Of a stretch of DNA of 64,000 nt, positions 1 through 64,000 are shown one piece after another. A program made the position numbers and the translations under genes. The stretch covers positions 31,545,112-31,609,111 of the forward strand of contig NC_092675.1 of NCBI RefSeq assembly GCF_964355755.1, read 5' to 3'. The notes under the pieces were generated by a model, which worked only from the letters and a program-made list of their open reading frames with translations, did not search any database and was not told where the DNA came from. This DNA is from Antedon mediterranea (Eukaryota; Animalia; Echinodermata). The number at the start of each line of letters is the position of its first letter. Positions within the stretch are counted from its first letter, which is position 1.

Positions 1-2956
1 TAACTTTAGTTTTAACCTTTTTATTATAAAACTGCTTATAACGTTGCCAGCTATATTACCTGGAGCTGTGGTAAGACCTAAACAAAAATTTAAAAAAATT
101 AATGAAATAAAAAGAGAAAAAAGTAAGATCATTATAATGGGCCCTAAATCTGTTTTAAATGAGGCCAAAAAGTACTATGAATAACATCGTTGTTTAGTGG
201 AGTTTCATTTTCTTTGAAGAAATGTTTTTAAACTTTGCAGAACTTACCAACGATGATTGAGGTAATAGCTGGAGCTACATTAAACTGCACTTGTATATAC
301 TTGGCAACAAAGAATATGAAACCTCCAATGATTGCTATGTCACAGGTTGATACCAATAATACGGATGTCAATACAGGATTCATTATCAGTCTTTTCATTG
401 CTTTCACAAAACCTAAACAATAAACAAATACTAATGATATTTTTTTAATTTATTGTATACAAAATGCAATGAAGTAATTTCTTTACAATATCACAAACAT
501 CTATATTGGTCAACATAATAAAATTAGCAACAATTTATATAACAAGTTTGTTTATGGTAATTGTGTGTTATTGTATTATATAACGAAATACTGGTGAAAC
601 TACAATGTAAAACAAACTGGTTAAATGAGTATTTGTGCATTAATAAGGCAATACCAATTCAATGGAAACGTATTATTAAGGAGGTAGATATTTTCAATTG
701 TGATGATAATGATGAATTAGTTGGGACCAAGTATGAGATTAATACTACCAAACTAATATACTCATGGTTTGTGAAAGAATATTTCATTATTCCAATGTCA
801 CAACTAAAATGGGAAGAGTACTTCAATGATAACAACATTGATTGGAAAACTTCTTGGTCACGGAAAGTATGTAAAATGAAAGATAAGAAACTAGCACAAT
901 TCAATTATAAGATGTTACATAGAATACTGCCTACCAACAAACGGCTGTATCAGTGGAAAGTTAAGGAAACACAAACGTGTGACAAATGTGGAGAAATTGA
1001 AAATGAAAATCATTTGTTTTTTAGTTGTAGATTTATTCAGAAATATTGGAGGAAAATGCTTAGTATCTTTGTAAGTTTAAATCACAATAATATATCATTT
1101 AAACAATTAATACTAGGAACGGGAGATAAGCTAATAGATTATATTTACACTTTTGCAGCATTTACTATTTATAGAATAAAAATGTTATCTGCACTAAATA
1201 AGCCAGTGGGTAAATCTTTATGGAATTCATTTAAAAGCAATATGTTATATAACATTGAATGTGAAACATACAATAAAGAAACAAGTATAGAAAAATGGGT
1301 AGCTTTAAGAAATAAGATTATGATAATATAATTTCTAATTTGATACGATTAACCGAAAAAGAATTACAGTGATACGGGTTACTGGTGGTACTGAGCTATT
1401 ATTGTTTTTTTTTATCATGTATATAAATATATTGTATAATCCGGGTTGTAAAATGAAAACAAACAAATGAAAATGTGTGAACTATTTTAAAACGGGATAG
1501 ATGATAATGATGATCCTGTCAAGTGTATAACAAAATATAAGAAAATTAATGAAAAAAGGAGTAATACAGAATTCATATATGTAAAAATGTTACTTATGAA
1601 CTGTAACGACATTTACAAGTTAAATAATACGATTTTATGTAATATGAGATATGAATGTGAATAAAAGTGGTGTTTGCGCCACAAAAGAGAAAAAAAAAAT
1701 TGTGTGTTATTGATAATTTGGTTACTGTAATATTATTATAAAACAAATTTGCATATTTTTTACAAGTAGCGAGATTCTGATAGTAAGGCTCAATTTGAGA
1801 AGTTAACTTTGTAAATATTGTATCTTACCAACAATATTTGCCAAGATGCTAGATTCATTGAACATACGAAAGGAGATTCCAACCATAATGTCTTCGTTTT
1901 TACCATCATCTTTAATCATTCGGCTACATATCTGACATTCGTGCTTGGTGAGGTGTCGTGGAAAGAAAAACATTGGTAAAGACAATAATAACATTAAAGC
2001 ACTGGCACAAAGATATCCAAGCCACCAAGCACCTAGCCAAGTTGGATCTCGAAATCCTAAAGGCTTGTCTTCTACACTAAAGCGTTCGAAGTCAACGTAC
2101 AATGACAAACACTTGTAACTAGTAAAGAACCCCAGAAGAGGTCCAAATGATGTCATCGACATAAAGGTACCTAAGAAAGGATAATTATTACAACAATTAT
2201 TTAATTGGTTAAACAATTTAGGAGAAGCATAAAATAACTCATTTAAATTGATCATAAATGCAAGTAGCTTTCATTAAAATCAATTTAAACGACAAAAATT
2301 ACAAATATGGTAAACGATTACAGTAAATTAAAGGTTGTATAATTACCAATATAAATCGATGTTGTGGAAGGATCGATTGTAGAATCATCAAGATAAGTAA
2401 GTGTCAACGGGAATAATGGTGATGTACCAAAACCAATCAACAAATTGCCAATACAAAGCCAAGCAATGCCGCTCATGTCTTTCTCAACATACACTGTTTC
2501 CAGTATTTCTTCAGCCGAATTATTACCAAGGGTAACATTGCAAAGTGGACCAGTATTTTGTTGTTCATCGTTTGTTGACATGCCTTTGTATTGATAATTA
2601 TCATTGAAAAAATGCGGCACCGCACAACAGAAATAACCGAGTGAACTAACTATAGCTCCAATTCCAATAATTCTTGGCTGATTTGACTTCGATCCGTAAT
2701 ATGTTATAAATAAGACAGATGAAAAACTTGATGCATCGGTTATGATACCTATCAATCCAGACATTTTACTGTCAAATTGAAATTGTTTTTCAAGTGTGCT
2801 TATCACACCACCAAAATATGATGTAGCAGCAACTGCAGTTAGGAATTGTAGACATGCAGTAACAAGAAATGGAATCGGGTGGTCAATAGTAGGCCTACCA
2901 AATTTGTGTTTAATACAGCTTTTAGAACGGTCACTATCTGAAGATTGCTTTTTCAT
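1..2956 (-). CDS. SLCO/OATP family solute carrier organic anion transporter, 5' coding exons (gene continues beyond the left edge)
   Basis: Minus-strand exons 2956-2347 (MKKQ...FGGVISTLEKQFQFDSKMSGLI...PRIIGIG...FGTSPLFPLTLTYLDD), 2170-1829 (FGPLLGF...LYVDF...DPTWLGAWWLGY...MFFFPRHL), 412-248 (KRLIMNPV...GFIFFVAKYIQVQF) and 77-1. All are joined by GT-AG introns in phase 1. The DPxWxGAWWLG OATP signature is present. Confidence 0.93.
574..1697 (+). mobile_element. 5'-truncated L1/Tx1-clade LINE (C-terminal zf-RVT end of ORF2, 3' UTR and poly-A) in an SLCO intron
   Basis: ORF to 1331 has the 'FNYKMLHRILPTN...C..CGE.E...HLFF.C......W' zinc-binding motif of L1/Tx1 ORF2. AATAAA at 1660, A-tail about 1683-1699, and a 15-bp target-site duplication AATTGTGTGTTATTG at 559-573 and 1698-1712. 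Confidence 0.88.
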
Positions 2957-3379
2957 TTTTGCCAGAGCAGTTGCTTTCTTAAAAACAAAAACGATTACAA
3001 ATACAATAGCAGTAACGAGTGTTATAACTTGTACAATATACGTACCCACTTATTTTCTCTTGTTTTGTAGGCAGATTCTGTAGGTCATACTATATTAAGT
3101 ACTCTTTATTCGCGATAATTAACATTTATTATAGAAGGGTTATTATAAAGCTATGATTGATTAATTATCATCTTGGACCCCATAAAATATTTGAAACAAA
3201 TAAATAAATTTGTATACTATTTTATTCATATCCTGATGATTCATAGTTTTATTGCCTTTATAAATTAGGCTAAAGTACGCATATTAATTGACCTGGAGCG
3301 AGGTGGGTCGAAATTAATTGAATGCTCTGTCTATACCAATGATAGGCCTATCGCCACCTATGATCGTTATGATAAATGT

Positions 3380-3630
3380 TAACATTTCAACTATCCAGAT
3401 GCCTCAGCACTAAGGCCCTGCCACAGCCTTTTGGGGTCGTTTCCACCATATCACCAGATGCATTGATGTTGTCGCCTCATGATGTGTGGTGGAAAGGGGG
3501 ACGTATGATATGTGAACTCCAAACACAGTGGCTCGCATAGCCTTAACTCTATTCCATCGACCAGCGTGGGAATCGAACCCACGACATACGTGTTGTAAAC
3601 ACGACGCTCAGACGACTGAGCTAACTGATC
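3380..3630 (-). mobile_element. tRNA-derived SINE-like element; head 3630-3558 folds as a tRNA cloverleaf
   Basis: Minus strand reads GATCAGT-TA-GCTC-AGTCGTCT-GAGC-G-TCGTG-TTTACAA-CACGT-ATGTC-GTGGG-TTCGATT-CCCAC-GCTGGTC, with A box TAGCTCAGTCG and B box GGTTCGATTCC. It lacks the D-loop GG, has a T:T mismatch in the anticodon stem, and is followed by a GC-richer body rather than a T-run terminator. The left boundary is approximate. Confidence 0.6.
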
Positions 3631-3729
3631 ATTTTGGTTTTAGCAAGGTTAATAGGCCTAGGATATTTATGTCGTAATGATCAATTACGTAATACACGTA
3701 TAAATAGACTATTATCAGCTCTTCAGTCA

Positions 3730-3809
3730 TGTACTTGGTGGCGTAACGGGTAATGCTAAGTTTTGAGTGCTATCGGCTGGGGTTCGAACCTCGACGGATA
3801 TTTTTTTTT
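3730..3809 (+). other. Degenerate Pol III-type unit (A box, B box, oligo-T)
   Basis: TGGCGTAACGGG (A-box-like), GGTTCGAACC (B box) and a downstream T run. It does not fold as a complete tRNA. Confidence 0.35.
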
Positions 3810-4169
3810 ATGAATATTGTTATTTTTTAAAGAGAGATATGTGACACTGTTTTGTTGAACATGGATGGTACCATACCGGTAGGTATTCAAATATGCTTAA
3901 TCGATGTAAAAATACTTTTAAAATAATAATTCATCAATTCTCATCTTTTATTATCTCGTAAAAATTGAGAAATAATACATTACCTGAAACCTGTAATAAT
4001 TGTATAATATAAAATATTACACATTTTCTGTATGTAGTAGGTTTAAGCGTATACACACATTCTCATGTCATTGCCTACACATTGTGATGACAGCCTGGTT
4101 ATGAAGACGTGTCACATAACAAACACAGTAAAATATTCACAAACCAATCCGATCGGCCTACACATTCAA

Positions 4170-4545
4170 TGTCATTTCATTTCATTTCATTTATTTATTT
4201 CACTTTACAACTAAATAAATATAAAGTGGAGGAGCCTAAAAGAAAGCAAAGCTTGTGGTGAATAGGCGCCTCAAAAAAAAAAAAATAAAAAAAAAAAATA
4301 TAAATAAATATATAACACAAATAGAAACTCCAAAAAACAACAATTTAACTAATATCTTTTCTCTAACACATAAGTTTAACATTTTTTTTCCCGAAATAAA
4401 AGATGAATGAATGAATGAAAACTAAAAAACAAGTAAAAAATAGATTATATAAATTATTAAAAAAATATCCAAATATGTCATTATTAAAAGAATTTACAAA
4501 GAACCTTCAACCAATAATAGTTTTAATTGACGTTTAAATAAAGCA
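4170..4545 (-). mobile_element. 3' end fragment of a CR1/L2-group LINE
   Basis: Minus strand reads ...LFKRQLKLLL (typical ORF2 C-terminus), then a 3' UTR with the stem GAGGCGCCTA...TAGGCTCCTC and a (TAAA)n(TGAAA)n tail. Confidence 0.55.
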
Positions 4546-5170
4546 CCGTACATACACTTGTTGATGTGTATTAACGCACACCGTCACTGGTACGTATACG
4601 CCTATGAATGACAGCCTCGTTATGAAGACGTGTCACATGACAAACGTCTTCAAATATTCACAAACATTCCATCCACCAATCAACTTAGTGACTTATTTCT
4701 ATTTTATATCACTGTGCTCCACTGGTGCTAAATTTGGTCCACTGAACCAGTTACCGTAGTATTATTTCTATTTCGGAAGTAAATAAAGGCATAAATGGCG
4801 CTCCGTAGAATTAAGTAGAGAATGCTCGATCGTCAAGACATGAACATGCTCATGGACATTGATTATTAACAACTTAGGAAGTTTTAAAGGAAGATGTGAT
4901 TGGATATTGAGGGAGAGCGTCATTTCGACAATCGAGCATTCTCTACTCTCTAGTATCAAGTAGTGGAAACATGTTTTTTTCCCTTCGTAATTGATAGTGT
5001 TTTATAGTAAAGTTTAAAGGGATCAGTGCTTATCAATTCAGTTACAGTATTATTTGTTTACATTTTCTGAAAAGTAGATGTGTTAATCCAATTCACTTCC
5101 ATGATTTCCTCTAAAAGTTTTCTTTTGTATGAAGTGTAGAAACATTTCTTGAATTTGCGTTTTATTAATG

Positions 5171-6009
5171 TGTATCATTTTCATTTAGTATATGGTATAT
5201 GGAACACAATGCATTATATATAATGAATAAACCACTGTAATAAACAATGAGGCCGTTTTCCTATGTTAAAGTATTGTGTTCCTGGGGTATCATTTTGGGT
5301 ATATGGAACACAATGCATTATATATAATGAAAAAACCAGTGTAATAAGCAATGAGGCCGTTTTCCTATGTTAAAGCATTGTGTTCCTGGGGTATCATTTT
5401 GGGTATATGGAACACAATGCATTATATATAATGAATAAACCACTGTAATAAGCAATGAGGCCATTTTGCTATGTTATAGCATTGTGTTCCTGTGGTATCA
5501 TTTTGGGTATATGGAACACAATGCATTATATATGATGAATAAACCACTATAAGCAATGAGGCCGTTTTCCTATGTTAAAGCATTGTGTTCCTGGGGTATC
5601 ATTTTGGGTATATGGAACACAATGCATTATATATGATGAATAAACCACTGTAATATGAGGCCGTTTTCCTAGGTTAAAGCATTGTGTTCCTGGGGTATCA
5701 TTTTGGGTATATGGAACACAATGCATTATATATGATGAATAAACCACTGTAATATGAGGCCGTTTTCCTATGTTAAAGCATTGTGTTCCTGAGGTATCAT
5801 TTTGGGTATATGGAACACAATGCATTATATATGATGAATAAACCACTGTAATATGAGGCCGTTTTCCTATGTTGAAGCATTGTGTTCCTGGGGTATTATG
5901 TTGGGTATATGGAACACAATGCATTATATATAATGAATAAACCACTGTAATATGAGGCCGTTTTCCTATGTTAAAGTATTGTGTTCCTGGCCGGGGTATC
6001 ATTTTGGGT
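5171..6009. repeat. Tandem repeat, about 99-102 bp unit, about 8 copies
   Basis: Repeated GGGTATCATTTTGGGTATATGGAACACAATGCATTATATA...TGAGGCCGTTTTCCTATGTTAAAGCATTGTGTTCCT. It explains the repetitive ORF 5547-6017. Confidence 0.92.
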
Positions 6010-6139
6010 AAAATCACTGATGTGGCTTGAAACTATTTTTTCTTTTGGTCTACGGATGGAGTAACCGATATTGAACAAATATACCAAGTTTGAAATATTT
6101 TTAAATTCCAGAAGTATTTTTTCTCGATGTTTTTGTATG

Positions 6140-6590
6140 TGACTATTTCCCTGTGCTCCCATTGGTGCCAAATTGGGTCCACTTGAGCACAGTGTATTAA
6201 AATACGAAAAAATAATATTATAATTTAGTGACTTTTTTCTATTTTATATCAATGTGTGCTCACTGGCGCGCGCGCCAAATTGGGTCCACGTGAGCACAGT
6301 GTAATAACATAGATATAAAAATTCAGTGACTTATTTCTATTTTATATCACTCTTCCTGTGCTCCCCTGGCTCCAAATTGGGTCCACTTGAGCACAGTGTA
6401 TTAACATACGAAAAGATATTAAAATGCAGTGATTTATTTCTATTTTATATTATTGTGCTCCTCACTGGCGCCAAATTGTGTCCACTTGAGCACAGTGTAT
6501 TAACATACGAAAAGAATATTAAAATTAGTGACTTATTTCTATTTTATATCACTGCGCTCCACTAGTGCTAAATTTGGTCCACCGGAGCAG
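6140..6590. repeat. Diverged tandem repeat, about 120 bp unit, about 4 copies, just upstream of WDR36
   Basis: Repeated GTGACTTATTTCTATTTTATATC...CCAAATTGGGTCCACTTGAGCACAGTGTATTAACATACGAAAAG. Confidence 0.8.
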
Positions 6591-6740
6591 CTACCGTAGT
6601 ACTATTTCTATTTCGTAAGTAAATAAAGGCATAAATGGCGCTCCGTAGCAGTAGATAATGCTCGATCGTTCGAAATGACGCTCTGAATAATATACCTCGC
6701 TCTGCTGCTGAATACCACGCCGCAATAGATAGAACTCGTC

Positions 6741-9700
6741 ATGCCGCATGGAAGCAAGGTTTTTGTAGGCGCTCGAGCTCTTGGCTTTTACAGCAACCAT
6801 GTGCCTTTATTAACAAAATATAATAGAAAATTTAAAGATACTTACGTTATAACATCCATTGGAAAAGCGTTTCATACATACAATGTAAGTAATTAATTAT
6901 TTTCTCTCTGGCTAGGCTAGCCCTCCTCTATCTAGCTAGTACTAGGCCTAGGCCTAGGCCTAGGCCTAGGCTAGCCTAGTTTAGCCTTTATATAGGGCCT
7001 AGGCTAGTCTAGGACGATTCGGCCCTGAGACGATCCGGTCCACTTTCTCACTTTGTGAGCCGAATCGTCTCACTTTTCGGTGCTTGTTAATTGTTAAATT
7101 ACTGAGCAACAATACCACGAACCACCAGCCAGGCGGAGATTGGTAATATAATAGGCCTAGCCTCAGGCTAGGCTGCCTGTCTGTGACAGTGCCTATAGGC
7201 TATGGGGCATGAGCCAAAAAGAGGCCTAGAAAACGAATTTCGTGATCTCCTAACGGGGGGGAGGAAGATATTCACACAGTTTATAGTTAATAATTAGATT
7301 AACACAAATTCAGCCGGTCCCGCTTTCAAAAGTTACGCAATAAGTGTAATTTTAGGTGTAAAAAAATCGAATTTCTCAACATAAAGAAATACATAGAAAT
7401 AGCGCCCTCTATTTTGTTCATTTTCTGTTAGTGTTAGTACACGTACGTTCCCGAATGAAATTGGTTCTGCGCATGTGCGACCACGCACCGTTTAAAAGCC
7501 ACACGCGCAGTTGTTTATTTTCGCGTAACGGTCGATTACATTTTAATCAACAAATGACCTGGCATTTTACATAACCTTTCTATAAAGTTATGACCTTCAA
7601 ACAAGTTATTTTATTTTCCTTTAAACCTTATTATTCAAAATATCTAAAAATACAATAAAAATATAAAACACAGTATAGCTATTATTTATGTTAAATTTCA
7701 CTCAAATTTCACTCAAATTTTACGCTAAAAATCATGTAATTTTCAAACATCTATAAAAAAAATTCAAAAGTTTTTTGAGAGGTCAGATATTCTCATACAT
7801 ATTCATGAGAGATTGACCTTGTTATGTATTTTGAAAGCATTATGGAGGTAATTGATGGGGCGACGAGATAAAGGTGGAGAAAGTGATAAAAAATCACTAT
7901 TTTCCCCCTAAAATACTGTTGTTTTGAATATGCTAGTGATCAACCAAACACACTAAAGTTGGTTAAATGCTATTTAAGGTAATGTGAATTACATTATCTT
8001 ATTTTAAATTAGTTTATATCGAGTTGAGGCTAGCTACCACGTGTAATATTTTGGAAAAACATGTACGTAGGCCTAGTCTAGGCTAGGCCTCTCTTTGTCT
8101 GATTAACACTTTTCGTTATTGAATATACTTGGATTCTTCACTAGCTTTAGAAATTTTAAAGAACTAATGTTTCGCATTAATGTTAACGTTAATATTAGTA
8201 TTTTTATATTGTTATAATTAATTATACAATAATACGATTTTAGCTCCTTAAAATCATTACAGTGACCTACCCGTCTTTGATAATAGTATAATCTGTATTT
8301 TGTTATACAACATTAGGTTTGGGTTATTCCATTATAGTTAGAGGTAACACATATTTTATTCTATTCTTTTTGTTTGCATACAATTAAAATACAATGGAAA
8401 ATGTATAACCAATGAGTAACAAACAACAATTCTTTTATTGTTTAAGGAAATTTCTAGAGTTTACAGAAATGCAATAAGTACTATTGGATGAAGTACTTTT
8501 CCTGGTGAATATGATAAAAAAAATGACCGGCCTGGATATGATCGTCAACTAGTTTTTATGCTGCCAGATACTCCTCATACATACATTAAATTGATGATCA
8601 GATGGTTACTTTGGAATGGATTTGGAATCTGAGACAACTTTGACTTGTTGATAGAAAATTATGCTCATTTACTGTCTTTTTAATCACAATTATGTTCTAC
8701 ATAGTGTGAATCACATCGGGAATCACATACAGTACTTGTGTTTTGCTAGTATATTTATCCATTCTGAAATAATAACTACTAGGCCTAATAAATATAAAGT
8801 TAAAATAATGACTTTTAAACATACTACTGTACTGTAATTTAATTTTACCAAAATGTTTTTATAATAAAAAAAATGTGATTATAAATAATAAATATAAGGC
8901 CTGTTGTGTCAATTTATTATAATCATGAAATACCTAGGCCTCGTATTGTACTAAGTATTCATATATTTAAAATAAATGCAAAAATGAAAATAATAGAAAG
9001 TAACAATATATACAATGCCCGTCTGGCATAATTTCATAAAGTCATACAGCTTTATGTCTTTAAATTACAAATAAAAGTATGTAAAGCCTACAAAATTAGG
9101 TATATTCAAGCCTCTATAAATAGCCTTAAGACGCGCCACGCGCGACGCGCCTATGCTTTAACATAGGCACGTCTATTCTGATGTGTCAAAATAGCCGAAA
9201 TTCAGTTAAATGATGCTCTAATATAGTAATTACCTCCTAATAATTTTAATTGGAATTAAATTAAATGATATCTAAATAAAATGATATGACACACTGCATA
9301 TCTCGGAAAACTTCAGATTAATTACAATTTAACATTTTAAACGACTCGTTTTACTTCCGAAATTCTCGTAGCGTTGTTGTGTTATTGTTGTCATTTGCAT
9401 TGCTATGTTTGAAGTTTGATAGTATTTTAAATATTGTATCAATATTTTTAAAATCTTCACATTTCTAAAGAATATAATTTCAAAAATTAAAAAGGCTAAA
9501 TGCTTAATATCATAGAGCAGTTTGTGTACATATTTTAGGTCTTTTAAATGTATGAATGATCGTCAAGTTACCGCGCGTCGTCCAAAAAGTTTCGTGCGAA
9601 AATTTTCTAATTACACGCTTGGTTGCTTCGACGCCCTCTATAGTTTTACCTTCTCAGCAATTACCTATAATTTGCATTGCGGCAAACATACGTGAGTACT

Positions 9701-12700
9701 GGATAAAATACAATCGTTCCATTGGAATAACTTATACTGTATCTTTCTTTCACATTTAACATGCAATATTTTTATCATAATTTTGAGATTAATATTGTAG
9801 TCCTTGTAAGAAATGTATCTGTTAGTAAACCTTAATTAATATTTATTTAAGCACACTGAAAAGAAGATGCATTTTCAATTTTTATAATTCATGACTATGC
9901 TGTCACAAAATATTTATTAATATTATCTCTCCTATATAATTGCAACTTTTTGTTTTCATTGGATGCATAACATAGAATTATAATCAATTAGTAATAAATC
10001 AAATGTTGCATTATTGTTTTCATTGTAGATGTATAACATAGAATTATAATCAATTAGTAACAAATAAATGAAATTACTGTATTACAGCAAAGTTTCTTAT
10101 AATACTCCTGTTTCTTAATATTGCTTATCATCTCATGGGTTCTTTATTTTATACTTTCTCATGGTTCATCCGTTACGTTACAAAATAGTTAAGTTACAAA
10201 ATAGTTTAATATAAATTTACATTTTATAGGCATATTAATGTATTGTAAGCATCAAAGTAGAAAGTTTCTTATAATACTCCTGTGTCTTAATATTGCTTAT
10301 CACCTCATGGGTTCTTTATTTATACTTTCTCATGGTTCATTCTTTACGTTACAAAATAGTTAAGTTACAAAATAGTTTAATATAAATTTACATATTATAG
10401 ACCTATTACATTAAAATCATGTAGACCAAGTAAAATGAACATTTGTAAACCATAAATTACACTTAAACTACACTAAAAAGTTCTTCCTGCTCAAACTCTT
10501 CCTCATCATCGCTATCATCTCCATCAATTTCAAACATCTGATGTATGAAGAAGATTGTTACAGTTTTTGCACGAGCATAATTCTGTACAAGAGAATCCTA
10601 AGGATACACAGCATTTTTCATTTGCAACCCCTTCATTGCATTTTGACTTTTTACATGACCAGGATGACAATTCGAGAATGCTGTGTAGAGCAGGTTGCTT
10701 CTCCATCCAGTCAATTACGAGTTTATTATCGGCCATCTTCCACCCATTTCCAACAGGAGATGGAGCATTTTGTTGTTGAATAAAACTAGCTTTGTGAATT
10801 GAAGCTTGAGAATTGGCATGCTGAATATGTTTACATACAGTATCTTTATTGGGTGGCATCATATTTTCAGCTCATTGAGAACATTGCATACCTTACTTCA
10901 TTGACAGATTGGTTCTTGTGACAATACTGTACAGCCTACATACAAATGTTTCTAGATCACAAAGTAATTCATCTGAAAGTTTGCTGGTAGAATTGCCCAA
11001 TGAAAAGAATGCATAAATTAGAGTTTTCCATTACGAGTTTCATTGCCTTCACTTTACCGTTCCCAAAAAAAGCTTTGACTGAATCGCATCCTGTGAAGCA
11101 ATGTAGTCTAATTAATGCATTTGAAACATTATTTCCAATATGTTCCTGAATAGTAGCCTGCAGATGAATTGTTCGGAGATTAGCATCTTTTCCAGTATTA
11201 AAATATAGGTGAGAGCCATGCAGACTTTTGCAAAATGCCAATCCAATAATAAAAACATCATCAGTGTCAGGGCTGATTGTAACAATATCTTTACCACCAT
11301 GGTGTGCAGCATACTTCGCATACAGAAACATTCTGGTGTCTGCCTCTTCTTGATTAAAACTTTTCCATTTGATTCTGAAATAGAATGGCATAATAATGAT
11401 GATGTTATGAATACATTTATTCCCTTGAGGTGATCTGCTTCACACATGCTTCATATTTGAAAGAAGAACTTGATTAGCAGATAAAAATGTTTTCAACTGT
11501 TCTGGAATTTGCTGTTCGGCTTTTGGTATTTTAATTGTTTGTGAGCCGATGGCTACTCTTCGACTTCGTTCAGCATTTTTTATGCAGTTTGTGTAATTGC
11601 TACATGTGATCGCAGAACTCTCCTTCGTTTAGTAACTCTTCTGTTGACTCTAATCCTTGAAATTCTTCTGTAAAAAAAAGAATACTAATAATATTTATGA
11701 TTCTAAATGTTTGTGTAATAAATATAATAATATAATCAGTTCAGTATCATCTATACACTATTTAATATTGCAGTACAAGAATTCAAATAATATGTCTCAA
11801 ATAACAACACAAAGCATCAGGTTGGTCCATTCTGTCCTTGCCTGAGGCTACTTGCCAAGGTTTGCATGCATTACCACATTGAATAATAAAATGCAAATGT
11901 TTTTTCCCAAGATGGAGGTACCATCAAACTAGGTCCACTACACAATAATACTGGGGGCCACCCTAGCTAGGCCTAATTCATATTGTAATTATGGGTTCAT
12001 TTTTTGTTGGCCCAGATATTTAAAAAAAATTATATACTAGGCCTAGCCTACTCTACGTAGGCTTAATACATATTAAAAAAATAAACTTTGTAGACTACCC
12101 ACCGCCAACCTACCTAGCTAGGCTTTTTTTAGCAAGGCAGTATGATATGAACTAATTACTAGGCCTAGTAGGTCTACTTAGTAGGGGCCTAGCCTAGGCT
12201 AGACCTATCATTAAAACAAATAGAATTTACCTTCTTCATTGTTGGATGAATTAACATCCTCTATTTCATATTTTACTGCTCGCCTTTGTTTGCTACAATC
12301 AGTGAAATATTGATAGCATCTTTTTATGACATCCAGCGTCGCCAGGAATTGGTAACAAGTATTGGCAAGCTCCTCTGCGGCTACAAAACTCCTTTTGATT
12401 GCACCAACTTTTTGTACACATTAAAAAAGTTTTCCATTTGGTTTCTGTGAATGTTAAGGCGCTAATGTGGCGCTAATTAATATTGTCCCAGAATTAGATG
12501 TATTGTGTCAATAACAACGTTTTTGATCATCAGAAGATGACATCTTCCTGCTCCGCGCTCCAGAAGAACAACACATATTTGTTTACGATCGTCTAGTAGC
12601 CGTATCCCGCTGTGTAAGGGAATCTGATTGGACAGTTACTGTTGCACAGCTCCATGAGTTAAAAGACAAATTTTTTGATTGGTCAATTGTGCGACCTGTA

Positions 12701-15700
12701 CTGACCTACAAAAATCTTCTATATCGCAATAAAATACATATAAAAACAAACATATTTCGTTGACGCGTAAAATTTACAAGCGGGACCGGCCAGTTTAAGG
12801 TTATCTATATTTTTGTTATAATTGTCATAGCAATTTTATTCTCCCCCCCGATAGGGGATCACGAAATGAAACGATAGAAGGCCATGCCCCATAGCCTACT
12901 ACTAGTAGGGCCATACTTCCGACATTTTGTATGGCGTGCCGCTAGCTAGATGATTTGCTTTGATATTTGTCAGGTGTTAATATATTCTTGTCATGCTATT
13001 TTGTATGGTTGCAATTATGTTACCATGTGGATTTTCTTTATTTGGTAAATAAATAACGCTGTGGCTAAAGATACGGTACCGTATTCTACAGTAACTTCTG
13101 GGCCCTACTAAACACCACCAAATACCACCAGATACCTACTAGAGCGATAAATCCTACCACCAGAGAGCAACCACCTGTTTGGAATTGCTTATTAAGGGTA
13201 TATTGCAAATTTTAAAGCTTAATTCTTTCAGAAACTGATAAAATTGAAGGTTAAAGTTGAATTTCTCGCCGTCGTATTCCAGAACCGAATGCGTTTGATA
13301 AACATTATAGCAACGAAACGAACGCATTCATCCGTGTCTCTTGTGTATTGTATTCAACAGTCAACTATGAGGCGCTACCGATGAATTTATTTGGTCAATT
13401 AAAATCAGAAATTCGTTTCTGTACACTATAACATTTATTAAAAATAAATAAAACTTAATGCCAACTACCTTTTGTCAGTGATGGTAATCGTATGTTAAAA
13501 TAGAGTAAACTCATTATAGAATAGGAATGTGGAAAGAGAAAATAAAACAGAAGTTTTAACTTGATATTACCGTGTATTTTATGTCTAAAGAAATATCTGG
13601 CCACTGCACTATATTTCAGAGTGGTAAAATAGAAAATATACAACATTTTTTATTTAATTGCCAAGCTCTTAATGGCATAAGAGAGATTGAATTTATAATA
13701 ATATAATAACAATTCCTACAGCACCCAGAGTATACGAAAACGATGACAAAGGGAAATAATTAAAATTAATGTGCAAAAAAAATGTTATTGTATGCTATTT
13801 GTTATGTTATCGTTACCGATTTTGACATACAAAACATGATAAAAACATAATGTCAAAAGAAAGACTAATCGCGCAATCGATTGGTGTAATTTATGTGACT
13901 GACTAAAGTAACAAAAAAGCATCGGTAGCGCCTCATAGTTGACTGTTGAATACAATACACAAGAGACACGGATGAATGCGTTCGTTTCGTTGCTATAATG
14001 TTTATCAAACGCATTCGGTTCTGGAATACGACGGCCAGAAATTCAACTTTAAACTTCAATTTTATCAGTTTCTGAAAGAATTAAGCTTTGAAATTTGCAA
14101 TATACCCTTAATAATCAATTCCAAACAGGTGGCTGCTCTCTGGTGGTAGGATTTATTGCTCTAGTTGGTATCTGGTGGTATCTGGTGGTGTTTAGTAGGA
14201 CCGCTAACTTCTGTGTACTAAAGGTACGGTAAAATTGCATTACGTCATAATCAGCCAATGGGGTTCTGGTACGTGCGAGACGTCATCGTATAAGGACTTT
14301 GGATTTTTTTTCATATCGCGTCTGTTGTATGTAGAGAATTCCTGTCGGCGGCGCCAGGCTGCATGGATGTGTGTGCGCTGAGGAGGGTTTTATTTTTATT
14401 CCAAATGACCTTTAGGCCTATATTTTTTTATTAAACTTTGTTTACAATGGTGACCAAAAAACAACAAGCAAATGCGGACAATAAAGGGGCCCTCAAATAC
14501 TATGATTTAGACAGTAGCCCCAGGGCTGAGTCACAGAAATCAGCTGGCCCCAGCCTGGCATCACTTTCCCTACACAAACAAACTCATATAATGAGGTTAT
14601 AGTACGTAGTAAGTAGGCCTAGGCCCCTTTTGAAACGGTTTTCTGTATTCTAGAATTAAAATCAACATGTTTTGGCTTTTCAATAATAATAACAGACGTA
14701 GGCTACATTTAGTTTTTGTCACACACGACGGTGATAAATGAAGTATAAAGAAAATGTGGTTGATCACTGTTTTCGCGATATGAAAAAAATCCAAAGTCCT
14801 TATACGATGACGTCACACACATACCAGCACCCCATTGGCTGGTTATGACGTAATGCAATTTTACCGTACCTTTAGTAAACAGAAGTTAGAATACGGTACC
14901 GTATCTTTAGCCACGGCGAATAAATAATTGGGTCATTCCATCTCAAATCAACAAAAGAAAATGACATTTTGCATAGTGATAGTCACGTCATGGATTTTTA
15001 TTAAATTTGCTAAAACATCAGAATTCCAAATTTTAGCTTAATCAATCAGACTAATATGATCAGTTTGTGAGATATGGACTACTGAAAAACAGTGAATTTT
15101 CTTGTCATGACATAAAATATTTCAAATTTTCATTATTTTCAATTTTTTTTTTTTCAGTGTGCAAGATTTGGGTTGGTTAGTGTTAGTAAGTAAATTTATT
15201 TGAGTGATTCATATCACTGAAATCCACACTGTGCTGTAATAACACTTAATTTATTTATAGCTCCATGTTCATACCAACTGTAATAGCAATTGCATCTTTT
15301 GATGACAATTGTATATTAATATATTTCAAATGATCTGTGTTGCTGAGGTAGTCTTTGCATGAATGACAATTACTTACTTTTTTTTCTCAGGTGATACTCA
15401 TCCATATGAAATATCATGCATGACTTCCGACAGCAAGTATGTGTATACTGCATATCAAAATATTGTTACAGCTTTTATAAGATCGACTACAGTAAGTCCT
15501 TATGTGATTTCAATATACTATACAGTATCATTACAATTCTTAATTTTATTCAAAATCAATCGCTGCCTTAAGAAATAATGAGCCACGGAAATGGCACAAA
15601 AAGATCCAAACAATTACTGGAAAAGCAAAGCCTAAATCTAACACAATCGTATTAAGGTGTGATTTACCAGTTCATGATGCTGTAAGAGACCTGAATATTC

Positions 15701-18700
15701 ATTTTTCCAGAATATGCTCTCAACTTCCCGCTCTAGACTTGGAGAATTTACCAGCATTTCTCCCATCTCTGAGTCCACCAGTTATCTATCCTGGTCAGGT
15801 ATACAGACGTCTGTTGAAGATTAAGGTTAATAAGTCTAGTCATCCCGATGACATTCCTTCTCGGTTAATTAGGGATTTCGCCGTTGAGTTAGCGCCTCCT
15901 TTGACAGAGATATTTAATCTCTGTCTTAAGTTGCATGTTTTTCCTAGTGTGTGGAAACGTGCAGCTATTACGCCTATTCCTAAGTCCTCTAAAGCCTGTA
16001 GCCCAGATGAATACCGACCAATATCCATTACACCTTTATTTGGTCGTATTTTTGAGAGTTTTATTGCTGAGTGGATATCTAAAGATTTTCAACCCCATTT
16101 GGACCCTCAACAATTCGGAAACTCTAAAGGTTGCTCAACTACACATTACTTGGTTGACCTATGTAACAGGATTCTGTCAGGTACCGATTGTCAAGGAACG
16201 TATGCCTCGATTTGTACAGTTGATTTTAGTAAGGCATTCGACCGAATTAGTCACACTACCTTAATCAAAAAATTAATTAAATACAACATCTGTCCATCTG
16301 TGATCCCAACCGTTTGTAGCTTTTTAGCTAGTAGGTCACAATGTGTTAGGTTTAATGGAAGTTTATCATCCTTCAAACCAGTCACATGTGGAGTGCCCCA
16401 GGGAACCAAATTAGGGCCTATACTTTTCACGGTGATGGTAAATGACCTGTTAGAGCACGTTCCTGAGAGATGGAAGTTCGTGGACGATTTGACGATCGGT
16501 GAAATTAATCGTGTACCTCGAGGTGGTGATACTACTTTGGTTAGTCATTCTCTTCAGAGTTATCTCGATGCACTTCAGACCTGGTGTGATGAGAATGACA
16601 TGCAACCTAACCCTGCTAAATGCAATGTAATGCATGTTCATTTTATGAGGAATGAACCCAATTTTGTACCGTTAACAATTGGAGACAATGTTCTAGAAGA
16701 GAAGTCTGTTGTTAAGTTACTGGGTGTCTTATTACAAAAGAACATGAAATGGGATTATCAAGTTAATGAAATGATATCCAAGTCCTCTCGTCGTTTGTTT
16801 ATGTTATATATTTTAAAACGATATGGTGCACCTCGGGATGATCTTGTCTTTACCTATATAACGTACATCAGGCCCTTACTGGAGTATGCTAGTCCTCTAT
16901 GGCATTCAGCAATCACTAAACAGCAATGCACCCAGTTGGAATTTGTTCAAAAAAGAGCCTTTAAGATCATCATCGGATATAACAACTACACGGGGTACCA
17001 AGACACTTTAGAAATCTTGAATATAACATCTTTACAAGACAGACGGTTAGGTGTACTTGCCAAATTTGGAAGCAGTCTGGTGACATCTGGGCGTTTCACT
17101 TCGTGGATACCCGAGAACATCAAGCCCGAGAGGACTTTACGTTCCTTCAACAAGTACTGTGTACCTAGATGTAGAACTAACCGTTATGGGAATTCAACTC
17201 TTCCTAGTGCAATAAGAATTTTAAATAAATAATACAGTAATTGTATTGATCCTTGGAATTAATGACATTTTTGAATTTAAATTTTAAGTGGACTTTATAA
17301 ATAATGAATAATTTTAAACTTGTATATATTTCTGAATTTCTATTAATTAGATCTAATAATAATCATTAATTTTAAATTTGTGCATATTATATTTTTGTAT
17401 GATGTTTTAATTGGTTTTGTTTTTATGTCAATTTTAGTATAGGCCTATTGTTTTATATCTATATCTCGGTTTTTTTTGTTGTACCTTTTGTAAACTCATA
17501 AGATTTTCAACTTTTGTTGCATTTTGAGTGTTATACCTAATAAATAAAAAATAAATAAATAAAAATAATAGGAGCACTTAAGTAATTGTTTCTGTATCTT
17601 TCTGTAGGCAGAACATGTTTATGAGTGCTCTGGTGAGGTACATCTTCTTCTTCCATTTGGTGACCATCTAATTGCAGTTGATTCAGACAGTCATGTATAC
17701 ATATGGCATATTACTACACAGGGTAATTATGTAATACCAAAACTACTGTTGTATCAATCCAGGGCTGTAGACAGAAATTGATGACCAACAATGTTATAGA
17801 CAGTAATTAATGTGTTTCTCTTTTTATTTTTATTAGAAATGTACATGGAGCTTGAGTTTAGCAATGCTACTTTTCAGATTTCGGCAATTATGCACCCAAG
17901 TACTTACCTAAACAAAATTCTCTTCGGAAGTCATCAAGGACAATTGCAATTGTGGAATATACGCAACAAGTCAGTTTACATTTGGTTATTCATCAATAAT
18001 TCAATGGTACAGATCAACAGAAAAACCCCAACAATTGTAAAATTAGTAAAGAGCAACTTATTTTCATGTCGTACAGTACATTTCAGATACAGACTGTGTG
18101 CGAGTGACCCTTTGATGTACAGTACATTTCAGATACAGACTGTGTGTGAGTGGCCCTTTGATGTACAGTACATTTCAGATACAGACTGTGTGTGAGTGGC
18201 CCTTTGATGTACAGTACATTTCAGATACAGACTGTGTGTGAGTGGCCCTTTGATGTACAGTACATTTCAGATACAGACTGTGCGAGTGGCCCTTTGATGT
18301 ACAGTACATTTCAGATACAGACTGTGTGTGAGTGGCCCTTTGATGTACAGTACATTTCAGATACAGACTGTGTGTGAGTGGCCCTTTGATGTACAGTACA
18401 TTTCAGATACAGACTGTGTGTGAGTGGCCCTTTAATGTACAGTACATTTCAGATACAGACTGTGTGCGAGTGGCCCTTTGATGTACAGTACATTTCAGAT
18501 ACAGACTGTGTGTGAGTGGCCCTTTAATGTACAGTACATTTCAGATACAGACTGTGTGTGAGTGGCCCTTTCATGTACAGTACATTTCAGATACAGACTG
18601 TGTGTGAGTGGCCCTTTGATGTACAGTACATTTCAGATACAGACTGTGTGTGAGTGGCCCTTTGATGTACAGTACATTTTTCAGATACAGACTGTGTGTG

Positions 18701-21700
18701 AGTGGCCTTTTGATGTACAGTACATTTTTCAGATACAGACTGTGTGTGAGTGGCCCTTTAATGTACAGTACATTTCAGATACAGACTGTGTGTGAGTGGC
18801 CCTTTGATGTACAGTACATTTCAGATACAGACTGTGTGTGAGTGGCCCTTTAATGTCCAGTAAATTTCAGATACAGACTGTGTGTGAGTGGCCCTTTAAT
18901 GTACAGTACATTTCAGATACAGACTGTGTGTGAGTGGCCCTTTGATGTACAGTACATTTTTCAGATACAGACTGTGTGTGAGTGGCCCTTTGATGTACAG
19001 TACATTTTTCAGATACAGACTGTGTGTGAGTGGCCCTTTGATGTACAGTACATTTCAGATACAGACTGTGTGAGTGGCCCTTTGATGTACAGTACATTTT
19101 TCAGATACAGACTGTGTGTGAGTGGCCCTTTGATGTACAGTACATTTTTCAGATACAGACTGTGTGAGTGGCCCTTTGATGTACAGTACATTTCAGATAC
19201 AGACTGTGTGTGAGTGGCCCTTTGATGTACAGTACATTTCAGATACAGACTGTGTGTGAGTGGCCCTTTGATGTACAGTACATTTTTCAGATACAGACTG
19301 TGTGTGAGTGGCCCTTTGATGTACAGTACATTTCAGATACAGACTGTGTGTGAGTGGCCCTTTGATGTACAGTACATTTCAGATACAGACTGTGTGTGAG
19401 TGGCCCTTTGATGTACAGTACATTTCAGATACAGAATGTGTGTGAGTGGCCCTTTGATGTACAGTACATTTTTCAGATACAGACTGTGTGTGAGTGGCCC
19501 TTTGATGTACAGTACATTTCAGATACAGACTGTGTGTGAGTGGCCCTTTGATGTACAGTACATTTCAGATACAGACTGTGTGTGAGTGGCCCTTTAATGT
19601 CCAGTACATTTCAGATACAGACTGTGTGTGAGTGGCCCTTTGATGTACAGTACATTTCAGATACAGACTGTGTGTGAGTGGCCCTTTGATGTACAGTACA
19701 TTTCAGATACAGACTGTGTGTGAGTGGCCCTTTAATGTCCAGTACATTTCAGATACAGACTGTGTGTGAGTGGCCCTTTGATGTACAGTACATTTCAGAT
19801 ACAGACTGTGTGTGAGTGGCCCTTTAATGTACAGTACATTTCAGATACAGACTGTGTGTGAGTGGCCCTTTGATGTACAGTACATTTTTCAGATACAGAC
19901 TGTGTGTGAGTGGCCCTTTGATGTACAGTACATTTCAGATACAGACTGTGTGTGAGTGGCCCTTTGATGTACAGTACATTTTTCAGATACAGACTGTGTG
20001 TGAGTGGCCCTTTTATGTACAGTACATTTTTCAGATACAGACTGTGTGTGAGTGGCCCTTTGATGTACAGTACATTTCAGATACAGACTGTGTGTGAGTG
20101 GCCCTTTGATGTACAGTACATTTCAGATACAGACTGTGTGTGAGTGGCCCTTTAATGTCCAGTACATTTCAGATACAGACTGTGTGTGAGTGGCCCTTTG
20201 ATGTACAGTACATTTCAGATACAGACTGTGTGTGAGTGGCCCTTTGATGTACAGTACATTTCAGATACAGACTGTGTGTGAGTGGCCCTTTAATGTCCAG
20301 TACATTTCAGATACAGACTGTGTGTGAGTGGCCCTTTGATGTACAGTACATTTCAGATACAGACTGTGTGTGAGTGGCCCTTTGATGTACAGTACATTTC
20401 AGATACAGACTGTGTGTGAGTGGCCCTTTGATGTACAGTACATTTTTCAGATACAGACTGTGTGTGAGTGGCCCTTTGATGTATAGTACATTTTTCAGAT
20501 ACAGACTGTGTGTGAGTGGCCCTTTGATGTACAGTACATTTCAGATACAGACTGTGTGTGAGTGGCCCTTTGATGTACAGTACATTTTTCAGATACAGAC
20601 TGTGTGTGAGTGGCCCTTTGATGTACAGTACATTTTTCAGATACAGACTGTGTGTGAGTGGCCCTTTAATGTACAGTACATTTCAGATACAGACTGTGTG
20701 TGAGTGGCCCTTTGATGTACAGTACATTTCAGATACAGACTGTGTGTGAGTGGCCCTTTAATGTCCAGTACATTTCAGATACAGACTGTGTGTGAGTGGC
20801 CCTTTGATGTACAGTACATTTCAGATACAGACTGTGTGTGAGTGGCCCTTTAATGTACAGTACATTTCAGATACAGACTGTGTGTGAGTGGCCCTTTGAT
20901 GTACAGTACATTTTTCAGATACAGACTGTGTGTGAGTGGCCCTTTGATGTACAGTACATTTTTCAGATACAGACTGTGTGTGAGTGGCCCTTTGATGTAC
21001 AGTACATTTCAGATACAGACTGTGTGTGAGTGGCCCTTTGATGTACAGTACATTTTTCAGATACAGACTGTGTGTGAGTGGCCCTTTGATGTACAGTACA
21101 TTTTTCAGATACAGACTGTGTGTGAGTGGCCCTTTGATGTACAGTACATTTCAGATACAGACTGTGTGTGAGTGGCCCTTTGATGTACAGTACATTTCAG
21201 ATACAGACTGTGTGTGAGTGGCCCTTTGATGTACAGTACATTTTTCAGATACAGACTGTGTGTGAGTGGCCCTTTGATGTACAGTACATTTCAGATACAG
21301 ACTGTGTGTGAGTGGCCCTTTGATGTACAGTACATTTCAGATACAGACTGTGTGTGAGTGGCCCTTTAATGTACAGTACATTTCAGATACAGAATGTGTG
21401 TGAGTGGCCCTTTGATGTACAGTACATTTTTCAGATACAGACTGTGTGTGAGTGGCCCTTTGATGTACAGTACATTTCAGATACAGACTGTGTGTGAGTG
21501 GCCCTTTGATGTACAGTACATTTCAGATACAGACTGTGTGTGAGTGGCCCTTTAATGTCCAGTACATTTCAGATACAGACTGTGTGTGAGTGGCCCTTTG
21601 ATTTACAGTACATTTCAGATACAGACTGTGTGTGAGTGGCCCTTTGATGTACAGTACATTTCAGATACAGACTGTGTGTGAGTGGCCCTTTAATGTCCAG

Positions 21701-24700
21701 TACATTTCAGATACAGACTGTGTGTGAGTGGCCCTTTGATGTACAGTACATTTCAGATACAGACTGTGTGTGAGTGGCCCTTTAATGTACAGTACATTTC
21801 AGATACAGACTGTGTGTGAGTGGCCCTTTGATGTACAGTACATTTTTCAGATACAGACTGTGTGTGAGTGGCCCTTTGATGTACAGTACATTTTTCAGAT
21901 ACAGACTGTGTGTGAGTGGCCCTTTGATGTACAGTACATTTCAGATACAGACTGTGTGTGAGTGGCCCTTTGATGTACAGTACATTTTTCAGATACAGAC
22001 TGTGTGTGAGTGGCCCTTTGATGTACAGTACATTTCAGATACAGACTGTGTGTGAGTGGCCCTTTGATGTACAGTACATTTTTCAGATACAGACTGTGTG
22101 TGAGTGGCCCTTTGATGTACAGTACATTTTTCAGATACAGACTGTGTGTGAGTGGCCCTTTGATGTACAGTACATTTCAGATACAGACTGTGTGTGAGTG
22201 GCCCTTTGATGTACAGTACATTTCAGATACAGACTGTGTGTGAGTGGCCCTTTGATGTACAGTATATTTTTCAGATACAGACTGTGTGTGAGTGGCCCTT
22301 TGATGTACAGTACATTTCAGATACAGACTGTGTGTGAGTGGCCCTTTAATGTACAGTACATTTCAGATACAGACTGTGTGTGAGTGGCCCTTTGATGTAC
22401 AGTACATTTCAGATACAGACTGTGTGTGAGTGGCCCTTTAATGTACAGTACATTTCAGATACAGACTGTGTGTGAGTGGCCCTTTGATGTACAGTACATT
22501 TCAGATACAGACTGTGTGTGAGTGGCCCTTTGATGTACAGTACATTTTTCAGATACAGACTGTGTGTGAGTGGCCCTTTGATGTACAGTACATTTTTCAG
22601 ATACAGACTGTGTGTGAGTGGCCCTTTGATGTACAGTACATTTCAGATACAGACTGTGTGTGAGTGACCCTTTAATGTACAGTACATTTCAGATACAGAC
22701 TGTGTGTGAGTGGCCCTTTAATGTCCCAAATATGATAGAAGGTGTTGAAGAATATAATATTGTACAATATTGTATTAAATGTTTTTAAACTGTGCAAAGG
22801 TGATCATTGGTTTAAACACATCAAATATTGTGTTGTATATTAACATGGGATCATTATTAAATTTGCTCAACAGCACTGTACTCTAAGAAGTATGGTTGTC
22901 ATAATAAATCAATGTAATGCTGTGTAGATGGATTTAATAATTAATGAGTTGAATAGGAAGAATGTGTTTATGAGTTGAAAACTCATTAACTTCATTAACA
23001 AATCGTAGTTATCTTCAATCATTGAAATGAATTATGCATTAATTTTTGTTACAAATGGAGTGGGCGGGCAACCACACATGTAACAAGAGGGTAGACTGAC
23101 TGATCACGTTAAAAAAACAACCTGTAGTGTCACGCTGTCTATAATTGTTCTACTCTGCAACCAAAATTTGAGCGCTGCCTTTTTAAATGATTTAGGCCTA
23201 GCCTCTTGTTAAAAGTAAAAATATTTTATAATCGTGCAATGGAACAAATGATGTGATTCAGTGAAAGATGAAGATTTGTTATATTATTATACATCTTTTA
23301 CTTTGTACCGTTTCACTTTTAAACATTCATAATTTGTTTACTAAATATCTATATTGTATTTTCAGCAAGTTGGTATACATCTTTGATGGATGGGGGTCAT
23401 CAATTACAGCTATAGAACAGGTAGACGTCTATAGGATTTTCACAAACTAACTATTCACTGTTTTGTAGTGTCAATCTCAAATGTTATAGTGTCTGACAGG
23501 ATTGAGCCATACATCATATCTTTATATTTCTAATAGCACCTTCTAACTATGGTGTAATGTTGAGAGGTCTGCGATATATGACTGAATTTGTTATAAAATA
23601 TTCATTTTATTCTGGACTTTACATGAATACAAACAATAAAACATACATACAATACACATGCTAGACCCAGGGGACTCCAACAGCATACATACATACAATA
23701 CACATGCTAGACCCAGGGGACTCCAACAGCATACATACATACAATACACATGCTAGACCCAGGGGACTCCAACAGCAAACATACATACAATACACATGCT
23801 AGACCCAGGGGACTCCAACAGCAAACATACATACAATACACATGCTAGACCCAGGGGACTCCAACAGCAAACATACATACAATACACATGCTAGACCCAG
23901 GGGACTCCAACAGCAAACATACATACAATACACATGCTAGACCCAGGGGACTCCAACAGCAAACATACATACAATACACATGCTAGACCCAGGGGACTCC
24001 AACAGCAAACATACATACAATACACATGCTAGACCCAGGGGACTCCAACAGCAAACATACATACAATACACATGCTAGACCCAGGGGACTCCAACAGCAA
24101 ACATACATACAATACACATGCTAGACCCAGGGGACTCCAACAGCAAACATACATACAATACACATGCTAGACCCAGGGGACTCCAACAGCATACATACAT
24201 ACAATACACATGCTAGACCCAGGGGACTCCAACAGCAAACATACATACAATACACATGCTAGACCCAGGGAACTCCAACAGCATACATACATACAATACA
24301 CATGCTAGACCCAGGGGACTCCAACAGCATACATACAATACACATGCTAGACCCAGGGGACTCCAACAGCATACATACATACAATACACATGCTAGACCC
24401 AGGGGACTCCAACAGCAAACATACATACAATACACATGCTAGACCCAGGGAACTCCAACAGCAAACATACATACAATACACATGCTAGACCCAGGGGACT
24501 CCAACAGCATACATACATACAATACACATGCTAGACCCAGGGGACTCCAACAGCAAACATACATACAATACACATGCTAGACCCAGGGGACTCCAACAGC
24601 AAACATACATACAATACACATGCTAGACCCAGGGAACTCCAACAACATACATACATACAATACACATGCTAGACCCAGGGGACTCCAACAGCAAACATAC

Positions 24701-27700
24701 ATACAATACACATGCTAGACCCAGGGGACTCCAACAGCAAACATACATACAATACACATGCTAGACCCAGGGGACTCCAACAGCAAACATACATACAATA
24801 CACATGCTAGACCCAGGGGACTCAAACAGCAAACATACATACAATACACATGCTAGACCCAGGGAACTCCAACAACATACATACAATACACATGCTAGAC
24901 CCAGGGGACTCCAACAGCATACATACAATACACATGCTAGACCCAGGGGACTCCAACAGCATACATACATACAATACACATGCTAGACCCAGGGGACTCC
25001 AACAGCAAACATACATACAATACACATGCTAGACCCAGGGGACTCCAACAGCAAACATACATACAATACACATGCTAGACCCAGGGGACTCCAACAGCAT
25101 ACATACATACAATACACATGCTAGACCCAGGGGACTCCAACAGCAAATATACATACAATACACATGCTAGACCCAGGGGACTCCAACAGCAAACATACAT
25201 ACAATACACATGCTAGACCCAGGGGACTCCAACAGCAAACATACATACAATACACATGCTAGACCCAGGGGACTCCAACAGCATACATACATACAATACA
25301 CATGCTAGACCCAGGGGACTCCAACAGCAAACATACATACAATACACATGCTAGACCCAGGGGACTCCTACAGCAAACATACATACAATACACATGCTAG
25401 ACCCAGGGGACTCCAACAGCGAACATACATACAATACACATGCTAGACCCAGGGGAATCCAACAGCGAACATACATACAATACACATGCTAGACCCAGGG
25501 GAATCCAACAGCAAACATACATACAATACACATGCTAGACCCAGGGGACTCTAACAGCAAACATACATACAATACACATGCTAGACCCAGGGGACTCCAA
25601 CAGCGAACATACATACAATACACATGCTAGACCCAGGGGACTCCAACAGCGAACATACATACAATACACATGCTAGACCCAGGGGAATCCAACAGCGAAC
25701 ATACATACAATACACATGCTAGACCCAGGGGACTCCAACAGCAAACATACATACAATACACATGCTAGACCCAGGGGACTCCTACAGCAAACATACATAC
25801 AATACACATGCTAGACCCAGGGGACTCCAACAGCGAACATACATACAATACACATGCTAGACCCAGGGGAATCCAACAGCGAACATACATACAATACACA
25901 TGCTAGACCCAGGGGAATCCAACAGCAAACATACATACAATACACATGCTAGACCCAGGGGACTCCAACAGCAAACATACATACAATACACATGCTAGAC
26001 TCAGGGGACTCCAACAGCAAACATACATACAATACACATGCTAGACCCAGGGGACTCCAACAGCAAACATACATACAATACACATGCTAGACCCAGGGGA
26101 CTCCAACAGCGAACATACATACAATACACATGCTAGACCCAGGGGACTCCAACAGCAAACATACATACAATACACATGCTAGACCCAGGGGACTCCAACA
26201 GCAAACATACATACAATACACATGCTAGACCCAGGGGACTCCAACAGCAAACATACATACAATACACATGCTAGACCCAGGGGACTCCAACAGCATACAT
26301 ACATACAAACAATACACATGCTAGACCCAGGGGACTCCAACAGCGAACATACAAACAATACACATGCTAGACCCAGGGGACTCCAACAGCGAACATACAT
26401 ACAATACACATGCTAGACCCAGGGGACTGCAACAGCAAACATACATACAATACACATGCTAGACCCAGGGGACTGCAACAGCGAACATACATACAATACA
26501 CATGCTAGACCCAGGGGACTGCAACAGCATACATACATACAATACACATGCTAGACCCAGGGGACTCCAACAGCAAACATACATACAATACACATGCTAG
26601 ACCCAGGGGACTCCAACAGCGAACATACATACAATACACATGCTAGACCCAGGGGACTCCAACAGCAAACATACATACAATACACATGCTAGACCCAGGG
26701 GACTCCAACAGCAAACATACATACAATACACATGCTAGACCCAGGGGACTCCAACAGCAAACATACATACAATACACATGCTAGACCCAGGGAACTCCAA
26801 CAACATACATACATACAATACACATGCTAGACCCAGGGGACTCCAACAGCAAACATACATACAATACACATGCTAGACCCAGGGGACTCCAACAGCAAAC
26901 ATACATACAATACACATGCTAGACCCAGGGGACTCCAACAGCAAACATACATACAATACACATGCTAGACCCAGGGGACTCAAACAGCAAACATACATAC
27001 AATACACATGCTAGACCCAGGGAACTCCAACAACATACATACAATACACATGCTAGACCCAGGGGACTCCAACAGCATACATACAATACACATGCTAGAC
27101 CCAGGGGACTCCAACAGCATACATACATACAATACACATGCTAGACCCAGGGGACTCCAACAGCAAACATACATACAATACACATGCTAGACCCAGGGGA
27201 CTCCAACAGCAAACATACATACAATACACATGCTAGACCCAGGGGACTCCAACAGCATACATACATACAATACACATGCTAGACCCAGGGGACTCCAACA
27301 GCAAATATACATACAATACACATGCTAGACCCAGGGGACTCCAACAGCAAACATACATACAATACACATGCTAGACCCAGGGGACTCCAACAGCAAACAT
27401 ACATACAATACACATGCTAGACCCAGGGGACTCCAACAGCATACATACATACAATACACATGCTAGACCCAGGGGACTCCAACAGCAAACATACATACAA
27501 TACACATGCTAGACCCAGGGGACTCCTACAGCAAACATACATACAATACACATGCTAGACCCAGGGGACTCCAACAGCAAACATACATACAATACACATG
27601 CTAGACCCAGGGGACTCCAACAGCATACATACATACAATACACATGCTAGACCCAGGGGACTCCAACAGCGAACATACATACAATACACATGCTAGACCC

Positions 27701-30700
27701 AGGGGAATCCAACAGCGAACATACATACAATACACATGCTAGATCCAGGGGAATGCAACAGCAAACATACATACAATACACATGCTAGACCCAGGGGACT
27801 CTAACAGCAAACATACATACAATACACATGCTAGACCCAGGGGACTCCAACAGCGAATATACATACAATACACATGCTAGACCCAGGGGACTCCAACAGC
27901 GAATATACATACAATACACATGCTAGACCCAGGGGACTCCAACAGCGAACATACATACAATACACATGCTAGACCCAGGGGACTCCAACAGCAAACATAC
28001 ATACAATACACATGCTAGACCCAGGGGACTCCAACAGCAAACATACATACAATACACATGCTAGACCCAGGGGACTCCAACAGCAAACATACATACAATA
28101 CACATGCTAGACCCAGGGGAATCCAACAGCGAACATACATACAATACACATGCTAGACCCAGGGGAATGCAACAGCAAACATACATACAATACACATGCT
28201 AGACCCAGGGGACTCTAACAGCAAACATACATACAATACACATGCTAGACCCAGGGGACTCTAACAGCAAACATACATACAATACACATGCTAGACCCAG
28301 GGGACTCCAACAGCGAATATACATACAATACACATGCTAGACCCAGGGGACTCCAACAGCGAATATACATACAATACACATGCTAGACCCAGGGGACTCC
28401 AACAGCGAACATACATACAATACACATGCTAGACTCAGGGGACTCCAACAGCAAACATACATACAATACACATGCTAGACTCAGGGGACTCCAACAGCAA
28501 ACATACATACAATACACATGCTAGACCCAGGGGACTCCAACAGCAAACATACATACAATACACATGCTAGACCCAGGGGACTCCAACAGCAAACATACAT
28601 ACAATACACATGCTAGACCCAGGGGACTCCAACAGCATACATACATACAAACAATACACATGCTAGACCCAGGGGACTCCAACAGCATACATACATACAA
28701 ACAATACACATGCTAGACCCAGGGGACTCCAACAGCGAACATACAAACAATACACATGCTAGACCCAGGGGACTCCAACAGCGAACATACATACAATACA
28801 CATGCTAGACCCAGGGGACTGCAACAGCAAACATACATACAATACACATGCTAGACCCAGGGGACTGCAACAGCAAACATACATACAATACACATGCTAG
28901 ACCCAGGGGACTGCAACAGCATACATACATACAATACACATGCTAGACCCAGCGGACTCCAACAGCAAACATACATACAATACACATGCTAGACCCAGGG
29001 GACTCCAACAGCGAACATACATACAATACACATGCTAGACCCAGGGGACTCCAACAGCGAACATACATACAATACACATGCTAGACCCAGGGGACTCCAA
29101 CAGCGAACATACATACAATACACATGCTACACCCAGGGGACTCCAACAGCGAACATACATACAATACACATGCTAGACCCAGGGGACTCCAACAGCGAAC
29201 ATACATACAATACACATGCTAGACCCAGGGGACTCCAACAGCAAACATACATACAATACACATGCTAGACCCAGGGGACTCCAACAGCGAACATACATAC
29301 AATACACATGCTAGACCCAGGGACTCCAACAGCAAACATACATACAATACACATGCTAGACCCAGGGGACTCCAACAGCAAACATACATACAATACACAT
29401 GCTAGACCCAGGGGACTCCAACAGCGAACATACATACAATACACATGCTAGACCCAGGGGACTCCAACAGCAAACATACATACAATACACATGCTAGACC
29501 CAGGGGACTCCAACAGCGAACATACATACAATACACATGCTAGACCCAGGGGACTCCAACAGCGAACATACATACAATACACATGCTAGACCCAGGGGAC
29601 TCCAACAGCGAACATACATACAATACACATGCTAGACCCAGGGGACTCCAACAGCAAACATACATACAATACACATGCTAGACCCAGGGGACTCCAACAG
29701 CAAACATACATACAATACACATGCTAGACCCAGGGGACTCCAACAGCGAACATACATACAATACACATGCTAGACCCAGGGGACTCCAACAGCGAACATA
29801 CATACAATACACATGCTAGACCCAGGGGACTCCAACAGCGAACATACATACAATACACATGCTAGACCCAGGGGACTCCAACAGCGAACATACATACAAT
29901 ACACATGCTAGACCCAGGGGACTCCAACAGCAAACATACATACAATACACATGCTAGACCCAGGGGACTCCAACAGCAAACATACATACAATACACATGC
30001 TAGACCCAGGGGACTCCAACAGCAAACATACATACAATACATATGCTAGACCCAGGGGACTCCAACAGCAAACATACATACAATACACATGCTAGACCCA
30101 GGGGACTCCAACAGCAAACATACATACAATACATATACTAGACCCAGGGGACTCCAACAGCAAACATACATACAATACATATACTAGACCCAGGGGACTC
30201 CAACAGCGAACTCAATCAGCAGAAGTACTGTAGGACAATTTCTACCACTTAGCTTGTTTTGACAATTCAAAACCAGTTAGGGACAGTGTAATACATGACA
30301 TCGTTTATTATCTTATTAAAGGCACCAGCCGTTGATGTTGTAGCAGTTGGTCTTGCAAATGGCAATATTATCATCCACAATCTAAGATTTGATGAATCTG
30401 TTATGACATTTACACAAGACTGGGGTCCAATAACTGCAATTTCATTTCGCACAGGTTGGAACAACAATTTTGGTTTATTACTCAGTTTACTGATCATTTC
30501 CTGAATGCTAATTATTCAAATATCATCGCAATTGGTTGCTGAATATTCATTTTAATTTGTATATGTGTGTTAAGCAATCGTGCCTCATTATTTTACATCA
30601 AATCCTTGATATATTTTTCATTTGTCTTCTATACAGTAACTATTCTGAGTTCATCTCCTGCCATTCTTTTCAATGAACCCCATGAAATTAATATGGTTGA

Positions 30701-33700
30701 CTTGTTTCTTATTTATTTTTTAGGCTTGCTGTTCAAAAGCTTTGCTTCTTTATATAACTATTTTTAAAATATATATATGTAAATAATTTGAGTAAGCTGT
30801 GAATTTACTATCTATTAGAGGGAATTTAGGAAGTTAAAGCATCTTGTTTGTACTTGTTTTCTTCTGTATTCAATTTTAGATGGTCATCCTATTATGGCAA
30901 CTGCAAGCACTATTGGACACATTGCATTATGGGACTTGGAAGAAAAAAAGTTAAAAAGTCAAATGAGAGAAGTACACCATGGATCTGTGACTGGAATGAA
31001 GTTTTTGGACTCTGAACCTCTAATGGTTACATCAGCAGCAGACAATTCACTAAAGGTAAACATAAGTTACATATCTTTATACAGTCCGAGCCATTTAATA
31101 TTACACTTCTTAGTCTTATAAAATAATGATGTTTGATTTCCTAAATTTCATAGAAAACAGTTGAGTATTATACTTTTATATATTTTATATTTATACTAAA
31201 ACTTTGATTTGTGCCGAATTGTTTATAAAACGATAGCAATAATTCAAATTCTTTGATATTTTTATTTTGTTATACGTATCTTCATCAATATCCAGTGGGA
31301 AAACTATATTCCAGAAGAATTTTTTACAGAAAAAATAGTTGTTACCATTTAATTGATAAAAAACAGGAAATAGCTCTAATGACTTCACATAATAATATGC
31401 AAATTACCTTTTTTTTTACTCCCAACCTTTTACCCACCAGACACCACAAAAATAATTACAAAATGATTTCATTCAGTATTTTTGCAATTTATTTAAAATT
31501 CACCTTTCTTATATAAATATTGTGCACAGAGTTGGGACTAACACTGTGTACTATGACACATTTCCAATTGTATGTATTGTGTATGAAATTGGACAATAAA
31601 AGTTTTTTGAATTTGAATTTTTTTGAATTTTGAATTAAAGGGTTAATGGACAAATCTTGTATCAACGCCAAAGTTTTATACAGGATTATTTTTGCAAAAA
31701 AAGTAAAAACACAATCTTTTACTTATTTGATATTTTATTTAGATGTGGATTTTTGATCAACCTGATGGTTCTGGTAGATTGCACAAAATTAGGTCAGGTC
31801 ACTATGCACCTCCAACAATGATTCGTTTCCATGGTAGTCATGGAAAGGATATTTTAAGTGCCGGTAAGTTAACAACTTAACTTTTAATAAGCCATTATGA
31901 TTTCATATCTGTTATGCATGCCATAGAACTGTGAATGCTGTAAAATCATTATGATTTCATATCTGTTATGCATGCTCTAGAACTGTGTAAAATCATTATG
32001 ATTTCATATCTGTTATGCATGCCATAGAACTGTGAATGCTGTAAAATCATTATGATTTCATGTCTGTTATGCATGCTCTAGAACTGTGTAAAATCATTAT
32101 GATTTCATATCTGTTATGCATGCTATAGAACTGTGTAAAATCATTATGATTTCATGTCTGTCATGCATGCTCTAGAACTGTGTAAAATCATTATGATTTC
32201 ATGTCTGTTATGCATGCTCTAGAACTGTGTAAAATCATTATGATTTCATATCTGTTATGCATGCTATAGAACTGTGTAAAATCATTATGATTTCATATCT
32301 GTTATGCATGCTATAGAACTGTGTAAAATCATTATGATTTCATATCTGTTATGCATGCTATAGAACTGTGTAAAATCATTATGATTTCATATCTGTTATG
32401 CATGCTATAGAACTGTGTAAAATCATTATAATTTCATATCTGTTATGCATGCTATAGAACTGTGTAAAATCATTATAATTTCATATCTGTTATGCATGCT
32501 ATAGAACTGTGTAAAATCATTATGATTTCATATCTGTTATGCATGCTCTAGAACTGTGTAAAATCATTATGATTTCATGTCTGTTATGCATGCTATAGAA
32601 CTGTGTAAAATCATTATGATTTCATATCTGTTATGCATGCTATAGAACTGTGTAAAATCATTATGATTTCATATCTGTTATGCATGCTATAGAACTGTGT
32701 AAAATCATTATGATTTCATGTCTGTTATGCATGCTCTAGAACTGTGTAAAATCATTATGATTTCATATCTGTTATGCATGCTCTAGAACTGTGTAAAATC
32801 ATTATGATTTCATATCTGTTATGCATGCTCTAGAACTGTGTAAAATCATTATGATTTCATATCTGTTATGCATGCCATAGAACTGTGAATGCTGTAAAAT
32901 CATTATGATTTCATGTCTGTTATGCATGCTCTAGAACTGTGTAAAATCATTATGATTTCATATCTGTTATGCATGCTATAGAACTGTGTAAAATCATTAT
33001 GATTTCATGTCTGTTATGCATGCTATAGAACTGTGTAAAGTCATTATGATTTCATGTCTGTTATGCATGCTCTAGAACTGTGTAAAATCATTATGATTTC
33101 ATGTCTGTTATGCATGCTATAGAACTGTGTAAAATCATTATGATTTCATATCTGTTATGCATGCTATAGAACTGTGTAAAATCATTATGATTTCATATCT
33201 GTTATGCATGCTATAGAACTGTGTAAAATCATTATGATTTCATATCTGTTATGCATGCTCTAGAACTGTGTAAAATCATTATGATTTCATATCTGTTATG
33301 CATGCTATAGAACTGTGTAAAATCATTATGATTTCATGTCTGTTATGCATGCTATAGAACTGTGTAAAATCATTATGATTTCATGTCTCTTATGCATGCT
33401 ATAGAACTGTGTAAAATCATTATGATTTCATGTCTGTTATGCATGCTATAGAACTGTGTAAAATCATTATGATTTCATATCTGTTATGCATGCTATAGAA
33501 CTGTGTAAAATCATTATGATTTCATATCTGTTATGCATGCTATAGAACTGTGTAAAATCATTATGATTTCATATCTGTTATGCATGCTATAGAACTGTGT
33601 AAAATCATTATGATTTCATGTCTGTTATGCATGCTATAGAACTGTGTAAAATCATTATGATTTCATGTCTGTTATGCATGCTATAGAACTGTGTAAAATC

Positions 33701-36700
33701 ATTATGATTTCATATCTGTTATGCATGCTATAGAACTGTGTAAAATCATTATGATTTCATGTCTGTTATGCATGCTATAGAACTGTGTAAAATCATTATG
33801 ATTTCATGTCTGTTATGCATGCTATAGAACTGTGTAAAATCATTATGATTTCATATCTGTTATGCATGCTATAGAACTGTGTAAAATCATTATGATTTCA
33901 TGTCTGTTATGCATGCTATAGAACTGTGTAAAATCATTATGATTTCAAGTCTGTTATCACAGCTGTTTCAACCAATGTAAAATAAATAGAAAAAGTCAAG
34001 CGCCCTCAATATTGTCAGACGGCGATATGTGCCTGAGCGTGACGCCGCGCGAGTGGTTGAATCTCGTTCAACTTTCGCGACATTTGCAACTTTTATAACT
34101 ACACTTTAAATTAATTTAATCAATTTCGTCATAAATATTATAAAACCATTTTTATACTATTTGTTAGAAAATAGGATTCTTAATTACCGATTTTTTGGAA
34201 ATAGTAAGTAATTAAGCATAACAACAAGTTTACGAAATTATTTACACCCGGAATTTTTAAAAATTAACATCGATCGGCCTAGCAAATGTAAACAATGGAA
34301 AGTTTGAAAAAATGCTTGTCAAATTGTACACTTTTTGTTTTTATTCGTAATTTTCATAAATACTTGGAAAATCTAGGTAAAAGTTTGATTATATATGCTT
34401 ACATGAGACATTGAATTGTTAGGAGGTGACGGTGAAAATCTCAAGAAATTTTCATTTAAAAACTCGACTGTTTTGTTAAATGCGAAACAGCGTATTTGGC
34501 GAGAGGTCGATGAACGCGGCTGATAACCGCTCGCTAGGCTGTACGCAACTAGGCCTAGGTGGTACGTATATGTAGTGTAATCATACTATACATCATTTTA
34601 ATTTACAATAGAATAAATAATAAGCTTAATTATTATCATTGTATTTATTTCAACTGAATATAATTCATCATAAATGTAAAAATTTAGTAAAACTACTAAC
34701 TACCAGGCCTAGCTAGGCCCTTAAAATTAAAGCCTATACAAAAATACTCAAACTACTGTATGATAAATATAATATAACATTAAAGGTTGGTAAAATTAAA
34801 ATTTCTTTTCTTTTTTGTAGGCAACACAGTTTCACGAAAAGGCTTTACGTTCTACTTGCTTCTGTTGTGGAACAAAATTTAAAGAAAAGGATAAAAAATA
34901 CAACTTAAAAAATATGAAAACCATCACAAATTTGCACTAAATCTAACAAATGTAAAATTACAACCTATATACATTTATACAACCTGCCATTCGCGAATTT
35001 TCAATGGATACTGTATACTACCACGCTAACATTTAAATTAACAGGGCATGGACCAAATTGCTTGGCATGCTACACTTCAACAACAACTATGACCTGGGCC
35101 AAAACTACATTCACAAGTGAAAGAACACACTGGCGCTTAGGGGAACAGTTTTTTGTCTGGTACAGCTGCTCCATAATCTGCTTTTCTTCTTTATATCTTC
35201 ACTCTTTTTGAAATTTAATTAAATGAACATACCTCATAATCAAATAACTGTTTTCTCATCCTAATTTATATACATAGTTTAAAAAGCGCCAATTTTCAAT
35301 TAAGATTACATCATACATTGTATATTTCTATTCAACAAAATTGTCAGAACTTTCTATTATTTAAATGTCTAAGATAGTCAGATCTTGGGTCCATTCTACA
35401 GTCACCACAGATTGACTTTTTCATCACAAAATTTCTGAAATTATAAAATGTATTAATGTGTAAATTAAGTATTTTTTAATTCCATAAAAATATCATACAA
35501 GTATTTTTAGCAGAATACAGGCATATTGCACCAGGTGTAATACAGCCTAAGCTACATATGCTTGAGCACCATGCTATTGCATTCATGAGAGAATGGAAGG
35601 GGGTCTCTGAGCAAGGCGGTCTCTGAGCAAGGCGGGGAGCTAATACATGCCAAACTCAACCGTCACAAAACAGCAGTGTGGATTAGAGTCAAACTTAGAC
35701 TCATCTGATTTTCACATCTCCAATGATACAAAATGAAATAATAAAACCCACCAAATGCAAGAAAGCCAACAAAGAATGATTCATTAACATTAATGATCAT
35801 AAAATATTGTACATTTTTAAATGTTAAAGGAATATTGCATTGTATTGATTTCCTTTTAACAATGCCTAATGATAATGAATATGTAAAAGTAATACTATAG
35901 TATGTCTATATTTCAATTACTAACTAATTACTATTGATTGATAGTACTACTGCTGTACTGCTGTACTGTAGCATGGTAAACACAATTTAAAATTTACTAG
36001 TTCTTGAACAGTAAAATAAACTTACCTATATAGATGGTAGGTATAGGTATTGGTCCAAATCTGTTTAAAATGTTTTAGCCATTTTGGGTTGCCGCTATAT
36101 ATGTACCTAAAAAATAGTAATAGTAATAGTATAACATTATAATAAGAATTAATTAAAATTAACTTATTAAATTTACTATGGTTGCATACATACTAATTTG
36201 AATATGCAGTGATGAGCAAAAACAAATGTTAAAATTCATTATTTATAATAATTGTAATTATTACATACAGGGTAGGCATATATGCCTTATGTCATTGCAT
36301 AGGGTATATATAACCAGGTATCCTCATAATAAACATTATTTGTAATAAATACTGTAAATATATTAAAAATAAAAATTAATAATAATTAAATAATAATATA
36401 TAGGCATAGAGCCTCTAGGCCTAATTAGGTAGCCTACTAATACCTAGCCTATTGCTCTAGGCTAGGCTAAATAAGCTGGAAAGCTGCTTCTCTGTAGGCT
36501 GCTAGTGCAAGAGAGCACAGGTCTAGCTAGTATATTAAAATAAAAATAGGGCCTATAATATAGGCCTAGCCTACCCAGCCAGTGGTAGTGATTGGTTGTT
36601 AATATTGAAAATTAATAGCATGGTAAACACAATTTAAAATTTACTAGTTCTTGAACAGTAAAATAAACTTACCTATAATATAGATGGTAGGTATAGGTAT

Positions 36701-39700
36701 AGGTATTGGTCAAAATCTGTTTAAAATGATTTTTCCACTTCGGGTTGCCGCTATGTACCTAAAAATAGTAAAACATTACTATAAGAATTAATTAAAATTA
36801 GCTTATTAAATTTAATATGGTTGCATACATACTAATTTGAATATGCAGTGATAAGCAAAAACGAATGTTTAAATTCATTATTTATAATATTGTAATTGTA
36901 ATTATTACATACAGGGTAGGCATATATGCCTTATGTCATTGCATAGGGTATATATAACCAGGTATTCTCATAATAAACATTATTTAAATAAAATACTGTA
37001 AATATATTAAAACTAAAAATAATAATAATTAAATAATAATATATAGGCGTAGAGCCTAGACCTAATTAGGTAGTCTACTTATACCTAGCCTATTGCTCTA
37101 GGCTAGGCTAAATAAGCTGGAAAGCTGCTTCTCTGTAGGCTGCTGCTAGTGATAGAGAGCACAGGTCTAGCTAGTATATTAAAATAAAAATAGGGCCTAT
37201 AATATAGGCCTAGCCTACCCAGCCAGTGGTAGTGATTGATTGTTAATATTGAAAATTAATAGCATGGTAAACACAATTTAAAATTTACTAGTTCTTGAGC
37301 AATAAAATAAACTTACCTACTGTATATAGATGGTAGGCTGCTAGGTATTGGTCCAAATCTGTTTAAAATGTTTTTGCCACTTCGGGTTGCCGCTATGTAC
37401 CTAAAAAATAGTAAAACATTATTATAAGAATTACTTAAAATTAGCTTATTAAATTTAATATGGTTGCATACATACTAATTTGAATATGCAGTAATGAGCA
37501 AAAACGAATGTTAAAATTCATTATTTATAATAATTGTAATTATTACATACAGGGTAGGCATATATGCCTTATGTCATTGCATAGGGTATATATAACCAGG
37601 TATTCTCATAAGAAACATTATTTAAATAAATACTGTAAATATATTAAACAAAAATTAATAATAATTAAATAATAATAGGCCTATATAGGCGTAGAGCCTA
37701 GCCTAATTAGGTAGCCTACTTATACCTAGCCTAATTGCTCTAGGCTAGGCTAAATAAGCTGGAAAGCTGCTTCTCTGTAGGCTGCTGCTAGTGATAGAGA
37801 GCACAGGTCTAGCTAGTATATTAAAATAAAAATAGGGCCTATGATATAGGCCTAGCCTACCCAGCCAGTGGTAGTGATTGATTGTTAATATTACAAATTA
37901 ATAGCATGGTACACAATTTAATATTTGCTACTTCTTGAACAGCAAAATAATCTTACCTATATAGATGGTAGGTATGGTCCAAATCTGCTTAGCCACTTCA
38001 GGTTACTGCTCTATATATGTATCTACAATAGTATAACATTAATAATTATTATAACAATTTTATAAAATTAACTTAACTTATTAAATTTAATATGATTGCA
38101 TACTAATTTGAATATGCAGTGATGAGCAAAACCGAATGTTAATATGATGCTTGTCATTATTTATATTGTAATTATTACATACATATAGGCCTATAATATT
38201 CCCTATTGCATACATGTTACATGGGTATATACAGTATAATCCTCATAATATTAAATTTACAGTTTTTGTAATGAATACTGTAAATTTAATAAACTAAAAT
38301 TAATTATAATGATTAAATAATATTAAAAATATATAGGCCTAGGCGTAGATCCTGGGCCTAATTTTAATTAGGTAGCCTACTAATACCTATTAGGCTAGCC
38401 TACTCAAGGCCAGGCTAACTAAGCCGGAAAGCTGCTTCTCTGTAGTAGGCTGCTAGAGAACACAGGTCTAGCAAGGGCCTAGGCCTAGTATTAAAATAAA
38501 AATAGGGCCTATAATATTGGTATATGCCTACCCTACCCAGCCAGGCCTAAATAATTAAAATAATGTAACATTTCCAAACTCATTTGGGTCAGCTGTCACA
38601 TGAAAGGCAGTGTTGCAACTAGAGTAGACATAAGCCTAAGCCTAAAAATGACACAATTTGAAACGGCCATAGCTCAAAAATTCCACCATCACCTCTCGAC
38701 CATTACTATGTTATAACATTCACAGATAACTAAATTATCATGCAGTACCAAAGAATTAGAGTGAAAATTACATTTTTTAAAGATACGGACAAACAAACAT
38801 GTACCTAATTTGGAAATGTCACTCACGCGCGTCAATTGGTCTATGCTTGTGTTATGCGCGATTTGAACGATTTGCGCAATTTGAAATTGCGCAAAAAAAT
38901 CCTTGCGCAATTTTAAATTGCGCAAGAATTATTTGCGCAATTTGAAATTGCGCAAGGATTTTTTTGCGCAATTTCAAATTGCGCAATCAACTTGCGCAAT
39001 TTCAAATTGCGCAAGAAAATCTTTGCGCAATTTTAAATTGCGCTGCACAATTTGTAAATTGCGCAAGATAGTTCTTGCGCAATATGACACCTTTGCGCAA
39101 TTTGAAAACGAACTGTAAATTTTCCCATACATGGCTATAGGCTAGGCCTAGGCAGAGGAGTTTAAAATTTAGTATTTTATTATATAAATAAGACCATTTC
39201 AATGAAGATAATGTTTAATACTCACTTTTTAAGTTTTTAATATTAGTTTAAGCTAGGCCATGTAACCTAGTCAGTATCAGTAGTCCAGACCCTAGCTAGG
39301 CTAGAGTAGTATAGCCGGCCGCCCGCGCCGCGCCCGCCTGGTGGAACACCACCGCTTCGTTTTCCTTCGTCGGTTCTTCGACGGTATGCTAACTTATAAC
39401 AATATTTGCACTACTAAAATAAGGAAATGCGATATTTATCTTTAAATTTGAATCATTCTTAGAAATTACTATAAAAATATGGGTGTACATGATTTCACAA
39501 TCTGTCGAAAAACCTTGCGCAATTTGCAGATTACTTGCGCAATTTAATACGTTGCTTGCGCAATTTGAAACACATGTTTCAATTCAAATTGCGCAAGGAT
39601 TTTTTTTGCGCAATTTCAAATTGCGCAAATCGTTCAAATCGCGCATAACACTTGTAATTTATGGCCCACCCTTCCATTAATTTTCAGCGTTGGGTGACTA

Positions 39701-42700
39701 CTTCTTCGCATGCAGCTAAAGTAAAATGACGTCACGTTAAAGCGTGTCGTCACAGAATCTCATGCATATGCAAAAGTTGTTTTGTTTCTGCTTCTTGTGC
39801 GCTCATGATTTATCTGTGGTACAGAAAATAATCCGATATTGTTCCAGATAACAAAGAAGCAGATTAAATATAGTTTTTTATTCGACCCATTTGACTTAGA
39901 TGCCTAGCCCTAGAAAGACTTTCTATGATACCTACTCACTAGCGGCCTAACTAAAGACAAGTAAAATACAGTATACACTACCCACTATCAGGCCATCCAT
40001 ATCCTCCCCTTCATCGTTACCGCGTGGCATTGTGCAGATACTAACCCAGCATACTAGCCCACCCACCCTAGCTCTCAGGTATGCACTGCGCTGCCACTAG
40101 ACAGTAGGAGGCCTAGCCTATTTCAGCATTTGAAAATACATACTAATATTGTACATTATTATTATTTTTTATTTGCACTGGAAGTATCTAGGTTCTCCTG
40201 TCATGTTAAAATTAAAGTATATTATTTATTATCCTCAGCAGTGAAAACAATTATATTTTGTTGTATATTTTCAATAAATCTCGCGTCGCGTGTGTGTGGT
40301 GTGGTGGAAAAAACTCTCAGCAAGTTTGCTTCATTAATATGCATGAGACTCTGTGACGACCCACTTTAAGGTGACGTCATTTTACTTTAGCTGCATGCGA
40401 AGAAGTAGTCACCGTTACATTCCTTCTTAAAAACAAAACGACAACGTGCTTGTTTCATCCAGGGACTCTTTAATGAATATTCATATTTTTAGCGACCCTT
40501 TATTTTTTTATCTCATTCTCATTGGCTGTTTAAAACATGTCTTTAAATGACGTTTGACTCCACTCTGCACACGTGGATTTGTAAGTAATTGTTTATGTAT
40601 TGTTACTCCAGCGATACGACTTGTAACGTTGAGGGCGCATGACTTAATTCGTATGTTTGAAACAGCTGTGTTATGCATGCTCTAGAACTGTGTAAAATCA
40701 TTATGATTTCATGTCTGTTATGCATGCTATAGAACTGTGTAAAATCATTATGATTTCATATCTGTTATGCATGCTATAGAACTGTGTAAAATCATTATGA
40801 TTTCATATCTGTTATGCATGCTCTAGAACTGTGTAAAATCATTATGATTTCATATCTGTATGCATGCTATAGAACTGTGTAAAATCATTATGATTTCATG
40901 TCTGTTATGCATGCTCTAGAACTGTGTAAAATCATTATGATTTCATATCTGTTATGCATGCTATAAAACTGTGTAAAATCATTATGATTTCAGTGAGTTA
41001 CCATTTGCAAGGTAGTTTACCCTACAGAAGCAAGGAATAAACTTAATTGTAAACATAATTCATCCCTTTTTGCTGCATAAGCGTTAATAACATGATTTAA
41101 AGGCGAATATTACTGTATTATTAATGATGACTAGACGCATCTGGAATCTGAATCCCAATTAACTGAGCAAACATCTAAATATACAGGTAGTTGTGAATAT
41201 CTGGTGGTTACCACCTTAAAGTAACTACCTGTATGCATTCTGGTGCGTGGATGTAAAATGACAGAGCCCAGATATCAACAAGTTAACTAAACTGGCTAAA
41301 TATAGTAGCAAATGTTTAACAGAAACAAAAAAAAGACTGACAAGGCCCGATAAGTACACAATTGGATTGCTAGCTTGTAATATATGCATGCATAAAAGTC
41401 AAAATGGAATGCTGCACTCTACCTAGAGTGTGATGGTAGCTTTCAAAAGTACTGTAATATAAAATGATATATTACAGACCTCTGTATAGCACACCTTTAA
41501 TGGCTCTCTGCGACCACTCCTTGTAAGCCATCAAAGATTGTTTTGTTTTCCATTGTACATGATATCATAAGCATAATTACAATTATTTATTGACAGGTCA
41601 AGATTGTACACTAAAATCCTTCTCAACAGTTCATGAAAAGCACAACAAAAATCTTGGACAAGCTTCTATGAAAAGAAGTGTTGCAAAAAAGAAGGGCTTA
41701 AAACATGATACCTTTAAATTACCCCCAATAATTAATTTTGCTGCAGGTAATAATTTTGTTTAATTTAATTTATTCTGCATCACAGTATGTAATATCACAG
41801 CATTGGGATACCAGGCTCTGCATAACAGCATACCTTATTACCAACATTGGGATACCAGGCTCTGCATAACAGCATACCTTATTACCAACATTGGGATACC
41901 AGGCTCTGCATTACAGCATACCTTATTACCAACATTGGGATACCAGGCTCTGCATAACAGCATACCTTATTACCAACATTGGGATACCAGGCTCTGCATT
42001 ACAGCATACCTTATACCAACATATGGATTCCAGGCTCTGCATTTAAAGCGACATTCCGCAAACAACGGGTTGCAGCCCAAAATGGCTTGGTCCTGAAACA
42101 ACCATGTGCAGAATGCAAAATAAAAATATTGTGTATTCTTCTAATATAATAAAAAGACAATAGAATTTAATTATTTACACAATTTTAATTTTTGTTAGAG
42201 TGCAGTCGAGAAATGCATTGGGATGGAATAGTAGCTTGTCATCATGGTTTCCCTATTGTTACAACATGGAACTTTCAAAAGTGCTGTATGGGAACACACA
42301 AATTAAAACATAAGCGCTTTGATGACAATTTACATAAACATGTACAGGCCACGGTATGTTTATTCTTAGATACCACGTTGATTTTACTATTCATCTAATA
42401 CCCTTTTCACACCTGCAAAAAAAGTTGTAATCACGTTTGGATAGTGTTAAGACAATTTTGTCGAAAACATACCGACAATAGGGCCTGTTTTTTCGTTCCC
42501 AGATGGTACTGTGCATATGTATATTGCCCTGGCATTGAAGTTAGTAATCAAATAGCATGCAACTGTGTTTTCTTCTGAGGTTTCTCATGGTTTGTATGAA
42601 AAAGTGTAATAAATCAGGAGATCAAACCTGGTTACAACTTGTAAACAATTAATGCAGATGTGAAAAGGTTGCTTGATCACACTAAAATCAGCCAAATGTA

Positions 42701-45700
42701 TGAAAATCCCACAAATTAATTAAGGTTAATAATCAGCAGTTAAATCTACAAACAATGGTCTGTATTACATTGGTACATTTTTTTAAAGCTCATTATCATT
42801 ATCATAAATTTATAAATATGTAAATACAGTTAGTCTTAGCACATTATTTTTTCAATTTGAAACAATAATTTAATAATAGAATAAAATGAATAACAGAATA
42901 TTTAATTTATGCCTTTTTCATTGATTTTTTTAAACATAGGTTGTAGAGGTGACGAGTTGTGGTAACTTTGCTGTTGTTGGATGGAGTACAGGACATGTTG
43001 ATACATACAACATGCAGTCTGCTATTTTTAGAGGTTCCTATGGTATCCCAGTAGGTAATGAATAACCATAGTTAGGTTCCTATGGTATCCCAGTAGGTAA
43101 TGAATAACCATAGTTAGGTCCCTATGGTATCCCAGTAGGTAATGAATAACCATAGTTAGGTTCCTATGGTATCCCAGTAGGTAATGAATAACCATAGTTA
43201 GGTTCCTATGGTATCCCAGTAGGTAATGAATAACCATAGTTAGGTTCCTATGGTATCCCAGTAGGTAATGAATAACCATAGTTAGGTTCCTATGGTATCC
43301 CAGTAGGTAATGAATAACCATAGTTATTAATGAATAATTTAAAAATTATAAACAGTTTGTAATATATTGCGCATTATATGAATATTCTTATCTGAATATA
43401 TTAATTGTATTATATCTGTCTAGTCCGACATAATGGAGACATTTGTACTGTAGCAGTCTAAACCAAATCTGTATTACAAACCATTTAATTTGAACAAATT
43501 AGTAGCAATTTGTGAGGATTTTTGTTGTCCAAACAAATAATATGTTATTTTAAAGCACATGAGGGAGCAATTCGTGGCGTAGCAGTAGACGGCCTAAACC
43601 AAGTCACTATTACAGCTGGCACTGATGGGCTTATCAAGTTTTGGAATTTCAAATCCAAGGATTTGATAAAAAATGTAAAAATGGATTGTACAATCTTAAA
43701 AGTGTTTTTACATCGAGAAAGGTCAGTCTTATTTCTTTTTGTTACCTTTTTAAAGAGAGTTACTTTTACAGTGGCTAGTTAATATTCAGGACAATGGCAC
43801 AAATCCTTTTCAAAAAGGTGGGGGGAGGGGACAAAACAAGATTTTGGCTGGGGGCTATGAAAGATGCCCGGCTCTCTCAATTTTAGGTTGTTACAATCGG
43901 TTCAATATGAACTGTACATAGTTTTAATCTATGTGTATATGAATATGAACTAAGTTAAAAAACTCAATAAGCTGCACTTCTGAATTACTAGTAAGATAGT
44001 GTTCTGAAGTAGATGGAATTTGGTAAGAGAAGCATCTTAGCTTCACCATGGTTGGGACTGAGGTAAAACTAAGAGTTGATCTTTTAGTTGCCCAACACCC
44101 TGTTAGTAACTAAAAATGTCAGTAGCAGACAATCTTCAGAATGTTCGAAATAATCTAGAGCCAAGAAGTAAAGTTAAAAAATGCGTGCATTAACTAATGG
44201 TGTTAGTAACTTATTTCTAGACTCGGTCACATCATAGATCCCGGGGACAACAATACAAAAAATTAATTAAAATATTGAAAACATACAGACATTTAGAATT
44301 TTAAATAAATCAGCATAAATCATATTGCAACTAACATTGGTGATTGTTATTTTGACAGTGGTATGTTGGCAGTAGCATTAGGTGATTTTACTTTGAATGT
44401 ACTTGATATAGACACATGCAGCATTGTCAGGATATTTGTTGGTCACAGAAATAGCATAACAGATATGGTAACTTTATTTTATTTTGTTAATGACCGATTT
44501 TAATTTATAATTCGACAAACAAATCATTTGAAATTTTGTTTTTCTTAGGCATTTCGTTCAGATGGCAGATGGTTACTTACATCATCAATGGATTCAACCA
44601 TTCGCACTTGGGACCTTCCACTTGGAAAGTAATACCTCATTCTGTTCATTAGGTTTTCAGATTAAACTTATATATATATATATATGAAAAATTAAAAAAA
44701 AATATTTTAATCTATGTAATATCAATAAATATATGAAAAATTTAAAATAATTTTCTGGTTAAAACTCACTGTGCTTTGTAATAATTAGGTAAATGAAAAA
44801 CCTGTGTTTATGAAAAGCTAGTGTTCATTAATATTAGCAGTAGCAAAATGTACTATAAAGCTAGTGTTCATTAATATTAGCAGTAGCAAAATGTACTATA
44901 AAGCTAGTGTTCATTAATATTAGCAGTAGCAAAATGTACTATAAAGCTAGTGTTCATTAATATTAGCAGTAGCAAATAGTAGTCCTAAATTACCTCCTAA
45001 ATTTCTTATATATTTTTTATTACATTTCTTCATAACATACAGTTTATATCTGTTCTCAAAACACCTTACTTTTTCAGATTATTATTTTCTTTGCAATCAT
45101 TTACTTTTAGTTAAACCAATTTTAAATAACGTTTAAAGAAGTGTAATTTAACCCTAGTTTGAAAACTGTGAACTGCTTCATGGACTAAATATATATATAT
45201 ATATATATATATAAATTGGCGTGTGAATTTTAGTGCCAGCAGCTGTCTGAAATTGGTGTTAAAATGTTCCCCTGCTGTTATAACTTTTTCCAGCAAACTG
45301 TCTACATACAGTATATACACCTACCAATATATCTTTTCTTGTCTGTTTTCAATAACTGCAATGGTCCTTCCCTATGTGCTGTCAGTTTTGGCTAACTTGT
45401 GTGGGATGAGGACTTATGCACATTCTTATATTTATATATGTTCCCCATCTTATATTTGTCACTTAAAGAATTGACGACACCAAACCAGTCTGATACAGTT
45501 GACAGTTTTAATTTAAATTGTACTTAACATTTCAAACTTCATTTCTAATGCATACAAGTTATGTTGCTAATATTTGAATGTTGATTGTCAACAATATTGT
45601 TCAATTTTAGATTGGTTGATTCCTTCTTATTGGATTCCCCGGCAACAAGCTTAACTCTTTCTGTAACATGTGATTACTTGGCAACCACTCATGTTGATGA

Positions 45701-48700
45701 TTTAGGAGTTTATTTATGGTATTCTAAGCTTTTTTTAAATGTAAAACGACAACTTTCTGCAAGGAAATGTACTATATTCCTACAGAAAGTAATAAATCTG
45801 TATTTGATCAATTAGTCACATGATCTTTACTATTAATAAAAGAATTCATAAATACCGTGCAAGTTATTAACTTGCCTAATGCATTCATCAATAGTAATAT
45901 TAGACTTTATCTAATTTGTATCTAAACGTTATCTAATAATGGTTTGTCATTTTGTATAACCTTTATAATTTAGTCTATGCAAGTCATCAAATATCACTTA
46001 CTTAAAATCATCTACTGTCATTGTTGTCATCAAGTTACTTGTAGTAATTTGATACTATACAACTCAAGGTGATATAAAACCTGGTTAATATCATTATGGA
46101 CGAATTATCAATCGTAAATTATAAATTTGATAATGCATTTTACATTAAACTGATATTTACTGATATTAAAATTATGGTAAATACAGGTAAAAATTGTATC
46201 CCCTGTAAAATCTATTTAGTTATCTAAATATTGATAAAAAACCTCAGCTATTGGTTAGGAAAGTTGTGCAATTTATTATCTTAAAATGATTTAATTGTGT
46301 ATAAAGTCTTCTGTATATTAGTACTACAATTTAGTACTAAACTACATGTTTATTCATAATAGGAACAATAGAACATTGTTTGTACATGTGTGTTAGTACA
46401 GTACTAAACTACATGTTTATTTATAATAGAAACAATAGAACATTGTTTGTGTTAGTACAGTACTTAACTACATGTTTATTCATAATAGGAACAATAGAAC
46501 ATTGTTTGTACATGTGTGTTAGTACAGTACTAAACTACATGTTTATTTATAATAGGAACAATAGAACATTGTTTGTACATGTGTGTTAGTACAGTACTAA
46601 ACTACATGTTTATTTATAATAGGAACAATAGAACATTGTTTGTACATGTGTGTTAGTACAGTACTAAACTACATGTTTATTCATAATAGGAACAATAGAA
46701 CATTGTTTGTACATGTGTGTTAGTACAGTACTAAACTACATGTTTATTCATAATAGGAACAATAGAACATTGTTTGTGTTAGTACAGTACTAAACTACAT
46801 GTTTATTCATAATAGGAACAATAGAACATTGTTTGTACATGTGTGTTAGTACAGTACTAAACTACATGTTTATTTATAATAGGAACAATAGAACATTGTT
46901 TGTACATGTGTGTTAGTACAGTACTAAACTACATGTTTATTTATAATAGGAACAATAGAACATTGTTTGTACATGTGTGTTAGTACAGTACTAAACTACA
47001 TGTTTATTCATAATAGGAACAATAGAACATTGTTTGTACATGTGTCTCTTCAAGCATTACCTGATGACTTTAAACCAACAGTAGTAGCTCTTCCAGGAAC
47101 CTGCATTAACACCAAAGGTAAACCACAGATATATGGTCGCTCTAATAAATTTTGAATAAAATTTGAATCTCAATTCTGGATCACTTTTTAATATTTTCAA
47201 ACCACTGAAAGTTATATACTACAATGACTCAATTTCATTTTGGGGGCATCTCTACCAGGATCCCAATTCTGGACCACTTTTTACTATTTTACTAATTTAA
47301 ACTACTGTTATATACCACAATGACTTAATTTCATTTTGGGGGCATCTCTACCAGGATCCCAATTCTGGACCGCTGTAGGATGATGGCCAAATTGTAAGTT
47401 GTTTTTTGTTAACCAACTGAAAACTACATAATTTGTGTATAACAAACATTAGACAACGCCCTGTTTGGTTGAGTATTTTAAACAATAGGAATTTTAGAAC
47501 AATGCTTAATCATTTTGGAGGTATGATCTTGGCGGAGGTGAACTCTTGGCGGAGGTCAGCTCTTGGCGGAGGTCAGCTCTTGGCGGAGGTCAGATCTTGG
47601 CGGACCTATGTAATCTCTGACTGCTCTTGTTTGTTAATTAAGAAACCTCTATTTTTATATTTACCTCTGAAAGAGATTCATGTTAAGTTGATTGTATTTT
47701 TTAAGAATCTGATAATGAGGAAATAAAGGATGTATATGAATTTGATGGTAACTTCAAGTCTCCTGATCAGATTTCATCTGAATTAGTTACTTTGTCATTA
47801 TTACCACAATCAAGATGGAAAAGTTTAACTAATCTTGAACTTATACGGGTAAGAATTCATAAGTTTTAAGTTCAATAAACCTTTTCAGATATAATTTGTG
47901 CTTTAATTGCCTTAGTTTGGTTTTATATAAATTGTTATTGGTGGAATATTTTGGGTGAAAATGGTGGATAATTAATAGTTTTTTTTTATTTTTCAACAGA
48001 AACGGAATAAGCCAAAAGAGCCACCAAAATTAGCTCAAGTGCCATTTTTCTTACCAACACTTCCAGGATTAGAATTGAAATTTGCTACATCAGAATTGAA
48101 AGATAGTTCAGAGGTAAATACAGGTTACAGTAGTATCCCTTCTATGATGAGTACTGACAATGAAGAGAAACGTAGCGTTTTTTGTGTGCTTGTCGGCTGA
48201 AATAAAAAAGTATATATTTTAATAACATGTATTCTAAATTTAAAGGCTTCTAGAATTCTCCAAATAGATGCTCTTGCTGAAACATCTGAACTGTGTAATT
48301 ATTTATCACGAGCAGAAGAAACTCGAGACTGTAAGTTTAAAAACTTTCTTTCAAATAATAACCTTTTTTTAGAGCTATATTTATCAAACCATGTGTTAAT
48401 GACTTATGTCAACTAACTATGCATTCACTCAGGATTTTGTAAAACTGATTTAGTACAATCAGTGACTTGATACAAAGATTTGTTATGAAGCAACTTCATA
48501 CCCAGACATATGTGTCAAATAACCTCTTTTGTATACCACTTCATCAATATCATCAATGATATAATGTAATATCCTTACAAAATATTACCCTTCTATTTTT
48601 TTTTAGATATGCCTGTACTACTTTTTATGAAAGAACTTGGACCATCTGCCATTGACACACAAATTCGTTCTCTGTCTCCAATTGGAGGAGGTTCTGTGCA

Positions 48701-49076
48701 TATGATGATCTATTTCATACAATTTTTGAATTCTGAATTGTCTAGCAAACAGGATTATCAACTGGTACAGGCTTATTTGGGGTTGTTCTTAAAAGTGAGT
48801 ATAATAATGATAATTTATATACCTACATAAAATCAATACAAGATAATTTTCCAACCATAATTTTATTGAACTTTTGGTATGTTCATAATTTTAAATTCAT
48901 ATAAATATTTTTGTATATATTTTTAGATTCATGGGGAGTTGTTAACAAAGGATTCAGATTTGACAGGTGAACTTGAAACTCTACAAAGAATTCAAACGAC
49001 TGCTTGGAAAGAACTCAATAAAAAGTTTAACCAAAGTGCATGTATTGTAAACTACTTGAAAAATGCCACAATATGA
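6741..49076 (+). CDS. WDR36: WD repeat-containing protein 36 / UTP21 (SSU processome), 22 coding exons, about 889 aa
   Basis: Exons 6741-6884, 15158-15185, 15391-15491, 17608-17722, 17837-17969, 23366-23420, 30322-30454, 30880-31055, 31743-31863, 41597-41746, 42199-42353, 42940-43054, 43556-43721, 44359-44467, 44549-44628, 45611-45718, 47017-47117, 47706-47848, 48000-48113, 48246-48330, 48607-48794, 48927-49076. All junctions are GT-AG and phase-consistent, totalling 2670 nt. Recognisable WDR36 peptides: RALGFYSN, HPSTYLNKILFGS, APAVDVVA, QDWGPITAISFRTDGHP, TSCGNFAV, AVDGLNQ, DGRWL, LVTLSLLPQSRW, KPKEPPK, QAYLGLFLK, FNQSACIVNYLK. Confidence 0.97.
7196..12898 (-). mobile_element. Academ (AcademX-type) DNA transposon, internally deleted and decayed, in WDR36 intron 1
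   Basis: Terminal inverted repeats TAGGCTATGGGGCATG...CATGCCCCATAGCCTA, with further subterminal matches (TTTCGTGATC.CCTA.CGGGGGGGAG; GCCGGTCCCGCTT). 3-bp TSD CTA at 7193-7195 and 12899-12901. Internal XPG/PIN-like and Cys-rich coding remnants are present. Confidence 0.85.
10480..11600 (-). pseudogene. Academ transposase C-terminal remnants: XPG-like nuclease and Cys-rich (CXC-like) finger
   Basis: EEADTRMFL...SPDTDDVFI...HCFTGCDSV..FFGNGK (XPG/FEN-like), then PP...HI..ANSQA...GNGW and CKKSKC...CCVSLGFSCTELCSCKNCNN. The remnants are broken by frameshifts and stops. An N-terminal exon remnant with an H..CYQYFT motif lies near 12230-12580. Confidence 0.82.
13057..14918. mobile_element. MULE/Mutator-type MITE with long TIRs (outer element)
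   Basis: Ends are CGCTGTGGCTAAAGATACGGTACCGTATTCTA and TAGAATACGGTACCGTATCTTTAGCCACGGCG. 9-bp TSD AATAAATAA at 13048-13056 and 14919-14927. The left TIR resumes at about 14205 and mirrors 14774-14890. Confidence 0.85.
13101..14204. mobile_element. Foldback MITE (about 290-bp TIRs) nested in the left TIR of the outer MITE
   Basis: 13101-13385 is the near-perfect reverse complement of 13920-14202. It is flanked by a duplicated 9-mer TAACTTCTG (13092-13100, 14205-14213). Confidence 0.82.
15544..17570 (+). mobile_element. 5'-truncated CR1/L2-group LINE with an uninterrupted reverse transcriptase reading frame, in WDR36 intron 3
   Basis: Frame is open 15544-17232 with RT motifs YRPISIT, QFG, DFSKAFD, GVPQGTKLGP, FVDD and KLLGV. 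No endonuclease domain (truncated). AT-rich 3' UTR and (TAAA)n tail at about 17538-17570. Confidence 0.92.
18071..22726. repeat. Minisatellite, 46 bp unit (44 and 48 bp variants), about 100 copies, WDR36 intron 5
   Basis: Unit TACAGTACATTT(TT)CAGATACAGACTGTGTGTGAGTGGCCCTTTGATG. Confidence 0.98.
23639..30210. repeat. Minisatellite, 46 bp unit, about 140 copies, WDR36 intron 6
   Basis: Unit ACATACATACAATACACATGCTAGACCCAGGGGACTCCAACAGCAA. Confidence 0.98.
31893..33957. repeat. Minisatellite, 47 bp unit, about 44 copies, WDR36 intron 9 (left part of an interrupted array)
   Basis: Unit AAAATCATTATGATTTCATRTCTGTTATGCATGCTMTAGAACTGTGT. Confidence 0.97.
34821..35780 (+). pseudogene. Chapaev/RAG1-related transposase remnants (N-terminal Chapa zinc finger and C-terminal catalytic-E region; core deleted)
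   Basis: After the acceptor at 34820: ATQFHEKALRSTCFCCG (H-x7-C-x2-C-G), later TCHSR and GHGPNCLAC. At 35531-35690: PKLHMLEHHAIAFMREWKGVSEQGG/ELIHAKLNR, with a 16-bp duplication that shifts the frame. Confidence 0.72.
35970..38545. repeat. Four tandem copies of a 642-647 bp unit inside the Chapaev-like element
   Basis: Copies start AGCATGGTA(A)ACACAATTTAA at 35970, 36617, 37261 and 37903. The fourth copy is more diverged. Confidence 0.9.
38849..39651. mobile_element. MITE with TIRs and many TTGCGCAA palindromic subrepeats (nested in the Chapaev-like element)
   Basis: GTGTTATGCGCGATTTGAACGATTTGCGCAATTTGAAATTGCGCAA... is mirrored at about 39590-39651. No clear TSD. Confidence 0.75.
39693..40413. 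mobile_element. MITE with about 75-bp TIRs (nested in the Chapaev-like element)
   Basis: GGTGACTACTTCTTCGCATGCAGCTAAAGTAAAATGACGTCAC... is mirrored by ...GTGACGTCATTTTACTTTAGCTGCATGCGAAGAAGTAGTCACC. Confidence 0.8.
40671..40992. repeat. Right part (about 7 copies) of the 47-bp minisatellite
   Basis: Same unit as 31893-33957. Confidence 0.96.
41801..42041. repeat. 44 bp tandem repeat, about 5.5 copies, WDR36 intron 10
   Basis: Unit CATTGGGATACCAGGCTCTGCATAACAGCATACCTTATTACCAA. Confidence 0.93.
42400..42669. mobile_element. Probable short MITE
   Basis: Imperfect TIRs ACCCTTTTCACACCTGCA and TGCAGATGTGAAAAGGT. Confidence 0.45.
43032..43325. repeat. 42 bp tandem repeat x7 that includes the exon-12 3' end and splice donor
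   Basis: Unit AGGTTCCTATGGTATCCCAGTAG|GTAATGAATAACCATAGTT. Confidence 0.95.
44814..44976. repeat. 43 bp tandem repeat, about 3.8 copies
   Basis: Unit AAAGCTAGTGTTCATTAATATTAGCAGTAGCAAAATGTACTAT. Confidence 0.9.
46333..47046. repeat. 67 bp (59 bp variant) tandem repeat x11 that includes the exon-17 splice acceptor and exon start
   Basis: Unit AGTACAGTACTAAACTACATGTTTATTYATAATAG|GAACAATAGAACATTGTTTGTACATGTGTGTT. Confidence 0.95.
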
Positions 49077-49314
49077 GAAATCTTATAAAATAAAAATAAA
49101 TAAATCATATTTAGGTTTTTGATTGGACTAAACAAACAATGTGACAATGAATTTAGTTATTGGCCACCATTGAACAAAAGACTTCCTCTTTACTCCTGGG
49201 TGCAAAAACATGTGTATTAATTAATATTTTAACTGTACTATATTTTACTATACTTTCGATGATTAAAGCTGTTGTCATACATGCATGTTGTAGATGATTG
49301 TAGCTGCTGGCATG

Positions 49315-49370
49315 GGGTGGGTGGGGGGGGGGGGGGGGGGGTGGGGGGCGGGGGGGGGGGGGGAGGGGTG
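49315..49370 (+). repeat. Poly-G / G-rich tract
   Basis: Long G runs downstream of the WDR36 poly-A signals. Run lengths are unreliable in assemblies. Confidence 0.6.
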
Positions 49371-49969
49371 TCATGTCCCTGATATAGCTGTATTTTAAAT
49401 GGTGTTTTTCTACCTAGTGTTTGGAATAAGAAATGTGATGATATACAATTCCCTTTTTGTGTAATTCAAAATAAAATGAGAATTTCAAACAGTTGAGTAT
49501 TATTTCGAGTACATTATTCTAGAAAAAGCTCTCGTAATTTAGAAGTTCTTATCATTTTCTTTGTTCTAAAATATTATTTACATTGTAATTCATATTGCAG
49601 TGCCCCTCAAGTGCCTGGTATAATAAGGTCCAATTTCAAATAGTTGTTTTATTCCGTGTTGTATGTTTATGTAACAATATAATTACAGTACAATGCACAC
49701 AATTGGCGTGTATATTGTTACCATGGGAAAGTTCACTGAAGCAAATGTCTAATTTAATTAAAAAGTATTTATTGGATACAATCGATCTTAACTCTTTCTA
49801 TAAGGCGAGAGTGGACAGGCAAGTTATGGCATTTTAAGGCTCCTGCTATTGTTTAATCATTTAACAGGTACAGTAAATAAACACTTATATTTGTCATGTC
49901 GTTTAGCCAGTTTCTCTTTGCATTAAACATGTTTTAGAATATATTCAATTCGATTATATATTAATAGGA

Positions 49970-52900
49970 ATGGAAAAGGCACAGCGTAAAACGCTTCTAC
50001 TGAACAAATCTCGCTTAGTTGGCGATATCCAAACCGAGCAGATAATTTGGGAGCTAAAACAGTTTGAAGTGTTAACACCCATACTCTTTAAAGATATTGA
50101 GCAAGAAAGTGGACGTAAAGCAAAACTCAATCGCCTTATTGATCTCATTACATCATGTGGCCCTAAATCTTTCCAAATATTTATTGAAATTTTAACAAAA
50201 CATGGATATAATGAACTAGTGGAAAGTTTAAAAAGTGATTATCAAAGATTCCGAAATGACGACGCCAGCAAAAAAAGTAAGTTAACAAAACTGAATACCT
50301 TTTTTGTGGCATTTAAATAAAAGTGTATGCATTGGTCTTATGTATTTTCTTTTATAGTTTTTTATATCCTTCAGACCGGGGGAATTATTGATGTCAATAT
50401 CATTATACATAGGCATTATGCAGTGAGTCGAAAACATATTGACACTTGATAAAGCATGAGATTTGAATTGTATATGATAAATTATGCGTTTTGTTCATTA
50501 AATTCCAATAAACCTGATTAGAAGTATCTACAGCAAATATAGATTTAACGGTAATGATACACTACCTATGGTCAAGATGTTATAATATAAATAATACAAT
50601 TCCTTAATTAATAATAATAATGCGATTCGTTAATGATGATGCAATCCGCTAAATGATAATGCAGTCCGTTAAATAGAAATAATTCAATCCGTGAATTAAT
50701 AATGCAGCCCGTTAAATAGAAATAATTCAATCCGTTAATTAATAATGCCATCGGTTAAATAATAATCTGTCAAAATAGTCCGTAAAAAATAACCCCATAA
50801 AGTAGGCCCGGTGATATCAGGATGCACTTCTAAAATGTAATGCGCCCGTAAAATAATAATACGGTTGCGCCAGGAAAATAGTCAATTATAATTAAACCGT
50901 AAATTATTCAGCTGCTACACGTATGTCATTACTTTTCCATTGTATTTTAATCTATTCTTAACATATTTTTTTCTTAACGAAATCGTTTCAACTTGTACTT
51001 CAAGAGCCCAACATGAACCAAATAGACAAAACTAATTTAAGAAGAGCGATTTCATTTACTTCATCATCTATTGAATTACGTAGACGACATTCTCATCAGC
51101 AGTTTTACGATCAGGAATTGTCACATTTTTTAAGCAAAGATAAATCTCATAATCATGCTGTTGGAGTGACAACTTGTGAATGTTTACTTTGCAAACAGAT
51201 CACATTCTGTGGTAATCCAGTCTTAGGTACAGACAATAAGAAACTTGTATATACTGTATTTTATTGAGGCTATGCTAGTACATACTATACTTTTTTTTTG
51301 TTTCTTCACAAATTTACATGTTAACAATACTATTTATCACTTTTCAAAATAAATAATAGAGTTTTGTTATTTAATTGTATTTCCAGAAACGAAACTGATT
51401 CCTATTCCACGTACATACGGTGAGGTATGTTTGAATAACCGTGAGAGTTTCATCGAAAATGTCTGGGCAGAACACATCGTACCAGAACTACGACCACCAT
51501 TGCAGCTTAGCAATCTGGATAAACAACTATTACGAACGGAGAAATCTCGTCGGAATAGATCTGAAATATTGTTTGACTTGTTGTTACAAAAAGTGGATGA
51601 GCATGGTCATAAGGCATTCTTTATGCTGCATGGTATATTGGATAGAACGTATCCTCATGTGTCCGATCTTGTTTGGAATGACCTGATGAAAATGACGGCA
51701 CCAACACCCGAGGTACACCTCCCTAGTAAGTTTCTTTACTTTATTGTGCATACAAAGTATTGATTATTATTGTTGATATAGGCATTTGTATTCACAATAC
51801 GGAGATGTTGTTTCTTTGCCAAAACTATTGTTTCACTCCGAAGACCGAATGGGTTCAATACCAAGCCACAGTAACTCAAATTGACATTAAATAAATTAAA
51901 GGATATTTTTTGGGTATAACAATAGTTATATTAAAAATTATCTGATGTGTTATACATTAATTATAGAGCATTCTCCTGCACCTCCAAATCACAACAGAGA
52001 CAACTTTATTGGAACGATTTCGGACACGGAGTATTCACAAGAACTGCAGAAAAACAAAAAGCACACAGGTCTGAAGTCTAGTCTTAATGTTATGCAACAA
52101 GAACTTCTTAACACGGGAGCTGATAGCTTGGGAAGATCAAGACAACTTGACAGAGCATCACAATTAATTGCAGAAGCAAACGGTGCAATTAAAATGCTTG
52201 AATCAAGAATTAAATGTGTTGAGCGTGAACGAGAAGACGCCCAACATTTAGAAAGAGTGGCCAATATGCAATGTAAAGACCTTAAAAAACAAATAGAAAT
52301 GCTTGAACATGAAAGCCGACAAATTCGTAAACAAGATGAAGATCACAGAAAACGTTGGGAAAACAATAAAAAATTGAAAATGGATGAGCTTCAGAAGATG
52401 AATGATGAATTGAAATCATTGGAGAATGACTTGCACAAAACACAATTAGATCAGAATCAAAAGCATGAGGAATTGATTCAAAGGAAAAGAAATCTTGATA
52501 TAATTGAGAGTAGTTTAAGCGAAAAGGACGAAAATCAACGAGATCGTTCTGCAAAATCAATGAAGAAACAACAGAACATAAAACAGCGAGACGTAGAGGT
52601 AACGAGACGCGAAGCCGATGTGATTATACGTGAAAGGGAAGTAGAGAACCGTGAGGATTCTTGTAGGAAGACAGGCCTCGAACAAAGACGTCGTTCAATG
52701 GAATTAAAAAGAAGGGAAGCAGAAGCAATTGTGCTTCAAGAGCAATATCAAATGAAGGAAGATAATCTTAATGATCAGATAAAGGAAAACAAGATGTGAG
52801 TTGTTTTTTAGGTTTTTTTTTTTAAACTATAAAAGCAGGAAAGAATTCTTCCCTGATAAAAGCTACTAAAAGGTGCTATTTCCATTTGTGAATCTCATTG

Positions 52901-55431
52901 ACTGTGTTATCATTTTTCAAATATTACTTCAACATAATTATTTCAAATTATAAGGTAAGATAAACTTTACCACCACGTTTACAACTGGGATATACATAGT
53001 GAATTACCGTATACAGACATAAATAAATCCATAGGCCTACTAGTAACATATTTATACTTGTGTGTAGGCCTATAATTTTGTACTAGAAAAACAAATACTG
53101 TAAGTTCAAAAATCAACTACCATTACGTCATTAATTTATTAAATAAAAAAAAATCTTATTATCAAAGGCAGCATAAATGATTATCATATAGTTGTAGAAT
53201 TTTCTAATTTTATTTTGTTTTATTTAAGAAAAATGTATATTTATTTACTTATCGTCGTTCGTTCTAGTGTGTAGGTGCCTTTAAAGTATAAGCAACTTGC
53301 AACGCATTATATTTAAATGGTATTAGTTTGGAATAGCATGCTACTTCACCGTCAGTCCACGTCTAGAGAACGCACTGCTTGTCTAGTCCAATCCAGTTCC
53401 TAATCCTAACTTTTTATTGTGCTTTATCCAATCGTCACTTATTGTTGCTAAATTCATAGAAAATAGTATTATTATAATATTCGAGATTTGTTTGATTTCA
53501 GAAAGCAAAGTGAAATTATGGCTCAGTTGAAAGATCTAAAAAAACAAGGAGAGAATTTAGATGAACAGAACATGGAGCAAAGTATGAAGGAGGAGCTACT
53601 AAGGGAGAAGGAAAACAGTATCGAACAACGGGAGCGGGATACTAAAGCTGCATTGCAACAGAAAACCGCGGCACTTGAAGAAGAGAAAGAACTTGTGGAA
53701 TTGGAGAGGCAGCGTTGGTACAGTGAATGGCGTCAAAAAGAACATAACATTAAACAAACAGAAGAAGAATGGAACAAAAAAACAGACGAGTTACAAGATC
53801 GAGAAAGAACATTGAGAAACATGGAAGACGAAATGAATAAAAAGAATAATGAATTAAGACAAGCACAGAAAGAATGCAAAGAGAGAACAGACGAAAATCA
53901 GAGAAAGGAAGAAGAGCTCACAATTGAGACTAAAAGATTATATGAAAAAGAACACAAGCTGAAATCTCGTAAAACAGATTTGGACAAAAGAGAGCAAGAT
54001 ATTGGTTCAATAGAACATGGCAGACGAGTGTTAAATGAAGATGTTGAACGTTTTAAAGCAGAGCAAAGAGATCGTGAAAAAGATTTCATGTTGAGATATG
54101 AAGAAATGGATACCAAATATGAACAGTTGCGAAAACAAGAAGATATGCTGATCAATATACAGATGAAACAGAGACAAAGAGAATTACTGTTACAAAAGAG
54201 GGAAAATAATAATTATATGCTCGAAGATGATCCAAGTAATACGGTACAGAATAACGTAGAAACGGTTACACGTACCTCAAGTGACAGTGGTTTGACAGAC
54301 GAGCCTATTATGTGTGAGTATACTATTGTACAAAGAGGTGATGATCAAAACTCTCCACGACGGTTTCAACCTTTTAACATTAAGGTTTCGCCAGGCTTGA
54401 CTATCTGGGGTCTAAAAACAATACTAGATAAAGAAGAGGGAATACCGACTCACTGGCAGCGGTTTTATTATGGAGGAATTCAACTTAATGATACCACAAC
54501 CCTTTCTGAAAATTCAATTGTACCCGAATCTTCGATATATTTAAAATTAGACGTGAAAGAAGGTTCAACAACTATCATTCTTAAAACTGGACAGAGAACA
54601 CGGATGATTGACGTTGACTTAAATGAAACAGTTGCTGTGACGAAGGCGCGAATATACAAGTATGAAGGTGTACCACCACATCAGCAAATATTGTTACATC
54701 GGGATGTCGTTATGGATGACGGTAACTTACTTCACGACTTTAATCTACACAAGAACTCTGCAATATCAATGAAATTAAACTACCGCATATGGGTTAGAAC
54801 TAAATCAAATACACTGATTCCCTTGGAGGTCGATGAACTTTCGACAATCAGAAATGTCAAATTTCTTTTGAGAGAAGCTGCTGGCGTTTGTGTTGATTCT
54901 CAAAAGCTAGGATTTAGAGGGAAGTTCCTAGATGATAGCCGTTCCCTCATTCACTATAAAATATGTGAGGGAAGTACAGTAGATCTTACGTGTGCGGTAA
55001 CCATCTCTCAAAAACCAGCAGGTGAAAGTTTGAAAATGGAACTAGATCCGTGTGTGACTGTTAAACAGTTAAAAGAAGAAATACGAAGAATAAAAGCAAT
55101 ACCAGTAAACAGACAAGCATTAGTAGTTCGTGATCAGCATCTACATGATGGTGATATGGTAATGGATCATTTGAAGAAGGGATCAATCATTAATCTACAT
55201 AGTGGTAATGTAATGATTGTCTCTTCATCTGGAAAGGTAATACTTAGTGATGTACAGCCATGGCATAATGTTTTGAAAGTTAAAGAGATGATTGAGCGTA
55301 AGACTGGAATAACAGTGCATATGCAACATTTGGAATATCAAGGGTCTGCCTTAGTTTCGGGCAGTTTACGACTATCGGATTTCGATATTAAAAATGGAAG
55401 TGTCTTGCAAATGAAACAAATAGAAGGTTAG
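49970..55431 (+). CDS. Uncharacterised tandem-CARD, coiled-coil, 5x ubiquitin-like domain protein (about 1134 aa, 4 coding exons)
   Basis: Exons 49970-50276 (CARD1: MEKAQRKTLLLNKSRLV...LIDLITSCGPKSFQIFIEIL...GYNELVESL), 51387-51725 (CARD2: NRESFIENV...LFDLLLQK...GHKAFFMLHGILDRTYPHVSDLV), 51967-52795 (E/K/Q/R-rich coiled coil) and 53502-55431 (coiled coil, then five UBL repeats such as LKTILDKEEGIPTHWQRFYYGGIQLNDTTTL and EGVPPHQQIL). Junction phases 1,1,2 give an open 3405-nt CDS. Confidence 0.88.
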
Positions 55432-56329
55432 ATCATTAAATGCCATTTCAATCAAAGAAGGTATTATTCGTTGTGCTTAAATAATTGTATGTCCTGGTAG
55501 TACTGTAGTATTATGCAAGTGATACTCTATTTAAATTTCGATTTAGAGAATCGTAAAGTACAGTGTATACTATACGTGTTTAGGGAGAGATAATTTCTGT
55601 AGTTGAAAAGCAAAAACCAGTTGAAACTGGCCGCTGCTAAACACTGCATGAAAGGAGTCGAAATCCGGGTTTTAATCTTGGATAATAGGAACAACGGATA
55701 CCAAATTACGCAACAAACTATCTTCATTGTTGTATAAGCCTACACTTAAAGTAGCACTGTTTTAAGCAATGAACCAATATTTTTTCGGAATCCTTTCATT
55801 GTCCGCTTTATTTGACCTATTATTATTGTGATTATGTGGAACATTAAAGTTTATAGTAGTTCTTAATTTTGCCTTTTTTTTTTTTTTGTATATGAATAAT
55901 CTCGTGGAGATGTAGTGAGTGTGAGAGAACCGAGACCGAGTCCGGTCGTATGTATCGGTACTGCAGCTACACTTCTACAACCAGAGGCTCTATGCTACTA
56001 GTTCTGTTCGTCGGCTGCATTCATCGTCGAATTTTTTTGTCTTCTTCCAGCAGCCAAATTAAATATAGCTGAAATGTTCAGCAGCTTCATGGATCTTATT
56101 TAGCGTCACATTTATCTTTCTTCAAAATGTAAACATCTTCCATATATTATCATTATGCAACAATATTATGCCATATTATTTTATAATAGAATCTTGAACT
56201 AGTGTCATCTATACAGCAGTATTGTTCCTGTGAGCTCGGTGAAGAAACAATTCATTTTGAAACTTTAAATGCGCGTGCGCGTGTCATTTCTTGGATAGCA
56301 TTATAAAGTTCCAACAATAAACTTTAATA

Positions 56330-56470
56330 AAAACATAACTTAATTACGCTGCGTGACTCTTATAAAACATAACTTAATTACGCTGCGTGACTCTTATAAA
56401 ACATAACTTAATTACGCTGCGTGACTCTTATAAAACATAACTTCATTACGCTGCGCGACTCTTATAAAAC
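56330..56470. repeat. 34 bp tandem repeat x4
   Basis: Unit AAAACATAACTTAATTACGCTGCGTGACTCTTAT. Confidence 0.9.
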
Positions 56471-56817
56471 AAAATTTAAGCGAATTATACAAGTAATAGA
56501 ATTAAAAAATGGTATTCAACGAAACTATATTCAATCAAATGTATATAGGAAATGTATAATACAGAATTGGTAAAAGTACAGCAGCAATTCTTAAAACATG
56601 GCTTATATTCTGGCTTATATATCATATTAACCACAATGGTTTAACAAAGTGTTCTATTACAATGCATCCATTCAACATGATTTATTATCATTATTTTGAC
56701 CACTATTCATGAGTATGAAAAATTGACATTAATAATGATCATGAAATTAAATAACAAAATAGTAAATAATAGACATTAGATATTAGTCTTTTGTAAAATC
56801 TCTAATGTGTTTGTTGG

Positions 56818-58900
56818 TCATTGAAACGGTAATGTCATTGGTTGTGGACTTTGCAGATATGACATCACAACGGCAGATATAGACAACCTTGAAATAAGAA
56901 GAAAACAAAAGTTATTAAATGTACTGTAGGTTAGGAAAGCAGCAAATAATATTCCTCATTACCCTGTCAGACAATACAATTCGCTATTCAAATAATATTC
57001 CTCATTACTCTGTCAGACAATACAATCCGCTATTCAAATTGCTTGTTATCTCTAATACACTAGTGGCGAAAGTGACTATCGCTAGTAGGAATCTTATTTT
57101 TATAGATTTCTGCTTTTATATTAAGCAATTACTTAGTAATATAAATCATTTATGTGTGATATTCTTTGCATTACATATACTGTAGAGTAATCCTTTAAAT
57201 TATAGGTAATATTACATTCATGACAGTAATGCTTATTAATATCTATGAATTACATGACACATGAATTGCACAAACCACATATATCACGTACATAAAACTG
57301 CTAAATGTTTGTTTTCCATCTTCTGTAACTCTGGAATTTGCAAAACTAATAAAAGAACAAAATACAGCTACCCAAGCACACCATTTCATCTAGAAAATAA
57401 TAATAATTTTCAAATTAAAATATAAGCATCTCTCATTGTGGCCACAGTATGTACATTCCAGAGAAGGATTTTCTTTTTAACATCTAAACTTTAATATTCA
57501 CGGTAAATTACCTTTAACATTAGTCCACACATACTGAAAATCATACCAAGTAAATTCATGTAATCTGCCATAGGGTCATCTGGTGGTGCATTGCTGTCTA
57601 CAACTGGGGGTTTGTACCTAAATAAACATTCAGCAGGTTAGAAGTAACAACCATATAATATATATTCGGTTTAGTGTTTGAATCATTTGTCATTGATGTG
57701 ACTATGCTGTAATCCTAGAGGGCACTTGTATGTAAAGGCCTAATAAATAGGATGGTAGAGTCTAGGTGGCTAAAAATATAAATCCTGCTGCTAGGAAATA
57801 AAGCACTAAGCTTACCACCAGTATAAAGTAATGAAATATACTTTAATGCACTTGTCAATTGTATGACCCACTATACGACCCCCGGGAGAGGTGCGTCATT
57901 TGTCTGATGTGCGTCATACCTTTAAATACCATGACGCACCCGTGCGTCAAAAATGTGACTTACCTTTAGGTGACCATGACGCACCCATTTTGACGCACTG
58001 TGACCATGTTGTTTATGATATGGTGGGTGGTAAAGTGACGGACATTGACACACCTTGTTCATTGATGTGACGTACCATCTACTGTAGGGTTTTTTGACGC
58101 ACCCCTGCGTCAGTAATTATTTGTAAATGACGCACCCATGACGCACCTCTCCCGGGGGTCGTATAGTGGGTCATACAATTGACAAGTGCATAATAGGCCA
58201 GTACAGCAGCAGACTGAATGGCTACAATTCATTAATGATAAAATAAATTAATGTTATCGTGTTATGGCTATATTATTATTATTTCTTTTCCCTGCTTCTA
58301 CTTGACCCTCCCTTCTACTATACATTGTTATTGCCTATTTATTATTATTATTAATTCCTATACACTATTAGGGCTAGGCTAGTGTGTGGTAATAAACGCT
58401 TTTTCGTTTGTTTTGTTGTGGGATTGGTTGTCCCCCTCCTCCCTTGACCCTGCTGTTCCATAATTATATTAAATTTAATGAATGTTATTATTAATTATAT
58501 TTTGTCACATATATTATAAACACATTGAATTTGAATAACAAAAATAATAAAATACTATCAATCATAGCCTAGCCTAGTAGGTCTATTTATGCCCTCTACT
58601 CTTACTAGGCTAGGCCTAGAGTCTGCACTCTCTAGCAGGCACATAGCTCTAGGCTAGGCCTAGACTAGCCGACTACCCTAGGCTCCCGGTCCTCCAGTAG
58701 TAGACCTAGCCTATAAATAATAGCCTACCTAGGCGCGCCTAGGCCTTAGTTAGTAATAGGCCTAGTAGTATAGGCTAGGTCATACACTGTGTGTAGGCCT
58801 AGTCTGTACGGATCCGTCTGTACTATAACTAGGCTAGCCTGACCATATACCGTTTTTCTTTGCTTGGTTTGCGAACGTCAGCAGAATTATTCGACGACAT
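56818..58900 (-). CDS. WDR83OS: Asterix / PAT complex subunit PAT10, 107 aa, 4 exons
   Basis: Minus exons 58900-58851 ([17 protein letters not shown]), 57617-57512 ([35 protein letters not shown]), 57389-57292 ([32 protein letters not shown]) and 56887-56818 ([23 protein letters not shown]). Junctions are GT-AG and phase-consistent, and the protein closely matches the Asterix sequence I recall. Confidence 0.96.
57847..58190. mobile_element. PIF/Harbinger-type MITE in Asterix intron 1
   Basis: Perfect TIRs of about 52 bp, TGCACTTGTCAATTGTATGACCCACTATACGACCCCCGGGAGAGGTGCGTCAT. TAA TSD at 57844-57846 and 58191-58193. Internal TGACGCAC subrepeats. Confidence 0.88.
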
Positions 58901-58996
58901 AATATTAACAAAGACGAAAAAATGGCGATTAAAACACTGGTTTTCGTCGGAACGTTTTCGTATCCTCACTTTCTTTTCAACACACAACCAGCGTAC

Positions 58997-59044
58997 CAAA
59001 GATTATATAGCGCCGCTATATACGGCGGCGCTATATAATCTTTG
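58997..59044. other. Perfect 20-bp-stem palindrome upstream of Asterix
   Basis: CAAAGATTATATAGCGCCGC-tatatacg-GCGGCGCTATATAATCTTTG. Confidence 0.8.
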
Positions 59045-59589
59045 AGCGCAGCAGAGCCATATATATAAAGAGTTACGACATTGGATTATAGTCACGTGAT
59101 ATGCAGATCAAAATGTGTCAAACTTGTCTGCATTTAATGCATGTAAAGTATAGGAGCAACAAAATACTTTCAATTTTTTCTTGTATTAAAAAAAATGTAA
59201 TTGCACATTTTACGATGAAATATCGATGTGCACAGCGTACAGAAGTACTTGCGCCAAAGAATATTGCGCGCGCGTGCGCTAGTACATTATAACGTTCGAT
59301 TGATTGATTTTGGAACAAAACATCCCATAACTACGTCCTATTAATAACAATTATGTAATATTTTCAATTCATAATGCATGCTTTGATGACGAAATAAAAT
59401 AATGAAGTGTCGTGGATATATTTGTTAATATATTGAATAGGGTATGAACAATATTAAAATAATAAAGGCAAATTATTACAAATGAAATGATGAACGAGTC
59501 TCTGAAAGTTTGTGTCAAAAACACACAGAGAGCCATATACTGTATAAAAAGAGGGGTGCATTTGTGTGTTTTTTGTATTGGTTCATGAT

Positions 59590-59730
59590 TGATTTTTTTT
59601 ATTTTTTTTTTTTATTTATTCAGGTTTATACAATAAAAAACATGCAGCCCGAAGGCTGAAATTGTTGATTTACAAAAATATATATATAAATATATGGAAA
59701 CTACGAAAGCCTATTAGGGCCAACAAAAAA
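59590..59730 (-). mobile_element. Very short LINE 3' tail fragment
   Basis: Minus strand reads TTTCAGCCTTCGGGCTGCA (hairpin), then AATAAATAAA and poly-A. Confidence 0.45.
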
Positions 59731-59749
59731 ATAATATTGCTTTCACAAA

Positions 59750-60265
59750 TTCGAAATAACGAATTATTAATTCGTTTTTTCGAATTATTAATTCGTTATT
59801 TCGAATTTATTTAAGTAATTTGAAATTTCGAATTAATAATTCGAAATTTCGAATTATTAATTCGAAATTTCGAATTATTTATTTCGTTATTTCAAATTAT
59901 TAATTCGAAATTTCGAATTATTAATTCGAAATTTCGAATTATTAATTCGAAATTTCGAATTAGTAATTCGTTATTTCGAATTCATAATTCGAAATTTCGA
60001 ATTAGTAATTCGTTATTTCGAATTCATAATTCGAAATTTCGAATTAGTAATTCGAAATTTCGAATTAGTAATTCGTTATTTCGAATTAATAATTCGAAAT
60101 TTCGAATTAGTAATTCGTTATTTCGAATTAATAATTCGAAATTTCGAATTAGTAATTCGTTATTTCGAATTAATAATTCGAAATTTCAAATTAGTAATTC
60201 GTTAATTCAAATTTTTAATTCGTTATTTCGAATTAATAATTCGAAATTTCGAATTAATAATTCGA
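59750..60265. repeat. About 21-bp palindromic subrepeats (TTCGAAATTTCGAATTA..TAA), probably subterminal repeats of the downstream DDE element
   Basis: More than 20 copies of TTCGAA-containing units immediately 5' of the integrase ORF. Confidence 0.85.
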
Positions 60266-60330
60266 CCTCTGCCCTTTCTAATGACATCCCAACCATCCCG
60301 GATTACTTTAGCTAATGCAATCTGGTCACC

Positions 60331-61699
60331 ATGCGTCCTGAAAACCATTGGATTAGATTATATTTCAATCGTAGCTTAAATTATCAAGAGATTATTGAAA
60401 TGTTAGCAGAAGATCATGATATTTTGATAAGTAAACGAACATTAAAGCGAAGGCTGAAAAAAATGTGCCTTAGTCGAAGAAAACGGCATTCTGACGAACT
60501 GGAAGTCGCTGCGTTCATTGAAAGCCAATTACAGACGTCAGGGATGCTACATGGGTACAGGTGGATGCACATTCGTTGCACACAAAATGGGTTAAACATA
60601 GATAAAGAGACGGTCAGAATAATTTTAAACCTTCTTGACCCAGAGGGTGTCGAAGCAAGAAGAAGACGACGACTACACAGAAGAATTTATCATGTAGGCC
60701 CTACCTGGCCCAAACTATATCTGGCATATCGACTCGTACGACAAACTTAAGCCATACGGCATTTGTATAAATGGCTGTATAGACGGATTCTCTAGACACA
60801 TAATATGGCTAGAAGCTTACTTTACTAGCAGCAATCCAAAAGTTATAGCCGGCTATTACGTAAATTCTGTTCGCCAAAAATGGGTTGCCCAAAGTCTATT
60901 AGAACAGATTTCGGAACTGAAAATTCTATTGTTGGTCCAATGCAACAGTTTCTTTGTAATGAGAACAGCAGTTTTATACAAGGAACAAGTCAGCATAATC
61001 AACGAATTGAGAGTTGGTGGGGCATTCTCAGAAAACACTTTACTCAGTTTTGGATGGACGCTTTTAAACAACAAAAGAATGACGGTAGATATGATGGAGG
61101 TCTTATAGACAAATCTTTATTACAATTTTGTTTTATGAAAATTATCCAGGTAAGCAGTACAGCAATTACATTGTGTGCTATGCATTATAGTCCCCAAGTA
61201 CGACAATTATAATAATAATTTGGGCTTTCGCAACAATTTGAAAAGCAAACAATATTAGCCTAGAATTAAATCACTCCTCTTTTATTTACGATATTGTTTT
61301 TTTTTTCACGGTCTAAACTGTCATTAAACTATTTGTTTTTACTGTACTGTATTATATTTGCCTTTTTTAAAGGATGAACTGGACACGGTTGCAAATGAGT
61401 GGAATGCCCATCGCATCTCAAAATCGAGAAATAGCCATGGTCCGTTTGGACGCCCGACATTGATGTACAATGTACCATACTTATTCGGGGGACAAGAGTG
61501 TATTATTCCCGTTGATGTGGCTAAAGTTGAAGTTTGTGAAAGTGAATCCATCTTCAAAAGCCAGATTCCATGAGATAAGGACGTGTTCGACTTATGTTCC
61601 ATATTCTTGGAAAAAAGGCAGCTATCGATGCCGAAAACATGTGATGAAGGTTTGCAGTTATACAGCAGTCTTAGAAATATGTTTCTTGACGTCATCTGA
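60331..61699 (+). pseudogene. IS3EU-like DDE transposase/integrase pseudogene (HTH and rve core, one intron)
   Basis: HTH (ISKRTLKRRLK), GYRWMH, GPNYIWHIDSYDKLKPYGICINGCIDGFSR, RTDFGTEN, GTSQHNQRIESWW; intron 61150-61372; then DELD...WNAHRI...GRP. Frameshifts near 60700 and 60880 and a premature TGA at 61571. Confidence 0.8.
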
Positions 61700-62021
61700 T
61701 CAAATGCCACAGCAAGCACGTGATATCACATTATCATGTTATAAATCGTTTTTTTTATTAATTAATTGTCGCTGTGATATTATTTCCAATACAAAGTTAG
61801 AATTGCAACGAACACAATGTAATGAATACAATATAAACAATTATATTTATTTATATTATGTTCAGTTGGTGATGATCAGACAGAATTGTGTTATGTAGCT
61901 GTACAATACAGTAAAACAGATGTAATTTAACAACATTTTGTTTATTGAAACTTTAATAACAGTATTTTATTTCTGAAACAATTACAAAAATGTTGGCTAC
62001 TAAAATTTGATCATAATTTAA

Positions 62022-62372
62022 AGATATATTGTCCCCCTGAAAAAATATTTTTTTTTAATTGTTTTGTTGAATATGTTATTTTAATGTCACATAATAGTTT
62101 TTCACTTTCACAAAAAAATGGGTCTGAAAAAAAATTATTTACCTATTAAGAAAACTGTAATTTAAAGCAAATAAATGGTCAAATTGGCTGGAAGACAATG
62201 AGTTTTGGGGTAATTTAACTGTTTAACTGTTTTGTCTTTCTATAGGTGAAATAATTTTTTTTTCTCGTTTTTTTTTCTTATGGAAACAACTTCATTAAAA
62301 CTGCAAAATGGCCTATTCAAAGTCAGATTTAAAAAATCTTTATTCTTCATGATTTTGGGGGACAATACATCT
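62022..62372. mobile_element. Kolobok-type MITE (TTAA target)
   Basis: TTAA|AGATATATTGTCCCC...GGGGACAATACATCT|TTAA. Confidence 0.7.
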
Positions 62373-62623
62373 TTAAAGTTTTCCAAAACCCTTGCCATTT
62401 ATGATGGCTTCCTCCATTAGAGTTGTGAATTCCAATGGATCGTCATATCCACGGGGGAGGTGTAAATTCAACCCACATGTACTGGCTGTCGGGTGACCTC
62501 TCATCTTTCGCTCCTTACTAAAAAAATTTATATGTATCTGGTTGCTAAAACCAAGAGGGGGAATTGAGTCAGCACCAGTAACAAATGTTAGGAAGTCTCC
62601 AAGGGATGTCTTGGTCTTTTTAT
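62373..62623 (-). CDS. Terminal exon of a HECT-domain E3 ubiquitin ligase-like protein (C-lobe), probably transposon cargo
   Basis: After a TTTTAG acceptor: KKTKTSLGDFLTFVTGADSIPPLGF...HPTASTCGLNLHLPRGY...LMEEAIINGKGFGKL*. It carries the L.FVTG, P.A.TC (catalytic Cys), L.LP.Y and -4 Phe motifs of HECT. It is absent from the ORF track, and upstream exons were not found in the window. Confidence 0.8.
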
Positions 62624-62949
62624 CTAAAATGCATAAAAATAAAAATGTTAAACATTATGAAATAAAAAATGTATACTTTTTTCGTCTACCATTTACCCTT
62701 TCACCGCTCTTATTAGCATACTTTCGTTTTGGTACAAGGAATTACAAATAGGGTATAGCGGTATAGTTCTTCAAGGTAAAGTTTGTTCGTGAATACACAC
62801 AACCTTGTTTCTCTCTCGAAGGGCTATATTATATAACTGTAAGGAAATACGGTATTGTATCGTTTCGTTTCGTTTCGAGCCCTGGGGGTACCTAATTTTA
62901 CTTTGGATATTCATTCTCAGCCCGAAGGATTGGGGGGGGGGGGGGTGGT

Positions 62950-64000
62950 ATCTCAAGGTAGACAAGGAGGTCTGCCGTAGAGTAGATAAAACGGTGAGTA
63001 CCCTGTTGAATCATGGCGAGTGCAGTTATAAGCATGCACAACTTTATTGAGTGATTCCTTCCAGTTGTCCTTCTGGTTTTCGGACAAGGTTCGTAACATT
63101 CCAAGCAACGTTCGATTTAACCTTTCCACTTGGCCATTGCCTTGAGGGTGATAAGGTGGGGTACGTGAATGTTAGATCCCAGAGTAAGCTTCAAGATTGG
63201 TAAATAAGTGATTTTCAAATTCCCGACCCTGGTCATGGTGCAATGTCTTTGGAAATCAAAATCGCAGTATAAAGTCATTGAAGATTAAGTTGGCTGCAGT
63301 TTTACCGCTCTTATTCCTTGTCGGATATGCTTGCGCAAATCGAGTAAAGTGGTCCATAATTACTAAAATATACTCATATCCGCCTTTGCTCTTTTTCAAG
63401 TGTACATAATCGATAGAAACAAGTTCAAAGGGTTGAGTCGTAATGATATTGACTAAAGGAGCTCTGGTTATACGAACTGGTTTCTTCTGGATCAGACATC
63501 GGCAGATGTGATGTAATCCTCTATTTCTGCTTCCATATGTGGCCAATAAAACCCCTCTCGTGCCATATGTACAACTCGTTCTGGACCAAGTTGTCCCATG
63601 TTACTATGCAATTCTGTGTATACTAACTGTTTTGTATTTTTCTGGAAGGACGATCTGAGAACGTGTTGTGGTGCAGCGTCGGAGAATACCATCATGTCCA
63701 ACTTGCAGCTTGTTTCCACTCATGCATGATTGACGTTTTTGTTTTGGTCTCGTTCTTTCTTTCTTTTCGAGTTGGCCAGCGCCCCTTGGCCTTATACTTT
63801 AGGACTCTATTAATGGCTGGATCTTGTGTTAGAACTGTCTTTATATCTTCTGGGCAGAGGTTATTAATTAAGGGTCTTAAGGGTTTCTCAATATCTGGAT
63901 CTATGATCTGACCATGTAGTTAAGCCTTCTGCCTAAGTATTCACACCATGGACTGCCGCTTGCATGACCTCTTCAGATATTTCTTCCGAACACAACTTTT
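62950..64000 (-). mobile_element. Decayed Ty3/Gypsy pol fragment (H2C2 zinc finger and integrase core)
   Basis: [13 protein letters not shown]...FYWPHM; PFELVSIDY...[18 protein letters not shown]; HHDQGREFEN; [17 protein letters not shown]; YN.T.H.STGYSPF.LLYGR. Several stops and frameshifts. Confidence 0.88.

What the first reader, a model, noticed from the sequence alone, without database searches (positions are those of the whole stretch)
49970..55431. Tandem-CARD, long coiled-coil protein carrying five built-in ubiquitin-like domains (candidate self-contained immune signalling scaffold)
Seen: four phase-compatible exons give about 1134 aa. They encode a RAIDD/caspase-like CARD, a second CARD, roughly 450 aa of coiled coil, and five divergent UBL domains in series (about 54316-55428). 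None ends in Gly-Gly (the C-terminus is ...QIEG), so they should be neither cleaved as polyubiquitin nor conjugated. Established: RIG-I/MDA5 2CARD oligomerise when polyubiquitin wraps them; OASL activates RIG-I with tandem UBLs acting as a polyubiquitin mimic; CARD9/CARMA CARD-coiled-coil adaptors are switched on by ubiquitination. Inference: this protein fuses the death-fold nucleator, the oligomerising stalk and a ubiquitin-chain mimic in one chain. It could activate ligase-independently, act as a bait for pathogen DUBs or proteases, or be a proteasome-targeted CARD regulator. I do not recognise this architecture as a named family.
Basis: partly seen in the sequence, partly recalled or inferred. 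Interest (0 to 1): 0.85.

Follow-up and report, generated by a model that had tools for sequence, protein, structure and literature searches.

The report
Ancient twin-CARD protein with ubiquitin-like tail
A feather-star gene, whose predicted protein has the same domain order in sea stars and an acorn worm, joins two cell-death signalling domains, a long coiled rod and a fixed row of ubiquitin-like domains that lack ubiquitin's cutting and tagging motif, and it likely serves as a scaffold linking death-signalling proteins to the cell's ubiquitin machinery, though no function has been tested.

Summary
Four GT-AG exons give 1134 aa, identical to RefSeq XP_071952347.1 (Antedon mediterranea): CARD, a divergent second CARD, a coiled coil of about 450 aa and five UBLs without Gly-Gly. 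It is not a one-off. The same order occurs in four sea-star proteins and the hemichordate Ptychodera, under misleading names (trichohyalin-like, polyubiquitin-C-like). UBL1-4 each form their own clade across species, so the array predates the echinoderm-hemichordate split. It is strongly conserved (92% between two crinoids, against 58% for the coil) and packed with shortened junctions (72/71/70 residues, not 76). The polyubiquitin-mimic idea is weakened: 0 of 40 echinoderm-type UBLs keep ubiquitin's I44/V70 pair (2 of 5 scored in Ptychodera do), and CARD1 is closest to caspase-9/Apaf-1 CARDs. Best reading (0.4): a dimeric adaptor whose CARDs bind CARD clients and whose uncleavable UBL rod docks ubiquitin-system machinery. 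Splicing is not shown here: the one RNA-like run holds an unspliced contig across introns 2 and 3. Ten literature searches found no description of the family.

The parts
49970..50276 (+). Exon 1 (aa 1-102): start codon and CARD1 (aa 1-93), caspase-9/Apaf-1-like fold
   Evidence: Pfam CARD E 1.3e-8; caspase-9 CARD Z 15.2, rmsd 1.9, 99 aligned; five orthologues start at the same Met
51387..51725 (+). Exon 2 (phase 1-1, aa 103-216): end of the basic inter-CARD linker and divergent CARD2 (about aa 113-203, 51416-51688)
   Evidence: E 0.019, below cut-off; Ptychodera orthologue with two CARD stretches; six helices, pLDDT about 85
51967..52795 (+). Exon 3 (aa 217-492): low-confidence linker, family motif and first half of the coiled coil
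52140..52205 (+). Family motif at the start of the coil (aa 274-295, core L[DEN]R..Q.I.EAN..I), present in 9 of 9 family sequences that reach this region
   Evidence: residues 265-345 are the best-kept region between two sea stars, 65 of 81
53502..55431 (+). Exon 4 (aa 492-1134): second half of the coil (to about 54207), acidic linker, five UBLs, stop codon
54310..54555 (+). UBL1 (aa 762-843), long first loop, family-invariant E804 G805 P807 W810 Q811
54562..54780 (+). UBL2 (aa 846-918), most conserved repeat (98% to Anneissia), invariant T868 K873 R875 P883 P884 H885 Q886
54778..54996 (+). UBL3 (aa 918-990), closest to ubiquitin in Antedon (28 of 72 residues)
54994..55203 (+). UBL4 (aa 990-1059)
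55201..55428 (+). UBL5 (aa 1059-1134), ends QIEG with no Gly-Gly; reduced to a stub in four sea stars and in P0062
   Evidence: low model confidence (pLDDT about 40-55)

Best explanation
This is one member of a family conserved across echinoderms and a hemichordate, with two CARDs, a coiled coil and four to six uncleavable ubiquitin-like domains, and it likely works as a dimeric adaptor that holds CARD-bearing cell-death proteins at one end and docks ubiquitin-system machinery at the other. Shown: domain order, conservation, positional orthology of the UBLs, absence of Gly-Gly, shortened junctions, loss of the I44/V70 pair in echinoderms. Predicted: both CARD folds, and UBL2-3-4 joined by strands that run from one repeat into the next, as in a stiff rod. 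Inferred: (1) the conserved motif starts a parallel coiled-coil dimer that clusters four CARDs; (2) CARD1 binds an initiator-caspase or Apaf-1-type CARD; (3) family-specific faces of UBL1 and UBL2 bind an E3, a deubiquitinase or a proteasome or p97 component without any conjugation step; (4) the net effect is to set the turnover or activity of the CARD client, more likely as a brake than as a trigger.
For: Same order in Acanthaster, Patiria, two Asterias and Ptychodera. UBL1, 2, 3 and 4 each form one group of 9 rows with Ptychodera at or near the base; support 98/94, 96/92, 94/77, 88/86; 0 of 500 shuffles as low. UBL region 343 of 373 identical between Antedon and Anneissia against 157 of 269 in the coil. 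Junction spacing 72/71/70 in most of 9 sequences, with continuous strands at 912-924 and 984-996 in the model. Invariant surface or interface residues cluster in UBL1 and UBL2. CARD1 best fold matches: caspase-9 Z 15.2 and 14.6, Apaf-1 13.8, CED-4 13.2, Dark/Dronc 13.1. Motif-to-UBL1 distance is 493-519 residues in 8 of 8 echinoderm-type sequences that have both, despite 26-29% identity to Antedon, which suits a spacer.
Against: No partner, localisation or expression data. The invariant UBL1/UBL2 residues may only pack the repeats against each other. Loss of the I44 patch also removes the usual proteasome-receptor surface (recalled), so docking would have to be non-canonical. Fold likeness among CARDs says little about partner choice. 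Five distinct family models have no CARD (Anneissia, two S. purpuratus models, P0160, P0062); several look truncated, but a real CARD-less form is not excluded. Ptychodera has a short coil (105 residues motif to UBL1), so the long spacer is not required. The RNA-like run X1 holds one unspliced 4904-base contig across introns 2 and 3 and lists no joint for this gene.
Confidence: 0.4

Rival explanations
1. CARD9-like nucleator: the CARDs are held inactive against the conserved motif at the start of the coil, are released by phosphorylation of the Ser/Pro-rich linker or by an input on the UBL array, and then seed a filament of a downstream CARD protein.
For: CARD9 is autoinhibited by a CARD to linker and coiled-coil interface and opened by ubiquitin (PMC6624267, passages). 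The motif region is the best-kept part between sea stars (65 of 81) and survives in Ptychodera, where most of the coil is absent. The linker is low-confidence in the model and Ser/Pro-rich in the orthologues.
Against: Two CARDs and a linker of about 65 residues rather than one CARD abutting the coil. No CARD9 or CARD11 among 10 PDB sequence hits for CARD1. In CARD9 it is ubiquitin's L8/I44/V70 patch that displaces the CARD, and the echinoderm UBLs lack it.
Confidence: 0.17
2. One reading: the UBL row mimics a polyubiquitin chain and wraps tandem CARDs, its own or those of an RLR, to activate them without a ligase.
For: RIG-I tandem CARDs are stabilised by K63 diubiquitin (PMC11874512, passages) and OASL's two UBLs are described as a K63-chain mimic (PMC6019448, passages). 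The UBLs are closer to ubiquitin than to other modifiers. Ptychodera UBL2 keeps R42, V44, H68, V70 and is 36 of 72 identical to ubiquitin; its UBL3 keeps M44 and I70.
Against: 0 of 40 echinoderm-type UBLs keep aliphatic residues at both 44 and 70. Junctions lack the LRGG tail, and the modelled tandem geometry fits solved linear di- and tetra-ubiquitin poorly (rmsd 8-19 A; domain orientations in the model are uncertain, pTM 0.31). The CARDs are joined by a linker of about 20 residues with a low-confidence stretch (101-107), unlike RIG-I's rigid pair. Caveat: I did not test whether OASL itself keeps the I44 patch, so loss of the patch does not exclude an OASL-type action.
Confidence: 0.12
3. Tripwire or decoy: pathogen deubiquitinases, ligases or proteases attack the UBL row, and its destruction from the C-terminus frees an active CARD-CARD-coil fragment.
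For: Sensor-like layout with a death fold at one end; UBL5 is lost in sea stars and a sixth UBL is present in Ptychodera, so the distal end does change. Unchecked notes on UBL-capped CARD8 relatives in cartilaginous fish show a parallel UBL plus CARD pairing.
Against: UBLs are the slowest-evolving part between crinoids (92% against 58%). The searches returned one protein per named species, apart from two versions of the S. purpuratus model, and no expansion (not a genome-wide count). There is no Gly-Gly for a deubiquitinase to cut.
Confidence: 0.1
4. Model artefact: the CARD exons and the coil-UBL exons belong to separate transcripts, or the main product lacks the CARDs.
For: No splice joint for this gene in run X1, while both neighbours show spliced joints. 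Five distinct family models lack CARDs. All six full-length models are RefSeq predictions from one pipeline.
Against: Six proteins from five genera share the fused order with collinear CARD1, CARD2 and linker lengths. Anneissia aligns without a gap across the exon 3-4 junction. Ptychodera has three RefSeq accessions for the same fused protein. Phases and splice sites fit.
Confidence: 0.1
5. Non-immune structural or developmental role: a long spacer whose CARDs self-assemble and whose UBLs bind cytoskeletal, ciliary or nuclear partners.
For: Conserved coil length in echinoderms, apparently single copy, placed between two housekeeping genes; a basic patch between the CARDs in 6 of 6 full-length sequences could be a nuclear localisation signal (inference).
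Against: CARDs are almost always used in cell-death or immune signalling (general knowledge; PMC11874512, passages).
Confidence: 0.11

Closest known systems
CARD9 / CARMA (CARD10, 11, 14) CARD-coiled-coil adaptors
   Same: N-terminal CARD, linker, long coiled coil, no enzyme domain.
   Different: Two CARDs instead of one; caspase-9/Apaf-1-like CARD1; C-terminal row of 4-6 UBLs instead of the CARD9 tail or the PDZ-SH3-GUK module (recalled).
RIG-I / MDA5
   Same: Tandem N-terminal CARDs.
   Different: No helicase or RLR C-terminal domain by Pfam; CARDs separated by a linker; ubiquitin-like units are built in rather than supplied as chains.
OASL
   Same: C-terminal tandem UBLs; chicken OASL di-UBL is a fold match (Z 15.0, rmsd 10.7, 144 aligned).
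   Different: No OAS domain; 4-6 UBLs; carries its own CARDs and a coil.
USP7 C-terminal five-UBL array
   Same: Five integral, uncleaved UBLs in series used as a docking and regulatory platform (function recalled); Foldseek hit at E 2e-13 with 12% identity and low TM-score.
   Different: No protease domain; these UBLs stay much closer to ubiquitin (19-28 of 72 residues).
Polyubiquitin (UBB/UBC), ISG15, FAT10
   Same: Head-to-tail beta-grasp repeats; polyubiquitin is the best sequence match and the likely source.
   Different: Repeats are 15-20 residues identical to each other, position-specific across species, without Gly-Gly, spaced 70-76 residues apart.
Caspase-9, Apaf-1, CED-3/CED-4, Dronc/Dark CARDs
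   Same: Best sequence and fold matches for CARD1.
   Different: No caspase or NB-ARC domain.

Membership tests
CARD death-fold proteins | Six-helix CARD fold, CARD1 | tested here: met
   Pfam CARD E 1.3e-8 above cut-off; caspase-9 CARD Z 15.2, rmsd 1.9, 99 aligned
CARD death-fold proteins | Six-helix CARD fold, CARD2 | tested here: met
   Pfam alone is below cut-off (E 0.019); six helices at pLDDT about 85; orthologous Ptychodera domain scores as CARD and CARD_2. No fold-search row covered it.
Polyubiquitin (UBB/UBC) | Near-identical 76-residue repeats | tested here: not met
   19-28 of 72 identical to ubiquitin; spacing 76, 72, 71, 70
Polyubiquitin (UBB/UBC) | Gly-Gly cleavage site after each repeat | tested here: not met
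   Only GG is internal to UBL1; no C-terminal GG in 10 of 10 family sequences
Conjugatable UBL modifiers (ISG15, FAT10, NEDD8) | C-terminal di-glycine | tested here: not met
   Ends QIEG; other members end differently and none in GG
RIG-I-like receptors | DExD/H helicase and RLR C-terminal domain | tested here: not met
   None among the 19 Pfam families hit by 11 members
RIG-I-like receptors | RIG-I-type rigid tandem CARD | tested here: inconclusive
   Linker with low-confidence residues 101-107; CARD_2 scores below CARD for exon 1; the 50 listed fold rows were filled by UBL and apoptosome CARDs
OASL | OAS nucleotidyltransferase-fold domain | tested here: not met
OASL | C-terminal tandem UBLs | tested here: met
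OASL | UBLs activate a tandem CARD | not testable with these tools
   needs binding and signalling assays
CARD9/CARMA | Single CARD directly followed by the coiled coil | tested here: not met
   Two CARDs, then about 65 residues before the coil
CARD9/CARMA | CARD9/CARD11-type CARD sequence | tested here: inconclusive
   Not among 10 PDB hits for CARD1 or 2 weak hits for CARD2
CARD9/CARMA | Autoinhibition and BCL10 nucleation | not testable with these tools
   needs experiment
USP7 | TRAF and USP catalytic domains | tested here: not met
Ubiquitin-mimicking UBLs that use the I44 patch | Aliphatic residues at ubiquitin positions 44 and 70 | tested here: not met
   0 of 5 in Antedon, 0 of 40 in echinoderm-type rows, 2 of 5 scored in Ptychodera (hand-anchored alignment, sixth Ptychodera UBL not scored)

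The most novel reading that the evidence does not exclude
An undescribed class of deuterostome death-fold scaffolds in which an ancient polyubiquitin gene was frozen into a stiff, uncleavable 4-6-UBL rod and fused to twin CARDs, so that caspase or CARD signalling is wired to the ubiquitin system with no conjugation step. The hemichordate form, with a short coil and ubiquitin-like patches on UBL2-3, would be the ancestral built-in chain mimic; echinoderms stretched the coil into a spacer of fixed length and re-faced the UBLs.
Probability: 0.25. Interest if true: 0.8.

Novelty: new variant of a known kind. Interest (0 to 1): 0.58.

Why it matters
Known CARD systems take ubiquitin as an outside signal. 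A family that has carried a fixed ubiquitin-like array on the same chain since before echinoderms and hemichordates split (Cambrian or earlier, recalled) offers a natural test of whether a genetically encoded UBL row can replace a chain, or has become a docking platform of its own. It adds a hidden component to invertebrate deuterostome cell-death or immune signalling. It also corrects annotation: members are filed as trichohyalin-like, golgin-like, leucine-rich-repeat protein, polyubiquitin-like or uncharacterised. Sea stars and sea urchins are tractable, so the family can be tested directly.

Tried and rejected
No whole genome is held for this window, so paralogue count and synteny are open. 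No run was on record as RNA. X1 behaves as RNA (spliced joints in both neighbours), but contigs show presence only, and parts of exon 1 and intron 1 had no listed cover; this is not evidence against expression. Word-based searches with the UBL region and the N-terminal 340 residues found only the protein itself; the family appeared only in the full phmmer scan (best 150 of 4594 listed, mostly generic multi-ubiquitin proteins) and the profile search (6 hits among 7989 candidates, 5 of them family; P0162 is not). Range outside echinoderms and hemichordates is therefore unresolved. ESM Atlas: nothing usable for the whole protein, only generic CARD clusters under 0.9 for the N-terminus. Single-sequence folding was poor (pLDDT 43.7). 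A complex prediction of the CARD pair with the UBL array gave no model and no verdict, so CARD-UBL binding is open. RIG-I, MDA5 and CARD9 CARDs were absent from the 50 listed fold rows, which does not exclude them. The viral fold library gave only ubiquitin-domain matches. A possible in-frame cassette exon at 51005-51226 was set aside: orthologues have no insert there (26-33 residues across the linker) and it has no convincing domain. Nesting inside WDR36 was rejected: that gene ends at about 49077. The RIG-I-ubiquitin structure paper PMC6136653 is not held. OASL's own patch residues could not be read. Earlier-findings look-ups by words, sequence and place found nothing on this family.
Full report
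Observation. The four exons 49970-50276, 51387-51725, 51967-52795 and 53502-55431 have GT-AG ends and compatible phases (1, 1, 2) and give 1134 aa with one terminal stop. A database protein of 1134 aa, RefSeq XP_071952347.1 'uncharacterized protein' of the feather star Antedon mediterranea, matched at 100% and is identical to this translation; its 90% cluster has one member. Pfam finds a CARD in exon 1 (E 1.3e-8), a weak CARD in exon 2 (E 0.019, below cut-off) and five ubiquitin stretches in exon 4. An AlphaFold2 model built from a 6-row alignment (mean pLDDT 61.3, pTM 0.31) gives two six-helix domains at pLDDT about 78 and 85, long helices from 269 to 727 with two breaks, confident beta-grasp folds for UBL2-4, a middling UBL1 and a poor UBL5. 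Heptad periodicity is significant in two of three coil segments. The only Gly-Gly is inside UBL1.

Surroundings and RNA. The gene lies between a WDR36/UTP21 gene that ends at about 49077 on the same strand and an Asterix/WDR83OS gene that points toward it on the minus strand. Of four runs laid, X1 shows spliced joints in both neighbours (48794-48927 GT..AG; 57389-57512 CT..AC) and so holds RNA. Over this gene it lists no joint. One 4904-base contig runs unspliced from 50998 to 55861, across introns 2 and 3. This may be antisense read-through from Asterix, intron-retaining RNA or DNA; contigs carry no strand and their depth cannot rank these. The contig differs from the window at four coding positions (three missense, one silent) with no stop or frameshift. 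The join of distal coil and UBLs needs no splicing, since both lie in exon 4.

It is a family. phmmer against 1.84 billion representatives gave 4594 hits, of which the best 150 were listed. Most are generic multi-ubiquitin proteins; I scanned 44 of them with Pfam and all 158 proteins then held with a CARD profile and with the coil motif. A profile of the UBL region added three more members. Full-length members with CARD, CARD, linker, motif, coil and UBL row are Antedon, Acanthaster planci XP_022111357 ('trichohyalin-like'), Patiria miniata XP_038069439, Asterias rubens XP_033636532, A. amurensis XP_071800365 and the hemichordate Ptychodera flava XP_070564179-81 ('polyubiquitin-C-like'). Sea stars have four UBLs and a stub; Ptychodera has a short coil and six UBLs (five by Pfam; the sixth read from the alignment). 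Models without CARDs are Anneissia japonica XP_033125643 (starts at Antedon residue 460), two S. purpuratus models (one marked partial) with Logan relatives, and two unnamed ENA proteins, P0160 and P0062. P0062 and the Logan pieces begin with what looks like translated intron (inference). Whether urchins truly lack the CARDs is open.

The array is old and fixed. In a tree of 54 UBL rows (74 columns, few for so many rows), UBL1, 2, 3 and 4 each form one group of 9 rows, with support 98/94, 96/92, 94/77 and 88/86; UBL5 does not (Ptychodera's is long-branched). Repeats group by position, not by species, so the order predates the echinoderm-hemichordate split and there is no homogenisation as in polyubiquitin. 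Repeat spacing is 76-82, 72, 71 (75 in Ptychodera) and 69-72 residues: the last three junctions lack the LRGG tail, and the model runs the last strand of one repeat into the first of the next. Between the two crinoids the UBL region is 343 of 373 identical, UBL2 98%, against 157 of 269 in the coil. Between two sea stars the UBL region (207 of 321) is no more conserved than the coil (241 of 359), and the motif region leads at 65 of 81, so the contrast is not universal. Motif-to-UBL1 distance is 493-519 residues in eight echinoderm-type sequences and 105 in Ptychodera.

Is it a ubiquitin-chain mimic? Ubiquitin's L8/I44/V70 patch is its commonest binding surface and the one that opens CARD9 (PMC6624267, passages). 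In Antedon position 44 reads Y, L, G, V, E and position 70 reads K, K, T, H, K. Both are aliphatic in 2 of 45 scored repeats, both in Ptychodera (UBL2 and UBL3), and in 0 of 40 echinoderm-type repeats. K48 and K63 are not kept; the K27 equivalent is present in every full repeat scored. What is invariant is a different face: E804-G805-P807-W810-Q811 in UBL1 and T868, K873, R875, P883-P884-H885-Q886 in UBL2. These could bind a partner or pack the repeats; I had no coordinates to tell. CARD1's best sequence and fold matches are caspase-9, Apaf-1, CED-4 and Dark/Dronc. RIG-I's two CARDs are rigidly joined and bind K63 diubiquitin (PMC11874512, passages), whereas these are separated by a basic linker. 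Against my reading: the hemichordate keeps a ubiquitin-like patch and a short coil, and I did not test whether OASL, the known mimic (PMC6019448, passages), keeps the patch itself.

Mechanism. The best-supported reading (0.4) is a dimeric adaptor. The motif would start a parallel coil and cluster four CARDs, the CARDs would bind an initiator-caspase or Apaf-1-type client, and the stiff UBL row would dock an E3, a deubiquitinase or proteasome machinery through family-specific faces, setting the client's turnover without a conjugation step. All of these steps are inferred. Rivals are a CARD9-like autoinhibited nucleator (0.17), the chain mimic (0.12), a non-immune spacer (0.11), a pathogen tripwire (0.10) and a fused-model artefact (0.10).

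Comparison and novelty. It works most like a cross between CARD9/CARMA scaffolds and integral multi-UBL platforms such as USP7's tail or OASL, but fails membership of each, and of polyubiquitin and RLRs. Ten full-text searches of the open library returned no description of a CARD-CARD-coil-multi-UBL protein; five of them returned no paper at all. I read passages only, from PMC11874512, PMC11354881, PMC6624267, PMC8662601 and PMC6019448, and no supplements. Subscription journals are not covered, and domain-architecture tables in supplements such as those of PMC8662601 could list it. I rate it a new variant of a known kind: familiar parts, an undescribed and deeply conserved combination, no functional data. 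Interest 0.58.

Noticed in passing
window 50998-55861: In RNA-like run X1 a single unspliced 4904-base contig covers most of the gene, including introns 2 and 3; it may be a long antisense 3' extension of the convergent Asterix gene.
   Followed up: partly
window 49078-49969: Only about 0.9 kb separates the WDR36 stop from this gene's ATG on the same strand, and an X1 contig runs from 49226 into CARD1 at 50089, so promoter and upstream 3' UTR probably overlap. An AG just before the ATG could be a 5' UTR acceptor.
   Followed up: partly
window 51005-51226: Open, phase 1-1, AG/GT-flanked 74-codon stretch in intron 1 with its own ATG at 51013; GC 0.34 against 0.29 and 0.23 on either side; no counterpart in orthologues.
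   Followed up: partly
window 17800-49077: WDR36/UTP21 gene whose introns hold long 42-47-base tandem arrays: 18071-22724 (100 copies), 23639-30211 (143 copies), 31939-33957, 40669-40992, 41801-42042, 43032-43326.
   Followed up: no
window 56800-58900, minus strand: Asterix/WDR83OS gene, spliced in X1; its first intron holds a high-copy element with terminal inverted repeats at about 57844-58193.
   Followed up: no
window 15544-17229; 561-1328; 60316-61900; 63259-63600: Mobile-element remains: a non-LTR reverse transcriptase ORF, a zf-RVT piece, a Clr5 plus integrase-core element next to a 21-base tandem array (59748-60265), and an rve integrase fragment.
   Followed up: no
window 1806-3049, minus strand: Exons of an OATP organic anion transporter gene.
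   Followed up: no
P0087, P0128, P0010, P0023 (no locus): Unrelated proteins with many divergent UBLs followed by a kinase; P0087 and P0128 also carry a coiled coil between them, another multi-UBL fusion without Gly-Gly at most junctions.
   Followed up: no
P0008, P0159, P0161, P0164, P0062 (no locus): Sea stars and P0062 share loss of most of UBL5, keeping only its first strands, and P0062 groups with sea stars in the tree.
   Followed up: partly
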